From Gemmatimonadota bacterium (GTDB taxonomy: Bacteria; Gemmatimonadota; Gemmatimonadetes; Longimicrobiales; Gaopeijiaceae): 64,000 nucleotides of DNA. The translations under genes and the position numbers were made by a program. Where the stretch lies: positions 32,001-96,000 of the forward strand of contig JAXHMG010000003.1 of NCBI GenBank assembly GCA_034521595.1. The letters run 5' to 3'. This document shows, in pieces, positions 1 to 64,000 of this stretch. Positions within the stretch are counted from its first letter, which is position 1. Every line of letters starts with the position of its first letter. The notes beneath the pieces are model-generated. The model searched no databases and was not told the DNA's origin. It worked only from the letters and a program-made list of their open reading frames with translations.

Positions 1-88
1 TCACCCCGCCACACCCGTTCCGGGCCATGTAGGCCGGAGCGCCCGCAGGGCGCGGAGCCGGCAACATACTTTGTTAGCGGATGTTGGC
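1..88 (-). repeat. attC-like recombination site no. 2 (partial, truncated by left window edge)
   Basis: 1-33 matches 619-651 at 32/33 nt. It then carries the GGA-stem-GCA-stem-GGA hairpin (36-56), CCGGCAACAT and the GTTAGCGG core (73-80), in the same order as the complete site at 536-695. Confidence 0.8.
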
Positions 89-234
89 GTCCTGTGGTCC
101 ACGAAACACTTACGGTCGACGTCACGAGGAACGTCGCGTCGACGGCTATCCGTTCCGGTGGTTCGACCCCAAACGGAAACCCCGCGGACACACGGTCGAG
201 GGATCGCGCGAAGGGAGCCCAGGGAGCGAGCAGA

Positions 235-467
235 CCGAAGGTGTAACCCCAGCCGACCGAAGATGCCTCGGAGCGGGTGAACGCGCGATTCACCAAAACC
301 TCTTTGGCGCCGTCGACGAAGAACCTGCCGGGTGGACATCGCAGCCGTGGATCGAGCCCGCCCGACTGTGTGGAGCCACACGGGGGGAGGGACAGCGGCG
401 AATCCATAGGGTGGTGGGCGTGACTCGGGCCGAAGGTGCGAACCCAACTGACCGTAGATGCCTCGGA
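235..467. repeat. Internal 38-bp direct repeat pair in cassette 2 (235-272 and 430-467)
   Basis: CCGAAGGTGTAACCCCAGCCGACCGAAGATGCCTCGGA vs CCGAAGGTGCGAACCCAACTGACCGTAGATGCCTCGGA, 32/38 identical, 195 bp apart. Confidence 0.85.
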
Positions 468-535
468 CGAAGTCACTGCACGAGAACCTGAACGCGTCGC
501 CGCTGTCCTCGAACCTGACCATCCATGGCCAATGT

Positions 536-695
536 CCGCTAACGTTCAGATGTTTCCGACGTGGCCCACCACCGCTCCCTCCGGAGCCGGCCGCCCGTCA
601 TGAATACGGCTTAGGCGCTCACCCCGCCACACCCGATCCGGGCCATGTAGGGGAGCGAGCGCAGCGAGCGGACCCGGAAACATTCTTGTTATGGG
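536..695 (-). repeat. attC-like recombination site no. 1 (complete, 150 bp from AAC to GTT)
   Basis: CCGCTAAC (536-543) ... GTTATGGG (688-695). Inner arms ATGTTTCCG (550-558)/CGGAAACAT (675-683) and ACGTGGCCC (559-567)/GGGCCATGT (640-648). Side hairpin at 655-669. Confidence 0.85.
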
Positions 696-2027
696 ACGTG
701 TGTTGTCGCTCGGCGAGTCACCATGCTCCCCGCTCCACAAGAGCATGACCACGATTCCCTTACGGCTTGGTTAGTTCCAACATGACCACCGCCGGCACGT
801 CGAGCTCATTGAGGCGAACAGCCAAGATGTGCGTATCCGTGATGTCGAGCAGAGCGTGACGTACCCTGGCAGTTCGACCCATCCTTGTAGCGTCCCGTCA
901 CGAGTAATGACACGCCATCTGTCCGGGGGTTGGATGGGAAGGCCGTACTGGCCCAGCCACACGTTACCGACCCTATCTACATGGAAACCGTCCCAGTAGG
1001 GCAAAGGCCCGTCATGTCGATCCAGGCCTTCCTCCAGTCTTGCGATCTCAGCGTTGATGAAGGCCTCTTCGGCACCGCGGGCGGCGTAGGCCTCGCGGTA
1101 GGCTTGCGCCATATCCTGCTCCCAATCCGGAGTCAACGGAAACGGCTGCTCCTCCCAATGCGCGACCTGCAGCAGACGCCCCGAACTGTCGTACCAAGTG
1201 ACTTCCGGACGATCCGAACGTGCCCAGGCAAACCCGTCGGCAAACCCTCCCGCGCGACCCTTGACCGAAATGGGTCCAGGCCCTGCTCCGCGGGTCCCGT
1301 ACCACCGTCTGAGATGAGGCAACTCGGCCAAGGTATCCGTTTCGGCCTCGACGAGATCAGTAATGAGGATCGGCTGCATCTCGAAAACCCATTCGGGCCG
1401 CATTTCAGATACCCCGCTGTAGCCGTCTCCGGGTACGAGAAGAACACGCCCGTCAGCAAATGCAGATGAGGCGTAGTGGAGGAAGCTGCCCGGAAGGGGC
1501 TCAGTGGCCACTACTTCTCCCTCCCTCGAGAGGACCGTGATTCGCCGGAGCCTCCCGTCCGTCACAATGACTGAGTCGCCTTGCAAGATCAGCGCATCAA
1601 GGCCCTGATACTCCCCGGGACCTTCTCCCTTGCGGCCCCATACCTCCAGCACTGTCCCGTCGGGGGCGAGCCGATAGATCTTCCCTTCGCCGTACTCACC
1701 GATGAGTGCCCCACCATCCGGCATGATCTGGCCTGACTGCACCCAGGTGAACGTCGGATCACCAGCCGCCCAACCGAGTGAGAAAAGAGGCTCCGAATTG
1801 GCGGTCCACTCCGCCGAGCCCGGCGTACCATTCTGCACAATGCGGATACCCGACGAATCGGTCACCACGGCCTCGGCGCGGCCAGCGGTTTGTGCCTCTG
1901 GTCCACATGCCGACCCTAGGAGACTGAGAACCAGTGCTCCCGCTAGCTTCGGACTCTTCAATGGGGAAGCCTCCAGCTCAGTGATAGGTCAAACCCGGGA
2001 TCCGACCCAACAACACATGTCCCATAA
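543..2027 (-). mobile_element. Integron-like cassette 1 (single gene plus attC-like site)
   Basis: Starts at G|TTATGGG on the minus strand (2028/2027). Ends 2011-2028 and 688-705 are reverse complements at 17/18 nt. One ORF with RBS; visibly more A/T-rich codon usage than the flanking chromosome. Confidence 0.8.
760..1961 (-). CDS. 6-bladed beta-propeller-like lipoprotein (cassette gene); apparent frameshift near 851-854 affects the last ~30 codons
   Basis: TTG start with GGAGG RBS (1970-1974), lipobox LGSAC, propeller-like motifs (WGRKGEGPGEY, FHVDRVGNVWL). The called ORF ends at 771, but a shifted frame gives a more plausible end LLDITDTHILAVRLNELDVPAVVMLELTKP* at 760. Confidence 0.75.
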
Positions 2028-2040
2028 CTGTTTATTTCCG
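2011..2040 (-). other. attI-like primary insertion site (half site: L-like box plus G|TT core)
   Basis: Minus strand reads CGGAAATAAACA-GTTATGGG. It has the same T(G/A)TTTCCG box next to the AAC/GTT core as the attC sites, but no full partner arm. Lies between the recombinase stop and the first cassette. Confidence 0.6.
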
Positions 2041-2258
2041 AATCAACGTGTCGGGTTGCCCCGTTGGGGGCGTGGGGTTTCCGACGTTGATGGTCCCGTG
2101 GATAACAGGCTGCTCGATCCACGCGGTCCGGCCTCTGCGGCCTGCCTCGGTCGCGCCCGCCACTCGGCCCGCTCGGCATCTCGACCCGGCCGACTGTGTC
2201 CAACGTTCGCTACCTCGTCCGCGAGCGCAAGCGACAGCCGGCGCTGATCTCACGGCTC

Positions 2259-3443
2259 TCATTCCAGGTTGTCGAGCGGACTTCTGAGGGTTTCGAGCGT
2301 CGACTGGGCGACATGGGTGTAGACCTGGGTGGTTCGGGCGCTTTTGTGGCCGAGGAGCTCCTGGATGACCCGGAGGTTGGTGCCGCCCTCGAGGAGGTGG
2401 GTGGCAAAGCTGTGACGGAGGGTGTGGGCCGTCACTCGCTTTTGGAGTCCGGCGGCCTCGGCTGCCTGCTGGACGATGCGTTGGACGGACCGGGTCGTCA
2501 GGTGGCTTTCGGGCGTGCTGCCGGGGAAGAGCCACGGTCCGGTGGGGTAGGCGTCACGGTAGATTTGTACGGCCTCGACTGCGCGCCGTGCCAGCAGGGT
2601 GTACCGGTCCTTGCCGCCCTTGCCGCGGCGTACCCGTAACAGGCCGCGTTCCACGTCGAGGTCTTCGGGGGTGAGGCGGACGAGCTCGCTCACCCGCAGG
2701 CCGGCGCTGTAGAGCAGCATGAGCAGGGCTCGGTGCTTGGAGTTGCGAGGCTTCTGCAGGATGCGGGCGACCTCGTCCGGGGCGAGCACGGTGGGGAGGG
2801 GCCGGTCCTTCCTGGGTCTGGGGATCCGGAGGGCGACTCTGGGCCGACCGAGCACGGATTCGCAGAGGAACCGGAGCGCGCTCACGACCTGATTCTGGTA
2901 GCTCTTCGAGATCCCTTGGCCGCGGACCAGGGAAAGTAGGTACGTCTGAGCCTCTTTCCCCGGGTCGGACGGGAGGCTGGGGACGCCTCCACCGCACCAC
3001 TCCAGGAATCTGCGGATCTGTCCCAGATAAACCTTGCGGGTCTTGGGGCTGTACCCCCGGAGGTCGAGGGCTCTACGGACCCGCTCGAGGATCTCGTCCG
3101 GCGCTTCGGTGGTGGGTGGTCGCGTCGGCTCGTGTCGTCGAACGTCACGCTTTTCGTCGGGATCGGGACGGTCGAGGGAGTCGGTGCCTCCGGGCGGTTC
3201 CGGGGATGGGGCGGTGCGGTCGTCGATGACCCAGACCTGCTTCGGGCCGACCGCGCGTTGGAGCGCGGCGATGGCCGCGTCCGCGTGCGGCGCGCTCCAG
3301 ATGCCGCGGTCCGGTCGGAATTCCCGGCCGGGTAGCGCGCGGACGGCGGCGAGTGCGGGAGCGAAGTGTGAACGCCCCAACTTGATGAGAACGCGGTCTT
3401 CCCCGGGGACGACGCGAACGGTGACGGCGGGATCCGTGGCCAT
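2259..3443 (-). CDS. Tyrosine recombinase/integrase with SAM-like domain and extra HARP-like N-terminal domain; lacks the IntI insertion
   Basis: Catalytic motifs intact: GLRVSE, GKGGKDR, HTLRHSFATH, LGH, TTQVYTH. C-terminal RSPLD. SAM-like region RGYSPKTRKVY. Only 23 aa between KDR and WLFP. ATG at 3443 chosen (ORF extends to GTG 3458). Confidence 0.92.
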   Translation of the reverse strand: MATDPAVTVRVVPGEDRVLIKLGRSHFAPALAAVRALPGREFRPDRGIWSAPHADAAIAALQRAVGPKQVWVIDDRTAPSPEPPGGTDSLDRPDPDEKRDVRRHEPTRPPTTEAPDEILERVRRALDLRGYSPKTRKVYLGQIRRFLEWCGGGVPSLPSDPGKEAQTYLLSLVRGQGISKSYQNQVVSALRFLCESVLGRPRVALRIPRPRKDRPLPTVLAPDEVARILQKPRNSKHRALLMLLYSAGLRVSELVRLTPEDLDVERGLLRVRRGKGGKDRYTLLARRAVEAVQIYRDAYPTGPWLFPGSTPESHLTTRSVQRIVQQAAEAAGLQKRVTAHTLRHSFATHLLEGGTNLRVIQELLGHKSARTTQVYTHVAQSTLETLRSPLDNLE

Positions 3444-3500
3444 GCCCAAGGAAACCACGGGGTCCGGGGCGGTGGCATGGGGCGATCGGACCGTCGGTGG

Positions 3501-5042
3501 CTACCCGGTGCGCTCGATCTCTGGCCGTCCGGCGTCCAGGCGCCAGCTCGACGCGGTCGTGACAGGGGCTCCCGGGCGGGTGACGTAGTTGACGGTGCGG
3601 TAGTCGGCCGTCCAGGCATCCCCGGTCACGCTGCAGCGCACGTAGCCGCGGCGGCTGTTCTGCCAACGGACGTGGGGGTTGTCGCTCATCGCCTCCCGCA
3701 CGGAGTCGAACATGTCCGCTCCGTCTCCGTTCGAGCTGATCGAGGTGCCGACGAGCTCGGCTCCGATGACGGGGCGGTCGGGGCGGTCGTAGCCGGCGTG
3801 GAGATCGTTGACCCAGTTCGAGTGGCTGTCGCCGGTGAGCACGACGGTCCGGCCCGGCGCTGCGTCGGCGAGGGTCTGGAGCAGTCGGTCCCGGGCCACG
3901 GGGTATCCACTCCACTGATCCATGGATGTGACCACGTCCGAACCGGGGTCACGGTCGAAGGGCGCCATCATGATCTGTTGCGCGAGGACTTGCCAGGTGA
4001 CGCCGTCGCGGCCGAGCTGGCGGGTGAGCCACCGTTCCTGCGCGGTCCCGAGCATGGTCCGCCCCGCGTCGTTCCAGTCGCCGCACGGCACCTCGCGCCT
4101 GCCGTCGCCGCATGCCTGGTCGCTTCGGTACTGGCGCGTGTCGAGCGTGTGGAACGCCGCGGTGCGGCCCCATCGGAAGGAGCGCCAAATGGTGAGGTCG
4201 GCCCAGGAGCCCGGCCGAGGGATGCGCACCGGCTGGTGCTCCCACCAGGCCTGATAGGCGGCGGCCCGGCGGGCGCGCATGCGTTCGACGTCTTCGGGGT
4301 CGTGCTCCCCGACGAGATCGGCGTAGTTGTTGTCGACCTCGTGGTCGTCCCAGGTGACGATCCAGGGGCAGAGGGCGTGCGCGGCTTGCAGCGCGGGATC
4401 CTCCTTGTACTGCGCGTAACGGCGTCGGTAATCCTCGAGGGTGACGATCTCCGGGCCGTGGTGCGCGCGCACCTGGTTCTCCCCGGTCCCGTATTCGTAG
4501 ATGTAGTCGCCGAGATGCGCGACGAGATCGAGGTCCTCGCGGGCCAGGTGCTCGTAGGCGGTGAAGAGCCCCTGCTCGAAGTGCTGGCACGACGCGAACG
4601 CGAGATCGAGCCGGGCGTCCGTGCCGGTGCGGGGCGCGGTGCGGAGGCGTCCGACGGGGCTGTTGCCGTCCGCGAGATGGAAGCGGTAGAAGTACCATCG
4701 GTCGGGCTCGAGACCGTCCACATCGACGTGCACGGAGTATCCGAGCTCGGGCACGGCCGTATGCCGACCTTGCCGAACGACCCGAGCGAAGCCCTCGTCG
4801 CGGGCGACCTCCCAGTCGATGACGGTTCGCGTCCCATCCATGCCGCCGTGCTCCTCGAACGGAGCGGGCGCGAGTCGGGTCCAGATCACGCATCGGTCCG
4901 GGAGGGGGTCGCCGGAACCGACACCGAGTGTGAACGGATCTCCGTCGAGGCGCGGCCGCGACGTCACGCGCCACATGCCGGGCACACCCGCGCAAAGGAC
5001 GGCGTAGCGCGTGAGATCGGCCAGGAAGTTGCGGCGGTCCAT
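3501..5042 (-). CDS. phoD: Alkaline phosphatase D family protein (Tat-exported)
   Basis: DRRNFL Tat motif, FTLGVGSGDP, HLGDYIYE, WDDHEVDNNY, LDTRQYRS, DQWSGY, LTGDSH. Confidence 0.9.
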   Translation of the reverse strand: MDRRNFLADLTRYAVLCAGVPGMWRVTSRPRLDGDPFTLGVGSGDPLPDRCVIWTRLAPAPFEEHGGMDGTRTVIDWEVARDEGFARVVRQGRHTAVPELGYSVHVDVDGLEPDRWYFYRFHLADGNSPVGRLRTAPRTGTDARLDLAFASCQHFEQGLFTAYEHLAREDLDLVAHLGDYIYEYGTGENQVRAHHGPEIVTLEDYRRRYAQYKEDPALQAAHALCPWIVTWDDHEVDNNYADLVGEHDPEDVERMRARRAAAYQAWWEHQPVRIPRPGSWADLTIWRSFRWGRTAAFHTLDTRQYRSDQACGDGRREVPCGDWNDAGRTMLGTAQERWLTRQLGRDGVTWQVLAQQIMMAPFDRDPGSDVVTSMDQWSGYPVARDRLLQTLADAAPGRTVVLTGDSHSNWVNDLHAGYDRPDRPVIGAELVGTSISSNGDGADMFDSVREAMSDNPHVRWQNSRRGYVRCSVTGDAWTADYRTVNYVTRPGAPVTTASSWRLDAGRPEIERTG

Positions 5043-5093
5043 GGGAGCCTCCTTGCAGTCGAGGAGAGGAGTGGGCTGTGGTACCCCGCGACC

Positions 5094-5477
5094 CTACGTC
5101 TCCGGCGGCTTCGTCGGCTTGGTCCAGATGAAGGTCAGCCCCCAGACGACCAGCACGACGGTGAGCCCCTTGGTCCATCGGGGTGCGGCGCTGAACAGGA
5201 TCATGTAGCCCACCAGCGGCACGATGGTGGCCGTCGCGAGGATCTTGGCGCGGAGGCGGATGACGTGGTGCCGCTCCCAATCCCGGATCATCGGGCCGAA
5301 GCGGGGGTGCTCGAGCAGCCGTGTGTGCAGCCGCTTCGAGCCCTTCGAGAAGCACCAGGCCGCGACCAGCACGAGAGGCGTGGTGGGGATGACGGGCAGG
5401 AACGCCCCGACGATGCCGAGTCCGAGCGCGGCCCATCCGCCGGCGATCCACGCCCAGCGGGTCGTGCGCGTGCCCAT
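5094..5477 (-). CDS. YbaN/DUF454 family inner membrane protein
   Basis: LGIVGAFLPVIPTTPLVLVAAWCFSKGS...LLEHPRFGPMIRDW signature. Confidence 0.85.
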   Translation of the reverse strand: MGTRTTRWAWIAGGWAALGLGIVGAFLPVIPTTPLVLVAAWCFSKGSKRLHTRLLEHPRFGPMIRDWERHHVIRLRAKILATATIVPLVGYMILFSAAPRWTKGLTVVLVVWGLTFIWTKPTKPPET

Positions 5478-5567
5478 GCCTCCGAAGCGCCCTCTCCGGG
5501 ACTCGAGCGGAGGGCTCGGGGATGCGCGTGAGCGTGGCGTGTTCGAGTCGGGCACCATGTCCGTATA

Positions 5568-6221
5568 CTAGCTTCCGCGCTCCTCCAGCACATTCGCGAT
5601 CTCGTCGAACCCGACGCCCGCCGCTCGGGCCGCGACGAGGACGTGGTAGACGAGGTCGGCGGCTTCCTCGGGGATGCGGTCCGCCTCGTTCTTGGCAAGG
5701 GCGGTCACGAGCTCCGCGCACTCTTCCCCGAGCTTCTTGAGGCGGAGGTTCTCGTCGGTGAGGAGCTTCACGGTGTAGCTGCCCTCGGGACGCTGGGCGG
5801 CGCGGTCGGCGAGGACGGCGTCGAGGCGGGCGAGGACGGACTCGGCGGGCGGTGAGCCCGGCTGAGCGGACGCCGGCCCGGAACCTTCTCCGAAGCAGGT
5901 CGCTTCCCCGGTGTGGCAGGCCGGTCCCTCCTGCCGCACGACGGCGAGCACCGTATCCGCGTCGCAGTCGCCGTGCAGGCTCACGACGTGCTGCACGTGG
6001 CCGGACGTATCGCCTTTGCGCCAGATCTCGCTGCGCGAGCGGGACCAGTAGTGCATGCGTCCGGAATCGAGCGAGCGCGCGAGCGCGTCGCGGTTGGCGT
6101 AGGCGACCATCAGCACCGCGCCGGTGCGGGCGTCCTGGGCCACGACGGGCACCAGGCCGTCCGCCTTGTCGAAGTCGATGGCGTCGAGGTCTGCGGGGGT
6201 GCGGAGCGTTCGGTCGGTCAT
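5568..6221 (-). CDS. hisIE: Bifunctional phosphoribosyl-AMP cyclohydrolase / phosphoribosyl-ATP pyrophosphatase
   Basis: [52 protein letters not shown]. Confidence 0.95.
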
Positions 6222-7090
6222 GGTTGCTCTTCGCGTTGATCTTCGATGGGGTGTCGGGATGGGGTCGTGAGGTCGGGGCCGTCGCGAAACCACGCCATGC
6301 GTCGGATGGCGGGCAAGTCGACACGGCCGCCGCGGGGCACGGCGAGGAGGTCGGGATCCTCGTACCACGGTTCGTCGAGCAGATCCATGAATACGGGGAG
6401 GTGGGTCGAGCCGACCACCCGGTAGTCGAACGAGCGCAGGAATCCGAGGCACGCGCGGAGCTCCCGGGCCGAGTGTACGGACAGCAGAGCGAGAGGGACC
6501 CGAGCTTCCCGTGCCCGGAGCGAGGTGAGGAGGCTTCGGGCGCCGGCGAGCACCCGTCCTTCGGCGCCCTCGACGTCGATCTTGAGAAACGTGGGGGCGG
6601 CGAGGCCGTCGTCGTCGACGAGGCTCGAGATGGTGCGCACCTCCACCGCTTCGGTCCCGCCGCCCAACCTGTGGCTCACGGACGAACCGGCGCCTCCGAA
6701 GTCCGCGGTGCCGTCGAAGTCGGCCAGCGCGGCGGGATGCACGGCTACCCGATCGGCTCGGTTCCAGCGCAGGTGTTGGTGGAGGTAGCGGCGGTTCTCG
6801 GCGGAAGGCTCGAACGCACGGACGGCGCCGGCGCTTCCGACCACCCCCTCCGCGACCAGCGCGGCATAGCCCCGATGCGCGCCGACGTCCCAGAAGACGT
6901 CGTCCTCCCGGAGCAGGCTCTCGAGGGCTTCGAAGCGGTCCCGCTCGTAGCGGCCGGACCAGACGCCCCGACCGCTCGCCGCGAGGCTCCACCGGCGCCC
7001 GGCGTTCGGTCCGTTGCGGATCCGCACGGGCACGCTCCGGATGGGGAACGACACCCACCGGCGCATCGGAACCGGGAGCCTCAGCGCCAC
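6218..7090 (-). CDS. FkbM family SAM-dependent methyltransferase
   Basis: [24 protein letters not shown] motifs. Confidence 0.85.
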
Positions 7091-7136
7091 GGCGACGCGG
7101 TCTTCGGGTGCTCACCCGGCGGGCGCACGCGAAACC

Positions 7137-7907
7137 TCACTCCGGCACGGCTGGACGCACGTTGATCTTCCAGTCCGTGAGCGCGGCCTTGAGCGCGCCG
7201 ACGGTGGTGAGACCGTCGTGCAGGATGCCGGCGACGAGCGCGGCGGAGGCGTGTCCCTCCTTGAAGGCGTCGCGGAGGTGCTCGGCGCGGCCGGCACCAC
7301 CCGAGGCGATGACGGGGACGGGCACGGAGTCGGCGACCGCCCGGGTGAGCTCGAGCTCGTACCCGCTGCGCGCCCCGTCCTGGTCGATGGAGGTGAGGAG
7401 GATCTCGCCGGCGCCCCGCTCCTCGAGCTCGGCGGCCCACGAGACCGCTTCGAGCTCGGTGGGCTTCGAGCCGCCGTGCGTGTAGCAACGCCAGCTTCCT
7501 CCTTCCTCGCGGGCCGCGTCGATGCTGGCCACGACGCACTGGCTGCCGAAGCGCTCGGCTCCGAGGGAGACGAGCTCGGGATCGCGCACGGCGGCGCTGT
7601 TCACGCTGATCTTGTCCGCGCCGGCGCGCAGCAGGGGGCCGATGTCGTCGGCGGAGCGCACCCCGCCCCCGACCGTCAGCGGGATGAAGAGCCGCTCGGC
7701 GGTCCTGCGCACCACGTCCAGGAGCGTACCCCGGTCCTCCTTGGAGGCGCTCACGTCGAGGAAGACGATCTCGTCGGCGCCCTCCTGCTCGTAGCGCTCC
7801 GCCAGCGCGACGGGGTCGCCCACGTCGCGGAGGTTCTTGAACTGCGTGCCCTTCACGACGCGGCCGTCCTTCACGTCGAGGCAGACGATGACGCGTGGAC
7901 GGAGCAT
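7137..7907 (-). CDS. hisF: Imidazole glycerol phosphate synthase cyclase subunit
   Basis: CLDVKDGRVVKG, GADEIVFLDV, PLTVGGG, GAGEILLTSIDQDG, VIASGGAG. Confidence 0.97.
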   Translation of the reverse strand: MLRPRVIVCLDVKDGRVVKGTQFKNLRDVGDPVALAERYEQEGADEIVFLDVSASKEDRGTLLDVVRRTAERLFIPLTVGGGVRSADDIGPLLRAGADKISVNSAAVRDPELVSLGAERFGSQCVVASIDAAREEGGSWRCYTHGGSKPTELEAVSWAAELEERGAGEILLTSIDQDGARSGYELELTRAVADSVPVPVIASGGAGRAEHLRDAFKEGHASAALVAGILHDGLTTVGALKAALTDWKINVRPAVPE

Positions 7908-8446
7908 CAGTCGATCCGCTCCACGGCGACGGCGCCTTTGGTGCTGAAGACGCGCTCGCCTTCGACGAGTGCTTGCCGCAGGGCGAGGCCCGTGGCTTTC
8001 ACTCCCGCCTCGACCATGTGGTGCTTGTCCTCGCCGCGGATCACGCGTACGTGCAGGGTCGCACCGAGGTTCACGGCGAGCGACTGCAGGAAGTGCTCGT
8101 AGAGGCGCGACGGGAGCGGGCCCACGTAGTAGGGCCGTCCGCCCACGTCGACGGCGGCCTCGACGAGGGCCTCGTCCATGGGCACCTGGGCCCACCCGTA
8201 GCGGGTGGCTCGCGCGGGAACCTCGTCCCGGAGCGCTTGCCCGAGTGTGATCGCCACGTCTTCGATGAGGTGGTGACGCAGGTCGCCGGTGGCCTCGAGC
8301 TCGATGACGAGGCCGGCGTAGCGGGCGAGCGTCTCGACCATGTGCCCGAGGAACCGGTCCTCGACGCGCACGGTGGCTTCACCCGTGCCGCGGCTCACGT
8401 TTAGGATGATGTGGGTCTCGCGGGTTTCCCGCTTCAGCTTGCTCAT
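7907..8446 (-). CDS. hisB: Imidazoleglycerol-phosphate dehydratase (monofunctional)
   Basis: RETRET, FLGHM, HHLIED, PMDEAL, HHMVE, STKG. Confidence 0.93.
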   Translation of the reverse strand: MSKLKRETRETHIILNVSRGTGEATVRVEDRFLGHMVETLARYAGLVIELEATGDLRHHLIEDVAITLGQALRDEVPARATRYGWAQVPMDEALVEAAVDVGGRPYYVGPLPSRLYEHFLQSLAVNLGATLHVRVIRGEDKHHMVEAGVKATGLALRQALVEGERVFSTKGAVAVERID

Positions 8447-9204
8447 CGCTTCTCCTTGCTGCCGCCGGTGGTGTCGGTCGTGGGCTCGGTGCGCCCGCCC
8501 CATCGCGGCGCGACCACGTCGGGGTCGAGCGTCTCCGTGTAGAGAGCCATGCCGAGCACGGCGCCCGTGGCCCCTCGGTCTTCCAGGTACTCCAGCTCGC
8601 TCATGGTGGTCACGCCGCCCGAGATCCATGTCGGATGCGGGCACGCCTCGATCACCCGGCCCACCGAAGCGCGGTCGATCCCCTCCATCTTTCCCTCCCG
8701 ACCCACGTCCGTCGACAGGACGCCGGCCAAGGGCAAGCTCGCGACGTTCCCGAGAAAGCGCTCGACTTCGATGCCGGTGTCTTCCGTCCAGCCCTTGCGG
8801 AGCACGCGTCCGGCCCGGGTGTCGAGCGCGATCATGATCCGGCCCGGGTTGCGCTCGGCTTCGGTCGCGAGCCAGTCCGGCTCGTCGATCGCCTTGGTGC
8901 CGACGATCACCCGGTCGGCTCCTGCGGCGAGGAGCGCGTCGATCCGCGCGCCGTCCCTCACGCCCCCGCCGACCTGGGTCGTGGCGGCGGTGGCGCCGAG
9001 CAGCTTCTCGAGCACCGCCAGGTGGTCGCCGTGGCCGAGGGCGGCGTCGAGGTCGACGAGGTGCAGCGTCCCGAATCCCAGCGACCACCACCGCTCGGCG
9101 ACGGCCACGGGGTCGGGCAGCGAAACGCGCTCGTCCTCGGGGCGCCCGCCCACGAGCTGCACGCAGCGGCCCCCGCGAAGGTCCACGGCGGGTGCGGCGA
9201 TCAT
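8443..9204 (-). CDS. hisA: ProFAR isomerase
   Basis: PAVDLRGGRCVQL, LHLVDLDAA, QVGGGVR, TDVGREG, SGGV. Confidence 0.93.
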   Translation of the reverse strand: MIAAPAVDLRGGRCVQLVGGRPEDERVSLPDPVAVAERWWSLGFGTLHLVDLDAALGHGDHLAVLEKLLGATAATTQVGGGVRDGARIDALLAAGADRVIVGTKAIDEPDWLATEAERNPGRIMIALDTRAGRVLRKGWTEDTGIEVERFLGNVASLPLAGVLSTDVGREGKMEGIDRASVGRVIEACPHPTWISGGVTTMSELEYLEDRGATGAVLGMALYTETLDPDVVAPRWGGRTEPTTDTTGGSKEKR

Positions 9205-9824
9205 CGGTGGGCTCCCGCGCCCGCCGCGCGCTGCTCGACCTGGGCGACGAAGTTCCAGATGATCCGGCGGCCGGCGTGTGAGCTCTTCTCGGGGTGGAAC
9301 TGGAGGCCCCAGGTGTTGCCCACACGCACTCCCGAAGCGTATCGCTTGCCCCCGTACTCCGACCAGGCGATCGCGTGCCGGGGATTCGCGGGGACGCAGA
9401 TATAGGAGTTGGCGTAGTAGGCCACGAGCGGACCCACACCCTCGAAGATCGGGTCGGCCGCGGTCTCCACGTCGTTCCAGCCCATCTGCGGGACGATGGG
9501 CGCGTCGATCACCTCGACCCGGCCGGGCACCCGTCCGATCCCGTCGCCCTCCGACTCGTCCGACGCGTCGAAGAGGAGCTGCATCCCCAGGCAGATACCG
9601 AGGCACGGCAGGCCCTCGTCGAGCGCTTCGCGGATCGGTCGGCGGTCGGCGGGCAGAGAGGCGGCCGCGTGGCCGAACGCGCCCACGCCGGGGAGCACGA
9701 GCGCGTCCCGGTCGAGGGCTTCGTCCCAGTCGTCGGTCATGGCCACCTCGGCCCCGGCGGCCTCGAGCGCCTTGCCGAGCGAGTGCATGTTGCCGGCTCC
9801 ATAGTCGTACAGGGCGATCTTCAT
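9201..9824 (-). CDS. hisH: Imidazole glycerol phosphate synthase glutaminase subunit
   Basis: DYGAGN, LPGVGAF, GICLGMQ, PQMGWN, QFHPEKS. Confidence 0.95.
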   Translation of the reverse strand: MKIALYDYGAGNMHSLGKALEAAGAEVAMTDDWDEALDRDALVLPGVGAFGHAAASLPADRRPIREALDEGLPCLGICLGMQLLFDASDESEGDGIGRVPGRVEVIDAPIVPQMGWNDVETAADPIFEGVGPLVAYYANSYICVPANPRHAIAWSEYGGKRYASGVRVGNTWGLQFHPEKSSHAGRRIIWNFVAQVEQRAAGAGAHR

Positions 9825-10969
9825 CGGGGGTCGCGCTCGCGCGATGGGTCGGAGGAAGGGGACGAAGGGACGGCCTCCCGCACGGCGTCGAGCGCGTCGA
9901 GGAACCGTTCCATGAGCCTCCACGGGCCGATCGTCACGCGCAAGCCTTCGCCCATCCCGGCGATCCCGGTGAAGGGCCGCACGCCGATGCCGTGCTGGCG
10001 CAGCGCGCGGACGTCCTTGGTGGCCGCTCCGCTCGGAGCGGGGAAGAGGATGAAGTTCGCTTGGGACGGGACCGGGTCGAGGCCGCGGGAGGCGAGCTCG
10101 GCGTGCAGACGCTCGCGGTTCGTCCGTGCTTCCTCGACGATTCCGGCCATCCAGCCCTCCTCGTCCCGCACGGCGGCGGCGACCGCCTCGGCCGTGAGCC
10201 GGGCGACCTTGAAGGGGCCCCGAGACTTCTCGATCTCGAGCGCAGTCTCGGGGGTGGCGATGCCGAAGCCGCAGCGCAGCCCCGCCAGCCCGTACGCCTT
10301 CGAGGCCGTGCGCGCCACGAGCAGGCCGGGAGTCTCGGCGCCCCGCGCGATCCACGTGTCCTCGGCGAAGTCCGCATACGCTTCGTCGAGAATGACGAGC
10401 GGGGCTGAGGTCGTGCCCGGAGCCCCGGCGGACTCGGGCACGCTCGCCGACCGCTCACCCACCAGATCGAGCAGCGCCTCCAGCCAGCTCGCCGGAGCGA
10501 CCTCCCCGGTCGGGTTGTTCGGGCGACACACGTAGACGACGGCCGGGTCGTGCTCGAGCAGGGCGGCCGGATCCTCGAGGGCCCGCGTCCACGGAACCGG
10601 GTGCGGGCCCATGCCGTTCATGCGCGCGAGCGGCTCGACCATGGAGAACGTGGGGCTCGCGTATGCCACCACCGTGCCCGGTCCGGAAGCGGCGCGGAAC
10701 GCCGAGTCGAGCACGTCGTCCGATCCGGCGCCGGTGGTGACGCACTCGGCCGGCACGTCGAAGCGCCGGGCGACGGCGTTCCGCAGCACGTCGGCGTAGA
10801 GCTCGGGATAGCGGGCCAGGTCGTCGGTCTCGGCCGCACGGATGCGGGCGAGTGCGGCGGGATGCGTGCCCCACAGGTTGGTGTTGTCGCTCAGGTCGAG
10901 CGCGACCGGCTCGCGGTCGGGCTCGTAGCGGGTGAGCGCGCGGTAGTCGTCGCGGGGGAAGGGGCTCAT
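9821..10969 (-). CDS. hisC: Histidinol-phosphate aminotransferase
   Basis: LSDNTN, PNNPTG, DEAYADF, RTASKAYGLAGLR, SQANF. Confidence 0.93.
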   Translation of the reverse strand: MSPFPRDDYRALTRYEPDREPVALDLSDNTNLWGTHPAALARIRAAETDDLARYPELYADVLRNAVARRFDVPAECVTTGAGSDDVLDSAFRAASGPGTVVAYASPTFSMVEPLARMNGMGPHPVPWTRALEDPAALLEHDPAVVYVCRPNNPTGEVAPASWLEALLDLVGERSASVPESAGAPGTTSAPLVILDEAYADFAEDTWIARGAETPGLLVARTASKAYGLAGLRCGFGIATPETALEIEKSRGPFKVARLTAEAVAAAVRDEEGWMAGIVEEARTNRERLHAELASRGLDPVPSQANFILFPAPSGAATKDVRALRQHGIGVRPFTGIAGMGEGLRVTIGPWRLMERFLDALDAVREAVPSSPSSDPSRERDPR

Positions 10970-12324
10970 CGCTCGGGTCCTCCGCGCTCGGGCGCTTCGC
11001 CTTCGCCGGCTCCCCGGCCGTGCTCCGTCCGCCGAGCGAGCGCTGCCGCCGCGTGCGCGTAGAGCCCCTCGGCTTCGGCGAGCAGGGCCACGTCGCCCGC
11101 GAGCGCCTCGGCTCCCTCCCGGTCGATCTCCTGGAGGGTGAACGAGCGGAGGAAGTGCTGGGTGGAGAGACCGGAGAAGCTCCTGGCCCGACCGGACGTG
11201 GGGAGCACGTGGTTGCCGCCGGTCATGTAGTCCCCGTATGCGACCGAGGCCCACTCGCCGACGAAGGTGGTGCCGGCGGTGGGGACCCGGCGGGCCACGG
11301 CCGCCGCGTCGCGCGTCATGACGGAGAGGTGCTCGGGCGCGTACCGCACCGTGAAGTCGATCGCCGCCTCGAGGCTCTCGGTGGTGAGCACGGCTCCGGC
11401 CGCGGCGAGCGCTTGCCGGCAAATGTCGGCGCGCGGCGTTTCCGCGAGCTGGCGAGCGAGCGCCTCCTCGGCTTCCCGGGCGACGCGCTCGGACGGCGTC
11501 ACGAGGACCGAAGCGGCGTCCGGATCGTGCTCGGCCTGGGCGAGGAGCTCCGTGGCCACGAGCCACGGGTCCGCGTCGCCGTCGGCGAGGACCAGGACCT
11601 CCGAAGGGCCGGCCGGCGAGTCGATGATAACGTCGCCGGCGACCTGGCGCTTGGCTTCCGTCATCCAGCGGTTCCCGGGACCGACGATCGCGTCGACCCT
11701 GGGCACGCTCTCGGTGCCGAACGCGAGCGCGGCCACCGCCCCGGCCCCACCCAACGCGAAGAGCCGATCGGCGCCCGCGATGGCGCACGCCGCGAGCACC
11801 TCGGCGGGTGGGCGGCCGTCCGGCCCGGGTGGCGAGCAGACGACGACCTCCCGGACGCCCGCGGCGCGGGCGGGCACGACGCCCATGAGCACCGAGCTGG
11901 GATAGGCCGCCCGTCCGCCGGGCGCGTACACGCCGGCGCGGTCCACCGCCGTGGAGACCCGCGTCACCCGCACGCCGGGCTCCACCTCGACGGTGACCTC
12001 GTCGGGGACCTGCGCGGCGTGGAAAGCGTGGATGTTGTGGGCCGCCCGCTCGAGCGCCGCCCGCACGGGTGCCGAGAGCCCGGCGAGGGCGTCGTCCCAG
12101 GCTTCCCGCGGCACTTCGAGCGCGTCGAGCACGACCCCGTCGAAGCGCTGCGCCATGTCGTGGAGCTCGGCGTCGCCACGACTCCGGACTTCTCGGATGA
12201 GGCCGGCGACGAGGTCCTTCACGCGGCCGTCGTCGCCGAGGTCGCGCTCGAGGAGTGCTGTGAGAGACTCCTCGTCCAGCTCCGCAAGCGGACCGCGCGC
12301 GAAGAGGTCGACGCCGGCGCTCAC
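10966..12324 (-). CDS. hisD: Histidinol dehydrogenase
   Basis: GVYAPGG, YPSSVLM, IVGPGN, PAGPSE, QAEHD, APEHL, GDYMTGGNHVLPT. Confidence 0.97.
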   Translation of the reverse strand: MSAGVDLFARGPLAELDEESLTALLERDLGDDGRVKDLVAGLIREVRSRGDAELHDMAQRFDGVVLDALEVPREAWDDALAGLSAPVRAALERAAHNIHAFHAAQVPDEVTVEVEPGVRVTRVSTAVDRAGVYAPGGRAAYPSSVLMGVVPARAAGVREVVVCSPPGPDGRPPAEVLAACAIAGADRLFALGGAGAVAALAFGTESVPRVDAIVGPGNRWMTEAKRQVAGDVIIDSPAGPSEVLVLADGDADPWLVATELLAQAEHDPDAASVLVTPSERVAREAEEALARQLAETPRADICRQALAAAGAVLTTESLEAAIDFTVRYAPEHLSVMTRDAAAVARRVPTAGTTFVGEWASVAYGDYMTGGNHVLPTSGRARSFSGLSTQHFLRSFTLQEIDREGAEALAGDVALLAEAEGLYAHAAAALARRTEHGRGAGEGEAPERGGPER

Positions 12325-13196
12325 GGCATCAACCTCTCGATGCGGGTCACCAGGATGCCTTCCGCTCCGAGCTCCTTCAGCTTCGCGATCGTCTGGTACA
12401 CCTGATCCTCGTCCACCACCGCGTGCGCGGCCACCCAGGCGCCGTCGTCCAGTACCTCGACGATGGTCGGGCCGGAGATGCCGGGCAGCACCTTCCGGAC
12501 CTCCTCGAGACGATCCTTGGGCACGTTGGTCATCAGGTAGCGCTTCGCCTGAGCCCGTAGCACCGATTCGAGGGCGGTCGAGAGCAAGTCGATCTCGCCG
12601 CGCACGTCCGCTTCGGCGAGGGCGGCGGGGCTCGCGACGAGCGTGGCCGAGGAGTGGAGGATGGTGTCGACTTCCCGCAGCCCGTTTACCCGCAGCGTGG
12701 ATCCGGTCGAGGTGAGGTCCACGATGACGTCCGCGACGCCGAGGTGCGGCGCGATCTCGGCCGCGCCGCTCACCGGGGCGATCTCGATGGGAATCCCGAG
12801 CTCGTCGAAGTGGGCCTTGGCCGAGCGGGGGAAGGAGGTCGCGACCCGCGTGCCCGCGGGCAGGTCCTTGCTGGAGTTGGCGGGGGCTTCGTCCTTCACG
12901 GCCACGATGAGCCGGCAGCGCCCGAACCCGAGGTCGAGCACCTCTTCGACGTCCCGGCCGCTCTCTCGGACGAGGTCCGAGCCGGTCACGCCCAGCTCCG
13001 CGGCGCCGTCGGCCACGTACTCGGGAATGTCCTGGGCTCGGACGAAAATGGCCTGGAAGTCGTCGCCGAGTGACGCGACCAGCGCTCGGTCCGCCCGGAA
13101 CGCGGGCTTGAGGCCGGCTTGCTCGAACAGCTCGAGCGTCTGCTCGGAGAGCCGTCCCTTGTTCGGGATCGCGATCCGGATCCTTCTGTCTCTCAT
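12321..13196 (-). CDS. hisG: ATP phosphoribosyltransferase, long form
   Basis: AIPNKGRL, DIPEYV, LGFGRC, DLTSTGSTL, C-terminal regulatory domain (LPGISGPTI...GAEGILV). Confidence 0.96.
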   Translation of the reverse strand: MRDRRIRIAIPNKGRLSEQTLELFEQAGLKPAFRADRALVASLGDDFQAIFVRAQDIPEYVADGAAELGVTGSDLVRESGRDVEEVLDLGFGRCRLIVAVKDEAPANSSKDLPAGTRVATSFPRSAKAHFDELGIPIEIAPVSGAAEIAPHLGVADVIVDLTSTGSTLRVNGLREVDTILHSSATLVASPAALAEADVRGEIDLLSTALESVLRAQAKRYLMTNVPKDRLEEVRKVLPGISGPTIVEVLDDGAWVAAHAVVDEDQVYQTIAKLKELGAEGILVTRIERLMP

Positions 13197-13257
13197 CTCG
13201 TTCGCCTCTCAGGCTCGTCGGTCGACCCGCCCGGCCACGCAGACCGGGTGCGGCCAG

Positions 13258-13294
13258 AAATAAAAAACGCGACCCGTCTCGGAGACGGGTCGCG
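13258..13294 (-). terminator. his attenuator intrinsic terminator
   Basis: Perfect stem CGCGACCCGTCT/AGACGGGTCGCG (13268-13294) followed on the minus strand by TTTTTTATTT; lies between leader peptide and hisG. Confidence 0.9.
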
Positions 13295-13321
13295 GTGGGG
13301 TGCCTTCCCGGGACGCACGTC

Positions 13322-13399
13322 CTAGGCGCGCACCACCCTCCCGCCGCCCGTCCGGGCCACGTGATGGTGATGGTGCGGAACGTGGGTCGTGATGCTCAT
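13322..13399 (-). CDS. hisL: his operon leader peptide [25 protein letters not shown]
   Basis: 25-aa ORF with a run of 5 His codons plus one more His, directly upstream of the terminator and hisG. Confidence 0.88.
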
Positions 13400-13435
13400 G
13401 GCGGGAAGCTGACGCGGGCGCGCGGGCGCGTCAAC

Positions 13436-13479
13436 CCTGGCACGGGCCTGACACGGGCCTGGCACGGGCCTGGCACGGG
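13436..13479. repeat. 4 x 11-bp tandem repeat CCTG(G/A)CACGGG
   Basis: Units at 13436, 13447, 13458 and 13469 in the divergent hisL/uvrA intergenic region. Confidence 0.9.
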
Positions 13480-13553
13480 CTGCTGGACGGTCCGCCCGAC
13501 TCGGTGGACGCGGGGCGGTTCGGGGACACCGCCTCGTGGTTGTATCATCATTC

Positions 13554-16439
13554 ATGGACCACCCGATCCGGATCCGCGGCGCGCGGCAGCACAACCTCAA
13601 GAACATCGACGTCGACCTCCCGAGACGGGCGCTCACCGTCGTGACCGGCCCTTCGGGGTCGGGGAAGAGCACGCTCGCGCTCGACACCCTCTTCGCCGAG
13701 GGTCAGCGACGCTACGTGGAGTCGCTCTCGACGTACGCGAAGCAGTTCCTCGAGCGAATGGAGAAGCCGCACGTCGATTCGATCGAGGGGATCAGCCCGG
13801 CTGTCGCCATCGAGCAGAAGAACCCGACCAAGACGAGCCGTTCCACGGTCGGCACCGCGACGGAGGTATACGACTACCTGCGCCTCCTGTGGTCACGGGT
13901 CGGGCGGACGTACTGCCCGGTCTGCGGCCGCCGGGTGCGTCCCGACACGGTGAGCTCGGCCATCGATCGGGTGCTGGAGCTCGAGCCGGGGACGCGCGTC
14001 CAGGTGGCTTTTCCGCTGGCGCACGGGGCGGCGCTGACCCATCAGGCCGTGGTCGAAAACCTGCGGGCCATGGGATTCGTGCGGGTCCTGGCCGACGGGG
14101 AGCTCGAGGACCTGGGCGGGAGCGAGGCCATCACGCCGGAAGGGCTCGGACGCGACTTGACCGCGGCCGGCGAGCTCCTGGTCATCGTGGACCGGCTCAA
14201 GGTCGACCCGGAGGATCGCGAGCGGCTCGCCGACTCGCTCGCGACGTGTTTCGTGGAGGGGGAGGGCGAGGCGCTCGTGCTGATCTCTCCGCGCGAGGGC
14301 CCGCAAGAGCGACTCCTCTTCACCGAGCGATTCCGCTGTCCCGATCACCCGGACATCACCTTCCTGCAGCCCACGCCGCAGCTCTTCTCGTTCAACAACC
14401 CGTACGGCACCTGTCCCACGTGCACGGGCTTCGGGGCCACGCTGGAGTACGATCCGGAGCTGATCGTGCCCGATCCCGAGCGCTCACTCGCGGAGGGTGC
14501 GGTCGACCCATGGTCGAAGCCCCGTTACAAGAAGGAGCGCGCCCGGCTCGATCAGTTCGCCCGCGACCAGGGTGTTTCCACGGAGGAGCCGTGGCGGGAG
14601 CTGCCCGAGCCGTTCCGCGACGCGGTGCTGCACGGCACCAAGGGCTTCAAGGGAGTGATTCCCTTCCTCGTATCCCGCGAGCGCAAGAAATACAAGCAGT
14701 ACATCCGGGTCTTCCTGCGCCAGTACCAGACGCCACGCCCCTGCGCGGAGTGCGGCGGCGGGCGGATCCGGAAGGAAGCCCGCTACGTGCGCATCGGCGG
14801 GCGGGACATCGCGGAGGTCTCGGCCATGCCGCTCGAGGAGCTGGCGGTTTGGGTGGGGGAGTTGGCCGGTGGTGCGCCCTCCGACGACCGGACGCAGGCC
14901 GGAGCCTCCACTCCGGTTCTGACCCGGATGGAAGCGCAGATCGCCGAGTCGATCCTCCGGGAGCTCCGGGCGCGGACCGGATTCCTGGTCGATGTCGGGT
15001 TGGGGTACCTGACCCTCGACCGGCAGACCCGTACCCTCTCGGGGGGTGAGGCGCAGCGGATCAACCTCGCCAACTCCCTGGGCTCGGCGCTGGTGGACAC
15101 GCTCTACGTGCTCGACGAACCCACGGTGGGACTGCACCCCCGTGACACCGGCAAGCTGTTGGACCTCCTCGGTCGGCTCAGCGCGGCCGGCAACACCGTC
15201 GTGGTGGTGGAGCACGACCCCGAGGCGATCCGCGCCGCCGACCACGTGGTCGAGCTCGGTCCGGCGTCGGGTGAGCGGGGCGGCGAGCTGGTGTACGCGG
15301 GGCCGCCGGATGCGCTCGGCGAGCGGGATACCGCGACGGGGCGCTACCTCTCGGGTCGGTCGGGAGTCGCGCTTCCCGAGCGCACCCGCGACGTGCGGGG
15401 CAAGAGCCTCGCGCTTCGGGGGGGGCGGCTGCACAACGTGAAGGACGCGGACATCGAGATTCCGCTCGGCACGCTGACCGTCGTCACCGGGGTGTCGGGT
15501 TCGGGAAAGTCCACGTTGATCCACGACGTCCTCTACCATGCGCTCGAGCGTGCGCTGGGCGGAGAGAGCTCCGCGAAGGAATACCTGGGCGAGGCGGTGG
15601 GAGCCTGCGACGGGCTCGACGGCGTCAGCGCGCTCGACGAGGTGGTGCTCGTCGACCAGTCGCCCATCGGCCGGACGCCGCGCTCCAACCCGGTCACCTA
15701 CGTGAAGGCCTGGGACCACGTCCGCAAGATCTTCGCGGACCAGCCGGTCGCGCGGGAACGGGGCTACACGCCCGGACACTTCAGCTTCAACACCGCCGGG
15801 GGGCGGTGCGAGGAGTGCAAGGGCGCGGGACACGTCGAGATCGAGATGATCTTCATGGCGGACGTCTACGTGCCGTGCGACGCCTGCGGCGGTCGGCGCT
15901 ACGGTCGTGAGATCCTGGACGTGAAGGTGCGCGGCAAGAACGTCTCGGAGGTGCTCGACCTGACGGTCGACGAGGCGATCCGCTTCTTCATCCGGGAGCG
16001 AAAGCTCGGTAAGGCGCTCTGGCACTTGCAGCAGGTGGGGCTCGGCTACCTCCGGCTCGGCCAGCCGGCGCCGACGCTGTCGGGGGGAGAGGCGCAGCGT
16101 CTCAAGATCGCCCGCGAGCTCTCGGGCGCCGCCGGCCGGAAGGGACGGAAGCTCTACATCCTGGATGAGCCGACCACCGGACTCGCCGGCGAGGACGTGA
16201 GCAAGCTCGTCGACGTCCTCGAGCGGCTCGTGGACGCGGGCAACACCGTGCTGGTCATCGAACACGACATGGACGTGGCCAAGGTCGCGGACTGGATCAT
16301 CGACATGGGCCCGGGAGCCGGGCACCGGGGCGGGGAGGTGGTCGCGATGGGGCCGCCCGAGACCGTGGCCGGCGTGCCCGGGAGCGCGACCGCGCCGTAC
16401 CTTCGCGCGGCCCTCGACCGGGCTGTGGAAAAGGTCTGA
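13554..16439 (+). CDS. uvrA: Excinuclease ABC subunit A
   Basis: [39 protein letters not shown], two LSGGEAQR motifs, second Walker A GVSGSGKS. Confidence 0.96.
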
Positions 16440-16727
16440 AACGCCTTGTGGCATAGGCTTTTTCGCACGTCGGGCGGGGTTGCCGCTCGCGTAGCGTGAG
16501 GGTTATTTTCCACCGTCTTTGAAACCCTCTCCGCCCCGCCTCCGCGAACGCGTCCCGACCCGTTCGCGGCCGTCTCGATCCGTGAGCGTTCACCAGCCGA
16601 CTCCGGTGGGCCGTGCGGATCGCCTCGGAACCGGCCGTGAGAGGCGATCGTTCCGTAGCTTCGCATGCCCGACCGCGACCGCCTTCGAACGGCGTCGCGC
16701 GCGACTCTTGACCAGGAAGAACCCGGT

Positions 16728-19364
<2,637 letters not shown>

Positions 19365-19376
19365 CGAGGCCCCCTC

Positions 19377-20351
19377 GTGAGTGACGTCGTTCAGGGGGAA
19401 GGCCTCGTCGGCCTCCCGGAGATCGAAGCGGCCGCGAGGCGGCTGCAGGGAGTCGCCGTGGAGACGCCCCTCCTACCCGCCGACGCGGTCTCCGAAGCGA
19501 CGGGCGGCGACGTCCGGCTCAAATGCGAGAGCTTGCAGCGTGCCGGCTCCTTCAAGATCCGGGGGGCGTACAACTTCGTCTCGCAGTTCTCGGACGCGGA
19601 GGTGGCCGGCGGCATCATCACCTACTCGTCCGGGAACCACGGGCAAGCGGTTGCGCTGGTCGGCAAGCTGAGGAGGATCCGGGCCGTCATCGTGATGCCC
19701 ACGACGGCTCCGCGCGTGAAGATCGAGGGCGCCGAGCGGATGGGGGCCGAAGTCGTGTTCGAAGGAACGACTTCGCTCGAGCGGAAAGAGCGCGCGGAAC
19801 GGATCGCCGAGGAAGAAGGGCTGGTGATGGTGCCGCCCTTCGACCATCGCCACATCATCGCGGGGCAGGGGACCACCGGCTACGAGATCGCGAGCGCGTG
19901 GACGGACGTCGATCTGGTCCTCGCGCCGATCGGAGGGGGCGGGCTCGCGAGCGGCATCGCGGCAGCGGTGAAGCGGATGGTTCCGGGCGCGAAGGTCGTC
20001 GGCGTGGAGCCCGAGGGCGCGGCGTCGATGCGGGCCGCGCTGGATGCGGGGGAGCCGACGCGCCTCGAGCGCATCGACACGATCGCCGACGGGCTGGCAC
20101 CGGTCATCTCGGGAGCGCTGACTTTCGAGCACGCTCGTGCCTTGATCGACGACGTGGTCACCGTTGACGACGAAGCGATCCGGGAGGCCACGAAGCTTCT
20201 GCTGGCGCGCCAGAAGCTGATCGTGGAGTACAGCGGCGCGGCCACGACGGCCGCGCTGCTTTCGGGGCGGGTCGACGCGGCGGGACGGAGCGTCGCCGCC
20301 GTCGTCAGCGGCGGGAACCTGGATCCGTCCCTGTTGTCCGAGCTGTTTTGA
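19377..20351 (+). CDS. PLP-dependent threonine/serine dehydratase family protein (no ACT domain)
   Basis: ESLQRAGSFKIRGA, SSGNHGQ, PIGGGGL, TIADGL, SGGN. Confidence 0.88.
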   Translation: MSDVVQGEGLVGLPEIEAAARRLQGVAVETPLLPADAVSEATGGDVRLKCESLQRAGSFKIRGAYNFVSQFSDAEVAGGIITYSSGNHGQAVALVGKLRRIRAVIVMPTTAPRVKIEGAERMGAEVVFEGTTSLERKERAERIAEEEGLVMVPPFDHRHIIAGQGTTGYEIASAWTDVDLVLAPIGGGGLASGIAAAVKRMVPGAKVVGVEPEGAASMRAALDAGEPTRLERIDTIADGLAPVISGALTFEHARALIDDVVTVDDEAIREATKLLLARQKLIVEYSGAATTAALLSGRVDAAGRSVAAVVSGGNLDPSLLSELF

Positions 20352-20391
20352 GTTTAGTCATCGAGTCATCGAGCAGAGGGAGCACCAGAGC

Positions 20392-21081
20392 ATGTCGATC
20401 CGTCGCCTGATTCTCTTCGACGTGGACGGGACGCTGGTCAGCGGCGGGCCGGCGAAGGGGGCCTTCGAGCTCGCCATGGTCGAGACGTTCGGGACATCGG
20501 GCAATGCGTCGGGCGTGAGCTTCGCCGGCAAGACCGATCCGCAGATCGCCCGGGAGCTCCTCAGCGGTGCCGGCTTCGCGCGGGACGAGATCGACCGGGG
20601 GCTCGAGGACCTCTGGACTCGCTATCTCGGACACCTCGAGGAGCGGTTGGCGGAGCGTCCCATGGATGTGCTGCCCGGGGTTCCCGACATCCTCGACGCG
20701 CTCGAGCCGCACGCGCACGTCGGCATCGGTCTACTGACCGGTAACATTCAACGCGGGGCGCGGCTGAAGCTCGGCTCGGCGCGCCTTTGGGAGCGCTTCC
20801 GCATCGGGAGCTTCGGCTCGGATCACGAGGAGCGGGACGAGCTGCCGGCCATCGCGCTGCGGCGCGCCCACGAGCACTGGGGCCGGCCGCTGCCCGCGAC
20901 GGACGCGGTGGTCGTGGGCGATACCCCTCGAGACGTGACGTGCGGCCGGAAGGGTGGGGCGCGTACCCTCGCCGTGGCGACCGGGCGTTACGGGACCGAC
21001 GAGCTCCGGGCGACCGGCGCGGACCGGGTTCTGACGGACCTGGGGGCCACCGATGACGTGCTCTCCTGGTTGCTCGACTGA
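20392..21081 (+). CDS. HAD family hydrolase
   Basis: LFDVDGTL, LLTGN, VVGDTPRD. Confidence 0.88.
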   Translation: MSIRRLILFDVDGTLVSGGPAKGAFELAMVETFGTSGNASGVSFAGKTDPQIARELLSGAGFARDEIDRGLEDLWTRYLGHLEERLAERPMDVLPGVPDILDALEPHAHVGIGLLTGNIQRGARLKLGSARLWERFRIGSFGSDHEERDELPAIALRRAHEHWGRPLPATDAVVVGDTPRDVTCGRKGGARTLAVATGRYGTDELRATGADRVLTDLGATDDVLSWLLD

Positions 21082-21220
21082 CGGCGCGCTTCACGGGGTT
21101 GCTTGATCGGCGCACGGCCGCGCAGCATCTTCCAGTCTCGATGGTATGCAGTAGCACGCGGCCGGTCGGTCGCGCCACACTTCGGCTTCCGAAGGCCGAG
21201 GACCGCAACGGGGAGAGATC

Positions 21221-21970
21221 GTGTCCAGAAGCGAAAGGCGTAGGCAGGCTCGCGAGCCGAAGGAGGAGTCCGGCATGAAGAAGCTTTATTACGTGCTGGG
21301 CGCCGTGGCCGTGATCGGCATCGGCGTCGCCGTCTACTCGGTGGGGAGCACGACGTTGAGCGGCGCCGCGACGGCTCCGGTCGAGGTGGAAGGAATCGAG
21401 GACTCCGAGCGCCTGATCGAGCTCGCCGAAGGGGTGACGCTGGGCGACGAGGACGCCCCCGTGACGATCGTCGAGTTCGGCGACTACCAGTGTCCCGGAT
21501 GCGGCAGCTTCGCGACGAACGTGAAGCCGCAGATCCAACTCCAGCTCGTGGATCAGGGCCTGGCGAAGTTCGTCTTCTACGACTTTCCGCTCGTCCAGGT
21601 TCACCCGCACGCCTTCCTGGCGGCCCGGGCGGCCCGCTGCGCCGGTGAGCAGGGGAGTTACTGGGATTACCACGACCTCCTCTTCCAGATGCAGCCGCGG
21701 TGGTCGGGCGAGGCCAACGCGATCGGCTCGTTCCGGGACTACGCCGAGTCCGTCGGCCTGGACGAGGGTGAGTTCAACGCGTGCCTGCAGAGCGACCGGT
21801 ACGCGGACGTGGTCACGGCGAACATGGAGCTCGGCGCCCAGCTCGGGGTGAGTGGAACGCCCACGGTGATGGTCAACGCCGACGATCAGGTACGCCGGGT
21901 GGGCGGGGATTTCCGGTCCATCCAGCAGGCCGTCGAGGCCTTGATGCCCGAAAACGGTGAGGGCGGTTGA
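21221..21970 (+). CDS. DsbA family thiol-disulfide oxidoreductase
   Basis: N-terminal TM segment, EFGDYQCPGC, DFPL, GVSGTPT; start may be the internal MKKLYY. Confidence 0.88.
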   Translation: MSRSERRRQAREPKEESGMKKLYYVLGAVAVIGIGVAVYSVGSTTLSGAATAPVEVEGIEDSERLIELAEGVTLGDEDAPVTIVEFGDYQCPGCGSFATNVKPQIQLQLVDQGLAKFVFYDFPLVQVHPHAFLAARAARCAGEQGSYWDYHDLLFQMQPRWSGEANAIGSFRDYAESVGLDEGEFNACLQSDRYADVVTANMELGAQLGVSGTPTVMVNADDQVRRVGGDFRSIQQAVEALMPENGEGG

Positions 21971-22179
21971 TGGCGGCGTCGAAGAAAGACGGGTTCGTGA
22001 AGCTGCGGCTGCTGTTCGTCGACCAGGGGGATTACCACGATGAGAAGGTCGACGTGCCCGGAGCGGGGATCGACGACTACGAGCGGCTGATCGACTTCCT
22101 CCGCGAGGATCCGGCGGTGCTCAAGCACCTGCACCTGGATATGGACCGGCTCTGCGCCGCGTACCGCATCGAAGAGTAA
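21970..22179 (+). CDS. Small hypothetical protein
   Basis: Start overlaps the DsbA stop; typical codon usage. Confidence 0.65.
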   Translation: MAASKKDGFVKLRLLFVDQGDYHDEKVDVPGAGIDDYERLIDFLREDPAVLKHLHLDMDRLCAAYRIEE

Positions 22180-22206
22180 GTAGTGCGTCGTCCGAGGGTG
22201 CTTACC

Positions 22207-22758
22207 TCAGCCTGAGCCGTCGAGCGTCTCCAAGCGCGCCCGCGCCGCGGGAAGCGTCCAGCTGTCCACGACGTGGGGAGGCCACTGGCCACGGCCGGCC
22301 TCCTCGACGAGCCGAGAGGCCTCGTCCCGGGCACGGTGGGCCGTGGGTGCATCGAGGAGGCCGTGCATGCGAGCTTCTTCGAACTCGTCTTCGTCCAGGA
22401 TGTCGACGCTTCCGTCGGGTGGGAGCCAAATGTCCAGGAAAAGATCCGTGGTCCGCCAGGTTCTGCCGTCGATCTCCGGCGGGGTGAGGACGTTGGCGTA
22501 GTATCCGGTGAAGGTGCCGTCGGCTCGGTGGAACCGACCGATGTCGTGCCATTCGCCTGGAAAGGTGAACCAGACGACGGGCGAGCCGGGCTCCAGGATA
22601 ACCCGCTCGCCAACGTGGATCGGGCGCCTGAGGGGCGTCGACGGAGCGAGCGTGACGATGCAGTCGCCGTCGTTCTCGACGACGCGCTGCTCGAAGACCT
22701 CGACGTGGTCGGGCACGCGACGGTAGTGGATGCGAACGTGGCTGCCGGGACGGCTCAA
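22207..22758 (-). CDS. DUF402 domain protein
   Basis: WHDIGRFH...GYYANV...TDLFLDIW...LDEDEF; TTG start overlapping the upstream stop. Confidence 0.8.
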   Translation of the reverse strand: MSRPGSHVRIHYRRVPDHVEVFEQRVVENDGDCIVTLAPSTPLRRPIHVGERVILEPGSPVVWFTFPGEWHDIGRFHRADGTFTGYYANVLTPPEIDGRTWRTTDLFLDIWLPPDGSVDILDEDEFEEARMHGLLDAPTAHRARDEASRLVEEAGRGQWPPHVVDSWTLPAARARLETLDGSG

Positions 22759-23105
22759 GGGTCGACCGGCCCTTCCCCGCCGGGGACCGCTTCCACGAAG
22801 ACGTCCATGAGCCCGCCGCACACGGCCGGGCTCCAGGAAAGCAGATCGTCGGTGAGGTCCACCCGAACCCGTTCGGGCGTGCCCGACGCGAGCACCCTCC
22901 GGGCGGCCTCGATCACTTCGGCTTCCCCGCATCCGCCCCCGACGGTGCCCACCAGGCCGTGGCTCGGATCGACGAGCATGCGGGCTCCGACTTTCCGGGG
23001 CGTGGAGCCGCGCGTCGCGACGATCGTGGCCAGGGCGCAGTCGTGTCCCGCCGTGCGGGCGGCGGCGAGCGCGTCCGCGAGGGCTCGGTCGTCTTCGTGG
23101 GTCAT
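22755..23105 (-). CDS. XdhC/CoxI N-terminal domain protein
   Basis: LATIVATRGSTPRKVGARMLV...GTVGGGCGEAEV...AVCGGLMDVFVE. Confidence 0.88.
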   Translation of the reverse strand: MTHEDDRALADALAAARTAGHDCALATIVATRGSTPRKVGARMLVDPSHGLVGTVGGGCGEAEVIEAARRVLASGTPERVRVDLTDDLLSWSPAVCGGLMDVFVEAVPGGEGPVDP

Positions 23106-23956
23106 GCGTCTTCCATCGTGTCTTCGGAGAAAAAGCGCCCGGCGATGCGCTCCACGTCGCGGAGCGGGGCGCCCGAGCCCCCGCGGCGCACCAGCACGAG
23201 CTCCGCGGCCACGGCCACGGCGATCTCTTCGGGCGTCTCGGCTCCGATATCGAGCCCGACCGGTGCGTGGATGCGCTCGAGGAGCGCGCGGTCGATCCTG
23301 TCCTCGAGGAGCTGCACGTAGGTGGCCCGCACGCGTCGGCGGCTCCCGATCATACCGATGTATGCGGGCGGTGGATCCATGCGGAGAGCGCGCACCAGGC
23401 AGGCGTAGTCGTACTTGTGCCCTCGCGTGACGAGGAGGATGTGCGTGCGGTCGTGCACCACCACGTCACGGAACGGGTCGTCGAAGTCGGCGTTCACGAG
23501 GCGCTGGGCTTCCGGAAACCGCTCGCGTGTGGCGAAGTCGGGCCGGTCGTCGAGCACCGTGACCCGGAAGCCGAGCGCTGCCGCGACGCGGCAGAGCGGG
23601 CGCGCGATGTGCCCCGCGCCCACGATCACGAGCTCGGAAATGGGGCGCCGGAGCTCGAGGTAGGCTTCCACCGTGTGCCCGTCGGCGAGCGTCAGCACCC
23701 GAAGTCCGTCGTCCGCGCTCGGGTCGGCGAGCGCCGCGTCGAGGAGCTCCGTGAGCGCGCCGTGGATCGTCGCGTCACCGACGGCACCGTGTGTGCGTGC
23801 CGGCGCTCCGTCGCGGTCGCGTGTGAGCGCGAGCCGGTTGCCCGGCACCGCGTCGGGGCTCGTTCCGCCCACGACCAGGGCCACCGCGGCGCTCCCGCCG
23901 GCGTCGGCCGTATCGAGGAGAAGGCGTGCCGCTTCAGCCGCGTGCAGCACGCTCAC
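23102..23956 (-). CDS. XdhC family molybdenum cofactor chaperone (Rossmann C-terminal domain)
   Basis: LVIVGAGHIA, VLDDRPDF, VTRGHKYD, YIGMIGSRRR, APVGLDIGAETPEEIA. Confidence 0.9.
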   Translation of the reverse strand: MSVLHAAEAARLLLDTADAGGSAAVALVVGGTSPDAVPGNRLALTRDRDGAPARTHGAVGDATIHGALTELLDAALADPSADDGLRVLTLADGHTVEAYLELRRPISELVIVGAGHIARPLCRVAAALGFRVTVLDDRPDFATRERFPEAQRLVNADFDDPFRDVVVHDRTHILLVTRGHKYDYACLVRALRMDPPPAYIGMIGSRRRVRATYVQLLEDRIDRALLERIHAPVGLDIGAETPEEIAVAVAAELVLVRRGGSGAPLRDVERIAGRFFSEDTMEDA

Positions 23957-24594
23957 CCTGTCTCTCCTCCTTGGGCGGTGCGTCCCCGAGGGGCCGTGCT
24001 CTCGACTTTTCGGACGAGGGCCCGGTACTCCTCCGGGGTGTCGATGTCGATGAGCACCCCGCGATCCGTGACGGGCACGAGGCGTGCACCGTCGAGGTGC
24101 CGGTGCACCACGGTCCGGGCGCCTCCCTGAAGGGCGGGGTCGAGCAGCTCGGGGAAGACGGAGCGCTCGAACACGGCCGGGTGTCCGCGCCGGCCCTCGT
24201 AGATCGGGAGCGTGACCGGAGCGCCCGACGCCGCGGCCTGGTCGATCAACCGGGCGATCGTCTCCGAGCGCACCGTCGGGTGGTCCAGGGGAAGCCAGAC
24301 CACGTGCGACACCGCCACGTCGAGGTGTTCGAGCGCTTTTCGCAGGGACGTGATCGGCCCGTCGCCCGGCTCCGGATTCACCAGCGTCCTCGCGCCCGCG
24401 CGCTCGGCCTCGCTGCCGGTCGCGGCGTCGTCGGCTCGGACGACGACCAGCACCGGCTCGCAGCCCGCTTCGCTCAATGCGCCCACGATCCGATGAACGA
24501 AGCTCACCCCCTCGAGCTCGAGGAGCCCTTTCGGCGATCCCATGCGGGACGAGGCTCCCGCGGCGGGCACGATGCCCGCGATTCTTCGGGGCAT
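23953..24594 (-). CDS. MocA/MobA-like nucleotidyltransferase
   Basis: IVPAAGASSRMGSPK, LDHP, GHPAVF, DIDTPEEY. Confidence 0.85.
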   Translation of the reverse strand: MPRRIAGIVPAAGASSRMGSPKGLLELEGVSFVHRIVGALSEAGCEPVLVVVRADDAATGSEAERAGARTLVNPEPGDGPITSLRKALEHLDVAVSHVVWLPLDHPTVRSETIARLIDQAAASGAPVTLPIYEGRRGHPAVFERSVFPELLDPALQGGARTVVHRHLDGARLVPVTDRGVLIDIDTPEEYRALVRKVESTAPRGRTAQGGETG

Positions 24595-24598
24595 TCGG

Positions 24599-26845
24599 TC
24601 AGGAGCCCGTGCCCGGGTATGCCTCGTAGAACGTGCGGTCGTCGGACGCGAGCTCCACGATCGACGTCGCCGGGGTGAAGCGGTGTCCGTGTGCCTCTTC
24701 GAGCTCCCGCAACCGGTCGAGCACGGCCCTCGGGTGGACGGAGTCGGCGAAGCGGAGCAGCCCTCCTCGGAAGGGCGGGAACCCGGTGCCCATGACCATG
24801 CCGAGGTCCACGTCCGCGGCGCTCGAGACGATCCCTTCTTCGAGGACGCGCGCCGCTTCGTTGACCATGGGGAGGAGGAGGCGGTGCCGGATCTCCGTCT
24901 CGTCGGGCTCGGAGCCACCTCGGGCGTCGTCCGGCGCCGGTAGCCCGAGATCCCCATACACCGACGCATCGACACCCTCCTCCTTCCCGTTCTCGTAGCG
25001 GTAAAACCCTCGTCCGCCCTTCCGGCCCGTTCGCGTCGACGCCCCGATGCGTTCCAGAGCGGGTGACGGCTCGAGTCGCGCTCCCAGCGCATCGTGCAGG
25101 GCCTCACCCGCGTGTCGGGAAACGTCGATGCCCACTTCGTCCACCAATCGCAACGGGCCCATCGGCATCCCGAAGGTCTTCGCCACGCGGTCGATCGCTT
25201 CGACGTCGAGCCCTTCGCCGAGCAGAAAGCCCCCTTCGTTGAGATACGGGCCGAGGATGCGGTTCACGAGGAACCCCGGTCCGTCGCCGACGACCACCGG
25301 GACCTTGTCGAGCGAAAGCGCGAGCCGGTAGATCGTGGCCACCGCTTCGTCCGATGTCTCAGGTCCGCGCACGATCTCGACCAGCGGCATCCGGTGCACG
25401 GGGTTGAAGAAGTGCATGCCACAAAACCGTTCCGGCCGGTCGAGCGCTTCGGCCATGTCCGCCACGGAGAGGGACGAGGTGTTGGTGGCCAGCACGCAGT
25501 CGTCCTCGACCCACTTTTCCGTCTCGGCGAGCACGTCGCGCTTCACGTCCATCCGCTCCACGACCGCCTCGACGACGACCTGACACGTCGAGAGGCCGTG
25601 ATAGTCCACGCCGCCGGAGATCCGCTCCATCGCCCTCGTGGCCTCGGACCGAGACTGCTTCCGGTTCGCGACCGCCTTGTCGAAGAGCATCCGAGCGTGC
25701 TCGAGACCACCGCTCACGGCTTCGTGCTCGATGTCCTTCATGTGTGCCGAGAGTCCGTGGTAGCCCGCCAGCTGTGCGATTCCACCGCCCATGACCCCGG
25801 CCCCGAGGATCCCGATCCGGTCGACGGGGCGGCCCGTCACCTCGGCGTCGTCCACACCGTTGCCCTTCCGGGCGGCTTCCCGCATGCGGAAGACGTGGAT
25901 GAGTCCCTTACATTCCGGAGAGACGATGAGCTCGCCGGCCGCGCGGGCCTCCGCGGCGAGGCTGTCCTCCACGCTGCCACCGAGATGTTCCTCCAGGAGG
26001 TCCAGGATGTGGAGGGGTGCGGGGTAGTCGCCTCCCGTGGACTCGAGAACCTTCTTACGCGCGGTGCGGAGAACGAGGCTCCGCCCCGGAGGAGTGTCGT
26101 CCAGCAGACGCTGCAAGAGCCTCTTGCGTGCCCGTCCCGGCGACCGGACGCCGGCGGCGACGTCCAGCGCGTACCGGCGCGCCAGGTCGTCGAAGAGGTC
26201 GGCCGGGAACACCTCGTCCACCAGGCCGATCCGCCGGGCCTTGTGGGCGTCCGCTTGCTTCCCGGTGAGGAGCAGGTCGAGCGCCGCCTGCAACCCGACC
26301 AATCGGGGAAGGCGGCTCGTTCCGCCCCATGCGGGAAGGATCCCCAGCATCACCTCGGGTAGGCCCAAGCGTGTGCGCGGATCGTCGGATGCCACACGGT
26401 GCGTGCAGGCCAGGGAGAGCTCGAGCCCCCCGCCGAGACAGATGCCGTGGATGGCGGCCACGGTGGGAACGGGGAGGCTCGCCACGTCGGCGAAGACCGC
26501 TTGGCCCATCCGCACCTTGTTTTCTGCGGCTTCCGGGTCCTCGATCTCGGCGATCGCCTCCACGTCTGCGCCCGCGATGAAGCCGGATTCCTTTCCGCTC
26601 CGGATCACGACGGCTCGAACACGACCTTCGCGGCCCGCGCCTCGAGCTTCGTCGAGGGCGCTCCCGAGACGCTTCATGACGCCTTCGGTCAGCACGTTCA
26701 GTGCGCGTTCCGGATCGGCGAACGTGAGCCAACCGATGCCGTCGTCGTCGATCTCGAAGGTCGGGCTTACCGTTTCTGCGCGGGCTTCGGAAGCTGTGGA
26801 CACGTCACCGTCCGGCGTCTGAGAGGGCTGTTGAGGCATCTTCAC
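24599..26845 (-). CDS. Fatty acid oxidation complex alpha subunit (enoyl-CoA hydratase / 3-hydroxyacyl-CoA dehydrogenase), FadJ/FadB-like
   Basis: FIAGAD, CLGGGLEL, GLPEVMLG, GAGVMGGGIA, EAVVE, TNTSSL, MHFFNPV, GFPPFRGG. Confidence 0.93.
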   Translation of the reverse strand: MKMPQQPSQTPDGDVSTASEARAETVSPTFEIDDDGIGWLTFADPERALNVLTEGVMKRLGSALDEARGAGREGRVRAVVIRSGKESGFIAGADVEAIAEIEDPEAAENKVRMGQAVFADVASLPVPTVAAIHGICLGGGLELSLACTHRVASDDPRTRLGLPEVMLGILPAWGGTSRLPRLVGLQAALDLLLTGKQADAHKARRIGLVDEVFPADLFDDLARRYALDVAAGVRSPGRARKRLLQRLLDDTPPGRSLVLRTARKKVLESTGGDYPAPLHILDLLEEHLGGSVEDSLAAEARAAGELIVSPECKGLIHVFRMREAARKGNGVDDAEVTGRPVDRIGILGAGVMGGGIAQLAGYHGLSAHMKDIEHEAVSGGLEHARMLFDKAVANRKQSRSEATRAMERISGGVDYHGLSTCQVVVEAVVERMDVKRDVLAETEKWVEDDCVLATNTSSLSVADMAEALDRPERFCGMHFFNPVHRMPLVEIVRGPETSDEAVATIYRLALSLDKVPVVVGDGPGFLVNRILGPYLNEGGFLLGEGLDVEAIDRVAKTFGMPMGPLRLVDEVGIDVSRHAGEALHDALGARLEPSPALERIGASTRTGRKGGRGFYRYENGKEEGVDASVYGDLGLPAPDDARGGSEPDETEIRHRLLLPMVNEAARVLEEGIVSSAADVDLGMVMGTGFPPFRGGLLRFADSVHPRAVLDRLRELEEAHGHRFTPATSIVELASDDRTFYEAYPGTGS

Positions 26846-26865
26846 ACAATACGGTGGTCACCGCG

Positions 26866-26907
26866 AAAAAAAAGCCGCCCGGCCCCCACGGATGGGAGCC
26901 GGGCGGC
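26866..26907 (-). terminator. Intrinsic terminator
   Basis: GCCGCCCGGC/GCCGGGCGGC stem with an 8-nt T tract on the minus strand, downstream of the 26932-27711 gene. Confidence 0.8.
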
Positions 26908-26931
26908 CTCGTCACGTGGACGGCCCGAAGA

Positions 26932-27711
26932 TCAGAGCTTCGGGCGCTCCTCCGCGTTCTCTCTGGTGAGCTCCACCATGACCGGCTCGCCGCGCTCGAC
27001 CGTGATCGGCACGTTCCAATACAACTCCGTATAGGGAAGCTCATACCGGGCGTGGACCCAGTATTGACCGGGCTCCACCCTGAAGTTGTTCCGTGCGACC
27101 CCGTTGGCGTCGGTCGTGTCGACCGCGATGTCCAGCCCGCTTTCGCGCTGTTTTTCACCGAAGATCTCCGTGACGCCCGCGAAAGCCTCTTCGGCCCAGC
27201 TCTCCTGCGCGATACGCACCGAGTCGGTCTGCTGGATCGTGCCCCGCTGCAGGGAGTCGAAGCGCTCGAACGCCTGGTTCATCTGGGTTTCGACGTCACC
27301 GAGCTCGGATTCGAAATCCTGGAACTCGCGGAACAGCGCAACGTACCGGGACTCCCCACGCGAGTACTGCTCCATCGCGCTCGATAGCTCCTGGAGCGTA
27401 TCCCGGAGGGTGTTCCAACGCTGCTGGAATCCCTGCCATTCGCGCTGTGCCTCCTGAACCTCGTCACGGGCGTCGGCGAGCTGCTCGGGGATCTCGGGCT
27501 CGGGCGTGCCGTAGGCCTGCTCGAGCGAGTCGAAGATCTGGTCGCGGTCGTAGGGTAGCAGTTGGACCTCGATGTCCGAGAGCTGCCGGGATTCCGTCTC
27601 GCCGGTCTCCGGGTCCTGGACGTCGATCTCCATGGTTACCACCACTTCGCCCGGGCCGCAGGCGGCGGCGAAGAGGAGAGCTATGGCGAACGGAAGTGTC
27701 CTACGCCTCAT
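26932..27711 (-). CDS. Hypothetical coiled-coil lipoprotein
   Basis: Lipobox FAAAC; long amphipathic helical centre. Confidence 0.75.
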   Translation of the reverse strand: MRRRTLPFAIALLFAAACGPGEVVVTMEIDVQDPETGETESRQLSDIEVQLLPYDRDQIFDSLEQAYGTPEPEIPEQLADARDEVQEAQREWQGFQQRWNTLRDTLQELSSAMEQYSRGESRYVALFREFQDFESELGDVETQMNQAFERFDSLQRGTIQQTDSVRIAQESWAEEAFAGVTEIFGEKQRESGLDIAVDTTDANGVARNNFRVEPGQYWVHARYELPYTELYWNVPITVERGEPVMVELTRENAEERPKL

Positions 27712-27862
27712 GATGAACTCCGTACGTCGGTTGCTTGGGGGAACGAAGAGCGAAGCTACTGTGGGCTCGGACGCACATCAAGTACGAGCCCGGCCAATCT
27801 AAATGATGGAGGGCGATACGCCAGGACTTCCCCGCGAGTGGGACGCGCGGGATCGGAGAGCC

Positions 27863-28795
27863 TCAATACCGTAAGACGGCCGGAAGGATGTAGCGGGCCG
27901 GATCTTCCGCGTCTCCGTCCACTCGGACCTCGTAGTGGAGGTGCGAGGCCGTGGCGAGCCCCGTGCTCCCGACCTGTGCGATCATCTCGCCCCGACTCAC
28001 CTCCTGGCCACGCTGTGCGATGAGCTTCGAGGCGTGCCCGTAGAGCGTGGTGTAGCCGTATCCGTGGTCGATCTCGACGGTCAGCCCGTACCCCGCGACC
28101 CAACTCGCGCGCGTGATGCGCCCCTTCGCGGACGCGTAGATGGGCGTTCCGGTCGGGGCGGCGATGTCGACGCCCGGATGAGGGATCGGCCGGTTGTGGA
28201 TCGGGTGCACCCGGGAGCGGGAATAGCTGCTCGAGAGCCAGCCCGAAGTCGGTAGGATCGACGGAGTGGATTCGAGTAGGTCCTCGTGCGCTACGACGGA
28301 GTCCGTCGCCGCTTCGAGGCTCTCGGAGAGGAGGCGCGCTCGTCGCTCGAGGGCGCTCAGGTCGTACGACACGGCGAAGAGGGACTGAGCGAGGGTCGAG
28401 TCCGACGCCCAAAGGGGGGACGACTCGGGCGTGCCCAGACCGGGACCGCCCACTCCGGCCTGCAGGACCTCCGGCTCGATGAACTCGAGTCCGGCGATGC
28501 TGCGGAACTGGGCGTCGCTTTCCGCGACGTCGTCGAGCTTGCCCTCGATCTCCTCGATCCGCTGCTGGAACTCGGCCAGCTCGGTTTCCAGCGCCTGATT
28601 CCTGGCTTCGAGGATCGCGGCTCGCATCCGTCCCGTGCCGTCGAGGCCGATGCCGAGCGTGAACGCCAGGATCACGAGCAGGCAGAACCCCCCGATCCAG
28701 CTACCCAGGCGAACGACCCGTGCCGGCACGGAGTATTGCCGTACCGGACCGTCCTCACCTCGGAGGACGAGAAAGGTCCATTGTTCTCCCTTCAT
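27863..28795 (-). CDS. M23 family metallopeptidase
   Basis: TM segment plus coiled coil; HPGVD, GYG...HGYGYTTLYGH, HLHYEV. Confidence 0.92.
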   Translation of the reverse strand: MKGEQWTFLVLRGEDGPVRQYSVPARVVRLGSWIGGFCLLVILAFTLGIGLDGTGRMRAAILEARNQALETELAEFQQRIEEIEGKLDDVAESDAQFRSIAGLEFIEPEVLQAGVGGPGLGTPESSPLWASDSTLAQSLFAVSYDLSALERRARLLSESLEAATDSVVAHEDLLESTPSILPTSGWLSSSYSRSRVHPIHNRPIPHPGVDIAAPTGTPIYASAKGRITRASWVAGYGLTVEIDHGYGYTTLYGHASKLIAQRGQEVSRGEMIAQVGSTGLATASHLHYEVRVDGDAEDPARYILPAVLRY

Positions 28796-28999
28796 GGAGC
28801 TAGCCTCGGTACGTGTGAGCCCGCTGCGTGGATGTCCGTTACCCTTCCGACACGCGACGGACACGATCGGAACGTGCTGGAATTCCTGAATTTCACGCGC
28901 AGACCTTTCAACCTAGACGGCGCTAAACGCGAGTGTCAACGAGCAATTTCCGGACCACCCGACCGGTGCCTCCCGGAGTGGGCGATCCTCGGGGCGACC

Positions 29000-30568
29000 T
29001 CAGGAGGCTCGATGCTCGGACGCCCAGGACGGCTCCACGCGCGGGAATAGCGCCTCGCCCTTGGTCACTCCCCGGCCGGACAGGTCGGCCGTTCGCGCTT
29101 GGCGAAGCGTCGGAACCGTCTCGAATCCGAGGCGGTGGGCCAGCGAGCGCATCTTTTCCGGAGTCACCGGCTCGAAGAGCGCGCAGAGCACCGTCAGGGC
29201 TCGGGCCAACGTGGCCAGCGTTTCGTCGAGCTCTCCGGCCTGGTCGGGATCTTTGGCTTGGGACCAGGGCTGTCGCTTCTCCACGAAGCCGTTCGTCACC
29301 CGCGCGAAATCCATCGCCGCCGCCAGTGCCTCGTGTACGCGGTACGAGCGCATCGCGGTGCGCGTATCCTCGAGGGCCTGATCGATCTCGGCGTCCAGCT
29401 CGGTGCCGGGGGCGTCCGGCACCACCCCGTCCCGGTACTTCGAGATCATCGAGAGGACCCGGCTCGCGAGGTTCCCCAGCACGTTGGCCAACTCCTCGTA
29501 CCGCGTGAGGAAGCGTTCCGGGGTGTAGGACGCGTCACCACCCGTCGGCATTTCGCGCAGCAGGTACCACCGTACCGCATCCGTCCCGAACTCTTCGCGA
29601 AGTGCGAGAGGGTCCACGACGTTGCCGAGCGACTTGGACATCTTCGTTTCTCCTACGACCCACCACCCGTGGGCGAGGATCCTTCGCGGCACCGGTAGCC
29701 CCACGCCCATGAGCAGCGTGGGCCAATAGACGGCGTGGGTCGTGAGGATGTCCTTGCCGACGATATGAAGATCGGCCGGCCACCACGAGCCGGACGTGTC
29801 GTCGAATCCCTGCTCGTCGGGGGCGGCTTCGGGATGTATCGCCTCCGAGGCCGTGAGGTAGTTGATGAGCGCGTCGACCCAGACGTAGGTGACATGGTCC
29901 TCGTCGAAAGGCAACGGGATGCCCCACGCCACCCGGCTCTTGGGCCTCGAGATCGAGAGATCCGCGAGCGGCTTGCGCAGGAAGCCCAGGACCTCGTTGC
30001 GCCGGTTCTCGGGAACGATCCAGTCCGCATGCTCCTCGATATGCCGGACGAGCTCGTCCTGGAAGGCGCTCATGCGGAAGAAGTAGTTCTTTTCGTCCAC
30101 GCGGTTGACCGGACGACCGCAGTCGGGGCAGGTCTCGCCGGGGCCCAGGTCCTTGTCGGTCCAGTACCGCTCTTCGTGAATGCAGTACCAGCCGGAGTAG
30201 CTCCCTTCGTAGATCTCGCCACGGTCCCAGAGGCGTTGCAGGAACGCGCGCACGACGGCGACGTGCTCCGCCTCGGTCGTGCGGATGAAACGGTCGTGCG
30301 AGATGTCGAGTGTGTCCCACGCGGCCCGGAACCGCTCGGCCATGAGGTCGCACAGGTCGAGCGGCTCCATGCCACGGCTGCGGGCTTCGGTCTGGATCTT
30401 CTGACCGTGCTCGTCGGTGCCCGTGAGAAAGAGCACCTCGACCCCGTCCTGTCGCTCGAAGCGCGCGAGCACGTCGGCCAGGATCGTGGTATACGCGTGT
30501 CCCAGGTGCGGCTCACCGGACGCGTAGTAGATCGGGGTGGTGAGATATTGGCGTCGCGGTGTGGTCAC
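29000..30568 (-). CDS. metG: Methionine--tRNA ligase (short form)
   Basis: TTPIYY...PHLGHAY, GTDEHGQK, YVWVDAL, GKDI, KMSKS. Confidence 0.96.
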   Translation of the reverse strand: MTTPRRQYLTTPIYYASGEPHLGHAYTTILADVLARFERQDGVEVLFLTGTDEHGQKIQTEARSRGMEPLDLCDLMAERFRAAWDTLDISHDRFIRTTEAEHVAVVRAFLQRLWDRGEIYEGSYSGWYCIHEERYWTDKDLGPGETCPDCGRPVNRVDEKNYFFRMSAFQDELVRHIEEHADWIVPENRRNEVLGFLRKPLADLSISRPKSRVAWGIPLPFDEDHVTYVWVDALINYLTASEAIHPEAAPDEQGFDDTSGSWWPADLHIVGKDILTTHAVYWPTLLMGVGLPVPRRILAHGWWVVGETKMSKSLGNVVDPLALREEFGTDAVRWYLLREMPTGGDASYTPERFLTRYEELANVLGNLASRVLSMISKYRDGVVPDAPGTELDAEIDQALEDTRTAMRSYRVHEALAAAMDFARVTNGFVEKRQPWSQAKDPDQAGELDETLATLARALTVLCALFEPVTPEKMRSLAHRLGFETVPTLRQARTADLSGRGVTKGEALFPRVEPSWASEHRAS

Positions 30569-31434
30569 GTATCGGTGTTCCGGTGTTCGTTCACGTTTCC
30601 GGGGCCGCCCGAGGGGCCGACTTCCTCTTTGAGGTCGGCCAAGGTCACGGTCCGGCGCTCGCCTTCCGGACCGCGCAGGCTCACGGTGTCGCCCCAGATG
30701 TCCACGGCGACCACCTTTTCTTCTCCGAGGGAGGTGCGGATCTTCCGCCCTTCGCGCGGGAAGCGCCGCCGTGCCTCCACGTACGTCTTGTGCTCGTACA
30801 TCAGGCAACACATCAGCCGTCCGCAGCACCCGCTGATCTGCGCGGGGTTCAGCGAGAGGTTCTGGTCCTTCGCCAGCTGGAGCGAGACGGGCTTGAGCTC
30901 GGGTAGCCAGGTCGAGCAACAGAGCTCGCGGCCGCAGCGACCGACGCCTCCGAGCAGCGCGGCTTCGTCCCGCACCCCGATCTGCTTGAGCTCGATGCGC
31001 GTCCGGAAGGTGCGCGCCAGGTCACGCACGAGCTGCCGGAAGTCGACTCGCTTTTCGGCGGTGAAGTAAATGATCAGCTTGTTGCGGTCGAACTGCCACT
31101 CGGCTTCGGTCACCTTCATGTGCAGCCCGTGCTTCTGGACGAGCGTACGGGTTTCTTTCCGCACGCGATCCTCGTCCTCCCGAAGCTCGTCGAGGCGGGC
31201 GATCTCCTCGTCCCCGGCGAGCCGTACGATCCGATTTTCCGGCGTGGGCGTGGAACACCCTCCGGACGAGGAGCACTTCCGCTCGGCGACGACGCCGATC
31301 GCCGAAACGACCCCGAGGTCTTCCCCCCGGTCCGCTTCGACGATGACGTGGTTCCCGGCTCGTACATCGGTGTCGGAGTACGTGTAGTACTCCTTGCGGG
31401 ATCCCTTGAACCGGACTTCGGCGAAGCCTGCCAT
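30565..31434 (-). CDS. ricT: PSP1/RicT (YaaT) family Fe-S regulatory protein
   Basis: RVDFRQLV, RIELKQIGVRDEA, GRCGRELCC, ISGCCGRLMCCLMYE. Confidence 0.9.
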   Translation of the reverse strand: MAGFAEVRFKGSRKEYYTYSDTDVRAGNHVIVEADRGEDLGVVSAIGVVAERKCSSSGGCSTPTPENRIVRLAGDEEIARLDELREDEDRVRKETRTLVQKHGLHMKVTEAEWQFDRNKLIIYFTAEKRVDFRQLVRDLARTFRTRIELKQIGVRDEAALLGGVGRCGRELCCSTWLPELKPVSLQLAKDQNLSLNPAQISGCCGRLMCCLMYEHKTYVEARRRFPREGRKIRTSLGEEKVVAVDIWGDTVSLRGPEGERRTVTLADLKEEVGPSGGPGNVNEHRNTDT

Positions 31435-31443
31435 CGCGTACGC

Positions 31444-32403
31444 TCAGGCCTCGCGCCAGGCGCCGATGCCTTCGTATTTCGCCCACCGGCGCTCGCGAAG
31501 CTCGTCCACGGGAAGCTCTTCCAGCTCGGTGATGACCCGCTGCAAGGCGTCGCTCAACCGCCGCGAAGCTCCGTCCCAGTCCGTGTGGGCACCGCCTTCC
31601 GGCTCGGGAACGATCTCGTCGCAGACCCCGAGCCTGTGCAGATCTTCCGCCGTGAGCTTGAGGGCGGTCGCCGCCTTTTCTTTGTGCTCCGCCGAGCGCC
31701 ATAGGATGGCCGCGCACCCTTCGGGTGAGATGACCGAGTAGATGGAGTGCTCGAGCATCAGAATTCGGTCGGTCACGCCGATGCCGAGCGCCCCTCCCGA
31801 CATCCCTTCGCCGATGACGGCGGAGACGACGGGGACCCGCAGCCTGGCCATCTCACGAAGGTTGAAGGCGATCGCTTCTCCGATCCCGCGCTTCTCGGAT
31901 CCGATGCCCGGATAGGCTCCGGGCGTGTCGATGAAGGTGATCACCGGCCGGCCGAACTTCTCGGCCTGGTGCATGAGCCTCAGCGCCTTCCGGTATCCTT
32001 CGGGGTGCGGCATCCCGAAGTTGCGCCGGAGGTTCTCCTTCATGTCGCGGCCCTTCTGTTGGCCCACGACCATGACCGAATGTCCGTTGAGGCGAGCCCA
32101 TCCGCCGACGATCGCTTCGTCGTCCCGGTAGCCTCTGTCCCCGTGGAGCTCGATCCAGTCGGTGAAGAGCCGGTGGATGTAGTCCAGGGTATAGGGCCGT
32201 TGCGGATGGCGGGCGACTTGCACCTGCTCGATCGGCTTCAGGCTCTCGTAGGTCTCGCGCTTCAGGTCGAGGAGCTTGCCACGGAGCACGCCGACCTCGT
32301 CCGAGACGTCGATGCCCTTACGGTCCGCGAGATCGAGCAGCTTGTCGATCTGCGTCTGGATCTCGACGATGTCGCGCTCGAAGTCTAGATGCACGTTCGT
32401 CAT
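31444..32403 (-). CDS. accA: Acetyl-CoA carboxylase carboxyltransferase alpha subunit
   Basis: LDFE, ARHPQRP, LHGDR, FGMPHPEGYRKA, DTPGAYPG, SVISPEGC. Confidence 0.97.
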   Translation of the reverse strand: MTNVHLDFERDIVEIQTQIDKLLDLADRKGIDVSDEVGVLRGKLLDLKRETYESLKPIEQVQVARHPQRPYTLDYIHRLFTDWIELHGDRGYRDDEAIVGGWARLNGHSVMVVGQQKGRDMKENLRRNFGMPHPEGYRKALRLMHQAEKFGRPVITFIDTPGAYPGIGSEKRGIGEAIAFNLREMARLRVPVVSAVIGEGMSGGALGIGVTDRILMLEHSIYSVISPEGCAAILWRSAEHKEKAATALKLTAEDLHRLGVCDEIVPEPEGGAHTDWDGASRRLSDALQRVITELEELPVDELRERRWAKYEGIGAWREA

Positions 32404-32530
32404 GGGAAGGAGAAGCGTCTGGGACCCTGAAACTCGCCGGAGGCCGGCCGGGTCCGCAACCGGCGACGGGCCCGGACGAGCTGTTCGCGAAGTCCCTCGC
32501 GGCGTGGAGCCGTGCGGCTCGCGGCAAGCC

Positions 32531-34234
32531 TCAGGGCCGCAGCTCCTTGAGCACCCATCCGTCGGGGTCGAGCCGTACCGAGCCGGTCGGCCGCGCGTCG
32601 AGCGTGAAGCGGAGCGTGTCCTGGCCCGAGGCTGAAACCGCCTCGCGGCAGATCCGTTCGACTCCCTCACCCCAGCAGAGCTCGAGGGGCACCCGGAACC
32701 GGGGCCAATCTTCGTTCTGGACCTGTTGCACGACGACCTCGGCGACGCCGCCGTTCGCTTCATCCGGAATCCAGCGCTCCTCGACTTCGAAGACCGGATA
32801 TCCGGGTCGGTGGAGCCACTGCGTGAAAAACCAGTCGAGCTCGCGGTGGGAGACCTCTTCCATGACGTCCTTCAGGTCGTCGGTCAACACGGCCGTGTGG
32901 ATGTTTCGCCGGTAGAACTCACGGATGGCCTCGAAGAAGACTTCGTCTCCGAGCAGGCCGCGGAGCATGTGCAGAACCCATGCGCCCTTGGGGTAGTTGT
33001 TCGCGTTGAGGAGCGCGAACAGGTCGGTCTCGTCGGGATCGATGACCGGTCGCTCCGCGGCCTCCGAGTTCACGACTCGGGTGCGGTTGTTCTCCATGAT
33101 TCCGCGGAACGCGTCCACGCCGTCGGCGGCCTCGAAAAACAGACCTCCGAAGTAGGTCGCGAACCCCTCCGAAAGCCAGAGGTGGTGCCAGCTCGCTTCC
33201 GTCACGGCGTCGCCGAACCACTGGTGCGCGATCTCGTGCGAGACGGTGCTCTCGATGTCGCGCCCGTCCGCGATCGCCTGCTCCGAATAGAAGATGGCCG
33301 AAGCGTTCTCCATCCCGCCGAAACGGGTCGCTGACTGGACGTTGGCGAGCTTCTCGAACGGGTAGTTCCCGACCAACTCGGTGAAGAAGTCGACCATCTG
33401 GGCCGCGCGCCGGAACGAGGGCTCGGCGTTCTCGACGTCCTCCGGAAACACCCAGTAAGTCACCTCGACGCAGCCGTCCTCCCGCCGGGACGCCGGAGCC
33501 CGGCCGCATGCCGCCAGGCCGATCGTGCGCACCTCGAGGTCCGCCGCGCCGATCACCATGTTGTACGTCGAGATGGGTACGCCCACCTCCCAAACCCAGG
33601 TGCGTCGCTCTCCGCTCTCCGGACCGAGCGCTCCGTCGCGCGTCGGCGTCGGCTCACCGACCAGGTGGCCGTTCGCGATGACCCGCCAGCCGGCCGGAGC
33701 GTGGACCGTATAACGCACGGTCGCCTTGTCGGCCGGATGGTCCACCGTGGGCATCCAGAAACGTGTCCGGTTGGGCCAGTTGTCCACGAAGGCCGCGGGA
33801 TCTCCGTGTACGTTGTCGCGCAGGATGAGCCCGTCGTCGGGGACGCCCCGATACGCGAGCGCTACCCGGACGGTGTCGGCCGGGCGTCTGCCGTCCAGGG
33901 GCACCCGGACGACCCCGTCCTCGTGGAGGTAGGGCACGGTCTGGCCGTCGACGGTCAGCTCGGTGATCTCGAGCCCGGTGAAGTCGATCGGAAGCACGGG
34001 TCCGTGCTCCCGCACGCTCACCCGGAGCTCGGTATGGCCCTCGAAGCCCTCCGCACCGGATGCAAGGCCGACTTCCACCTCGTAGTGGAGCACGTCCACT
34101 CCGGGTGCGTAGGGCCCCGGGGCCGGCGCGACGCCCGCCTCGATGGGCTCGGGCTCCTGCGCCCCCGCCGGAATCGGGCCGGTGCCCAGCGCGAGGACGG
34201 CGGCTGCGATCGATACGGCCCGTTTCCACGTCAT
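32531..34234 (-). CDS. M1 family aminopeptidase (secreted)
   Basis: Signal peptide; GGMEN, HEIAHQWFG...WLSEGFATY, YPKGAWVLHML. Confidence 0.92.
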   Translation of the reverse strand: MTWKRAVSIAAAVLALGTGPIPAGAQEPEPIEAGVAPAPGPYAPGVDVLHYEVEVGLASGAEGFEGHTELRVSVREHGPVLPIDFTGLEITELTVDGQTVPYLHEDGVVRVPLDGRRPADTVRVALAYRGVPDDGLILRDNVHGDPAAFVDNWPNRTRFWMPTVDHPADKATVRYTVHAPAGWRVIANGHLVGEPTPTRDGALGPESGERRTWVWEVGVPISTYNMVIGAADLEVRTIGLAACGRAPASRREDGCVEVTYWVFPEDVENAEPSFRRAAQMVDFFTELVGNYPFEKLANVQSATRFGGMENASAIFYSEQAIADGRDIESTVSHEIAHQWFGDAVTEASWHHLWLSEGFATYFGGLFFEAADGVDAFRGIMENNRTRVVNSEAAERPVIDPDETDLFALLNANNYPKGAWVLHMLRGLLGDEVFFEAIREFYRRNIHTAVLTDDLKDVMEEVSHRELDWFFTQWLHRPGYPVFEVEERWIPDEANGGVAEVVVQQVQNEDWPRFRVPLELCWGEGVERICREAVSASGQDTLRFTLDARPTGSVRLDPDGWVLKELRP

Positions 34235-34236
34235 GG

Positions 34237-35241
34237 TCAGCCTTTCTCCTGAATGGTTTCGAATACCTCGACTTCCCCGAAGCTCTTCAGCCTGCCCCAA
34301 TACCGTGCGTAGGCGCGGGCGAGCTCGGGGTCGAGGTCCGGGCGTTCCGTGCCCAGCCCACTGAACTGCTCGAGCGCCTCGGTCTTGCCCGAGATGCGAT
34401 CCGCAATATCGACCACGTGGTGCGGCGAGAACGCCGAGGGCGACGTGGCCGTCTGGTACCCGAACACATGCACACGGCCCTCCGCGGCCTCGACGGCGAT
34501 GCGCGAAGCCGCGGAGCGCGATGGATGGCGGTCGCCCCGTGCCGGAGCGTACATGACCGAGGGGCGCAGCTCGTGCACGGCGCGGTGCAGCATCATCGCC
34601 ATGGCGTCGGGATCCCCGACCAGCGACTCGGCCAGCCGGAGCGTGAAGCCCAGGCCGCGGGCCGCCGCCCTTGCCGCGGCGAACTCGTCCGGATCCACCC
34701 GTGGTGGGTCGACCGGAATGGGCAGGATCACGACCTGGGCGCCTTCGGCGACCGCCGACCCGAGAACGCCCGCGCACCCCATGATCCCGTCGCCGATCAA
34801 TCCTTCCACGACCAGGACGGTCTCACGCTCGGGTGAAGCTCGCGCGGTCTCCGTGCCCCGAGGTCCGACCATGGAGCGGACGCGTCCGACGAAATCGTCC
34901 CGGTCCAGGGGCTTCACCATCACCTGATCGGCGCCCGCCCGGAACGCCTGGTCCCAGTAGTGCTCCTGGGTGTAGCCGGTCGTCGCCAGCACGGGCATGT
35001 GCCGGTCCTTCGCTTTGGCGGCGCGGATGACCTGGAATCCGTCGGCTCCGGGGAGGTTCAGGTCGGCGACGAGGAGGTCGAAGCCCCGCTCCTCGAGGAG
35101 TCGCAGCGCGTGGTCGCCGTCCTGCGTGTGCGTGACGGCGAACTCCGGCAGCCCGGAGAAGAACGTCTGCACGAGCAGCGCGTGATCCACCGAATCCTCG
35201 ACGAAGAGGACCTGGCGCTTCTCGGTGGAATCGGGGGTCAA
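34237..35241 (-). CDS. Response regulator receiver domain fused to a degenerate PIG-L/LmbE deacetylase-like domain
   Basis: REC: VEDS, LLVADLNLPG, TTG, KPL. C-terminal half is PIG-L-like (VDIADRISGKTEAL, ARYWG) with the metal motifs altered. Confidence 0.75.
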   Translation of the reverse strand: MTPDSTEKRQVLFVEDSVDHALLVQTFFSGLPEFAVTHTQDGDHALRLLEERGFDLLVADLNLPGADGFQVIRAAKAKDRHMPVLATTGYTQEHYWDQAFRAGADQVMVKPLDRDDFVGRVRSMVGPRGTETARASPERETVLVVEGLIGDGIMGCAGVLGSAVAEGAQVVILPIPVDPPRVDPDEFAAARAAARGLGFTLRLAESLVGDPDAMAMMLHRAVHELRPSVMYAPARGDRHPSRSAASRIAVEAAEGRVHVFGYQTATSPSAFSPHHVVDIADRISGKTEALEQFSGLGTERPDLDPELARAYARYWGRLKSFGEVEVFETIQEKG

Positions 35242-35312
35242 CGAGACATCTCGGTGTTTGGGCGGTGTGACGCTCGGAGCCCGAGCGTGCTCGACTGGAA
35301 TATATTGGGGCT

Positions 35313-35669
35313 AGCAGCCCGTGGCAGAAGTTGGGTGGGCCGGACCCGTGCTGCGCCCGGGTGCCCCGGGAGCGCCACGGCCCCAGATCCTAGGCGCCAT
35401 GACGAAGGCATAGCCTTGAGCTGGGCACCGCGCGAAGCGTGGTCCGAGGAGTGGCAACGACGGAGATGGGGCCGTGCCGCCCCGGGCACCGCCGCGCCAG
35501 CGGTGGTCCGAAGGGCACAAGGGGACCAACGCTATCGCGTCGGTGCCCGCGGCATCATACTGCGTCATAGCTCCTCCCCGATGCTTTGGCATCGCATTCG
35601 TCGCTCTTCCTTGTCTGATATCCGCAAGACCCTTGTGCGCGGCCCACCCAACTTCTGCCACGGGCTGCT
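35313..35669. mobile_element. MITE-like non-autonomous element with perfect 30-bp terminal inverted repeats
   Basis: AGCAGCCCGTGGCAGAAGTTGGGTGGGCCG (35313-35342) is the exact reverse complement of 35640-35669. CTAG (35311-35314) and CTCG (35668-35671) overlap the ends. No transposase inside. Confidence 0.8.
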
Positions 35670-35683
35670 CGGGAACCGTCCCG

Positions 35684-36955
35684 TCACGCGGCGTCGGAAG
35701 ACCGGTCTCGTCGGGGCTCCGGCAGGAGGAACCACACGATGAGCCCCATCGTGAGCACGAAGACGGCACCGACGATCGTGTTCGACCTGTATCCGACCCC
35801 GGCGAAGAGCGGGCCGGCGATCGCGCCACCGAGCGCGAACCCGACTTGGCCGAGCGCGACCGTGAGGCTCATCAGCGATCCTCTGCGGTCGTCGCTCACG
35901 AGCGCGGTGAGCAGCGCCGAGAACGGGCTGATGCGCATCGCGACGAGCACCATCGTCAGGAAGAAGATGACGTACGCCGTCCAGAGGTTCGTGACCAGCG
36001 GTACCGTGAGGAGCATGACCACGGAGAGTCCGATGCAGGAGAGCAGGATCAAGCCTTTGCGCCCGATCCGGTCGGAAAGCTTCCCCGCTTGCGGGCCGGT
36101 CACGACGTTTGCGACCCCGCCGATCAGGAACATGAGCGCGATCTGGTTGCCGGTCGCTCCGATGTCCCGCTCGAGCCAGGTCGGTAGGTAGACCACGAAC
36201 ACCGAAACCCCGAGGAACATCATGAAGAACGCCGTTGCCGCCCATGCGATCTCGGCTCGCTTCAACATCGTGACGTAGTCTTCGATGGCCTTCTTGATGG
36301 AGAGGCGGTGCTGGCTCAGCTGCACGTCGGGCTGTGGCATGCGCAGGAAGAGCAGGAGCAGGGTGGCGGCCATCGTGATCGCGAAGAGGTAGAAGGGCGA
36401 GCGGAAGCCCCATCGCTCCGCCATGACGATGCCCATCGGGATCCCGATGATCTGTCCGAAGGCGGATCCGCTCATCACCCAGCCGGTGGCCCAGCCCCGA
36501 CGCTCGTACGGAAAGTAGTCGCCAATGTAGGAGACGGCCGCTCCGCTCAGGATGCCACCCGCGATCCCAGCGAAGATGCGCACGGCCAGGAACGAGACGT
36601 ACCCGGTCACGAAGCCGTGGAGCGAGAGCGCGAGCGTCATCGTGCCGGCGCCCATCATCAGGATGCGTCGCCGTCCGATCTTGTCGGAGATCGGACCCGA
36701 GATGATGGCGAACACACCGACCATGATCGAGTAGGCGGACACCAAAGTGCCGAGCACCGCGTCCGCGATCCCGAGCTGGTTGCCGATCATGGGCAGGATC
36801 GGCGAGATGATCATGATCTGGCTGGCCGACGAGAACACCAGCAGCCAGAGGGTGAAGACGACCAGCAGCGGGGACACCTCGGTCGCGTCGCCCGGGGGGG
36901 TGTCCGGGCCCGCCGGGGGCCGGACGGCTTCACCGCCGAGCTCGGCTCCGCTCAA
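35684..36955 (-). CDS. MFS transporter
   Basis: About 12 TM segments; motif A GPISDKIGRR and GKLSDRIGRK; start uncertain. Confidence 0.88.
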   Translation of the reverse strand: MSGAELGGEAVRPPAGPDTPPGDATEVSPLLVVFTLWLLVFSSASQIMIISPILPMIGNQLGIADAVLGTLVSAYSIMVGVFAIISGPISDKIGRRRILMMGAGTMTLALSLHGFVTGYVSFLAVRIFAGIAGGILSGAAVSYIGDYFPYERRGWATGWVMSGSAFGQIIGIPMGIVMAERWGFRSPFYLFAITMAATLLLLFLRMPQPDVQLSQHRLSIKKAIEDYVTMLKRAEIAWAATAFFMMFLGVSVFVVYLPTWLERDIGATGNQIALMFLIGGVANVVTGPQAGKLSDRIGRKGLILLSCIGLSVVMLLTVPLVTNLWTAYVIFFLTMVLVAMRISPFSALLTALVSDDRRGSLMSLTVALGQVGFALGGAIAGPLFAGVGYRSNTIVGAVFVLTMGLIVWFLLPEPRRDRSSDAA

Positions 36956-37734
36956 CCCCCTTCGTTCCTGTCGACCCGCCCGGCGGCCCGCTGGGCCGTG
37001 GGCATCAGAACGAGCTGGAACACGTCCACGTGCTCGGGCGTGTTGGCCACGTAGAGCACCGCGTCCGCCACGTCGTCGCCCGACAGCGGGCGGGTGTCGG
37101 CGTAAACCTTCTTCGCCCGCTCTGCGTCTCCGTGGAAGCGGACCTCGCTGAACTCGGTTTCGGTCAGGCCCGGATCGACGCTGGAGACCCGCACCTTGGT
37201 GCCCAGCAGGTCCATGTTCATCCCTTCCGCGATCGCCCGCAGCCCGAACTTGGTGGCGTTGTAGACGGCCCCCTTCGGGTAGACCCAACGCCCGGCGATG
37301 CTCCCGATGTGGATGACGTGTCCACTGTTCCGCTCCACCATGTGCGGCAGGATCGCGCGCGACATGTAGAGGACTCCCTTGAGGTTGGTGTCGATCATGT
37401 CCTCCCAGTCGTCGATCGATCCCTCGTGGAGCTTGTCGAGACCCCGCGCCTTGCCGGCGTTGTTGACGAGGATGTCGGGGAGGAGCTCCAGCCGTTCGAG
37501 CGTGTTCACGTATTCGGCGACCTGGTCGCGGCTCGCCACGTCCACGCCGTGGGCGTTCGCTTCGACGCCGTGTTCCTTGCGCAGCTCCTCCGCCAGAGCC
37601 TCCACGCGCTCGAGCCGGCGGGCGGCGAGAAGGAGGTTCGCGCCCTGCTCGGCGAAGCGTCGCGCGCATGCTTCGCCGATTCCGGCGCTCGCTCCGGTGA
37701 TGAGGACGCGTTTTCCGATCAATCGATTGATCAT
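36952..37734 (-). CDS. SDR family oxidoreductase (YdfG-like)
   Basis: TGASAGIG, LVNNAG, YNATK, DPGLTETEFSEVRF. Confidence 0.9.
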   Translation of the reverse strand: MINRLIGKRVLITGASAGIGEACARRFAEQGANLLLAARRLERVEALAEELRKEHGVEANAHGVDVASRDQVAEYVNTLERLELLPDILVNNAGKARGLDKLHEGSIDDWEDMIDTNLKGVLYMSRAILPHMVERNSGHVIHIGSIAGRWVYPKGAVYNATKFGLRAIAEGMNMDLLGTKVRVSSVDPGLTETEFSEVRFHGDAERAKKVYADTRPLSGDDVADAVLYVANTPEHVDVFQLVLMPTAQRAAGRVDRNEGG

Positions 37735-37860
37735 GGTGGTGATGGTTCGGTGAACGGGTTGGGGGGCGTCAGATTCGCCCCGGCTCATCCGCGACGCAAC
37801 CGTGGCGACACCGGCGGTGGCCGACGGCTCCGGAAGCCACTACCCTCCGGCCGTCACGCG

Positions 37861-39108
37861 ATGGCTCGGAGGAGCGACTTGGACAGGAAGCAGGTCGGCG
37901 CCTGGGCGCTGTACGATTTCGCCAACTCGGTGTTCCCCGCGGTCATGACGACCGCGGTGTTCCCGGTCTACTACATCACGGTGGTGGTCGCGGACGGGGG
38001 TGGAGCCGGCGAGTGGTGGTGGGGGCGTGCCGTCGCGCTGTCGGCGCTGATCGTGGCCGTGACCTCTCCGCTGTTGGGTGCGATCGCGGACCGCGGCGGT
38101 GCGCGGAAGAAGTTCATGTTCGGGTGGGTCGGCGTATGCGTTGCAGCCGTCGCCGCGATGACGACGCTCGAGGCCGGGATGGTGATCCCGGGGTTCGTCC
38201 TGTTCGTCGTCGCCAACGTCGGGTTCGAGGGGGCGAACGTATTCTATAACGCGTATCTGCCCGACATCGCGCCTCCGGAGCGGCGTGGCTTCGTCTCGGG
38301 GCTCGGTTTCGGGATCGGGTACCTCGGCTCGGCCGTCGGGCTCATGATGGCGATTCCGTTCGTCGACCGGATCGAGCTCGTCTGGCTGTTGGTGGCCGGC
38401 TTTTTCTTCGTCTTTTCGCTCCCCGCCTTTTTCTTCCTGCCCGAGGACCGGCCGACGGGAATCACGCTGCCCGCGGCGGCACGCTGGGGGTTCGGCAACC
38501 TCCGCGTGATCGTGAGCGAGGTCTGGGCGAACCGGGAGCTGCGGAAGTTCCTGCTGGCCTTCTTCTTCTATATCGACGGCGTGCTGACCATCATCGTCAT
38601 GGCCGGCGCGGTCGCGACGGAAACGTTCGGTTTCGACCAGCGCGGGACCATCGTCCTCTTCCTGATCGTGCAGTTCTCGGCCCTGGCGGGTGCGTTCGCC
38701 TTGGCGGGCCCGACCGACCGTTTCGGGCCCAAGCGGGTGCTGAGCGGGGTGATCGTGCTGTGGATCGCCACCGGCGTGTCCGCCTACTTCATCCAGGACG
38801 CCGCGGTTTTCTACGGCCTGGCGGTGGTCGCCGGACTCGGTCTGGGCTCGATCCAGTCGGCGAGCCGGGCGCTGATGGCTTCGCTCGTCCCCGAGGGCCG
38901 GGAAGCCGAGATGTTCGGCTTCTACGCTCTGTGCGGAAAGACGTCGTCGATCATCGGACCGACCCTGTTCGGATACGTGACGCTCCTGGCGGACGGCAAC
39001 CAGCGGCCCGGCTTCCTCGTTTTGACCGGGCTGTTCGTCGTCGGCCTCTTCCTGTTGCAACGGGTTCGGGATCCCGTGTCCGGTCGCGTCGAGACGGCCG
39101 GGTCGTGA
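37861..39108 (+). CDS. MFS transporter, UMF1/ATG22-like
   Basis: WALYDFANS, PLLGAIADR, FYNAYLP, QSASRAL, EMFGFYAL. Confidence 0.88.
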   Translation: MARRSDLDRKQVGAWALYDFANSVFPAVMTTAVFPVYYITVVVADGGGAGEWWWGRAVALSALIVAVTSPLLGAIADRGGARKKFMFGWVGVCVAAVAAMTTLEAGMVIPGFVLFVVANVGFEGANVFYNAYLPDIAPPERRGFVSGLGFGIGYLGSAVGLMMAIPFVDRIELVWLLVAGFFFVFSLPAFFFLPEDRPTGITLPAAARWGFGNLRVIVSEVWANRELRKFLLAFFFYIDGVLTIIVMAGAVATETFGFDQRGTIVLFLIVQFSALAGAFALAGPTDRFGPKRVLSGVIVLWIATGVSAYFIQDAAVFYGLAVVAGLGLGSIQSASRALMASLVPEGREAEMFGFYALCGKTSSIIGPTLFGYVTLLADGNQRPGFLVLTGLFVVGLFLLQRVRDPVSGRVETAGS

Positions 39109-39231
39109 CGGGCCGCGTCGCGCCGCGCACCGGCACGCGATGGCGCGTCGGCGGTCGGGGAGCGACCTTGGCGCGTCGGCGGGCGGGTGCCCGCGCTCTC
39201 GGCAGGCGATTCTCACTCAAGGAGGACGAAG

Positions 39232-39759
39232 ATGGTTTCGGGACGCGACCTCGGACGGGCACGGCCCCTGACACTGTGGGCGATCGCCGTGGCGGGCTCG
39301 GTGCTCGCCGGCTGTTCGATCGAGCCGCGCACCGACCGTGAAGAGTCGGCGGCCGACGGACCCGCTTCGGGTGCGCCCGACAAGGAGGTGGTCGACGTGC
39401 CCGGCGTCGCGAGCTTGCCGGTGTTCTCGTCAGCGATTCGAAGCGGAGATTTCATCTTCCTGTCCGGCGCCATCGGCACGGTGCCGGGCGAGGAGCTGCA
39501 GTTGGTCGAAGGAGGCATCGGGTCCGAGACGCGGCAAACCCTCGAGAACCTCAGTGACGTGATCGAGGCCGCGGGGGGGACGATGGAAGACATGGTGAAG
39601 TGCACGGTCTTCCTCGCGGATATGGACGATTACGAGGCCATGAACGAAGTGTATCTCGAGTTCTTCCCTTCGGATCCCCCGGCTCGCTCGGCGCTCGCCG
39701 CGGCGGGTCTGGCGTTCGACGCCCGGGTGGAGATCGAGTGCATCGCGGCGGCTCGTTAG
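39232..39759 (+). CDS. RidA/YjgF family protein with lipoprotein signal peptide
   Basis: AAGGAGG RBS; lipobox LAGC; FLSGAIG, VKCTVFL, MNEVY, PARSA, VEIECIA. Confidence 0.85.
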   Translation: MVSGRDLGRARPLTLWAIAVAGSVLAGCSIEPRTDREESAADGPASGAPDKEVVDVPGVASLPVFSSAIRSGDFIFLSGAIGTVPGEELQLVEGGIGSETRQTLENLSDVIEAAGGTMEDMVKCTVFLADMDDYEAMNEVYLEFFPSDPPARSALAAAGLAFDARVEIECIAAAR

Positions 39760-39765
39760 CTGCGC

Positions 39766-41640
39766 TCAACCCCGGATCTCGGGAGCGGCGTCGTGAAAGG
39801 TGACCCGCCATACCCGGAGGTGCTCTTCCAGGCCGCGCACGTTCACTTCCAGGGACTGGAGCTCCGCTCCGAGCCGGAAGCACAGCTCGTCGACGCCCGG
39901 GTCCACCCGGACCGCATCGGAAAGGACGACATCGTTCCCGGCGGACACTGAGCCGAGGCGTGCGGCGATGTTGACGGTCGAGCCGAAGTAATCGAGTCGG
40001 TCGTTGAGCGTGACCGCGATACATGGGCCGTAGTGCACGCCCGCTTTCAACACGAGCGGGAGCTCCTTATCCGGGATCTCGCTGTCCGGGCGTCGCATCT
40101 CGGTCCCGCTCGCGAGTCGTGCTTGCGCCGTACGAACCGCCTCCATCGCATGTTGTGGCTCTTGGAAGACCGCCATGACCGCGTCGCCGATCGTCTTCAC
40201 GACCGCCCCTTCGTGCTCGCGCACGGCTTCGTCGAGCACTTCGAAGTGGCGCATCACACGCCTGTACGCGGGGGCGTCGCCGACGCGCCGATACATGCGC
40301 GTGGAGTCCTTCAGGTCGGTGAAGAGGATGGCGAGGCTACCGACGTTCATGAACGTGCCAGACCGTAACACCTCGTCGCTGAAGATGTCCCGAAAGTCCG
40401 CGAGCGCCGTGACCTCGGCGGCCGTTGCCGCGGTGTCCGCCCAGGCAATGCGCTCGATGTCGACGAGCACCTCCGAGTCCGTTTCGTTGTGGAGCGTGAC
40501 CTGGGCTCTCGGATGCACGGCCGAGTGGACCTCGCCCCAACCGCTCGGGAGGAGCTTGACCGTGACGTGCTCGACACCCTCCGTAGAGACCTCGAAGGCA
40601 GGACCGCCCGGCACGCCCCAGGCCCGCAACCGGTGGCGCCCGGGTTCCAGCACCCCGTGGACCGCCCGGCGCTCGGACGGCGCGAGGAGCTGTTGAACCT
40701 CGATGTGTGGCGTGATCTGGGGCCCGGCGACGCAAAATTCGGGAGCGTGAACCGGACGAATCGCCGCCGTGGGCCTGAAGGATACTTCAACCGAGTTGGC
40801 GAAATCGCGGGAAAACGTGACGTCACAGCTCTCGCAGTGGGTGCTCCCTTCGCGCATGCGGGCGAGCGACGTGACACGGTCTTTCGCCCCCAGGCAGCGA
40901 GGACAGATCACGTCCCACGTCAGATCGAGTAGGCCTGCGCGAGTGGCCTGCATGCAGGTGTGCAGCGTTTCACGGCGCTCGGTCCCCCATGCGTCCGCTC
41001 GCTCGTAGGGCCGGATCCGGGCGAGGCTCATCTCGTCGGCGGTGGCTACGTACCTTAGGATTTGCTCCGTGAGTTCCGGACGGACGCCTGTTTCGGCGAG
41101 GCGTTTCCCCGCCCGCCGTAGGCGAGGAAGCCGACGGCGGGGAAGCGCTTCGGGGGCATCCTGGGCATCGCTCTGTCCGACCACCTGTTCCGCGTACCTC
41201 TTGAAGGTACGCCCGAATGTGGCACGGCTGATCACACCGATCTGAATCGGAGTCGTGACGAGACCGAAGATGCCTCGTGGGCGGGCGTGCACCCGATAGG
41301 TGAGGTGCGTCCGGTGCGGACCCGCTTCCTCCAGGGTGGCGAGGACCCTCATCTCACGAAGCGGCCCCCGGCTGTACCGGCGGACGACTCCGAAGCGCCA
41401 CGGCTTCACCCACTCGAAGGGCAGCTCTTCCCACTCCAGGGTGACGCCCTTCACACGCAGATGCAGCTGTCGGCGTGCGTTGGTGGCGATCCGACCGTCG
41501 CTGGTGGGTTGCTCCTGGACGGGAGGCAACCCTACGTCGCGGTTGAAGCGGTTCGTGTCGGAGACGAGGGGCCACAGGGCTTCAGGCGATGCGGGCAGTG
41601 TCCAGGACCACTCGTACTCGAATTCACGAGGAAGCCCCAT
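39766..41640 (-). CDS. Class III adenylate/guanylate cyclase with SRPBCC-like and DUF5939-like N-terminal domains
   Basis: FTDLKDST, VKTIGDAVMA, DYFGSTVNIAARL; central CPRC...CESC. Confidence 0.85.
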   Translation of the reverse strand: MGLPREFEYEWSWTLPASPEALWPLVSDTNRFNRDVGLPPVQEQPTSDGRIATNARRQLHLRVKGVTLEWEELPFEWVKPWRFGVVRRYSRGPLREMRVLATLEEAGPHRTHLTYRVHARPRGIFGLVTTPIQIGVISRATFGRTFKRYAEQVVGQSDAQDAPEALPRRRLPRLRRAGKRLAETGVRPELTEQILRYVATADEMSLARIRPYERADAWGTERRETLHTCMQATRAGLLDLTWDVICPRCLGAKDRVTSLARMREGSTHCESCDVTFSRDFANSVEVSFRPTAAIRPVHAPEFCVAGPQITPHIEVQQLLAPSERRAVHGVLEPGRHRLRAWGVPGGPAFEVSTEGVEHVTVKLLPSGWGEVHSAVHPRAQVTLHNETDSEVLVDIERIAWADTAATAAEVTALADFRDIFSDEVLRSGTFMNVGSLAILFTDLKDSTRMYRRVGDAPAYRRVMRHFEVLDEAVREHEGAVVKTIGDAVMAVFQEPQHAMEAVRTAQARLASGTEMRRPDSEIPDKELPLVLKAGVHYGPCIAVTLNDRLDYFGSTVNIAARLGSVSAGNDVVLSDAVRVDPGVDELCFRLGAELQSLEVNVRGLEEHLRVWRVTFHDAAPEIRG

Positions 41641-41670
41641 CTCTCCTCCCCATCACGTTGCCTCGGATTC

Positions 41671-42144
41671 TCAAGAGGTCGAGTCCGAGGTCGCGACTCC
41701 CGCCTCGTCCAACACCGTCTGGAGGCTGTCGCGGAGCGCGTTGTGACGCTCGATCGTCGATCGACACGCGGCTTCGGCATTGCGCAGGCGCTCGACCCGG
41801 GCATCCCACGCATCGACCGAGTCGTTGTAGCGTTCGAACGACTCCATGTACTCGTCGTACTGGTCTTCCGGAACCCCGCGGGCGTCGAGCGCCTCGAAGC
41901 TATCCACCTGCGAGCGGAGCGACGTGATGACGTCGTCGAACTCGCGGAGGCGTGTCTCGGAGCTCTCGACGGTGCCCCTGCAGCGCTGGGCGGATGCCCG
42001 CGCCTGGAAGAGCTCGCTCCGGAGCCTGGTGATCTCCGACGAGACCCGTTGGCGCTCGAGGATCCGGTCGACACCCAGGAAGAGCAGGGCGGCCGCGCCG
42101 AGCGAGAGGAGGACCGGGAGCATCGAGCGGAGCTTCTGATTCAC
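41671..42144 (-). CDS. Hypothetical membrane-anchored coiled-coil protein
   Basis: N-terminal TM segment, helical body; overlaps the upstream MCO region closely. Confidence 0.65.
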   Translation of the reverse strand: MNQKLRSMLPVLLSLGAAALLFLGVDRILERQRVSSEITRLRSELFQARASAQRCRGTVESSETRLREFDDVITSLRSQVDSFEALDARGVPEDQYDEYMESFERYNDSVDAWDARVERLRNAEAACRSTIERHNALRDSLQTVLDEAGVATSDSTS

Positions 42145-42187
42145 CGTGCCCCACCCCGGTCTCGGAGGCGTCGCGGACGGACGTCTC

Positions 42188-43876
42188 TCACGGATCGACG
42201 GTGAATCCGAACATCATCCCGGCTTCCAGGTGCTCGGCGATGTGGCAGTGAAGCATCCATTCGCCCGGATTGGACATCTCGACCAGGAGGTCCATGGTGG
42301 AGCCGACGGGAACGATCGCCGTGTCCTTCCACACCAGGTTCTCGTTCCGGACCCCGTCCATCGCGAGCACGAGGAACCGCTGGCCGTGGATGTGGATCGG
42401 ATGGTTCATGGGGTGGAAGGAGTCGGGTGAGTTGAAGATCCGGATCTTCACCACGTCTCCGACGTCGAAGCGCCAGTCGATCTCGTCGTTCTCGGCGCCC
42501 GTATCGCGGTCGCGCAGGATCCAGGTGACCTGTTCGCCGGTCGAGAGCCAGTTCATCATCGGCATCCCGTCGTTCCACTCGACCGGTGGATAGTAGAGCG
42601 TGTCGGCCTCCATGGAGAGCATGATGGAGGGATGGAGGTTCCGGACCCGCACGGTCGTCTCCAGCTCGTGGTCGGGCTCTCGGTCGAACCACGGACGAAA
42701 CGCCTCGATCTCCTCCTGCACGGCCTCGTGCTCTCTCAACGTGGTGAACGCCTCGGAGAGGTCGGGCTCGGCGGGTTCGTCGGCGACCGTCACGAGCGAG
42801 AGCGTGTCCACGTGCGGGTAGAATTCACCGCGGAAGTGATTGACGGCCTGGATGGTGTTCGCGATGGCGACCTCACCTGGATCGTCGAACATCACGTCCA
42901 CCACGTAGCGCTCCGCGGGTCCGATGACCACGGACTCGGTCCATTGCTCGCGCTCGTAGCGGCCGATGTCCGAGGCGACGATCTTCACCCGAGCGCTCCC
43001 GAACGTGACGTTGAACGTGCGGGTGTTGGCGACGTTCGTGAGGAAGAAGCGCACCACTTCCCCCCGCTTCACGTCGAGGGTGTGCTCGGTCTCGCCATTG
43101 ACCATCATCACGTTGCCGAAGCGACCCATGAGCGCGTGCGTGGCCGCGCTCTCGCCCCACGGTAGGGCCCCCTCGTCGTCCACGAGCAGATCGTCGAGCA
43201 CGAAGACCTCCTCCCGGTGGGAGGGCCCGTAGTATTCCGGGTCCGGCGACGTCACGTGCAGGTTGCCGAACAGTCCGAGGTCCTGTTGGACGTCTTCGCG
43301 GACGTGCGGGTGGTACCAAAACATGCCCGCATCGGGAACATGGACCTCGTAGGTGAAGCTCTCACCCTGCTCGATCGGGTCCTGGGTCAGCTCCGGTACG
43401 CCGTCGTACCGATTCTCGAGACGGATGCCGTGCCAGTGGATGGTCGTCGGCATCTGGATGTCGTTCGTTACTTCGACCACGAGCGTCGCGTCCTGGGGCG
43501 CCTGGATCAGGGGACCCGGGTACTGCTCGTTGTAGCCGTACATGACCATCTCGTGGCCTTCGATCGTGCGGCGCACCATCGACACCGAGATGTCGAGGGT
43601 GTCCCCGTCCTCCATCTCCACCACCTCGGATGGACGCGCCTCCGGGAACATCGAGGGATCCATGCCCTCGCCCGGCAGGAACGGCTCCACGACCGGGGTC
43701 GCGGTCTCGAGTCCGGGGAGCATCGGCATGTTCGGGTCCATGGGGACCATGCGCCAGCCGCCCTCCATGTCCATGCCTTCCATCTCGTGGCCCTCGTGCT
43801 GAGCCGCGGAGACGGACGGCATACACGCCAGGAGCGCCGCGACGGCGAGGGCTCGGCATACGACAGTGCGTGCCAC
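42188..43876 (-). CDS. Multicopper oxidase (CueO/CopA-like) with Met-rich N-terminus
   Basis: HWHG, WYHPH, HPIHIHG, HCHIAEHLEAGM. Confidence 0.92.
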   Translation of the reverse strand: MARTVVCRALAVAALLACMPSVSAAQHEGHEMEGMDMEGGWRMVPMDPNMPMLPGLETATPVVEPFLPGEGMDPSMFPEARPSEVVEMEDGDTLDISVSMVRRTIEGHEMVMYGYNEQYPGPLIQAPQDATLVVEVTNDIQMPTTIHWHGIRLENRYDGVPELTQDPIEQGESFTYEVHVPDAGMFWYHPHVREDVQQDLGLFGNLHVTSPDPEYYGPSHREEVFVLDDLLVDDEGALPWGESAATHALMGRFGNVMMVNGETEHTLDVKRGEVVRFFLTNVANTRTFNVTFGSARVKIVASDIGRYEREQWTESVVIGPAERYVVDVMFDDPGEVAIANTIQAVNHFRGEFYPHVDTLSLVTVADEPAEPDLSEAFTTLREHEAVQEEIEAFRPWFDREPDHELETTVRVRNLHPSIMLSMEADTLYYPPVEWNDGMPMMNWLSTGEQVTWILRDRDTGAENDEIDWRFDVGDVVKIRIFNSPDSFHPMNHPIHIHGQRFLVLAMDGVRNENLVWKDTAIVPVGSTMDLLVEMSNPGEWMLHCHIAEHLEAGMMFGFTVDP

Positions 43877-43877
43877 G

Positions 43878-44450
43878 TCAGCTCCCGAAGCCGTACGAGG
43901 CGCAGTTCTCCTGCTGCAGCGCGCCGTGTCCGAGCATCGTGTGCATCGCACCACTCCGCGACATGCCTCGGAAGACGACGGGCCCCGACCAACGATCTCC
44001 GTCCGGGGCGTCCGCCGGCTCGAGCGTGACGACAACGAGAAACTTGTTCCAGGACACGGGACCGCCGGCACGGAGGTTCTCGTCGAATGCGGTCAGCCGC
44101 TCGACCCGGTCGAGGTCGGGCGTGGTGAGCCAAGCGACGAGCCGGCCGGAATCGGGCGGGCGCATGCGCTCGATGGAGATGTCGACATGGTACACGTAGC
44201 TCCCGTCGGAGCTGACGGCGACCGGAAAGGGTGAGGCCGGGGGAAAGCTGACCTCCGCCCTGGCGCGGGCCGTGCCGGTTCCCGGAATGTTCTTGGTCGA
44301 AGAAAGCTCGAACCCGTAGAACTCGGGCCCCGAGGGGACGCCGCAGAATGCGGCCGGGCCCTCGGCGGATACCTGCGCCACCGGAGCGGGCATGCCCGGG
44401 GTGAGCGCCGGCACTATCAACGTTAGAAAGAGAAGGGCGTTGTTCGTCAC
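43878..44450 (-). CDS. Hypothetical secreted protein, co-oriented with the MCO gene
   Basis: Signal-like N-terminus; stop abuts the MCO start; start uncertain. Confidence 0.6.
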   Translation of the reverse strand: MTNNALLFLTLIVPALTPGMPAPVAQVSAEGPAAFCGVPSGPEFYGFELSSTKNIPGTGTARARAEVSFPPASPFPVAVSSDGSYVYHVDISIERMRPPDSGRLVAWLTTPDLDRVERLTAFDENLRAGGPVSWNKFLVVVTLEPADAPDGDRWSGPVVFRGMSRSGAMHTMLGHGALQQENCASYGFGS

Positions 44451-44662
44451 GTCGATCCCCTGTGGAACGGTGGCCTTCGATCGTCCGCCGGTGGGCGATT
44501 CGCGCCCGCGGCGTTGCATGAGCCTACACGCGAGCGGCTGAAATGAGCCTATTCGGGTGACTGGTGGACGACAAGGCGAGGGGCGCGAGCCCTCGTTCTC
44601 GCGGCGCCCCGTCTTTATCCTACCCGGACTGCGACCCGTGTCCCGAACCTGTGAGTATTGCC

Positions 44663-45061
44663 ATGGCTGATGGCTCCCGGCATGAATTCATCGCCTCACC
44701 CGAGCTCCCCGCACCCATCGGGCCGTACTCACCGGGGGTGGCTTGGGACCGCATCGTGATGGTGTCGGGGCAGGGAGCCACCGATCCGGCCACGGGGGAG
44801 CTCGCGGGTCCGGACGTGGAAACCCAGACCGAGCAGGTGTTCCGAAACATCGAATCGATCCTCGTCGCCGCCGGGACGGATCTCTCCAGGGTTTTGCGAT
44901 GCGGGGTCTTCCTGGTCGACCTGAGAGACTTCGAAGCGATGAATGCCGTTTACGCGCGTTGGTTCGGCCACCACAAGCCGGCGCGCACGACGGTTCAGGT
45001 GGCCTCGCTACCCGACCCGGGACTCCGGGTGGAGATCGACGCGATCGCGTATCGGCCGTAG
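44663..45061 (+). CDS. RidA/YjgF family protein (cytoplasmic)
   Basis: PIGPYS, SGQG, MNAVY, PARTTV, VEIDAIA. Confidence 0.88.
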   Translation: MADGSRHEFIASPELPAPIGPYSPGVAWDRIVMVSGQGATDPATGELAGPDVETQTEQVFRNIESILVAAGTDLSRVLRCGVFLVDLRDFEAMNAVYARWFGHHKPARTTVQVASLPDPGLRVEIDAIAYRP

Positions 45062-45162
45062 TCCGTCGTCGCACTTCAGACGACGGCATCGCGAATGCGT
45101 CCACGGGCCGGCGACCCGATGCCGGGGCGACTCGATCTCGAGTCGCCCCGGCACGGCGCTCG

Positions 45163-46512
45163 TCAATGCCGTCGGCTGATCGGACCCTGGATCAGCGATT
45201 CGTCCCACTTCTGGGCCGAGGAGATGTCCGGCACGCCCCATCGCTCACCGTTCCAGCCCTGAAAGCCGTCCATGCGGAACGTCCAGAATCCGGTCGACAT
45301 ATCGCTGACGACGATGAGGCCGTCCTCGTTGCGCACGTCCACGCCGAACGCGCCGTTGAACATGGAGTAGCGGTCGGTGTTCGGCGGTCCCAGGTAGGTG
45401 TCGTAATACCCCACCGTCACGGGATTCTCGGGATCCTGCATGTTGAAGATCTGGAGGCCGTCGAGGTATCCGGAGACGAACACGTAGGGCCACCGGACTT
45501 CGTGATTGTGCACCAGGTTCTGCCAGTCCGCCGTCCATGCGGAGATCGGCGAGCTGATGTTGGACTGCTCGCCGTCGAGCGCGGGCTGGAGGTCGAAGAT
45601 GCGTAGCGGCGCGTACTGGTATTCCGTCTCCGCGATGACGTAGCGGCCGTCCGGTGTCGGAGTGAACGTGTGTCCGTAGTTCACGCCCGAGACGCCCGTC
45701 AGCGTGATGCGCAGCTCTGGCGCTTGAAGGTCCGAGACGTCGTAGATGTAGTAGCCGCCCGTACCGCCCCCATAGAAGCGGTCTTCCCCCGAATCGGGGT
45801 GATAACCCACGTAGAAATCGTGGTATCCTCGGCCGCTTCCGCGCCCGAGCGCGGACTCGGGAACGGGAACCATCCCGACGCGCGCGTTCTCGATGTCGCC
45901 TTCGACGATCATGCCGAGGTCGTAGACCAGGGCCCCGGGAGCGTTGGCGGTCGTGAACAGATAGACCCGATCGTCCGAGTGCTTGTAGATGAAGATGTTG
46001 TGGAACCCGCCCGGCATCTCGGGCTCGCGGATGCGCGCGACCTCTTCCACGGAGCTCGGGTCGGGCAAGCCGGTGACATCGAGGATGACGGCTCCGAGGT
46101 CCGAATTCGGGCCGCCCTGCCCGAACTGGAGGGACTGCACCGCGTAGTAGCGGTCGTTCCACTTGAAGTGCTTCGTATCCATCCCTCCGGTCGGGAGGTG
46201 CAGGTCCTGGTCCTCGATCCGCCACTCGTAGAGGAGCTCCGGCTGCTCGGGATCTTCGATGCTGATGATGTCGAGACCCTTCGGGCCCACGGGACCGTAC
46301 TGCATCCGCGCGACATAGGCGTAGGGTCGGTCGAGCTCCTGCTCCACCTCCATGTCCGCGACCGAGAGCCTGGGGCCCAACGGCAGGTGGCCGAGCACCT
46401 CGATGTTGTCGCTTCCGCGGTCGGCGGGCGTCCAGGGTGTTTCCTGTGCGGCCAGCGGGGCGAAGGATACCGCGAGCAACGCGGTGGTCACGAACGTGTG
46501 GAGCATCTTCAT
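45163..46512 (-). CDS. Secreted LVIVD-repeat / choice-of-anchor B-like beta-propeller protein
   Basis: Signal peptide; repeats such as LQIFNMQDPENPVTVGYYDT; HN/HD/HT motifs. Confidence 0.75.
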   Translation of the reverse strand: MKMLHTFVTTALLAVSFAPLAAQETPWTPADRGSDNIEVLGHLPLGPRLSVADMEVEQELDRPYAYVARMQYGPVGPKGLDIISIEDPEQPELLYEWRIEDQDLHLPTGGMDTKHFKWNDRYYAVQSLQFGQGGPNSDLGAVILDVTGLPDPSSVEEVARIREPEMPGGFHNIFIYKHSDDRVYLFTTANAPGALVYDLGMIVEGDIENARVGMVPVPESALGRGSGRGYHDFYVGYHPDSGEDRFYGGGTGGYYIYDVSDLQAPELRITLTGVSGVNYGHTFTPTPDGRYVIAETEYQYAPLRIFDLQPALDGEQSNISSPISAWTADWQNLVHNHEVRWPYVFVSGYLDGLQIFNMQDPENPVTVGYYDTYLGPPNTDRYSMFNGAFGVDVRNEDGLIVVSDMSTGFWTFRMDGFQGWNGERWGVPDISSAQKWDESLIQGPISRRH

Positions 46513-46608
46513 CGGGCACCTCTCGAAGGTCACGAAACGGACGAGGAGCCAAGGTGGCGTGGCGATGGCCCGAGGGCAACCGGAGCCGTGGCGCGCCCGG
46601 GTCCCTCC

Positions 46609-47766
46609 CTACACGAGCGAGAGTATCGTCGCGGCCAGGCGCTCGTCGTCGTAGTAAGGGGCACGCTCCGGGGTGAGGAGGCGAGTATCGACGAGCTCGA
46701 TCCCGAGATCCTGGAGAAAGTGGGACGTCCCGTCCGAAAGGGTGACCGCCTCCGGGTCGACGACGACGTAGCGCACGAGACGGGCCGGGGCCGCGTGCTC
46801 CGATGTCCCCTCATCGAGACACGCGAGGAGCCGCAGCACCTTCCGGCGGAGGTCCAGCCCCCGTTCCTCGGGGTCCGTCCCGTCGGGGTTGGGCACGTAG
46901 ACCTTGGGAGCGTCCGAGCGGACCACGGCATCGGCCACGCCGTCCGGCAGGAGGGTCGCGAGGAGGCTGGAGTAAAAGCTCCCCACGGGGTAGCAGATCA
47001 GGTCCGCTCCCTCGATCAGGCGGGCCACGGCCTTGTCGATTGGGACGCGGTGAGGGGCCGGGCGCATGAGGGATTCGGTCAGGAAGAGGCGCTCCACCGG
47101 TGACGTGAGCGGTGGAGCGCCCTTCCCGGTGATGCGGTGTTGGCCCGCGACGCGGCGACCGTCACGAAGCTCGGCCGCGAGATGGAGATCCGCGTCCACG
47201 ATCGGGCGGACCACGCCCTGCGTCTTCACGAGGCGGGAGAAGAAGTGCACCACGCGCTCGAGATCACGGTCCTGGCTCAGGTAGCCACCGGTGAGCACCA
47301 GGTTGCCGATCGCGGCTCCACGCAGGTCGAAGGTCCGGGGCATGGCATCGACGAAGTAGTCGAGGTGGTTGCGCACGATCCCGCGAAGCGGCTCGGGTAT
47401 GGCGGCCACGAGCGGGTCCGATCCGGCCACCATCCGCGCCAAGTGGGCGTTCAAGGCCTCGGGCTCACCCTCCGAGGGAAGCCGGAACGCCAGGAGGTCG
47501 TGGAGCTCCCGGGTGCCGCTGGTCGTTGGGTCCGCCAGCGCGAGGAGACGGTTCCGGAGGTCGCCCACGGCCGGCATGCGGAAAGCCCGCCGCAGCTCCG
47601 CGCTGCTTCCTCCGGAGTCGAACGGCGTGACCAGATGGATGGAGTTGTGGGTGAGCTCCACGAGATGCCGGCTCAGCGTGCGGAGTCCGTTGCCGCCGCT
47701 GAAGAAGAGCGGGGCGGGTCCGAGCTCCGGGGCATGGCGGTAGCGCTCGAGGGGAACTGCGGTCAT
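46609..47766 (-). CDS. GAK-system CofD-like (YvcK/CofD family) protein
   Basis: FFSGG, THNSIHLVTPFDSGGSS, MPAVGDLRNRL, GQHRITGK, CYPVGSFYSS, GTDPEE. Confidence 0.8.
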   Translation of the reverse strand: MTAVPLERYRHAPELGPAPLFFSGGNGLRTLSRHLVELTHNSIHLVTPFDSGGSSAELRRAFRMPAVGDLRNRLLALADPTTSGTRELHDLLAFRLPSEGEPEALNAHLARMVAGSDPLVAAIPEPLRGIVRNHLDYFVDAMPRTFDLRGAAIGNLVLTGGYLSQDRDLERVVHFFSRLVKTQGVVRPIVDADLHLAAELRDGRRVAGQHRITGKGAPPLTSPVERLFLTESLMRPAPHRVPIDKAVARLIEGADLICYPVGSFYSSLLATLLPDGVADAVVRSDAPKVYVPNPDGTDPEERGLDLRRKVLRLLACLDEGTSEHAAPARLVRYVVVDPEAVTLSDGTSHFLQDLGIELVDTRLLTPERAPYYDDERLAATILSLV

Positions 47767-47892
47767 GCCTAGCTCCGTGCCGATGCGACGCGAGGACCTG
47801 TGACTCGTGCGGTCGGGGCTGTCGCATGAGGCTACCGATGTAGGAGCGGCGGAGCCAGCCTCCCACGAACAGGTGCGGGGCAGGGCTTCGGG

Positions 47893-50112
47893 CTACCGTC
47901 CCCCGCCGGAGGGGACGCGGCTGGGCTCGATCGGCTCCACGGAGGGAGGCGCTACGGCGTGCCAGGCCCGCTCCAGCCATCCGAGCACGCCGCCGCGGCA
48001 CTGTTCCACGCGGACCGAACCGGCCTGTACCCATGCTTCCTCGGGCTCGGTTCCGGATCGGGTGGCACAGCCTCGCTCGATGGCCCGGCCCGTCACCGGA
48101 TCGTAGCGGACCCGCTCGACACCGATCGGTCGTGGCCACGTCGTACGCGACCGTGCCTCCGTTCCTTCGAGGGCGTCCATCCATCGGGCCCACGCCGGGG
48201 CGGCGAGGGCGCCCCCACCCGCATCCGGAACGATCTCCGCCGGATCGTCGAACCCGAGCCAGATCCCGCTGACCAGGCCGGGCGTGAGCCCCACGAACCA
48301 CGCATCTTTCCCGTTGTTGGTGGTGCCTGTCTTGCCGGCCGCGGGGCCGCGGTATCCTTCGTGCCTCACGCTGACGGCGGTGCCCCGGTCGACGACGTCG
48401 CGCATCGCGTCCAGAACGACGAAGCTCGTCGTGGGGGCCAGCGCCGGGTCACCGTCCGTAGGATTCGGCCGTGTCCAGAGGACGGTGCCGTCTCTGTCCT
48501 CGACGCGCTCGATGAGGTGGGGCTCCACCATTCGCCCTCCGTTTCCGAACACGGCGTAAGCCCCGGTCATGTCGAGCAGCGACGCATCGAACGCCCCGAT
48601 GGAGGTGGAGGGGACTTCCGGGATCGGGCTGTCGATGCCGACGTTCCTCCCCACCGCGCCGAGTGCGTCGAGCCCGAGGTCCATGGCGAGATGGGCCGCG
48701 GCACGGTTCGAGGAGCGTACGAGCGCCTCGCGCAAGGGTAGCACCGTTTCGTCCACGTGGTCGGCGGGCAGCCACGGCCCGCTCGCGCTCTGGATGGGCA
48801 CCGTGTCCGCCGAGACCGGCGCCAGCATCCCGAGCCCACGCTCCAGCGCGGAGGCCACCAGGAACGGCTTGATCAGCGATCCGACCTGGCGCTCGGCCTG
48901 GTCCACCCGGTCGAACTCGGAATCCGTGAAGGCTCGGCCGCCGACCCAGGCGCGTACGGCGCCGGTCCGCGGGTCGAGGGCCACCGCCGCCCCCTGGAGG
49001 CGATCGGCCGTGTCGCGCGGCGTGAAGGGGCCGTAAGCACCTCGCTCGATGGCGCCGATCTGTGCCAGGAGCGCGTGTTCTCCCTGTTCCTGGACTCGGG
49101 GGTCGATGGTCGTGAAGATCCGCAGACCCGATCGACCCGCCAGCTCGGAGGTCACGGCGCGCAGTTCCCGGGTGGCCGCGGCACTCAGGTAGCTTCGGTG
49201 TCGCCGGAGCTCCAGGTGAAGAGATGTGCCCAACGGCTCCGAGCGGGCGGCTTCGACCTCTTCCGTCGAGGCGATCCCTTCCTCGTGGAGGATGCCCAGG
49301 ACGACGTTCCGCCTGGCGCGCGCACGTTCGGGGTGCCGTCGGGGCTCGTAACGCTCGGGGCCGCGCGTCATTCCGACCAGCGTCGCGACCTGGCCGAGGT
49401 CGAGCGCGTCGACCCCCTTCCCGAAGTAGTGCTGCGAGGCCCGTTCAATGCCGTAGATTCCGTTCCCCATGTAGATGGCGTTGAGGTAAAGCGTGAGCAC
49501 CCGCTCGTGGCCGAGCCGTTCGATCAAGCGCGGCGCGGTCAACGCTTCGATGACTTTTCGCCGCCAAGGCCCCACCCCCCGGAGGGATTCGCTCCAGAGC
49601 GTTCGCACGAGCTGCATCGGGATGGTGCTCGCTCCTTCCTCGACCTCGCCGGCCCGGAGGTTCCTGAAGGCCGCCCGCATGACGCCTCTGCCGTCGACGC
49701 CGCCGTGGTCCCAAAATCGGCGGTCTTCCACGGCGACGAAGGCATCGCGCACGAGCTCCGGAATCTCTTCGGCGTCGAGAGAACGACGGAGCGGCCCGGC
49801 GACCTCCGCGAGGGTGCTCCCATCTCTGCCCACCAGCTCGATCGCCTCGGGTAGGGGCTCGCCCGCCTCGAGCTCCGTCAGCGTGAGACAGGCCTCCTCG
49901 GGCGCGCACGACACGGAGAATGTCCGGGTCACGGTCACCCAGCCGATGAGCACGAGGCCCAGCAGCCAAACGAGATGGATCCCGCGACGGTGAAGCGCAC
50001 GCCGCAGCGTGCGCGGAAGTCGTCGGAAGCTCCGGGACGGACCATCCTTCCGGTCGGAGAGGTCCACGTCGGGACCACCGGGGGTGCCCAAGGGGTCTAT
50101 GGGGAAGCTCAT
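47893..50112 (-). CDS. Class A penicillin-binding protein (transglycosylase/transpeptidase)
   Basis: EDRRFWDH, GASTIPMQL, YLNAIYMG; SLIK, SSN, KTGT. Confidence 0.93.
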   Translation of the reverse strand: MSFPIDPLGTPGGPDVDLSDRKDGPSRSFRRLPRTLRRALHRRGIHLVWLLGLVLIGWVTVTRTFSVSCAPEEACLTLTELEAGEPLPEAIELVGRDGSTLAEVAGPLRRSLDAEEIPELVRDAFVAVEDRRFWDHGGVDGRGVMRAAFRNLRAGEVEEGASTIPMQLVRTLWSESLRGVGPWRRKVIEALTAPRLIERLGHERVLTLYLNAIYMGNGIYGIERASQHYFGKGVDALDLGQVATLVGMTRGPERYEPRRHPERARARRNVVLGILHEEGIASTEEVEAARSEPLGTSLHLELRRHRSYLSAAATRELRAVTSELAGRSGLRIFTTIDPRVQEQGEHALLAQIGAIERGAYGPFTPRDTADRLQGAAVALDPRTGAVRAWVGGRAFTDSEFDRVDQAERQVGSLIKPFLVASALERGLGMLAPVSADTVPIQSASGPWLPADHVDETVLPLREALVRSSNRAAAHLAMDLGLDALGAVGRNVGIDSPIPEVPSTSIGAFDASLLDMTGAYAVFGNGGRMVEPHLIERVEDRDGTVLWTRPNPTDGDPALAPTTSFVVLDAMRDVVDRGTAVSVRHEGYRGPAAGKTGTTNNGKDAWFVGLTPGLVSGIWLGFDDPAEIVPDAGGGALAAPAWARWMDALEGTEARSRTTWPRPIGVERVRYDPVTGRAIERGCATRSGTEPEEAWVQAGSVRVEQCRGGVLGWLERAWHAVAPPSVEPIEPSRVPSGGGR

Positions 50113-50279
50113 CAGCTCGTCGTCAGAGTTCGTCAGGGTTCCGGGTCATCAGGGATGAAGGAATCGTGCCAGTCGCTCGTCACGCTCCACATGGTCCGGG
50201 AATTGCTGGTAGTCACACCTATCCGTACCGGCGCGCTCGTACCGGCGCGGCGAGTCGGACATCACATCCAGGAGATTCG

Positions 50280-50876
50280 ATGAAGCGCATCGTGTTCGTG
50301 TTGCTCACTCTCGCGCTCGCACCCGGCGCCGCGTCGTCCCAGATCGTCTGGGACGCACCGACCATGCTCCGCCCGGGCGCGCCGTCCGGGCTGTCCGTGC
50401 TGCTTCTCGAGCCGTACCCGGGCAACGAGTTCGGGGCACTCGCCGTCTGGCGGCAGTCGCCGGCGCCGGTGGGACTCGGGCTCCGGGCCGGCGTCGCGGA
50501 GGACGCGGGCGGTGAGCTTGCGGCGTTGTTCGGTCTCGACGTGTCCGGGCCCCTCTCCAGCCTGGAGGGCGGTGGTGATCCGGGGATGATGTGGTGGGCC
50601 GGTGCCGGGTTGGGGGTGGGTGACGAGCTGGTCGCGACGTTTCCGGCCGGGATCGTGCTCGGCTGGAATCTCGAGAGCGATGGCGTGGTGTTCTCACCCA
50701 ACGTCGGGGGTCACATCGCGCTCGACATATTGACCGGCCCGGGGGACGACCTCGACCTCGACGGTGCCTTCGACCTGGGCGTGGATCTCGGGTTCAGCTC
50801 GGGGATCCAGGCGAGGTTCGGCGCCTCGCTCGGGGGACGTGAAGCTCTGGCCATCGGGCTCAGGCTGCCCATGTAG
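50280..50876 (+). CDS. Hypothetical outer-membrane beta-barrel-like protein
   Basis: GGAGA RBS, signal peptide, alternating beta-strand pattern. Confidence 0.65.
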   Translation: MKRIVFVLLTLALAPGAASSQIVWDAPTMLRPGAPSGLSVLLLEPYPGNEFGALAVWRQSPAPVGLGLRAGVAEDAGGELAALFGLDVSGPLSSLEGGGDPGMMWWAGAGLGVGDELVATFPAGIVLGWNLESDGVVFSPNVGGHIALDILTGPGDDLDLDGAFDLGVDLGFSSGIQARFGASLGGREALAIGLRLPM

Positions 50877-50893
50877 CGCCGGTCGGAAGGCAC

Positions 50894-52504
50894 TCATCCG
50901 CCGGGCTGGAGGGGAGGCGTCGTGTCGGGCGGCCGGCGGTGCCCGGTCACTCGTTCGAAAGCGCGTGCTATGCGGATCAGCGTGGCTTCGTCCCAGGCCT
51001 TGCCCATGATTTGAAGGCCCGTTGGAAGAGCACCGTTTCGCACGAAGCCCATGGGAACGGTCATCGCCGGGAACCCCGTGGGCGGCGACAGGGCCTGGCT
51101 GTTGTTCCCGTGCGGGGTGGTCAGGTCTCCGATGAGCCTCGGTGGGTTGTTCCACGTCGGGTAGACGAGCGCCTGGACGTCGTGACTGTCCATCGCGCTG
51201 CGCACCGCGTCACGAAGCCGCTCCTCGTTGCGGGCGGCCTCCCGGCATCGCTCGTCCTCGTCCGGTGGAACGGAGTCGCGGCTCAGGATCCCACGGATCC
51301 GCGGCATGACGGTAACATGGACTTCTCCACTTTCCTCGATCTGCCGCAAGGTGCGCACCGGTGGGTCGGGAAGCGTCGCCAGATACCGCTCGAGGTCGTG
51401 TCGGAAGCGCGAGCATCCGAGCCCTTCTCTCAGATCGTCCAGGTCGGGAATCCGGAAATCGGTTGCCACCCCTGCGCCCAGGGCGCGGAGCGTGTCGAGG
51501 GCGTCCGTGAAGCGCGCGAGCACCTCCGGGTCCGCGGTGCGTGTGTATGCGAGCTGGCCGACGACTCCGATCCGGACACCGGTCAGATCAGCGCCCATGG
51601 CGTCGAGATAGCTCTTGGCCCGACGGTCATCGGCTTCCGCGGTGACGGCATCGGCGGAATCGGTGCCGGCGATGACGTCCAGGACCCGGACCGCGTCTTC
51701 CACCGTCCGCGCCAACGGGCCGCCGACGTCGCGCGTGGCGGAGAGCGGAACGATGCCGTCGCGGCTCGTCAGGCCCTGGGTCGAGCGGACGCCCACGAGG
51801 GCAGTGTGACTGGCCGGCCCCCGGATCGAGTTCCCGGTATCGGTTCCGAGCCCGACGAGCCCGAAATTCGCAGCGATCGCGGCCGCCGTCCCGCCGGACG
51901 AGCCCGCGGGCACACGGTTCAGCGCGTACGGATTGAACGTGTACCCCGGGAGCGCCGAGCCGATGGTCTCGTAGGGGGTGAAGGCGAACTCGGCCATGTT
52001 CGATTTGGCGAGCACGATCGCTCCGGCTTCCCGGATTCGTCGCACCTGGTGCGCGTCGTCCGCCGGGACGGATCCCTCCAGCGCCGCGGACCCCGCCGTG
52101 GTCGGCATGTCGTGCGTGTCGTAGTTGTCCTTGACGATGAACGGGACCCCGTGGAGAGGCCCGCTCAGCCGCCCGGTGCGGCCGAACCGGGCATCCAGCG
52201 AGTCGGCCCGCTCGAGCGCGCGCGGGTTCAGCCGGAGAATCGCGTTCAGGGAAGGTCCGTTCCGGTCGTATGCATCGATCCGGCGCAGGTAGGCGACCAC
52301 CAGATCGCGGGTGGTGAGGGTGCCTGCCCGCATGGCGCTGTGGGCCCGCTCGATGGTGAGTTCCCGGAGCTCGACCCCGCCGACCCGCTGCGCATGGGCC
52401 CGCTCCGGGGTGAGGAAGGCGGTCAAGACCGTGATCGCGAGCGTGAGTGGCAGGAAGGCGAAGCGCGCCCGGTCCGAGCGGATCGGGGGTGCGGGTCGGG
52501 TCAT
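50894..52504 (-). CDS. Amidase signature family protein (secreted)
   Basis: VKDNYDT, GSSGGT, GTDTGNSIRGP; start 52504 or 52540. Confidence 0.9.
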   Translation of the reverse strand: MTRPAPPIRSDRARFAFLPLTLAITVLTAFLTPERAHAQRVGGVELRELTIERAHSAMRAGTLTTRDLVVAYLRRIDAYDRNGPSLNAILRLNPRALERADSLDARFGRTGRLSGPLHGVPFIVKDNYDTHDMPTTAGSAALEGSVPADDAHQVRRIREAGAIVLAKSNMAEFAFTPYETIGSALPGYTFNPYALNRVPAGSSGGTAAAIAANFGLVGLGTDTGNSIRGPASHTALVGVRSTQGLTSRDGIVPLSATRDVGGPLARTVEDAVRVLDVIAGTDSADAVTAEADDRRAKSYLDAMGADLTGVRIGVVGQLAYTRTADPEVLARFTDALDTLRALGAGVATDFRIPDLDDLREGLGCSRFRHDLERYLATLPDPPVRTLRQIEESGEVHVTVMPRIRGILSRDSVPPDEDERCREAARNEERLRDAVRSAMDSHDVQALVYPTWNNPPRLIGDLTTPHGNNSQALSPPTGFPAMTVPMGFVRNGALPTGLQIMGKAWDEATLIRIARAFERVTGHRRPPDTTPPLQPGG

Positions 52505-52536
52505 GAGCGCCGTCGGAATCCTCCGGGCGGTGATGG

Positions 52537-53244
52537 TCATGCGGGCTGGTCTCCCCGTTCCGCGAGCGCTCGGGCACGCGCCCAAACCTGGTCGAACATG
52601 GACTCCGTCAATCTACCCGTGAACGTATTCTGCTGGCTCGGATGATACGATGCGAGCACGGTCGGGAATCCCTCGAGAGGGACCTCGACGCCATGCCCGA
52701 AGTTCGGGCGTGGGCTGGGGACCGGTGCGGAGCGGTCCGCGAACACGCGGAGGACATGGGCGTACGCCATCCCGCCCAGTACCACCACCACGCGTACCGT
52801 GCTCCGGAGGAGGTCCAGCTCGCACTCCAGCCACTCCCGGCACGTCTCCCGTTCGGTCGCCGTGGGCTTGTTGGCGGGAGGAGCGCACCGGACCATGGCG
52901 GTGATCCACACGTCCCGAAGCTCGAGACCGTCGTCCCGTGACACCGCGTCCGGCTGGTTGGCGAGTCCGGCCCGGTGCAGCGCCCCGTACAGCCAGTCGC
53001 CCGAGCGGTCTCCCGTGAACATGCGCCCCGTGCGGTTCGCGCCGTGCGCGGCGGGCGCGAGCCCCAGGACCAGGATTCGTGCTCCGGGATCACCGAACGA
53101 GGGCACCGGCCGGCCCCAATACGACTGCTGCCGGAACGCGGCGCGCTTCTCCTCGGCGACCCGCTCGCGCCAAGCGACGAGGCGTGGGCAGCGGCGGCAG
53201 GCGACGATTCGGTCGTTGAGTGTGTCGAGTTCGGTCGCGGGCAT
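52537..53244 (-). CDS. Uracil-DNA glycosylase, family 5 (UdgB-like)
   Basis: CRRCPRL, GLAPAAHGANRTGRMFTGD, CAPPANKP, YHPSQQN. Confidence 0.92.
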   Translation of the reverse strand: MPATELDTLNDRIVACRRCPRLVAWRERVAEEKRAAFRQQSYWGRPVPSFGDPGARILVLGLAPAAHGANRTGRMFTGDRSGDWLYGALHRAGLANQPDAVSRDDGLELRDVWITAMVRCAPPANKPTATERETCREWLECELDLLRSTVRVVVVLGGMAYAHVLRVFADRSAPVPSPRPNFGHGVEVPLEGFPTVLASYHPSQQNTFTGRLTESMFDQVWARARALAERGDQPA

Positions 53245-53404
53245 CGCGGACGGTGGAGCGTTGAGAGGCGCTGGGTCGGGGTCCGCGAAAGTAGAGGAGG
53301 GGGGCCACGGAGGGACAGGGCGCGGTGGCCCAGACCGGGACGCCGCTGCATGTTCCGGTCCCGCGGGGCAGCCCGTTCCACCAGCCGAGTCGGAGTCCGC
53401 CTGC

Positions 53405-54193
53405 ATGTCCGAAGCCGTGACGTACGGCAAGTACCTCAAGCTCGACGAGCTCCTCTCCCTGCAGCAGCCGAGGGACCGGATGGAGCACGACGAGATGCTC
53501 TTCATCGTCATCCATCAGGTCTACGAGCTCTGGTTCAAGGAAGTGCTGCACGAGCTCGACTACGCGTGCGTGCTCCTGCGGGAGGAAGGGGACGCGGCCC
53601 GTGCGCAGCACACGCTCTTCAGGGTGCTCAAGGTGCTCAAGGTCCTGGTCGCGCAGCTCGACGTGCTGGAGACGATGACGCCCACCGAGTTCCTCACGTT
53701 CCGTGAGCACCTCGATCGGGCCAGCGGCTTCCAGTCGGACCAGTTCCGGGCCCTCGAGTTCGTGCTCGGCCGGAAGCGCCGCGAGAGCGTGGAGCGCTTC
53801 GACGAGGGAACACGAGCCCGAACCGCCCTCGAAGCTCGGTGGAACGAGCCGACCCTCTGGGACGCTTTCCTCCACTACCTCGCGGGTGAAGGGTACGGGG
53901 TCCCGGAGGACCAACTTGCCCGGGATCCGGTCGCGACGATCGAGCCGTCCCCGGCGCTGCAGGACGTGTTGTTGGAGATCTACCGGCGGGACTCCAAGAA
54001 CGCCCAGCTTTGTGAGCACTTCGTGGACTTGGACGAAGGGCTGCAAGAGTGGCGATACCGGCACGTGAAGATGGTCGAGCGGACGATCGGCTCGAAGACG
54101 GGGACCGGCGGGTCGGCGGGCTCCACGTACCTCCACTCCACCTTCGACCAGCCCCTCTTTCCCGATCTCTGGGAGATCCGGGCACGGCTATGA
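53405..54193 (+). CDS. kynA: Tryptophan 2,3-dioxygenase
   Basis: YGKYLKLDELL, HDEMLFIVIHQVYELWFK, ASGFQS, WRYRHVKMVERTIG, GTGGS. Confidence 0.95.
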   Translation: MSEAVTYGKYLKLDELLSLQQPRDRMEHDEMLFIVIHQVYELWFKEVLHELDYACVLLREEGDAARAQHTLFRVLKVLKVLVAQLDVLETMTPTEFLTFREHLDRASGFQSDQFRALEFVLGRKRRESVERFDEGTRARTALEARWNEPTLWDAFLHYLAGEGYGVPEDQLARDPVATIEPSPALQDVLLEIYRRDSKNAQLCEHFVDLDEGLQEWRYRHVKMVERTIGSKTGTGGSAGSTYLHSTFDQPLFPDLWEIRARL

Positions 54194-55446
54194 GTCGGAT
54201 GCACGTCCAGCACGAAAAGCGGGCGGACCTCGAACGGTCGGGTGTCCGGCGGACCGCCGAAGCGTTTCGCACGTCCCCGAACCCGATCGCCGACCGCTAT
54301 TCCCGTTTCCGGGTGAGCGAGCGGCTGCTCCTGACCGGGCATTCGCATCAAGCCTGGCCGGATGCGGCGTTCGAGGGGCAGCAACAGGCTTGGCTCGATG
54401 CGGCCGAATGGGTGGACGACAAGTGGGTGCGAGTGGCCGAGCAGAGTGAGCGGGTCGCCGACGGATATCGCCGACTCATGGGGGGCGTCTCGGGTGATCT
54501 CGCCCTCGATGCCAACACCCACGCGCTCGTCGTACGGTTCCTTTCGGCGCTCCCCCTCCGCGGCCGACCGCGCGTGGTCACGACTGACGCGGAGTTCCAC
54601 ACCATTCGCCGGCAGCTCGACCGGCTGGCCGAGGAAGGCATCGAGGTGGTGAAGGTGCCCGCGGCGCCGGTCGACTCGCTGGCCGAGCGCTTGGCCGACC
54701 GGATCGACGACCGCACGGCGTGCGCGATGTTGTCCTCCGTTCTGTATGCCAGCGGTCTCGTCGTGCCCGGCCTGCCGGTGGTCGCGGACGCGTGCCTCAG
54801 GCACGGGGCCGAGCTCCTCGTGGACGCGTACCACCAGTTGAACGTCGTTCCGTTCGATCCCGCGGGACTCGAGCGCGCGTTCATCGTGGGCGGCGGCTAC
54901 AAGTACTGTCAGATGGGCGAGGGAGTCTGCGTCATGCGTATTCCCGAGGGATGCCGGCTGCGTCCCGTGGTGACGGGTTGGTTCAGCGAGTTCGGGGATG
55001 TGGCCGTGTCGCCCCCTCGGGTCGAGGTTCCCTACGGCGCCGGAGCGGCGCGCTTCGCCGGCTCGACGTTCGATCCCACGTCGCATTATCGCGCGGCCCG
55101 CGTGTTTCGCTTCTTCGAGGAAGAAGAGCTCGACGTGCCTCTGCTCCGGGCCGTCAATCGCCATCAGGTGGATCTCCTCGTCGACACGTTCCGCGGGATC
55201 GACGCCGACCCTTCCGTCGTGTCCCTCGACGAGGACGTGGACGGTGCCTCCCGGGGCGGCTTTCTCGCGCTGCGCGCGCCCGAGGCGGCTGCGCTGTCGG
55301 AGGCGCTCGCCGTACGAGGAGTCCGTACCGACGTCCGCGGAGACGTGCTCCGCTTCGGTCCCGCGCCCTACCTCAGCGACCAGCAGGTCCGTGCCGCGAT
55401 GGAGGCTCTGGGCGAGGTGCTTCGAGAGGATGTCACTCCGGGGTGA
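54190..55446 (+). CDS. kynU: Kynureninase
   Basis: LTGHSHQ, DAYHQ, GGGYKY (PLP Lys), TGWF, RFGPAPY; ATGA-coupled to kynA. Confidence 0.85.
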   Translation: MSRMHVQHEKRADLERSGVRRTAEAFRTSPNPIADRYSRFRVSERLLLTGHSHQAWPDAAFEGQQQAWLDAAEWVDDKWVRVAEQSERVADGYRRLMGGVSGDLALDANTHALVVRFLSALPLRGRPRVVTTDAEFHTIRRQLDRLAEEGIEVVKVPAAPVDSLAERLADRIDDRTACAMLSSVLYASGLVVPGLPVVADACLRHGAELLVDAYHQLNVVPFDPAGLERAFIVGGGYKYCQMGEGVCVMRIPEGCRLRPVVTGWFSEFGDVAVSPPRVEVPYGAGAARFAGSTFDPTSHYRAARVFRFFEEEELDVPLLRAVNRHQVDLLVDTFRGIDADPSVVSLDEDVDGASRGGFLALRAPEAAALSEALAVRGVRTDVRGDVLRFGPAPYLSDQQVRAAMEALGEVLREDVTPG

Positions 55447-55891
55447 TCACGGGACCGAGGTGTGCTTCGTCACCGACCGCGATCTCGCCGTCATCGAGCA
55501 CGACCGCGTAGACGCCGCCGTTCCACGCCGTGGCGAGGGCCTGGGTGAGACCCGGACATTGCAGGTCCATTCGCTCGCACGGACGGGTTTCGCCACGGAT
55601 CCACAGGCGGACCCCACCGAGTGAAAGCGTGCGGCCACGGGTTCCACGTAGCCGCACCCCCCGGACCATCACGTTGGCCCGCCGCATGGACGGATCGGCG
55701 TCGGGGAGGTCTTCGCGGATGCGTTCGAAGACCTCGTGCTCGATCACCGTCACCTGACGCCGGCTGCGGCCGAAGTTCGCGTCCGTCGCGATGCCTTCGC
55801 CCGAGACGAGTCTCGCTCGATCGACGGAATCCATGGGACCGCGCCGGGCGCGCTTGATCCAGATCGCCTCGATCCGGCCCGGGGGTACCAT
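55433..55891 (-). CDS. MOSC domain protein
   Basis: RQVTVI, RRANVMV, ETRPCERMD, GGVYAVV...GEIAVGD. Confidence 0.85.
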   Translation of the reverse strand: MVPPGRIEAIWIKRARRGPMDSVDRARLVSGEGIATDANFGRSRRQVTVIEHEVFERIREDLPDADPSMRRANVMVRGVRLRGTRGRTLSLGGVRLWIRGETRPCERMDLQCPGLTQALATAWNGGVYAVVLDDGEIAVGDEAHLGPVITPE

Positions 55892-55896
55892 GCACT

Positions 55897-57219
55897 TCAC
55901 CGCGGGAGTGACTCTCGGAGGACCCGGAGCGTGTTCCCTCCGAGGATCCGCACGACGTCCTCCTGCGTGAATCCTTCGTTCAGCAGGGCGTCGACAAGGT
56001 GATCCGTTCCCGACGCGTCCACGATCACCGGCACGGCGCCGTCCCAGTCCGAGCCGAGCGCGACGTGCCGAGTTCCCACCCGGTCCGCCGCGTAGCGCAC
56101 GGCCCGGGCCCAGTCGGCGGGGGTCCGACCGCAAATGGCGTCCGGCCACAGGCCGATGCCGATGATCCCCCCCGTGCTCGTGATCGCTTCCAATCGGCCG
56201 TCGTCCAGGTTCCTCGGGCTCGGGCAGGTGCCGTCCACGCCGGTGTGGGAGACCACGACCGGACGGGTCGTCCGAGCGACGACATCGTCGATGAGGGCGG
56301 GGGAGGCATGGGCGAGATCGACGAGCATGCCCAACGCGTCCATGCGGTCCAGGAGTCGCGTGCCGAAGTCGGTCAGCCCGCCCTTCTCGATCCCGTGCGC
56401 GGAGCCGCCCGCCGCATTGTCGAAGAAGTGGGTGAGGCCGATCATGCGAAATCCCGCCTCGAACAGAAGGTCGACGTTGGACGCCGTTCCTTCGAGGGCG
56501 TGGGCCCCTTCCAGGCTGAGCAGCCCCGCCACCGTTCCGTCGCCGGGCGCGTGGCCGGCGAGAAACCCACTCAGGTCGCTTCGTGATTCGATCATCCTCA
56601 GTCGCCCGTTCGCCCTCGCGGCGGTCCGCCGGAGCCGATCCGCCTGGTGGAGCGCTCGCTGGAGCGGGCTTCGCCAAGTCCGGAGGGGCCAGAGCTGGAG
56701 CATCGCCAGGGCGGTGATCTGGTCCGAGTCTCCCGCGTTGGCATGGAGGTTGACCCCCCGAGGCACCTTCGTCACCACGGAGAACACCTGCACCGCCACC
56801 CGTCCTTTCACCAGGCGAGGGAGGTCGATGTGGCCACGCCCCCTCGGCTCGAGCAGGTTCGTGTCCCACAGCAGCGCGTCCGAGTGGAGGTCGACGATGC
56901 GGAGCGTGTCGTGGAGACTCGTCGCCTCCTCCGCCAACGGACCGGACGGATGGGTGGGCGTCGGATTCAGGCGTGCGGTCACCAGGCCCGGACCGAGCCA
57001 GAGGGCGAGGACCGCGGCGGCTCCGAGGGTGAAGAGGGCGAGGAGAAGGATGTGGGGGAGACAGGCGCCGGACGGGCCCGAGACCTCTCGATCGAACGAC
57101 ACGACCTGCCGGATCGGCGTGCGGTGGACGGAGCCCTCGTACAGCTCGTGCCGGAGGGAGCCCACGCCGTCTCCGACGGCCAGGAACGTCTTTTCGCGGG
57201 CTCCCGTTTCGAACATCAT
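55897..57219 (-). CDS. Membrane dipeptidase (M19 family)
   Basis: DLHSD, SLEGAH, LTHF, DLAHAS, SHTG, GSDWDG; start uncertain. Confidence 0.88.
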   Translation of the reverse strand: MMFETGAREKTFLAVGDGVGSLRHELYEGSVHRTPIRQVVSFDREVSGPSGACLPHILLLALFTLGAAAVLALWLGPGLVTARLNPTPTHPSGPLAEEATSLHDTLRIVDLHSDALLWDTNLLEPRGRGHIDLPRLVKGRVAVQVFSVVTKVPRGVNLHANAGDSDQITALAMLQLWPLRTWRSPLQRALHQADRLRRTAARANGRLRMIESRSDLSGFLAGHAPGDGTVAGLLSLEGAHALEGTASNVDLLFEAGFRMIGLTHFFDNAAGGSAHGIEKGGLTDFGTRLLDRMDALGMLVDLAHASPALIDDVVARTTRPVVVSHTGVDGTCPSPRNLDDGRLEAITSTGGIIGIGLWPDAICGRTPADWARAVRYAADRVGTRHVALGSDWDGAVPVIVDASGTDHLVDALLNEGFTQEDVVRILGGNTLRVLRESLPR

Positions 57220-57421
57220 ACCGAGTAGACGCCGTGGCGTGCGCGTGGGCCCATGGCGCCGGTAACGACGCAGATCTCGACTGCCGTCCCGTCGTCGAAC
57301 TGGAGCTCGATGTCCCTGCACCGGGAACAGGTCACGGGCCCTCCGGGATTGCAGAATCGCACGATAAGAGTGCAAAATAATCGCCAACGCCGTCCCCCCA
57401 CCGCAACAGGACGTCCGCCCC

Positions 57422-57919
57422 ATGCGCGTGATCGGTGTCATCTCGGATACCCACGGCCTCCTGAGAGACGAGGCTCTCGCCCGCCTCCAGGGATCCGACC
57501 TCATCCTCCACGCCGGCGATGTCGGCGACATCGGGATCATCCGACGGCTCTCGGAGATCGCTCCGGTGAGAGCCGTCCGGGGGAATACCGACGGAGGAGA
57601 CCTCGCGGAGGCGCTTCCGGAAACCGACGTGATCGACCTCACCTCCCCGCATGGTAGCGTATCGACCGAGGGCCGGGGGCCGCTGGCGTATCTCATGCAC
57701 GGACACCGGGCCCTCGAACTCGACCCGGTCGCTGCCGGCTTCCGGGTGCTCATACACGGACATACGCACCAACCCTCCGTGTCCGAGCGGGACGGGGTGC
57801 TTTACTTCAATCCGGGAAGCGCCGGTCCCCGCCGTTTCAATCTCCCCGTCACCGTGGGGTGTCTCCGGATCGAGGGTCCGGACGTGGCACCGGAGGTCGT
57901 GGATCTGGACGTCGACTGA
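57422..57919 (+). CDS. YfcE-like metallophosphoesterase
   Basis: SDTHG, HAGD, VRGNTD, HGHTH, NPGS. Confidence 0.9.
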   Translation: MRVIGVISDTHGLLRDEALARLQGSDLILHAGDVGDIGIIRRLSEIAPVRAVRGNTDGGDLAEALPETDVIDLTSPHGSVSTEGRGPLAYLMHGHRALELDPVAAGFRVLIHGHTHQPSVSERDGVLYFNPGSAGPRRFNLPVTVGCLRIEGPDVAPEVVDLDVD

Positions 57920-57933
57920 TCCCGGGTGCCTTC

Positions 57934-58731
57934 TCACCGCGCCGACGTATGCCGGTCGAGGCCCGCCTCGCAGCGCACACGGCCCGTGCGCAACGTTTCC
58001 GCGAGCCGGGCCCGACTCTCAGGCACGTGGTCGCGCGGGAGGGTGGGGTGATTCAGGTGATAAAGGATGGCGTGTCCGTACACGAGCTTCCGTCGAAGGC
58101 CGAGGTGATAGAGGCGTGAGGCGAAGTCCGAGTCTTCTCCGATGCCCCATCCCGAGTACGCTTCGTCGAAGCCGTTGACGGCTTCCGCGTCGGTGCGCCA
58201 GCAAGCCAGATTGCACCCGAGGATCCCTCGTTGCTCGGAATTCTCCAAGACGAGCGGCTTGGGCGAGCGCAGCCCTTTGGCCGCCCTGTCGATGCGACCT
58301 CGCACTGCCCACGAGAAGAGGCGCACGCGTTCCGGATCGAACTCGGGCACGTACGGCTCCCGCACGAAGCACCTCCGGCCCTGAACCCAGAAACCGGGCT
58401 CGGCCAGCTTCGCGTGATCGGAGACGAACCGAGGGTGGGGCACACAGTCCGCGTCCGTGAAGATCACGTAATCGCTCGTCACCGCGGCGAGCGCGCGGTT
58501 GAGGATGACCGTTTTGCGGAACCCATCGTCCGCATGCCACAGATGCCGGGCGGGAATGGCGGAGCGTCGGATCCAAGCGTCGACGAGCGTGCGCGTATCC
58601 GCTCCCGATCCGTCGTCCGCCACCAGGACCTCGTCCGGAGGGCGGCGCTGAAGGTCCACGGCCCGGAGGACCTTGGCCAGCACCTCGGTCTGGTTGTAGG
58701 CGCTGATGATCAGCGCGATCGACGTACCCAA
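57934..58731 (-). CDS. Glycosyltransferase family 2
   Basis: ADDGS, FTDADC, GCNL, NGFDEAYSGWG, EDSD. Confidence 0.9.
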   Translation of the reverse strand: MGTSIALIISAYNQTEVLAKVLRAVDLQRRPPDEVLVADDGSGADTRTLVDAWIRRSAIPARHLWHADDGFRKTVILNRALAAVTSDYVIFTDADCVPHPRFVSDHAKLAEPGFWVQGRRCFVREPYVPEFDPERVRLFSWAVRGRIDRAAKGLRSPKPLVLENSEQRGILGCNLACWRTDAEAVNGFDEAYSGWGIGEDSDFASRLYHLGLRRKLVYGHAILYHLNHPTLPRDHVPESRARLAETLRTGRVRCEAGLDRHTSAR

Positions 58732-58738
58732 GGCTCGG

Positions 58739-59830
58739 TCAGAAGGTATCGAGGAGGCGCTGGAGCTCGCGCGCGTCGTCGGTTCGGGAGAGCGCCAACA
58801 TGAGGAGGATCCGGGCCTTGTGGGGTGGAAGATCCGGGGCCAGGAGGGCCCCCAGGGGTGCGGCGGGGTCGCCCACGATCCGGCCGCCCGGCACCCGTGA
58901 CGCCAGCACCACGGGCACGCGCCGCTCGACGGCGTCGAGGATGCCGCGGCGGGTGCCGGGGCTCACGCGGCCGCCCGCGAACGTCGCGACGACGATGCCG
59001 TCCACCTCGCGACCGGCCACGCGTGCGACACGCGAGGCCTCGGCTCCTGTGTAGTCCGTGACGATCGCGACCCGGGGAAGCTCGTCGATGCCGCGGACAT
59101 CGAACGGGCTCTCGGTCGTGTGCGGACGCAGAGCTTTCCGGTGGAACGCGACCGTGTCGGGGTCGGCGTACCCGAGAAAGCCGAGCTCGGGCGAACGGAA
59201 GGTGTCCACACGCTGGTTGTGCGTCTTCCACACATCACGTGCGGCCGCGATGTCCTCGTTGAGCACGACGAGCACCCCGTGCCCCGATGCTTCCGGATCG
59301 ACCGCGACTCGGACCGCGTTGACCAGGTTCGCCGGGCCGTCCGCGGAGATGGCCGTAGCCGAGCGCATGGCGCCCACGAGCACGACGGGGCGCGGATCGC
59401 GCACCGTCAGGTTCAGGAAGAACGCCGTCTCTTCGAGCGTGTCCGTGCCGTGGGTGATGACGATGCCCCGCAGGTCCGGATCGCTCTCGAGCAGGTCGTT
59501 CACCCGACGCGCCAGCGTGAGCCAGTGCTCCGGAGTCATCTGTGAGGAGCCGATGCGGTAGATCTCCTCCACCGTGACGTCCGCGTGGTCGAGCACCGCG
59601 GGCACGGCGGCGACCAGGCTGTCGCCGGCCAACGAGCCGGCGGGTCGGCTGGCGATGGTTCCTCCGGTCGTGATGACGACCACGCGCGGGCGGTCCGGTT
59701 CCTGGGCCTTCAGAGCGCGCCCTTCCGGGAATGCGGTCAGGACCGTGACCGCGACCGCGAGCCCCGCGACCGCGAGCTTCGAGGCGGGACGAGCGCGCGG
59801 AGGTCGCGCCGGGGAGCGAGGCGGAGTCAT
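58739..59830 (-). CDS. L-asparaginase, type II-like (secreted)
   Basis: TTGGTIAS, HGTDTLEETA, SADGPANL. Confidence 0.92.
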   Translation of the reverse strand: MTPPRSPARPPRARPASKLAVAGLAVAVTVLTAFPEGRALKAQEPDRPRVVVITTGGTIASRPAGSLAGDSLVAAVPAVLDHADVTVEEIYRIGSSQMTPEHWLTLARRVNDLLESDPDLRGIVITHGTDTLEETAFFLNLTVRDPRPVVLVGAMRSATAISADGPANLVNAVRVAVDPEASGHGVLVVLNEDIAAARDVWKTHNQRVDTFRSPELGFLGYADPDTVAFHRKALRPHTTESPFDVRGIDELPRVAIVTDYTGAEASRVARVAGREVDGIVVATFAGGRVSPGTRRGILDAVERRVPVVLASRVPGGRIVGDPAAPLGALLAPDLPPHKARILLMLALSRTDDARELQRLLDTF

Positions 59831-59863
59831 ACGGTCGGCATGACGTGGCGGCGCGATACGCCT

Positions 59864-60223
59864 TCAGTTCCGGCTGGCCGAGGCGGGAGGCGGCGTCTCG
59901 GAAAAGCGGGTGACGGCGTGCACGATCCCCCGCGCGGCACGGTCCGGATCGTCGAGTATCACTTCCCGGTCGCGAGGGCTCGTGAGGAAGCCCGTCTCGA
60001 GGATGACCGCGATGGTCATCGGGTGGAGCGCGTGCTCGTAGCGACGGAAGTTGAACGCGTAATAGTTTCGCATTCTCCGTGTGGTCGTCGGGAGCCGGCG
60101 CAGCCCGGTGAGGCTTCCGTAGCTCTCGTCGAGCAGGGCCGCCATGCGATCGGCGCGCCCAGTCGCGTCGCGCCTGAGCGCGGCGGCCCCCACCGCCAGC
60201 TGCAGAGGTCGAAACCGTGTCAC
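59864..60223 (-). CDS. C-terminal fragment of an N-acetylmuramoyl-L-alanine amidase (Amidase_3)-like protein
   Basis: AVILETGFLTSPRD...AARGI resembles the Amidase_3 C-terminus; GGAGA RBS before the GTG; N-terminal Zn ligands absent. Confidence 0.55.
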   Translation of the reverse strand: MTRFRPLQLAVGAAALRRDATGRADRMAALLDESYGSLTGLRRLPTTTRRMRNYYAFNFRRYEHALHPMTIAVILETGFLTSPRDREVILDDPDRAARGIVHAVTRFSETPPPASASRN

Positions 60224-60356
60224 GTTCGTCTCCTGGTCACGTGATGAGGGCGGGTGCGGGGCCCCGACGACGAGGTTAGGGTACCACGCTACGGGCGCGA
60301 CGCCCCGTCGGCAACGCCCCGACTCCCTGTCGAGATTCCCGTCCGAGGAGGATTCC

Positions 60357-60728
60357 ATGCGGAGCGCGTTGACGGTATTCATGGCGCTACACGCGATCGC
60401 GCACCTCGTAGGGTTCGCCGTGGCCTGGCGCCTGCTCGAGTCGGACGAGGTGCCTTTCAAGACGACGTTGTGGTTCGGGCTTCTGGACGTGGGGCCGGTG
60501 GGCATCCGGCTCGTCGGGTTGCTCTGGCTTACGCTCGCCGTGCTCTTCCTCGTGGCTTCGGGAGGGGCGCTCCTGGGGCAACCGTGGTGGATGGGGCTCG
60601 CTTGGGCGACCGCCGGGACCTCGCTCGTGCTGTCGGTGCTCTCCCTTCCGGAAGCGCGCATCGGGATCGTGGCGAACGCCTTCGTGATCGGTGCGCTCGC
60701 GCTCGGACCACGGCTGGGGTGGTGGTGA
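60357..60728 (+). CDS. Small 4-TM membrane protein
   Basis: GAGGAG RBS; hydrophobic; HAIAH motif. Confidence 0.7.
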   Translation: MRSALTVFMALHAIAHLVGFAVAWRLLESDEVPFKTTLWFGLLDVGPVGIRLVGLLWLTLAVLFLVASGGALLGQPWWMGLAWATAGTSLVLSVLSLPEARIGIVANAFVIGALALGPRLGWW

Positions 60729-61630
60729 CCCCTTTCGTGCCTCCCCGGGCGGCGCTCCTCGTGGCGGTCTTGGCCGTTTCGTGGGCCGGCCCGCTGGTCC
60801 GCCTCGCGACGGCGCCGGCGTTGTCGGTCGCGCTCTGGCGCATGCTGTTTTCGATGGTGCTCATCGGCCTCGTCGTCGTGGCTCGTGGCTCGCTGCTGCG
60901 CGGTGTCCGCCTCTCGGCCCGCGAATGGACCCTGGCCGTGGGTGCGGGGATCCTGCTCGCGGGGCACTTCTGGAGCTGGATCGCTTCACTTCGTTACACG
61001 AGCGTCGCGAGCTCCGTGGTCCTGGTGTCGCTGCAACCCTTCATCGTCGCGATCCTCTCGGCGCTGCTCCTTCGGGAACGACCGACGCGAGCCCAGTGGA
61101 CGGGAATCCTGGTGGCGGTAGGGGGCGCGGCCACGGTCGGTTGGGGCGATTTCACGCTCGGTGCCCGTGCCCTGTTCGGAGACGGGCTGGCGTTCTTCGC
61201 CGCTTGGCTGGTCGCTGGATATTATCTCGCCGGTCGCGTCCTCCGTCGGAGGCTCGATCTCTGGGCCTACATCGCCGTGGTCTACGGCATCGCCGCGCTG
61301 GTCCTGTCCGTCGCGGTGCTCGTCACTCCGGACGTACCCTTCACGGGGTTCCCGCTCGGCGACTGGTTCGTGTTTCTCGCACTCGCGGCGGGACCCATGA
61401 TGCTCGGCCATACCGGCGTCAACTATGCGATCCGGTACGTGCCGGCGTACATCGCCAATCTGGTGCTTCTCGGTGAGCCGATCGGGGCGACGTTGATCGC
61501 CTGGCTTCTTCCGGCGATCGCCGAAGTCCCGCCCCCGCAGACGCTCGTCGGGGGCGCGTTCATCCTACTGGGGATCGCCCTCGGCACGGCCGGAGGACCA
61601 GGGTCGCGCCGAGCTCGAGCGAGGACGTGA
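60725..61630 (+). CDS. DMT/EamA family transporter
   Basis: About 10 TM segments; SLRYTSVASSVVLV, LLRERP, GHTGVN, LGEPIGA. Confidence 0.9.
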   Translation: MTPFVPPRAALLVAVLAVSWAGPLVRLATAPALSVALWRMLFSMVLIGLVVVARGSLLRGVRLSAREWTLAVGAGILLAGHFWSWIASLRYTSVASSVVLVSLQPFIVAILSALLLRERPTRAQWTGILVAVGGAATVGWGDFTLGARALFGDGLAFFAAWLVAGYYLAGRVLRRRLDLWAYIAVVYGIAALVLSVAVLVTPDVPFTGFPLGDWFVFLALAAGPMMLGHTGVNYAIRYVPAYIANLVLLGEPIGATLIAWLLPAIAEVPPPQTLVGGAFILLGIALGTAGGPGSRRARART

Positions 61631-61714
61631 CGGGGCGGCGCCGCTCTGGCACGCATCCGTCGGTATGGCGAAGGTTGGGGTCGGTAGCGAGACGACCCAC
61701 AGGAGGCGGACCAC

Positions 61715-63076
61715 ATGAGCGACCGAGAGAGCGAAACCCCCACCGTATCGATGCCGACCGGAAGCGGGAGGCGCGGGGCGGAGCGGGAGACCCTGCGCAC
61801 GGCTGAAACGGCGGCGAGCGCGATCGACGAGGCGCCTCCCGAGAAGATGACACCGTTCGAAGCGGTCAACTTCCAGTTCGACCGGGCTGCGAGGGTGATG
61901 GGCCTCCCGGAGTACCTCCAGGTAGCGCTCAAGACGCCGTATCGCGAAGTCCTCGTGGAAATCCCGCTCGTCGACGAGGACGGCCGCATCACCACGTTCC
62001 ACGGCTATCGGGTCCAGCACAACAACGCCCGAGGGCCCATGAAGGGAGGGCTGCGCTACCATCCCGACGTCGATCTCGACGAGGCGCGCGCGTTGGGGTC
62101 GCTGATGACCTGGAAGACCGCGCTCGTCGACATCCCCTATGGTGGGGCCAAGGGGGGCATCGACCTCGATCCCCGGAAGCTCCGTCCCGACCAGGTGGAA
62201 CGGGTGACTCGCACGTTCATCGAGCGCATTCATCACCTCATCGGACCCAACGAGGACATCCCGGCTCCGGATGTGAACACCAATCCTCAAGTCATGGCCT
62301 GGATCGTCGACGAGTACTCGAAGTTCCACGGCTTCACCCCGGCGGTGGTCACGGGCAAGCCACTCGAGGTCGGAGGGTCACCGGGACGCAACTCCGCGAC
62401 AGGACGGGGCGTCGCGGCCGTGACGGCCCGGGCGGTCGCCGACCTCGAGCTCGACCTGAGAGGGACGACGGTCGCCGTGCAGGGGTTCGGTAACGTGGGA
62501 AGCTGGGCGGCTCACTTCCTCGCGGAGATGGGGGCCAAGGTGGTCGCCGTCAGCGATGTGAACGGGGGGATCTTCAACGCCGAAGGCCTGGACGTGGACG
62601 GGCTCCGCGCATTGGTCGAAGCCGGCCGGAGCGTGGTCGAGCACGAAGACGCCGAGCACATCGACAACGACGCGCTCCTCACTTCCGAGGTCGACGTGCT
62701 CATCCCGGCGGCGCTCGGAGGCGTGCTCCACCGGGGTAATGCCCGCGACGTGCGGGCCCGGCTCGTCGTGGAGGGAGCGAATGCCCCGACGACGCCGGGA
62801 GCGGACGCGATCCTCCACGAGCGGGGCGTCACCGTCGTTCCGGACATTCTCGCCAATGCCGGAGGGGTGACGGTCAGCTATTTCGAGTGGGTTCAGAACC
62901 TGCAGCAGTTCCGCTGGACGGCCGAGCAGGTCGATAGCCAGCTTGCTCAGACGCTCGAGGAGGCGTACGACAACGTTGCCGAGACTGCCGGGAAGCACGG
63001 CATCACCCTTCGTACGGCGGCGTTCGTGGTCGCGATCGAGCGAGTCGCGGCGGCGATGAAGCTACGGGGGGTGTGA
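61715..63076 (+). CDS. gdhA: Glu/Leu/Phe/Val dehydrogenase (glutamate dehydrogenase)
   Basis: GPMKGGLRY, MTWK, GGAKGG, DIPAPD, VTGKP, QGFGNVG, ANAGGVTVSYFEWVQN. Confidence 0.92.
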   Translation: MSDRESETPTVSMPTGSGRRGAERETLRTAETAASAIDEAPPEKMTPFEAVNFQFDRAARVMGLPEYLQVALKTPYREVLVEIPLVDEDGRITTFHGYRVQHNNARGPMKGGLRYHPDVDLDEARALGSLMTWKTALVDIPYGGAKGGIDLDPRKLRPDQVERVTRTFIERIHHLIGPNEDIPAPDVNTNPQVMAWIVDEYSKFHGFTPAVVTGKPLEVGGSPGRNSATGRGVAAVTARAVADLELDLRGTTVAVQGFGNVGSWAAHFLAEMGAKVVAVSDVNGGIFNAEGLDVDGLRALVEAGRSVVEHEDAEHIDNDALLTSEVDVLIPAALGGVLHRGNARDVRARLVVEGANAPTTPGADAILHERGVTVVPDILANAGGVTVSYFEWVQNLQQFRWTAEQVDSQLAQTLEEAYDNVAETAGKHGITLRTAAFVVAIERVAAAMKLRGV

Positions 63077-63080
63077 CGGC

Positions 63081-63419
63081 GTGGAGGAGATCGGATGGGA
63101 CGATTTCACGCGCGTGGAGCTGCGCGTGGGGCGGGTGCTGGAAGCGGTGCCGTTCCCGGAAGCGCACCGACCGGCGTACAGGTTGAGGGTGGATTTCGGG
63201 CCGGAGATCGGGGTGCGGAACTCGAGCGCGCGCATCACTGAGCGCTATGAGCTGGACGAGCTCGAAGGTCGGTTGGTCGTGGGGGTGGTCAACTTCCCGC
63301 CCAAGCAGATCGGCCCGATGATGTCGGAGTGCCTCGTCACCGGCTTTCACGACGCGGAGGGTGGGGTCGTTCTGTGCGTGCCGGAAGCGGACGTTCCGCT
63401 CGGTGCGAAGCTGCTTTGA
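63081..63419 (+). CDS. csaA: CsaA/Trbp111-like tRNA-binding protein
   Basis: DFTRVELRVG, VDFGPEIG, VVNFPPKQIG, SECLVTGF. Confidence 0.88.
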   Translation: MEEIGWDDFTRVELRVGRVLEAVPFPEAHRPAYRLRVDFGPEIGVRNSSARITERYELDELEGRLVVGVVNFPPKQIGPMMSECLVTGFHDAEGGVVLCVPEADVPLGAKLL

Positions 63420-63469
63420 GCAAGGCCGAAAGACGAGACGATGAAAAGCGATCGAACGAGGACGGGACC

Positions 63470-64000
63470 TTGTCGTTAGGAGCCGATGTCCATGCGGCTC
63501 TCGCGGCCGGACGAGCGGTGGGCGGGTCGGTGCTGCTCGCCGTGGCGCTCGTCGGATGTGAGGGCTCCGGGCCGGAGCCCACCCCGGAGCGGGATGCGGT
63601 CGAAGCGTTGGTCCACGATCACGCTCGGGCGTGGATGACGGGCGATACCGCGCTCCTGCGCCGCATCATGCATCCCGACGCCCGGCTGGCGTACCCGCGC
63701 CGCCGCGTCGACCGGGAGACCTGGATCGAGGAGCTGGCCGCGTTTCACGAGCAGAATGTCGATACCCGGGTCTATGTCCACCGCGTGGTCGTGGAGGACA
63801 GCACCTTCGCCGTGGAGTGGCAGTTCGCGACGACCGAGCGAGAATCCGGGGCGCGAACCGCCGTGGGCGACGCGATCATCGGCGAGGTGCGGGACGGGCG
63901 CATCGTGCTCTGGAAGGAGTACCTCGACGGTCGGATCTTCGCGCTGCAGCGCTCCGGGGAGCTTCCGCTCGACGAGGGGGAGGAGCCCTACCCCTGGCCG
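63470..64000 (+). CDS. SnoaL/NTF2-like lipoprotein (partial, runs off the right edge)
   Basis: Read by hand: ...LLAVALVGC lipobox, HARAWMTGD, FAVEWQF, DGRIVLWKEYLD; TTG start after GAGGA. Confidence 0.7.
   Translation, partial: MSLGADVHAALAAGRAVGGSVLLAVALVGCEGSGPEPTPERDAVEALVHDHARAWMTGDTALLRRIMHPDARLAYPRRRVDRETWIEELAAFHEQNVDTRVYVHRVVVEDSTFAVEWQFATTERESGARTAVGDAIIGEVRDGRIVLWKEYLDGRIFALQRSGELPLDEGEEPYPWP

Follow-up and report, generated by a model that had tools for sequence, protein, structure and literature searches.

Integrons and related systems

In integrons, the stem of an attC site is restored by the cassette's own two ends, which is the textbook principle of these elements. The additional domain of the integrase, here called I2, is held to be required for recombination of single-stranded DNA, and integrases of the Treponema/Spirochaetota type are reported to possess it. 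To our knowledge, this domain serves as a filter in all integron surveys.

Pairing of a cassette's own ends beyond 7 nt, up to 9-11 nt, has already been published for integron cassettes in passages of PMC2727003. The canonical attC, as described in parts of PMC5027507, carries extrahelical bases in L'' and a central spacer that is left unpaired. The necessity of the additional domain for IntI activity is stated in the title of Messier and Roy 2001, as cited in PMC8352920. The published detection rule combines PF00589 with the intI_Cterm profile, and clusters of attC sites without an integron integrase are designated CALIN (passages of PMC4889954). Integrons with an integrase in reverse orientation are mentioned in portions of 10.1101/2022.02.06.479319. 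In an excerpt of PMC4792948, Escudero et al. (2016) call for a "functional intermediary form" to solve the chicken-and-egg problem posed by I2 and attC. The same excerpt names Xer recombination on folded single-stranded phage DNA of the CTX-phi type. In that system, an I2-less recombinase acts on a hairpin mimicking a duplex site. The locus presented below would be comparable in this respect; it differs in that the phage relies on the housekeeping XerCD for the integration of one phage genome into dif, with no array, attI or dedicated enzyme.

Organization of the cassette array

The window analysed here is a stretch of 64,000 nucleotides from a Gemmatimonadota genome (G000:C3:32001-96000). Coordinates without a C3 or C1 prefix are window positions, and XL designates both a tyrosine recombinase gene of the window and the group of its homologues. 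The window starts inside a 34-kb array comprising at least 17 sites on contig C3, and its positions 1-2258 are the integrase-proximal end (Table 1). All the units share one orientation, contig C1 has further sites, and others form small clusters in the rest of the genome. Each unit consists of a cassette plus its own attC of about 150 nt. In the best explanation of these data, the array is a sedentary one, carried by the chromosome and very probably of the integron type.

Table 1. Coordinates of the features at the integrase-proximal end of the array
Feature	Position	Strand	Remarks
attC core of cassette A, 3' part	1..72	+	97% direct repeat of 619-651; full-length covariance-model match C3:31919-32079
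Cassette A attC, entire site	C3:31925-32073		5' part precedes the window
Right flank of cassette A site	73..88	+	GTT, remainder of R box, private extension; pairs with 528-543
Cassette A (part in window)	1..542	-	complete unit C3:31925-32542, core plus body
Left flank of cassette A	528..543	+	last bases: private extension and R' box CGCTAAC
attC core of cassette B	543..687	+	minimum-energy fold; covariance-model match C3:32537-32694
3-nt bulge TTC, cassette B attC	545-547	+
Cassette B L' arm	548-558	+
Cassette B L'' arm	675-686	+	one bulged T (683/684)
Right flank of cassette B site	688..706	+	GTTATGG and private extension; partner 2010-2028
Cassette B, first next to attI	543..2027	-
Cassette B ORF, 396 aa	771..1961	-
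Left flank, last bases of cassette B	2010..2028	+	cassette/attI junction at 2027|2028
attI-like region	2029..2258	-	between recombinase stop codon and first cassette
Tyrosine recombinase XL	2259..3458	-	profile, structure and tree comparisons

Both cassettes of the window have a second copy in the genome. That of cassette A (C3:1518644-1519186) is 93% identical, and that of cassette B (C3:17552-21412) contains a 2.36-kb insertion. The right flank of the cassette A site constitutes the first bases of this cassette on the top (-) strand. The sole family match of the cassette B ORF is a weak NHL-repeat hit (NF035926, E 0.00098), with no Pfam family, and its N-terminus, judged by eye, resembles a signal peptide with a terminal Cys. 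The best ORF lies on the - strand in 11 of 15 cassettes according to a crude ORF score. Scanning positions 1-3700 for sigma-70-like promoters, the only type considered, returned 0 against 0.5 expected; read-through transcription of the cassettes from the recombinase gene is possible. Beyond the TAAC at 2028 the sequence is not an attC core. It is an attI-like spacer of 230 nt terminating in ...AAACA|GTT, and its junction motif TTCGGAAATAAACA|GTT (top strand), common to G000 and to G439 of the same genus and partly to L012 and G379, resembles the L'-R' arm of an attC.

The attC hairpin, with its R''/R' (AAC/GTT) and L''/L' boxes, is supported by alignment, covariation and folding. AAC and GTT are invariant across 30 aligned sites, over which 8 of the 9 pairs of the L stem have undergone compensatory changes. 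The variable part between the L' and L'' arms of the cassette B site is branched. In the folds, L'' has a single bulged T, and the R'-L' arm facing it has a bulge of 3 nt; a second extrahelical base, six pairs further, was not evident. Co-oriented cassettes beside a tyrosine recombinase and an attI-like spacer, AAC...GTT R boxes, a covarying L stem, a bulged base in L'' and folding of the bottom strand are all shared with canonical integrons. The present sites differ by their length of about 150 nt, their branched core, an outer stem of 14-26 bp in which a G.T is fixed at position 11, and the 3-nt R'-L' bulge by the cleavage site, where the canonical attC described in parts of PMC5027507 has a symmetric unpaired spacer.

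Private pairing of the cassette ends

The initial annotation had proposed that each cassette's own ends pair far beyond a 7-nt core, at 17 of 18 positions between 688-705 and 2011-2028 and at 14 of 16 between 73-88 and 528-543. These counts agree with the sequence and with a repeat finder, which delimited arms of 19 nt for 688-706/2010-2028 (95% complementary) and of 16 nt for 73-88/528-543 (88%), the latter including T.G and G.T wobbles at positions 10-11. The comparison was extended to 16 curated neighbouring pairs (C3:629-34028) by confronting the right flank of each site with the left flank of the next one, helix length being ungapped and counted from GTT. The helices span 14-25 nt, with a median of 18, and 15 of the 16 are true private pairs. 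The remaining one, 1678/14271, does not join true cassette ends, the actual partner being located at C3:3459. One site of the genome is exceptional in having CTT for GTT (C3:15728).

Of nine variable positions (5-7 and 13-18), a mean of 8.25 are paired between a cassette's own ends, versus 4.60 for the two flanks of one resident site (n=15) and 4.42 for all other combinations (n=237). Chance pairing was rejected, since none of 10,000 permutations reached the observed own-pair mean. Facing the opposite side of a resident site or a foreign cassette, a cassette end pairs at chance level. The two flanks of a resident site had also been claimed to match solely at TAAC/GTTA. They do match there, but the restriction does not hold, because GACGT/ATGTC at positions 8-12 is conserved and pairs whichever flanks are combined.

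Reconstruction of the circles, suggested along with these claims, was carried out by folding 14 sites with DNA parameters as circular junctions, resident sites and foreign-flank controls. The mean energy was -45.8 kcal/mol for the circular junctions and -35.2 for both the resident sites and the controls, an improvement of about 10.6 kcal/mol; a long outer stem was formed in 13 of the 14, with a mean of 16.3 outer-stem pairs in the circular form versus 6.9 (14 sites).

Two pattern-based site finders recovered respectively 5 and 11 of 15 known sites, the second with about 0.9 false sites per 20 kb. As the neighbour pairs of the second were bimodal (long helix in 14 of 30), related genomes were searched instead with a covariance model, which gave 145 matches in 13 loci, 9 of them dropped for unclear AAC/GTT boundaries. 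The 104 distinct neighbouring pairs obtained, from nine genome sets, have a median helix of 16 nt. The private complementarity anticipated for further units is found in 15 of 16 pairs of G000 and, as a helix of at least 14 nt, in 82 of 104 pairs of the relatives. This length is attained by 7 of 118 pairs within resident sites and by 86 of the 1301 remaining combinations. The 22 pairs lacking a long helix may correspond to missed sites, decayed cassettes or false sites.

Boundaries of the cassettes and proposed crossover position

The crossover of insertion and excision would fall at AA|C of the bottom strand (+, the one that folds), equivalent to G|TT on the top strand. In the array, the distal half of the outer attC stem is accordingly located at the other end of the cassette. 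The complete stem would form solely in the excised circle or via long-range pairing in single-stranded DNA. A stem split across the array in this manner would therefore leave each cassette with private complementary ends, and would make the resident sites chimeras that pair only at conserved positions. Canonical integrons likewise have a crossover inferred at AA|C, and within their arrays a hybrid R box that circularization restores. As far as sequence comparison can tell, the circularization of each unit with restoration of its stem and crossover in the GTT triplet, as formulated in the initial annotation, is supported by the private pairing, the circle folds and the TAAC boundaries. On this basis, an integron-type permutation of cassettes can be proposed with high confidence.

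In G000 and its relatives, the private flanks change partner exactly at TAAC/GTTA, and the homology boundary between cassette copies falls at TAAC. The two copies of cassette B have the core in common on one (left) side only. In the clusters located at secondary sites, the whole core comes first and the left-flank TAAC last, abutting unrelated DNA; the small clusters that G000 has outside the array are consistent with insertion of cassettes at such sites. Such comparisons place the crossover within TAA|C, and in cassette A probably between A542 and C543, with a resolution of the TAAC as a whole rather than of a single phosphodiester bond.

Circle junctions were searched in the Logan contigs of three public runs, which break at repeats and make joints ambiguous. 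Two contigs pass from 2028 into GTTCAGATGTT, equally explained by a second array copy of cassette B or by a circle. Another contig joins 66 to 686, a would-be loss of cassette A in which one side measures 23 nt and two letters are added, and the other joints return between similar cores. These joints count neither for nor against excision.

The recombinase adjoining the array

XL matches PF00589 (E 7e-43) and PF13495. Its catalytic residues R255, K280, R348, H371 and Y380 do not vary among 44 homologues; H345 belongs to the positions conserved in at least 90%. The gene may start at 3443, and the database form of the protein has 394 aa. The best PDB match is IntI4 (2a3v), with an alignment that is split in two and leaves out chain residues 173-239. 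Against TIGR02249, XL scores 213.5 bits for a cut-off of 265, profile positions 175-234 being unmatched. Across the insertion region, 24 alignment rows of the XL group, that of G000 included, measure 66-67 aa (one of them 73), as against 107-108 in 15 canonical IntI and 69-72 in seven Xer-like rows (two from G000 and five distant). XL is devoid of the IntI-specific additional domain of about 41 residues near patch III. In a quick tree search, in which IntI was represented by Gemmatimonadota only and archaeal XerA was left out, XL and IntI constitute one clade apart from the XerC/D-like proteins (SH-aLRT 100).

A second peculiarity of XL relative to canonical integrases is a conserved N-terminal domain of about 80 residues, followed by a disordered linker. 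The whole model retrieved recombinase cores only with Foldseek. The structural neighbours of the N-terminal domain include HARP-domain clusters and N-termini of Bacteroidota recombinases, below the bar for naming a family. This domain may replace the recognition of extrahelical bases.

Beyond G000, homologues of XL occur in 21 of 400 genomes of the phylum, and within the family in 29 of 70 genera, a distribution different from that of a near-universal, single-copy XerC/XerD; G000 has two other Xer-like genes besides XL. Arrays lie directly downstream of the XL homologue in L012, G249, G355, G301, G270, G363 and G439, and weakly in G379. No repeats were found in the loci L093 (G239) and L094 (G299), downstream of more distant homologues; the L091 locus is only 2.9 kb long. 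XL is likely to be the integrase of the array.

The sites could otherwise be ordinary integron remnants of the CALIN type, serviced by a canonical IntI that was lost or resides elsewhere, XL being a bystander, for instance a third Xer or an integrase belonging to some different element. This explanation is considered unlikely. It is favored by the frequency of canonical IntI in the phylum, where 165 of 401 genomes have one above the family cut-off (a tally including the unpublished G097, G182 and G157), by the six of 24 genomes with this attC type in which a canonical IntI could act in trans, and by the eight genomes that have the attC type without XL; another 13 have XL without the attC type. 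Against it stands the order of gene, spacer of about 220-230 nt and first cassette, which is kept in G000, G439 and L012, with arrays following the gene in five more cases. Across 70 other genera of the family, a sample in which metagenome-assembled and related genomes are not independent, this attC type is present in 16 of the 29 genomes that have XL and in 8 of the 41 that lack it (odds ratio 5.1, Fisher p 0.004). It does not follow canonical IntI (6 of 17 genomes with, 18 of 53 without), and among the eight genomes with at least four sites, seven have XL and two have IntI. G355 harbors two systems with two distinct attC types, each adjoining its own recombinase. Finally, no canonical IntI was found in G000, whose assembly is 93% complete.

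By the published rule, the array would probably be classed as CALIN, from which it is distinguished by what stands at its head, namely a conserved recombinase related to IntI together with the attI-like spacer. In canonical Gemmatimonadota integrons, the array is equally downstream of the integrase gene in 8 of 9 loci, the ninth (L114) being without array, and own ends also pair beyond the R box. These integrons differ by a full-length IntI with the insertion, attC sites of 80-125 nt of another sequence type, shorter stems and no position-11 wobble. The reverse-orientation integrons of Treponema and Spirochaetota, compared by description only, have in common with this locus an integrase transcribed toward the cassettes, and differ by the additional domain reported there and absent from XL.

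Length of the outer stem and the fixed wobble

The remark that these stems exceed a typical R box was borne out, their median of 16-18 nt in G000 and relatives contrasting with the published 9-11 nt and with 10 nt in the canonical arrays of the same phylum (n=52). Position 11 is a G (right arm).T (left arm) pair in 16 of 16 pairs of G000 and 81 of 82 of the relatives, and position 10 is often a second non-Watson-Crick pair. At the other helix positions, 37 G.T/T.G wobbles were counted versus 2 A.C in the relatives, and 7 versus 1 in G000. As G.T/T.G are far above A.C, pairing is maintained on the + strand only.

The outer stem of 14-26 bp with its fixed G.T could be a selected feature of recognition and stability. 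The G.T would stand one helical turn from the cleavage site, and the long stem would favor the bottom-strand hairpin and the circular form. That stem and wobble are functional is the reading to which the evidence leans. Alternatively, the long private stems could be neutral relics of the origin of the individual attC hairpins, the crossover having taken place inside an originally long hairpin whose distal part has no role. Such a crossover yields the pattern automatically, and one copy of cassette A bears an uncompensated change. Several observations nevertheless make this proposal rather improbable: attC cores are 70-93% alike while their stems are wholly different and still paired, the excess of G.T/T.G over A.C requires selection on one strand, most cassettes across nine genome sets have stems of comparable length (15-20 nt), and a fixed G.T at position 11 would be unexpected.

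A role of the complementarity in RNA structure, as a terminator or as pairing of the ends of cassette mRNAs, would suit ORFs that are flanked by stems. It is very improbable, as the G.T pairs are on the + strand, antisense to most cassette ORFs, so that the mRNA strand would show A.C mismatches, and as terminator-like sites are not in excess (2 versus 1.9 in shuffles). The still weaker idea of independent transposons, foldback elements or MITEs inserted into a repeated target, for which speak the terminal inverted repeats bounding each unit (about 35 nt when the conserved L arms are counted), was rejected: target-site duplications or other flanking direct repeats were looked for and none was seen (outside flanks CTT and GTTC/TGT), orientation is single throughout, no transposase is present in the units save in a secondary IS insertion, and unit ends are asymmetric, with single-cassette insertions having a complete core at one end and stopping at TAAC at the other, and cassette copies sharing the core on one side only.

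Significance for integron biology

The private pairing confirms that these units are real mobile cassettes. Beyond the textbook principle, the locus presents an outer stem of about twice the published length, a strand-specific fixed wobble and what appears to be an I2-less partner enzyme related to IntI. A search of open-access PMC and bioRxiv returned no paper on stems above 9-11 nt or on a domain-less relative of IntI with arrays; Figure S1 of PMC4889954 covers four intermediate recombinases. More tentatively, and with somewhat less than even chances, a lineage grouping with IntI that never had I2 might run a complete integron-like system with attI, attC hairpins and arrays of up to about 44 kb, the long stem, the G.T and the N-terminal domain replacing I2 in site recognition and strand choice. 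If so, it would be the "functional intermediary form" of Escudero et al. (2016), and surveys filtering on the additional domain would miss a whole class of integrons. If XL is active here, integron diversity is under-counted, because such arrays would be filed as orphan clusters. Activity of XL on these sites would mean that hairpins can be recognized without I2, and the long-standing question of the origin of integrons would become testable with a natural intermediate-like system.

Organization of the cassette array

The initial annotation had paired cassette ends at 688-705/2011-2028 and 73-88/528-543, and both pairs are recovered from the sequence and by a repeat finder. Since the first bases of the window recur further along (direct repeat, see table), a conserved element occupies the interval between the two pairs of repeats, and the position of the window, 32001-96000 on contig JAXHMG010000003.1 (C3) of the Gemmatimonadota genome studied (G000), makes its first 2 kb the end of a larger structure. 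BLAST and profile searches detected 17 occurrences of this element along one part of C3; further copies lie where contig C1 begins and, in small clusters, on other parts of C3. On the + strand, the aligned site consists, from the left, of variable bases, ATGTC, three variable bases, TAAC and a core beginning GTTCAGATGTTTCCGACGTGGCC; this core ends CCGGAAACATTCTT and is followed by GTTA, three variable bases, GACGT and variable bases. By a crude ORF score, the best ORF lies on the - strand, directed away from attI, in 11 of 15 cassettes.

Several features of individual units can be observed. At one junction, only four bases (CGTT) separate a cassette end (…TAAC) from the start of another cassette, GTTATACGC…; with no attC core between the two, the junction reflects either a core deletion or a different recombination product. 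A 2.36-kb insertion that encodes an IstB-like protein (recognized by eye) interrupts a second copy of cassette B; it is probably an IS21-family element inside the cassette. Two copies of the motif TTTCCGA(A/C), which recurs in the L' arm of attC, lie in the attI-like region together with an 8-bp inverted repeat, ATCAACGT/ACGTTGAT; these elements are possible binding sites.

Coordinates of the array and related features (numbers without prefix are window positions)
Feature	Coordinates	Strand	Remarks
Direct repeat	1-33, 619-651		97% (repeat finder)
ORF, cassette A	1-522	-	putative, 173 aa, extends into attC
Inverted repeat, cassette A	73-88/528-543		16 nt, 88% complementary
Direct repeat, cassette A	235-272, 430-467		38 nt, 84%
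Inverted repeat, cassette B	688-706/2010-2028		19 nt, 95% complementary
Motif copies and inverted repeat in attI-like region	2035-2100
Unique sequence right of last unit			230 nt, between cassette array and recombinase gene
Tyrosine recombinase gene (XL)	2259-3458	-	beyond 230-nt unique spacer
Conserved element, 17 occurrences	C3:605 to C3:32725		~150 nt
Junction without core	C3:3456-3469
Second copy of cassette B	G000:C3:17698-21413		copy of window 688-2028
Outlying small clusters	G000:C3:1449697-1450404, 1014376-1017574, 1025090-1026037, 1517137-1519186		one to three cassettes
Long array, same-genus relative	G439:C1:983749-1018088		about 35 kb, reaching contig end
Long array, G355	G355:C1:1096656-1140894		about 44 kb

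Pairing of cassette ends

The AAC and GTT positions of every G000 site were set by eye, and the two ends of each cassette (right flank of site i, left flank of site i+1; own pair) were compared with the two flanks of each in-array attC (resident site). Own-pair helices span 14-25 nt with a median of 18 (16 neighbouring pairs, one of them not genuine), and resident sites have a median helix of 6 (n=15). Among nine variable positions, 8.25 are paired in own pairs, 4.60 in resident sites and 4.42 in all other combinations (n=237); the observed own-pair mean was reached in 0 of 10,000 permutations. The candidate own pair 1678/14271, 12.6 kb apart, was rejected, the true partner of 1678 being located at 3459 (24 nt, one mismatch).

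A covariance model trained on 30 sites from five genomes gave 145 matches at 13 loci in nine genome sets, nine being dropped for unclear boundaries. In these relatives, helices of at least 14 nt were found in 82 of 104 distinct neighbouring pairs (median 16); resident sites reached this length in 7 of 118 cases and other combinations in 86 of 1301. The 22 short pairs may be missed or decayed sites. The self-matching ends, which the initial annotation wished to see in further units, are therefore present along the G000 array and in most pairs of its relatives.

Its proposal to fold circular cassettes was followed as well. Circular junctions reconstructed in silico reach a mean fold energy (DNA parameters) of -45.8 kcal/mol, versus -35.2 kcal/mol for both resident sites and foreign-flank controls, and the long outer stem is predicted in 13 of 14 circles. 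When a single strand spanning two sites and their cassette is folded, own ends pair across the body in five of five cases and the resident R stems are absent; this thermodynamic prediction suggests that a perfect R box could be presented in the array too, within single-stranded DNA. No cassette circle was seen in the read data, which consist of contigs with ambiguous joints.

Strand and crossover point

The departures of own helices from Watson-Crick pairing are nearly all G.T on the + strand, which is therefore the strand whose pairing is kept and, as such, the bottom strand of the integron literature, on which a passage of PMC5027507 places R' = RYYYAAC at the 5' end. At position 11, 16 of 16 G000 pairs and 81 of 82 pairs of relatives have a G on the right arm opposite a T on the left. 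A T.G pair or a mismatch is frequent at position 10 (23/82), and the remaining positions hold 37 wobbles against 2 A.C.

The two copies of cassette B have their left-hand core in common and continue, after TAAC, with another core in one case and with attI in the other. Judged from these sequences, each core is part of the cassette that follows it to the right in + coordinates. The outlying clusters, one of which contains a 93% copy of cassette A, start with a complete core and end with their own left flank, TAAC and then unrelated DNA, as would be expected of insertion at secondary sites. Both kinds of boundary place the crossover within TAA|C on the + strand, that is, at G|TT on the top strand, where it had been put initially.

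Comparison with canonical integrons

In the classical work of Hall, Brookes and Stokes (1991) and Stokes et al. (1997), the R box of a cassette is reportedly hybrid as long as the cassette sits in the array and becomes whole again in the circle. Arrays were found at eight of nine canonical integrase (IntI) loci examined in Gemmatimonadota, and none at L114 (G374); in all eight (L107-L113, L115) the array lies downstream of intI, in the 'reverse' orientation. The attC sites at canonical loci measure 80-125 nt. There, the median helix is 10 for own pairs (n=52) and 7 for resident sites, and the position-11 wobble is absent, whereas arrays of the G000 type combine helices of 16-18 with a fixed wobble. 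According to a passage of Bouvier et al. 2009 (PMC2727003), the ends of most cassettes pair over 9-11 consecutive nucleotides, more than the R boxes of 7 nt; together with our canonical baseline, this makes the pairing principle already known. The stems nevertheless exceed a typical R box, as first noted, and also these published and canonical values; neither such a helix length nor the fixed wobble is described in the open-access PMC/bioRxiv literature searched.

The adjoining recombinase

On the integron-integrase profile, XL scores 213.5 bits against a cut-off of 265, leaving profile positions 175-234 unmatched, and its alignment with the IntI4 structure of V. cholerae falls into two pieces, with chain residues 173-239 passed over. 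In an alignment including 15 canonical IntI of the phylum, the corresponding span is 107-108 residues long in IntI, as against 69-72 in Xer proteins and 66-67 in the XL family, one member of which has 73. The additional domain (I2) of IntI is thus absent from XL, the catalytic residues being all conserved. A structure model shows a conserved N-terminal domain of ~80 residues (beta-beta-alpha-beta-beta-alpha-beta, pLDDT above 90) followed by a disordered linker. Structural neighbours of the domain, HARP-domain clusters among them, fall below the threshold for naming a family. We infer roles for the long stem, the wobble and this domain.

In a quick tree with insert columns removed, a branch with SH-aLRT 100 divides a joint clade of the XL family and IntI from the XerC/D-like proteins, and the neighbour of the IntI clade (100) is a small insert-less group (91). 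This tree, whose IntI all come from Gemmatimonadota and which has no archaeal XerA, is compatible both with XL never having had the additional domain and with its loss. A 297-aa insert-less relative of XL (42% identity) occurs in seven copies on G224:C1 (e.g. 464119-464970), six scoring identically, and looks like a multi-copy mobile element; no XL-type attC sites were found in G224.

Association of XL with the arrays

Of 400 other genomes sampled from the phylum, 21 encode an XL homologue (44-77% identity), in many cases at the end of a contig. Provided that the sequence extends far enough past the gene, arrays of the same site type lie directly downstream in L012, G249, G355, G301, G270, G363 and G439, and weakly in G379; no downstream array was found in G239 or G299. 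Between the XL gene and the first cassette, the spacer measures 230 nt in G000 and about 216 nt in L012; its junction motif is common to G000 and G439. No recombinase gene was found beside the long G439 array in the sequence covered, which stops at the contig end. At L087 and L119 (both G355), L012 and L086, sites of a short form, 80-100 nt long and matching the model at 30-50 bits, are mixed with the ~165-nt form.

Seventy other genera of the family were sampled, with one genome each: 24 have the site type, 29 have XL, 16 both and 33 neither (odds ratio 5.1, Fisher p 0.004). The association is supportive and not conclusive, because relatedness makes genomes non-independent and repeats are lost from MAGs. 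Canonical IntI, present in 17 of the 70, leaves the rate of the site type the same (6/17 with IntI, 18/53 without). In G355 both systems are present, each recombinase with its own site type. No canonical IntI was found in the 93%-complete G000 assembly; it occurs in 165 of 401 genomes of the phylum, a tally including G097, G182 and G157, which are flagged unpublished and used for no further claim. XL is the presumed enzyme of the array.

Significance

According to a passage of PMC4889954, domain-less recombinases near attC were few, always had fewer than three sites and were concluded not to be IntI; later surveys (PMC8352920; 10.1101/2022.02.06.479319) filter on the additional domain. The chicken-and-egg problem of I2 and attC is posed in a passage of PMC4792948, in which intermediary forms are expected. 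Searches of the open-access PMC/bioRxiv literature found no description of a system of this kind. The observation behind the initial annotation is confirmed and its overall reading, cassette ends paired by past recombination, is supported; the most interesting part of the array falls just outside its coordinates (73..2028). On sequence grounds, the array is of the integron type, in a variant form new to the literature searched.

Follow-up and report, generated by a model that had tools for sequence, protein, structure and literature searches.

A probable integron-like cassette platform in a Gemmatimonadota bacterium, headed by an IntI-related tyrosine recombinase without the IntI-specific insert

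Integrons are defined, detected and counted through the domain that is specific to their integrase, IntI, and strand choice and synapsis on folded attC sites are attributed to the I2 helix together with the extrahelical bases. The locus described here raises the question whether a cassette array can be headed by a tyrosine recombinase in which this domain is missing. It lies at the left end of a window of 64,000 nt (C3:32001-96000; positions without prefix are counted within this window) from the genome of a Gemmatimonadota bacterium, the assembly of which consists of three contigs and is 93% complete. An initial annotation had read it as a cassette array downstream of a recombinase other than IntI. 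In our reading, to which we give a probability of roughly 75%, the locus is the integrase-side end of an integron-like cassette platform on the chromosome, run by a recombinase of 394 aa.

The recombinase is encoded on the minus strand (2259..3443) in an open reading frame of 2259-3458, of which the start used by the family, the ATG at 3443, yields 394 aa. Its stop codon is separated from the downstream cassette array by 231 nt of non-coding DNA, and no IS91 transposase follows. Cassette 1 holds a single gene (771..1961, minus strand) for a protein of 396 aa with a lipoprotein-like N-terminus, which matched no Pfam family and has 94 homologues, all unnamed or hypothetical. The first attC-like site (543..706, plus strand) consists of a palindrome at 543-691 and a flank at 692-706, close to the 695-536 given before. 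To its left lies the body of cassette 2 (89..542, minus strand), part of a whole cassette of 618 bp (C3:31925-32542) with no convincing open reading frame, as none passes the GC3 test. In the 3′ part of the second site (1..88, plus strand) the right R box GTTA occupies 73-76 and is followed by the cassette-specific flank (77-88); the whole site (C3:31925-32076) starts 75 nt left of the window, as its truncation at the edge had led one to expect. The two sites are 97% identical between 1-33 and 619-651, and site 2 was matched by nhmmer at C3:31903-32093 (E 8e-43) and by the covariance model with 162 bits. The window's left edge falls within an array of at least 17 palindromic sites of about 150 nt over about 34 kb, nhmmer placing 17 copies at C3:606-32712, all on one strand and directly left of the window, where further sites had been predicted. 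Genome-wide we found 33 copies by nhmmer (E-values down to 1e-48) and 27 by the covariance model, a pattern far beyond chance; these include single sites scattered at 332 kb, 968 kb and 1.45 Mb (nhmmer) and satellite clusters at 1.01-1.03 Mb and 1.50-1.52 Mb. GC composition is 58-65% in the array region as opposed to 68-72% outside it. The cassettes carry HigB/HTH, ParE/Phd, HepT, Gp49/HTH, SnoaL and unknowns, a content typical for chromosomal integrons, and the IS elements among them are ordinary insertions within cassettes. No Rfam family matched within positions 1-3500 at E up to 1. All elements listed in the initial annotation (recombinase, half site, cassettes and palindromes) lie within a few bases of where it had put them.

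Among 101 genomes of the order, the site family is present in 15 of the 18 that bear the recombinase and in 5 of the 83 that do not, counts that overstate independence because the compared genomes are related. The three recombinase-bearing genomes with no detected sites are all fragmented assemblies. Of 12 genomes in which gene and sites share a contig, 11 have the array starting at the 3′ end of the gene, and the arrays headed by this insert-less family have from 15 to more than 40 sites. It may be asked whether the array is instead the fossil of a canonical IntI that was lost or left unassembled, with the short recombinase unrelated to its upkeep. Canonical IntI is common in the phylum (over the cut-off in 125 of 301 genomes), and integrase-free clusters of attC sites, the CALINs, are well known (Cury et al. 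2016). Also, four of the 20 site-bearing genomes encode a canonical IntI, so that cross-use is possible there, and the source genome is not entirely complete. Yet of the order's 20 site-bearing genomes, 15 yielded no canonical IntI, one of these being a one-contig genome. None was found in the 93% of the source genome that is assembled, where the only tyrosine recombinases found are this one and two Xer-like ones; to that extent the earlier reading, which an IntI encoded elsewhere and acting on the sites would have contradicted, stands. On 35 canonical-IntI loci, 197 kb in total, the site model gave 0 matches, and nhmmer with the site profile had no match on canonical-IntI loci either. The short recombinase accompanies the sites in 15 of 20 genomes, and they lie at its 3′ end as above; the cassette copies are 93-99% identical, which argues for recent activity. 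We hold a fossil array to be improbable.

The closest solved relative of the recombinase is VchIntIA (2a3v; sequence E 6e-45, fold E 4e-17) and its best NCBIfam match is likewise IntI, but it stays below the curated cut-offs (213.5 against 265 bits for TIGR02249, with profile positions 175-234 unmatched, and 145.9 against 435 bits for NF011946). Residues 173-239 of VchIntIA align to recombinase residues 293-317 only, and the recombinase model has no helix between residues 298 and 317; the IntI-specific additional domain (the alpha-I2 region) is thus missing. Residues K209, Y210 and W219 of VchIntIA, which contact the second extrahelical base (Larouche and Roy 2011), all lie within this stretch that has no counterpart in the recombinase. 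The interval from KDR to W.FP measures 23 aa, as had been counted before, against 54 (in one case 55) in 30 canonical IntI from Gemmatimonadota, and a second interval measures 36 aa against 46 in the same 30. Both lengths are fixed in 10 family members, and 32 members show little or no variation at the catalytic R, K, H..R, H and Y. In the tree, 29 canonical IntI, all from Gemmatimonadota, form a clade (100% SH-aLRT, stem 1.04) that contains none of the 10 family members, in keeping with the earlier claim that the enzyme falls outside IntI. A clade of 51 rows that unites IntI, IS91 recombinases and the family is supported at 100% against 12 Xer rows, which form an outgroup clade (100%); the branching order of the family, the IS91 group and IntI is not settled in this tree.

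On this evidence the recombinase is placed in the superclade of IntI and the IS91 recombinases, and it falls in the 'Integron-like' subgroup of tyrosine recombinases, separate from Xer, which in the account of Smyshlyaev, Barabas and Bateman (preprint 10.1101/542381) unites IntI with IS91/IS3 recombinases. Its description as XerC/D-like therefore holds for the interval length and fails for descent, the XerC and XerD equivalog scores (192.8 against 335 bits and 188.8 against 330 bits) also being below their cut-offs. IS91-type recombinases share with the family the superclade, intervals of 23 and 35-36 aa, 41-43% identity and the want of an insert, but they have about 290 aa and no N-terminal domain, and lie directly upstream of the IS91 transposase. 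Two Bacteroidota plasmid recombinases fall in the same superclade, of which one, carried by a Rufibacter plasmid, is followed by small open reading frames with the flank pairs GTTGGC...GCCAAC and GTTAGCGG...CCGCTAAC. The nearness to IntI might also suit a degenerate IntI, inactive or partly active after a recent deletion, in an ordinary integron in decay. The layout fits this too: an array at the gene's 3′ end had been thought unusual, but all three canonical Gemmatimonadota integrons examined have it 3′ of the integrase gene likewise. A recent deletion is hard to reconcile with a family that branches separately from the 29 canonical IntI, with intervals equal to those of the IS91-type relatives, and with thousands of homologues in which the catalytic residues and an extra N-terminal domain are conserved. 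We consider decay of an ordinary integron quite improbable.

In an alignment of 23 sites TAAC and GTTA are invariant, and the consensus fold has 26 pairs, 9 of them with compensatory changes, including the L stem and stem 3. In site 1 the left R box TAA|C ends at 543 and the right R box GTTA occupies 688-691; between them lie the L stem (ATGTTTCCG/CGGAAACAT), stem 3 (ACGTGGCC/GGCCATGT) and a side hairpin. The sites of the array can hence be classed as folded and attC-type, having R and L stems beside the AAC/GTT boxes. The central spacer of the consensus fold has 5 nt on one side and 3 nt on the other, beside the side hairpin and an L stem with no bulge; a T-N6-G bulge pair is not evident in it, and hand pairing permits one T/A bulge. 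Two inverted repeats that the initial annotation had not noted are the cassette-specific flanks, 688-706 with 2010-2028 (19 nt, 95%) and 73-88 with 528-543 (16 nt). The first bases of cassette 1 (2010..2027, minus strand, reading TTATGGGACATGTGTTG) pair with 688-706, giving 14 of 14 pairs in the flanks when G·T is counted, and the start of cassette 2 (528-542) pairs with 73-88. Over the array, the 14-nt flanks of a cassette pair with their own partner at 11.7 of 14 positions (n=15), against 6.8 of 14 in 211 other combinations; in six other genomes the values are 8.3-11.2 against 4.3-6.6. Of the non-Watson-Crick flank pairs, read on one strand, 22 are G·T and 1 is A·C in the source genome; the corresponding counts are 53/5, 19/2, 22/4, 12/4, 5/1 and 29/17 in the other six genomes, the last of these (G346) with a weak bias. 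Judged by this excess of G·T over A·C, the plus strand is in all likelihood the strand that folds.

Whole cassettes have been duplicated with the identity stopping exactly at TAA|C. A copy of cassette 2 at C3:1518569-1519186 is 93% identical and ends at TAAC on both sides, and cassettes 1 and 3 are duplicated inside the array with 95% and 90.5% identity, the second copy of cassette 1 (C3:17552-21412) being broken by an IS21-like insertion. Cassette content varies from genome to genome, so the gene content is not fixed, as had been surmised. The cassettes thus appear, by comparison of sequences, to be discrete mobile units bounded at the box. Public reads were checked as Logan contigs of three runs from one study, of which X1 and X2 represent one sample that may be the source of the assembly. 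The three joints seen (66>686, 574>21 and 700>532) are of the repeat type only, with sides shorter than 36 nt, and are uninformative on excision. A loose end, GTTCAGATGTT, after 2028 is accounted for by the second copy of cassette 1. REP- or MITE-like palindromes spread by transposition or replication slippage between immobile units could explain conserved, structured, intergenic repeats that lie on one strand and are scattered over the chromosome, but repeat transposition would neither render the two outer flanks of a unit complementary nor duplicate gene and site up to TAAC nor cause the repeats to go with a single recombinase family in different genera, and with no RAYT-type or other transposase consistently adjacent this explanation is very improbable.

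We take the stretch from the recombinase stop codon to the first cassette (2028..2258, minus strand) as a candidate attI. The half site GTTATGGG stands on the minus strand at 2028-2021. As read from the sequence, the region combines half an R box with an L-box-like TTTCCG (plus strand TAAC|TGTTTATTTCCG); a second CGGAAAC stands about 45 nt beyond. The putative crossover would lie between 2027 and 2028, a junction 231 nt past the stop codon. Comparable junctions occur in three other genomes (G334, G346 and G167), and across genera there is no alignable conservation in this region except the box and the L-box-like motif. No sigma-70-like promoter was found in 1900-3700, around this region. A candidate relic of such a site at C3:1519186 scores 35 in local alignment, marginally over the shuffle maximum of 34.

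The N-terminal domain of the recombinase (3228-3443, minus strand), followed by a disordered linker, precedes the core-binding domain (about 2841-3092) and the catalytic domain (about 2304-2789), both on the same strand. When a profile of 10 such N-domains was run against PDB sequences, 4o66 (the HARP domain of SMARCAL1) was matched at E 3.4e-4 and the next entry at 0.4. The Pfam HARP family (PF07443) gave a sub-threshold match in 7 of the 10 (best 21.4 against 25 bits), and it exceeds its cut-off in none of 151 Gemmatimonadota genomes. In structure searches with the N-domain, Foldseek gave no match at E <= 0.001 and ranked 4o66 sixth (E 0.39, not significant), VIA-align gave a best Z of 5.2 (eIF2D) with the N-domains of XPB and UvsW at 4.5-4.9 (not significant), and in the ESM Atlas scores were below 0.9, one cluster being auto-named SMARCAL1-like. 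The N-terminal extensions of the Bacteroidota recombinases show no similarity to this HARP-like domain (local alignment scores 27-28).

In the mechanism that we propose, the recombinase would excise cassettes as circles by recombining two folded sites of about 150 nt, and the circles would enter the attI-like site that adjoins the 3′ end of its gene. It would act on a single-stranded substrate, cutting the folded plus strand at TAA|C on the 5′ arm in the manner of IntI on attC bottom strands. The platform is presumed to be enzymatically active and, as the initial annotation supposed, sedentary. The recombinase is related to IntI, and either its lineage never acquired the I2 insert or the insert was lost; it has a HARP-like N-domain instead, and this domain may help to recognise the branched, three-way-junction form of the unusually large sites.

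With integrons this locus shares a single tyrosine recombinase that heads a long array on one strand, the cassettes of which mostly hold one gene and are foreign in composition. With integron attC the sites share the imperfect palindrome, the AAC...GTT boxes, the R stem, the central spacer and the L stem. The cassette boundary inside the box and a folding strand complementary to most cassette genes are also common to both, as are toxin-antitoxin cassettes, duplicated cassettes, IS insertions and CALIN-like satellite clusters. Unlike IntI, the recombinase is without the insert of about 31 aa and about 10 aa more, lies below the curated cut-offs and outside the IntI clade, and has the extra HARP-like N-domain; unlike attC, the sites have about 150 nt and a three-way junction with a side hairpin. 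An IntI-based pipeline would likely label the array a CALIN, if its attC model recognises these sites. The label fits the clusters at 1.01-1.03 Mb and 1.50-1.52 Mb, whereas the main array differs in that a dedicated recombinase adjoins it. Cury et al. (2016), in their account of recombinases near attC, mention only four intermediate ones, always with fewer than 3 sites and judged not to be IntI. No description of an insert-less recombinase heading such arrays was found in the literature searched.

In its boldest form, which we put forward tentatively and at somewhat less than even odds, the proposal is that integron-type capture operates here without I2, in a separate and widespread lineage of IntI relatives that runs large arrays of three-way-junction sites in Gemmatimonadota and has architectural counterparts in Bacteroidota, and that the HARP-like domain, specific for DNA structure, reads the single strand in its folded or branched form and so replaces I2 and the extrahelical bases. 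As a conserved insert-less family heads arrays in 18 of the 101 genomes of the order, current surveys would overlook a whole class of such platforms or count them among the orphan CALINs. With no I2 and a candidate replacement domain, the system would be a natural setting for a direct test of the role of I2. Should the lack of the insert be the ancestral state, such elements would show integrons as they were before IntI gained its hallmark domain. The platforms would also open up a large pool of unexplored cassettes from Gemmatimonadota of soil and saline habitats.

Since the array lies at the window's left end, the analysis was carried out on the whole contig (C3, JAXHMG010000003.1; the window is C3:32001-96000) of the host genome, which measures 3.49 Mb in three contigs and is 93% complete. 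The elements that the initial annotation had read were recovered, namely the recombinase ORF at 2259-3458 (-), the attI-like half site GTTATGGG at 2028-2021 on the minus strand, a cassette 1 with a single gene (ORF at 771-1961, -), a full palindromic site at 543-691 and a second homologous site running from 88 leftwards. Further sites are present to the left as well: a profile built from the ~150-nt attC-like site finds 33 copies genome-wide, of which 17 lie within C3:606-32712, on the + strand throughout, the last being the site inside the window. Three more of the 33, on the minus strand, open contig C1 (C1:1-6724), where C1:1881-3603 is 93% identical to C3:1879-3612; probably the array continues over the contig break, or the C1 stretch is a second copy. 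The remaining copies are clustered at 1.01-1.03 Mb and 1.50-1.52 Mb or are single. The GC content is 58-65% in the array region and 68-72% to the right of it. The recombinase gene has a 513-aa ORF directly upstream (window 3501-5042, -), at which the chromosome of normal GC begins. It may be noted that 12.7 kb of the array (C3:1536-14270) is without a full site and contains Mutator, IS3-type and DDE transposase genes along with fragments of a histidine kinase and a permease; the final 570 bp of this stretch are a copy of part of cassette 13.

The cassettes were tested as units by comparing the 14 nt to the right of the GTTA in each site with the 14 nt to the left of the TAAC in the following one. 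Flanks of neighbours form 11.7 of 14 Watson-Crick pairs (15 neighbour pairs), as against 6.8 of 14 in the 211 other combinations. The non-Watson-Crick positions of the neighbour pairs, read on the + strand, are 22 G·T versus 1 A·C, an excess which suggests that the + strand, the complement of most cassette genes, is the one selected to fold. All 30 sites of contig C3 are on this strand. The cumulative GC skew of C3 has its maximum near 1.16 Mb and its minimum near 2.90 Mb; provided that G>C indicates the leading strand, the main array would have its folding strand as the lagging-strand template, and the clusters at 1.45-1.96 Mb would have theirs as the leading-strand template.

Duplicated cassettes settle which site moves with which gene. 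Cassette 2 (C3:31925-32542) has a 93% identical copy at C3:1518569-1519186, in which identity begins at its own site's TAAC and ends at the TAAC of the next site. Cassette 1 has a second copy at C3:17552-21412 (95-99% identical, interrupted by an IS21-like insertion), and cassette 3 is also duplicated (90.5% identity). Judging by where the duplicates end, a unit begins with the C of a left box and closes with the TAA of the following one, which would place the exchange point in the folding strand's 5′ arm; we infer the exact, putative bond exchanged by analogy with IntI. The cassette-encoded proteins include HigB/HTH, ParE/Phd, HepT, Gp49/HTH, DUF6932/HTH, SnoaL and several without a family, and the long units contain IS elements of four kinds. 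The 94 homologues of the cassette 1 protein are without exception unnamed or hypothetical. The toxin-antitoxin-like cassettes at C3:14271-17551 and 30926-31924 (HigB/HTH, Gp49/HTH, DUF6932/HTH) are encoded on the opposite strand from the rest of the cassette genes. No convincing ORF was found in cassette 2, which carries a 38-nt direct repeat whose copies, 195 nt apart, are 84% identical (window 235-272 and 430-467), as well as a 12-nt inverted repeat (390-401/497-508).

At the recombinase end, the first unit stops at 2027|2028, 231 nt beyond the recombinase stop. The sequence past this point is not a site, yet it retains an L-box-like TTTCCG. The cassette 2 copy ends at C3:1519186 as TAAC|TGGTTGTTGCCG, resembling the attI junction TAAC|TGTTTATTTCCG, and the CAACGTTCGCT...GAGCGCAAG motif is found again at a similar distance beyond it. 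This junction, where the recombinase gene is absent, may be a relic second attI, its likeness to attI being marginal (score 35, the best shuffle scoring 34). The fold of the site was derived as a consensus from an alignment of 20 sites from this genome and 3 from a related one (G249). It consists of an R stem (TAACG/TGTTA), a spacer of 5 nt versus 3 nt, an L stem of 8 bp, a third stem (ACGTGGCC/GGCCATGT) closing the variable centre and, in the 3′ arm, a side hairpin; in 9 of its 26 pairs both partners have changed with pairing kept. The consensus fold of these 23 sites shows no evident T-N6-G bulge pair, and one unpaired T/A beside the L stem may be an equivalent.

Close homologues of the recombinase are Gemmatimonadota or Longimicrobiales by source naming. 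Its top family match is the integron integrase model TIGR02249 at 213.5 bits, below the cut-off of 265, the match being in two parts with profile positions 175-234 uncovered between them; it is far below each cut-off of the XerC, XerD and IntI equivalogs. The closest solved relative is VchIntIA (2a3v, E 6e-45), of which residues 173-239 (67) are opposed by just 25 residues of the recombinase. We aligned 30 canonical IntI of the phylum, ten short-family members and two IS91-associated recombinases. The KDR-to-W interval has the XerC/D-like length that had been proposed, 23 aa versus 54 (one 55) in canonical IntI, and the W-to-HxLRH interval is 36 aa versus 46 (one 47). The ten short-family members have 23 (one 24) and 36, and the IS91-associated pair is like them (23 and 35-36). 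In a tree of 63 rows, from which three fragments were removed and the insert columns left out under a 60% fill rule, 51 rows form a clade apart from Xer (100% support), within which 29 canonical IntI make one clade (100%, stem 1.04). Also among the 51 rows, an IS91-type group and a group of two Bacteroidota plasmid recombinases each have 99% support; the short family is spread over several lineages whose branching order the tree does not fix. The short family is therefore neither Xer nor nested in IntI, and the claim that the protein lies outside IntI stands on this placement and on the TIGR02249 score. Smyshlyaev et al. describe the insert as specific to IntI, and the short family falls in their 'Integron-like' subgroup. 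Across 32 short-family members the catalytic residues do not vary, or hardly vary. The full-length model (mean pLDDT 77.7) has 2a3v as its best structural match (E 4e-17) and is without a helix at residues 298-317.

Residues 1-72 are conserved throughout the Gemmatimonadota short family and have a predicted beta-beta-alpha-beta-beta-alpha fold (pLDDT 86.9). Seven of 10 members have Pfam HARP as a sub-threshold match, with E from 0.00018 to 0.2, and a ten-domain profile against all PDB sequences finds 4o66, the SMARCAL1 HARP domain, at E 3.4e-4, the next match being at 0.4. Fold searches of the domain were not significant, their top rows including 4o66 and the XPB and UvsW N-domains. Mason et al. 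are said to have grouped these in 2014, with SMARCAL1 HARP, as one structure-specific DNA-binding fold. The domain is probably HARP-like, and we hypothesize that it reads the folded site.

For comparison across the order we used 101 genomes, counting in the unpublished G310, G344, G097 and G353; the site, recombinase and IntI surveys were taken as one sample because they have the same family denominators. The site model matches 20 genomes, the recombinase 18 (E <= 1e-65) and canonical IntI over the cut-off 15. Sites and recombinase occur together in 15 genomes, sites without the recombinase in 5 (G310, G316, G318, G328, G342), the recombinase without sites in 3 (G179, G324, G344; assemblies of 230-740 contigs) and neither in 78, counts that are not independent as they come from related genomes. 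Of the 20 site-bearing genomes, only 4 have a canonical IntI over the cut-off, and a fifth has a fragment. Where gene and sites share a contig (12 genomes), the array starts ~0.4-1.5 kb from the 3′ end of the recombinase gene in the same relative orientation in 11 (G000, G249, G270, G167, G334, G304, G346, G314, G356, G312, G326). The only exception is G239, where the gene is inverted and diverges from the array as in the classical integron layout (locus L109, G239:C3:1-7000; sites 1179-1324 and 2537-2687, +; gene start near 4220, +). Arrays reach ~25 sites in G346 and ~39 in G334. Flank pairing and the G·T excess were found again in six other genomes, G346 being the weakest. Downstream of the short recombinase of G270 (locus L052, G270:C1:738001-758000, ~4690-15942), ~340-bp units are repeated up to 13 times at 76-98% identity, with ~16-20 site matches in the same stretch; they have the look of tandem cassettes almost devoid of genes.

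In 35 canonical-IntI loci, whose attC sites are shorter and ordinary-looking, the site model has no match. As with the short recombinase, the attC sites are on the 3′ side of intI in all three such loci examined. Two Bacteroidota plasmids, of Rufibacter (L088) and Chondrinema (L090), carry recombinases that belong to the same superclade and have small co-oriented ORFs after them; the ORFs of the former bear cassette-type flank pairs, and the latter has a GNAT gene and then a group II intron reverse transcriptase. Literature searches in the full text of main articles gave no description of insert-less recombinases at the head of cassette arrays. Cury et al. 2016 tested recombinases without intI_Cterm near attC sites, four being intermediate with <3 sites each, and concluded that such recombinases are not IntI.

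The recombinase fails the tests that define IntI membership. In the sequence tests with a clear outcome the locus behaves as an integron, of which it is best regarded as a variant form; its activity, the strand used as substrate and the part played by the HARP-like domain are putative.

Follow-up and report, generated by a model that had tools for sequence, protein, structure and literature searches.

A HARP-family N-terminal domain on an integron-integrase-like tyrosine recombinase beside an attC-like cassette array in Gemmatimonadota

A tyrosine recombinase gene and an adjoining cassette array are located at the beginning of a 64,000-nucleotide stretch of contig JAXHMG010000003.1 from a Gemmatimonadota bacterium (assembly GCA_034521595.1), referred to here as the window. 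The open reading frame spans 2259..3458 on the minus strand; its parts and the nearest elements of the array are listed in Table 1. AGLRVSE, HTLRHSFATHLL, LLGH and VYTHV are present in the translation and presumably contribute the catalytic R, H-x-x-R, H and Y residues, and the match to PF00589 provides the catalytic signature of tyrosine recombinases. In Pfam numbering, which was counted from the GTG at 3458, the SAM-like domain covers residues 123-206 and the catalytic domain residues 224-385. The N-terminal approximately 120 residues have no Pfam assignment and consist of a globular part of about 76 amino acids and a Pro/Asp/Glu-rich linker. An extra domain in front of a Pro/acidic linker and a SAM-like domain had been proposed from the nucleotide sequence alone (hereafter the sequence-only reading), and the open reading frame, the Pfam layout and conservation among homologues confirm it. 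With the ATG at 3443 as start, positions 3210-3443 encode residues 1-78 of the recombinase and the peptide RVLIKLGRSHFAPALAAVRALPGREFRPDRGIWSAP represents residues 17-52. The true start does not lie downstream of this segment, since the gene-caller product (P0001) begins MATDP and homologues keep the domain in frame. In the databases covered here, these proteins are named only as XerD or tyrosine recombinase.

Table 1. Features of the recombinase gene and of the adjoining end of the cassette array (positions in the window).
Feature	Position	Strand	Details
Whole recombinase gene	2259..3443	-	394 aa from ATG at 3443; in-frame GTG at 3458
HARP-family N-terminal domain	3216..3443	-	residues 1-76; motif LPGREFRPDRGIWSAP; AlphaFold2, profile searches and hhalign
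Pro/Asp/Glu-rich linker	3084..3215	-	residues ~77-120 (~45 aa); no Pfam match
SAM-like core-binding domain PF13495	2826..3077	-	Pfam E 3.2e-14
Tyrosine-recombinase catalytic domain PF00589	2289..2774	-	Pfam E 7e-43, model positions 2-170 of 172
attI-like half-site (putative)	2010..2050	-	between recombinase stop and first cassette; sequence reading, compared with array sites
First cassette ORF	771..1961	-	396 aa; no Pfam match
attC-like site, ~160 nt	532..692	-	TAAC-L''...L'-AAC/GTTAT and conserved side element; site nearest the recombinase
Next attC-like site, end only	1..77	-	cut by window edge; L004 15914-16077

Judged by sequence, the integron integrases are the closest relatives of this recombinase among solved structures, yet their hallmark insertion is lacking. 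VchIntIA (PDB 2A3V) was the best solved-structure match of the recombinase core (E 3.8e-45), and as with IntI the gene adjoins a cassette array with attC-like imperfect palindromes of AAC/GTTA core. The alignment to 2a3v_A breaks where 26 query core residues (167-193) face chain residues 172-240, and the window recombinase is about 42 residues short at the IntI-specific insertion of VchIntIA. Against the integron integrase model TIGR02249 it scored 213.5 bits in two stretches (cut-off 265 bits), matching only at model positions 1-173 and then near the model end, without the IntI-specific insertion. It further differs from IntI by its extra HARP domain, its long sites and its position in a clade apart from the canonical IntIs of the phylum. 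The archaeal XerA model (NF040815) gave 210.1 bits, just below its 220-bit cut-off; relatives score 203-241 bits and some members of the clade pass. This model aligns from residue 128 on and does not contain the HARP domain. XerA works at dif sites and is not known to act on cassette arrays.

The half-site that follows the recombinase stop, compared with the sites of the array, is a putative attI. A duplicated block, 100% identical between its copies (D11/D18; L004 5198-5413 = 17814-18028), has its end at the ATAAC/GTTAT core of this half-site, and the first cassette ORF, co-directional with the recombinase, is duplicated further along the array. The gene is followed by this putative attI and by cassettes separated by attC-like sites. 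The array runs on in the same contig upstream of the window (G000:C3) and comprises at least 13 attC-like sites across 16 kb; small ORFs in the same orientation separate the sites. Array sites are approximately 150-165 nt long and sequence-conserved within a genome. Co-occurrence of such arrays with homologues bearing the domain had been suggested as a check in the sequence-only reading, and attC-like arrays indeed lie 3' of the fusion gene in six of seven testable loci (G000, G249, G301, G355, G270 and G379). Self-BLAST and motif scans, rough tests that would overlook attC sites lacking sequence conservation, revealed no array within 20 kb in G239, where the fusion is present, and none at the HARP-bearing IntI locus of G308.

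We parsed 27 sites from five genomes, their folds being minimum-free-energy predictions. In 15 of them a perfect hairpin of at least 5 bp occupies the same position, with at least seven different stems. At this side position nine of the 27 sites carry a conserved 16-nt motif, GCTC(A/G)CTNCG(T/C)TCGCT, and three carry neither; the side element is thus heterogeneous among sites. Rfam gave no match at E<=0.1 over positions 1-3600 of the window.

Residues 1-76 are supported as a separate conserved domain of the HARP family by sequence profiles, by a common motif and by the predicted fold. In SMARCAL1-type SNF2 annealing helicases and in T4 UvsW, HARP is the module that recognises forked and junction DNA. 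The HARP resemblance, suspected in the sequence-only reading from a short pattern, has been borne out beyond chance. The Pfam HARP model PF07443 (gathering score 25 bits) did not match the window protein at E<=10, neither whole nor as residues 1-123, and it matched one of 14 genomic homologues (17.3 bits); the relatives P0013, P0014 and L014 score 17-21 bits. A profile built from two sequences, the window domain and P0002 (profile A1), detected 41 among 1.84 billion proteins at E<=1e-3, including five SNF2 helicases and eight recombinases. Of these 41 proteins, 21 match PF07443 at E<=0.01, and 12 of the 21 reach its gathering score. Library-wide E-values with A1 were 9.4e-8 for P0017 and 8.1e-8 for P0016, and the SNF2 proteins P0017 and P0031 score 35.3 and 40.3 bits on PF07443. 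A broader profile (A5), made of 13 recombinase domains together with P0030 and P0037, gave 56 matches in 5.8e9 clusters: 16 recombinases, 28 SNF2 helicases, 11 DUF6011 proteins and one ExoVII. Several of these helicases are named SMARCAL1-like by their source, and P0049, which carries both PF07443 and SNF2, was matched at E 2e-19. Aligned by hhalign, 25 recombinase domains and four SNF2-linked HARP windows matched with a probability of 98.4% (E 5e-15), as did the recombinase domains and nine tandem-HARP repeats (98.4%); reversed decoys reached 0.1% and 1.1%, and the SAM-like domain 0.2%. Significant profile homology thus connects the domain to HARP domains that pass the Pfam threshold, including those of SNF2 helicases.

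The window domain shares the motif hydrophobic-x-x-V/I-K/R-x-L/I-P-G-R-x-F/W/Y-x-P...W..P with SMARCAL1-type HARP (PF07443; PDB 4O66) and the N-terminus of T4 UvsW. Its invariant positions P38, R40, W49 and P52 form the basic/aromatic HARP motif that is common to helicase-linked HARP domains. The likeness to SMARCAL1 and UvsW also comprises profile-level homology and a predicted fold of five strands and two helices, whereas the arrangement differs: a single copy precedes the tyrosine recombinase, a tandem pair precedes the SNF2 ATPase of SMARCAL1-type proteins. Outside helicases, the domain family occurs in proteins with three HARP repeats, in DUF6011 proteins and in one HATPase_c fusion. By hmmsearch, profile A1 found only chance-level matches among PDB sequences (E>=0.44), SMARCAL1 not being among them.

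Two AlphaFold2 models (pLDDT 88.5 and 87.5) have identical secondary structure, assigned by DSSP as E7-11, E17-22, H27-35, E41-43, E48-52, H54-65 and E70-74. The predicted order is strand-strand-helix-strand-strand-helix-strand, and the HARP fold is described as a five-stranded sheet against two helices (PMC4666394), with which both predicted models agree. The nearest structures include UvsW, XPB-DRD and 4O66, every solved-structure match being weak (Z<=5.3, Foldseek E>=0.03), and Z values below 8 may reflect a common arrangement only. Among 48,161 chains five reached Z>=5, and four of the five are XPB DRD or the UvsW N-terminus. The domain superposes weakly on UvsW (1rif/2oca; Z 5.1, 64 residues aligned) and on the HARP structure 4o66_A (Z 3.3, rmsd 2.7 A, 49 of 67 residues aligned; Foldseek E 0.19, TM 0.44/0.48). 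With either model, Foldseek found no match in the PDB at E<=0.001; its top rows, Prp protease, TM1457 and eIF1, are small alpha/beta folds that we regard as unrelated. In BFVD the top match was a phage 'HepA-related protein' (TM 0.64). The ESM Atlas provided leads only, namely a cluster with 21% HARP members (score 0.80) and XPB_DRD (0.76).

The fusion of HARP domain and recombinase is conserved throughout one Gemmatimonadota recombinase clade. Genomes sampled from the phylum hold 19 core homologues of at least 50% identity; the domain is present in 16 of these, one lacks it and two are broken. It stands in frame at the N-termini of P0002, P0012-P0014, P0018, P0020 and the loci L006-L021, and altogether in over 25 homologues whose linkers vary. 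The linker is not conserved in sequence and measures roughly 8 to 56 aa in 24 of the 28 rows parsed, the other four being mis-parsed, and about 105 aa in P0002. A search of genome contigs with profile A4 yielded three loci, and one with profile A1 yielded none; the A4 locus in Xanthomonas was rejected as spurious, since the match covers 25 residues in a frame that runs antisense to a gene of 673 aa. The domain occurs once in the genome of the window, two further matches reaching only E 0.2-0.3. Of 401 genomes sampled from the phylum, 165 have a canonical IntI. Scanning of the 30 best-scoring IntI loci revealed no HARP domain (0/30), and all 13 positive-control loci scored 31.8-97.6 bits in the same scan. 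One locus of G308 (L012) encodes a true, divergent IntI (TIGR02249 325.7 bits, cut-off 265, model positions 2-314) that carries the domain in addition. In the tree, HARP-bearing recombinases and canonical IntIs form separate clades; the order of branching among the HARP clade, the IntI clade and a HARP-less Xer-like group is left unresolved.

In canonical integrases, the IntI insertion reads the extrahelical bases of attC. We propose that the HARP domain may serve as a DNA-binding module, tethered and specific for structure, that assists the recombinase at folded sites, a reading to which we give an even chance. With its tethered module the recombinase would find or orient folded recombination sites. 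The predicted folded site has a closing R/L stem and then, on one arm only, the conserved short hairpin or the 16-nt motif. Such a site would form a bulged or three-way junction and present transitions between duplex and non-duplex DNA, of the kind bound by HARP domains. The role of the domain would be analogous to the reading of extrahelical bases by the IntI insertion. Characterised HARP domains are described as junction-specific rather than sequence-specific (PMC4666394). Our literature search found no paper on the pairing of a HARP domain with such a recombinase.

The sequence-only reading suggested that the domain could take over the structure-specific DNA recognition which in integrons is the task of the IntI insertion, absent here. 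The distribution speaks for it by correlation only, with the domain in 16 of the 19 insertion-less homologues and in none of the 30 canonical IntIs. L012, however, has both insertion and domain, which argues that the domain is not simply a replacement; moreover, since the two recombinase groups are separate clades, the correlation of domain and insertion may merely mirror descent. The 30 best IntI loci without the domain also indicate that attC recombination as such needs no HARP domain. A substitution of the insertion by HARP is plausible but unproven, because no canonical IntI among these 30 has the domain, yet one divergent IntI has both. More tentatively still, HARP could be the structure reader of a second kind of integron, built independently, whose recombinase lineage never had the insertion or has lost it; the junction-binding module would recognise a bulge or three-way junction of the folded attC-like sites and thereby set strand and site choice.

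Recombinases of the lambda Int type have an N-terminal DNA-binding domain that is tethered by a linker to core-binding and catalytic domains. The window protein has the same layout of extra N-terminal domain, long flexible linker, and core-binding and catalytic domains; the N-terminal fold and family differ, and no arm-type sites were identified here. By analogy, the HARP-like domain might bind a specific duplex sequence, such as the 16-nt element or a site in the attI region, bridge to the core site and control directionality instead of reading DNA structure. The nine sites with a conserved sequence motif instead of a hairpin would suit such an arm-type accessory. The 15 hairpins do not: their stems differ in sequence at this shared side position, which argues for recognition of structure rather than of sequence, and the junction specificity ascribed to characterised HARP domains (PMC4666394) points the same way. 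We consider arm-type binding unlikely.

Unlikely, too, is that the domain targets the recombinase to forks of replication or to gapped DNA, where single-stranded sites can fold, so that cassette recombination is coupled to replication and the sites are not contacted. HARP domains do act in the fork-remodelling enzymes SMARCAL1 and UvsW, the latter itself described as carrying a HARP domain (PMC4666394), and the closest non-recombinase sequence relatives of the window domain are SNF2 helicases. These data contain no link of the recombinase to replication, however, and retention of the domain is specific to the array-linked clade, the 30 best-scoring canonical IntI loci of the phylum being without it. 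A module for multimerisation, autoinhibition or contact with a host factor, without DNA binding, would agree with the occurrence of the domain in three-HARP-repeat, DUF6011 and HATPase_c-fusion proteins; the invariant P38, R40, W49 and P52 shared with helicase-linked HARP make this very unlikely. That there is no real domain, owing to a mis-called start or chance similarity, might be argued from the missing Pfam match of the window protein and from the absence of a strong Shine-Dalgarno motif before the ATG, but the conservation data refute it (the domain stays in frame in over 25 homologues, with high pLDDT in both models and library-wide profile E-values), and its probability is negligible.

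A single insertion, which reads folded attC, serves both to define integron integrases and to find them in searches. Here, a clade without this insertion heads attC-like arrays and nearly always has a domain whose relatives recognise branched DNA; the HARP domain, best known from fork-remodelling helicases, is now placed in a bacterial recombinase. If the tethered HARP domain does read structure, it would represent a second molecular solution for structure-specific recombination of single strands. In that case more genomes would be known to use cassette capture, such Gemmatimonadota integrons would escape searches that demand the IntI signature, and a portable module of 76 aa would be at hand for the engineering of structure-specific recombinases. 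In the part of the Treponema study cited here, the integrases are reported as IntI with no mention of an N-terminal extension, and the layout of these integrons is like the one in the window, with intI transcribed towards attI (PMC3607928).

The recombinase frame in the window comprises 399 codons counted from a GTG, and the gene caller product (P0001, 394 aa) starts at an ATG five codons further on; upstream of this ATG, at a distance of 57 nt, lies the end of a PhoD-like phosphatase gene. Pfam, run on the whole protein, detects a SAM-like core-binding domain and a tyrosine-recombinase catalytic domain and no family 5' of the former; the first 123 residues by themselves match no family at E<=10. 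The sequence-only reading had placed a HARP-like domain in this N-terminal part. Its coordinates were right, the quoted peptide being residues 17-52 counted from the ATG, and in-frame homologues and AlphaFold2 folds confirm the segment as a genuine part of the protein. A word-index search gave a single relative, P0002, which is 59% identical to the window protein over the first ~80 residues and continues into a different, far longer linker (~105 residues, His/Asp/Pro-rich). Exhaustive profile and genome searches added many others, among them short N-terminal fragments opening with the same domain (P0012-P0014, P0018-P0020, P0026, P0037) and full recombinase frames carrying it in 15 further genomes of the phylum. 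The domain occupies the extreme N-terminus of every homologue and is followed by a linker, ~8 to 56 residues long in 24 of 28 parsed rows (four rows were mis-parsed).

Coordinates of the features described (window positions unless stated otherwise)
Feature	Position	Strand
Recombinase open frame, from GTG	2259-3458	-
ATG start of P0001	3443	-
N-terminal domain	3210-3443	-
SAM-like core-binding domain, PF13495	residues 123-206 (GTG numbering)	-
Catalytic domain, PF00589	residues 224-385 (GTG numbering)	-
PhoD-like phosphatase gene, end	3501	
Half-site, between recombinase stop and first cassette	~2010-2050	
Duplicated cassettes, both copies in L004	1-2833 and 15334-17817 (G000:C3:16001-18833 and 31334-33817)	
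Window interval included in the second cassette copy	771-1961	
38-nt direct repeat	235-272 and 430-467	
Short cores of the 38-nt repeat, elsewhere	G000:C3:1518877/1519072	
HARP-type recombinase and canonical IntI in one genome	G355:C1 1094831 and 1322412	
HARP-less Xer-like recombinase, example copy	G224:C1:1221477-1222271	

Even though the window protein does not reach PF07443, the Pfam HARP family, comparison of sequence profiles bears out the HARP assignment and makes the family link strong. Searched against 1.84 billion representatives, a profile of two sequences only (A1; the window domain and P0002) matched 41 proteins at E<=1e-3. PF07443 was found at E<=0.01 in 21 of them and with at least the 25-bit gathering score in 12; five are SNF2 helicases (P0016, P0017, P0031, P0038, P0039) and eight carry recombinase domains. 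A second profile (A5), built from 13 recombinase-borne domains with P0030 and P0037, matched 56 longer proteins in a collection of 5.8 billion clusters: 16 recombinases annotated with PF13495 and PF00589 only, 28 SNF2 helicases (two with precomputed PF07443, several named SMARCAL1-like at source), 11 small proteins with DUF6011, and a single large subunit of ExoVII. P0030 resembles a tandem-HARP fragment and may have broadened A5; it is absent from A1. By hhalign, 25 recombinase domains aligned with four SNF2-linked windows, placed around the HARP coordinates given by Pfam, at 98.4% probability (E 5e-15), and with nine tandem-HARP repeats at 98.4%, as against 0.1% and 1.1% for reversed decoys and 0.2% for the SAM-like domain of the same recombinases. 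Since both target sets were drawn from profile-search matches, this comparison is not independent of the A1 search, and the HARP identity of the targets rests on Pfam. A motif common to the window protein (AAVRALPGREFRPDRGIWSAP) and the SNF2 protein P0017 (AAVKSVPGRRFNPQTKCWTAP) is visible by eye. The named relatives of the domain are from Gemmatimonadaceae, Gemmatimonadota and Longimicrobiales.

HARP has been described as a five-stranded sheet packed on two helices, with one such domain at the N-terminus of T4 UvsW (PMC4666394). Exactly five strands and two helices are predicted by AlphaFold2 for residues 1-80 (pLDDT 88.5 with a two-sequence and 87.5 with a 15-sequence alignment), both models giving the order strand, strand, helix, strand, strand, helix, strand. 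A Foldseek-independent structure search of 48,161 chains gave Z>=5 for five chains only, four of which represent the damage-recognition domain of XPB (5tnu, Z 5.3; 2fz4, Z 5.1) or the N-terminus of UvsW (1rif and 2oca, both Z 5.1). The SMARCAL1 HARP domain (4o66_A) scored Z 3.3 (rmsd 2.7 A, 49/67 residues) and stood at ranks 10 and 8 in Foldseek (E 0.19). Among predicted viral structures the best match was a phage 'HepA-related protein' (E 2.5e-3, TM 0.64), with a 73-aa protein of SMARCAL1-derived name at rank 10 (TM 0.65/0.67); in the ESM Atlas HARP and XPB_DRD came up again as sub-threshold leads only. Taken singly, all these matches are weak and would not suffice according to the notes supplied with the tools; they are in line with the sequence data.

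Among solved structures, the recombinase core comes closest to the integron integrase of Vibrio (2a3v_A, E 3.8e-45). This alignment is interrupted where chain residues 172-240 (68 residues) stand opposite 26 query residues, and the integron integrase (IntI) model TIGR02249 scores 213.5 bits in two stretches, below its cut-off of 265; the XerA model scores 210.1 (cut-off 220). The alignment break and the split, sub-cut-off score mean that the IntI insertion is truly missing, as had been proposed.

The recombinase gene heads an array, seen in L004, the stretch of the source genome G000 reaching left of the window. Thirteen copies of a ~150-165-nt element are spread over 16 kb at spacings of 565-5,055 nt and separated by small ORFs that mostly share the strand of the recombinase; some cassettes are duplicated. 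On that strand the element reads TAAC-AA-L''(GTTTCCGG) ... variable centre ... L'(CCGGAAAC)-nnGAAC|GTTAT, which is imperfectly palindromic and follows the R''/L''-L'/R' logic known from attC sites. A half-site like the L'-R' end precedes the first cassette, and a 100%-identical duplicated block stops exactly at its ATAAC/GTTAT core, the trace that site-specific exchange there would leave. A layout in which intI is transcribed towards attI has been described for Treponema integrons (PMC3607928), and for Gemmatimonadota the presence of integrons as such is on record (PMC8618304). In L004 whole cassettes are duplicated at 92-100% identity, including a 396-aa ORF without Pfam family. Flanked by two attC-like sites, a cassette poor in ORFs holds a 38-nt direct repeat (84% identical, 195 nt apart) without Rfam match, whose short cores recur elsewhere in the genome, again at 195-nt spacing.

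Among 401 sampled genomes of the phylum, 16 match the domain profile (family f1 10/69, f2 4/7, f4 1/166, f5 0/94), and 25 hold the recombinase core at E<=1e-55. Outside G000 the domain is present in 16 of the 19 core matches of at least 50% identity, eleven found by the domain-profile genome search and five (G270, G279, G086, G267b, G328; 19-34 domain bits) by a 25-sequence HMM. The exceptions are G365, which has no domain, and G159 and G299, which are broken. Below 50% identity (n=16) only G167 has it; seven others tested have none, and their frames are just 286-339 aa long. Seven loci with at least 15 kb of sequence on the 3' side were searched for arrays by self-similarity or the AACGTTA core, and the domain co-occurs with arrays at six: G000, G249, G301, G355 and G270 have arrays of the same architecture 3' of the gene, and G379 has five sites there that are more diverged. 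The 5' side is free of arrays at all six, and at G239 neither criterion showed an array. Ten draft assemblies have the contig end within the recombinase gene or no more than 1 kb from its 3' end, which is the expected effect of a repeat array and proves nothing. G224:C1 encodes a 297-aa HARP-less Xer-like recombinase six times, with identical scores for five copies, which suggests a multi-copy mobile element.

The earlier proposal that the domain supplies what the missing insertion provides is plausible, with correlation in its favour. Canonical IntI is very common in the phylum, exceeding the TIGR02249 cut-off in 165/401 genomes (three of them, G097, G182 and G157, flagged unpublished) and concentrating in families f4 (97/166) and f5 (61/94). 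Scanned in six frames, the 30 best canonical IntI loci, including L075 from G097, gave no HARP-like domain (best 7.0 bits), as against 31.8-97.6 bits at 13/13 positive-control loci, three of them not in the model. Domain and insertion are thus largely complementary. However, the protein of locus L012 in G308 is a true IntI, scoring 325.7 bits over model positions 2-314, and carries the domain as well (49 bits); L008 of G288 and P0035, both truncated, resemble this type. In a quick maximum-likelihood tree of 48 cores, with insertion columns dropped and L075 left out, 17 HARP-bearing, insertion-less proteins form one clade (SH-aLRT 93) and 20 canonical IntIs with L012 another (SH-aLRT 100), so that the complementary pattern is essentially one contrast, between two clades. 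Branching among these clades and a HARP-less Xer-like group is not resolved. Both types also occur together in some genomes, an insertion-less HARP-type recombinase with array beside a separate canonical IntI (G355:C1; G301:C3 and C10).

The analysis establishes the domain and its family, the tether, conservation throughout the clade and the array; the mechanism is a proposal. The IntI insertion uses extrahelical bases for site and strand choice. Minimum-free-energy DNA folds were predicted for 27 sites, drawn from five genomes. In these the L''/L' stem leads on the 5' arm alone into a short element, while on the 3' arm a second stem continues directly from L'. The 5'-arm element is a perfect hairpin (5-8 bp, 3-5-nt loop) in 15/27 sites, where its stem comes in seven or more sequence versions, and a conserved 16-nt motif in 9/27; one hairpin site also has the motif, and three sites have neither. 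A site folded in this way would form a bulged or three-way junction containing transitions between duplex and non-duplex DNA, and such DNA is the kind of substrate that HARP domains are said to act on. Because the predicted junction would match such a substrate, we infer, at about even odds or slightly less, that the domain reads the side-element junction, or the folded site generally, and aids site and strand choice. Sequence-specific arm-type binding by the domain appears unlikely, its use for recruitment to forks less likely still, and a protein-protein role improbable.

A full-text search, mostly of papers outside subscription journals, found no paper joining a HARP domain with a tyrosine recombinase or an integron; papers that mention HARP and SMARCAL1 along with an integrase seem, from their titles and abstracts, to have no bearing on the fusion. 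The window contributes a Gemmatimonadota clade with the fusion, a contrast to the canonical IntIs without HARP that are numerous in the phylum, and the side element of the sites. The insertion-less recombinase P0036 (731 aa) has three to four HARP-like repeats ahead of its SAM-like domain. Proteins of ~240-340 aa with three HARP repeats, Pro-rich linkers between them and no helicase or further domain form another family (P0003-P0008, P0011, P0015, P0021, P0023, P0029, P0032, P0040). In small proteins of ~200-230 aa (P0066, P0069, P0073-P0081, P0094) a HARP-like domain occurs alongside DUF6011 (PF19474), and the domain profile also matches P0091, an ExoVII large subunit, and P0009, a 201-aa HATPase_c protein.
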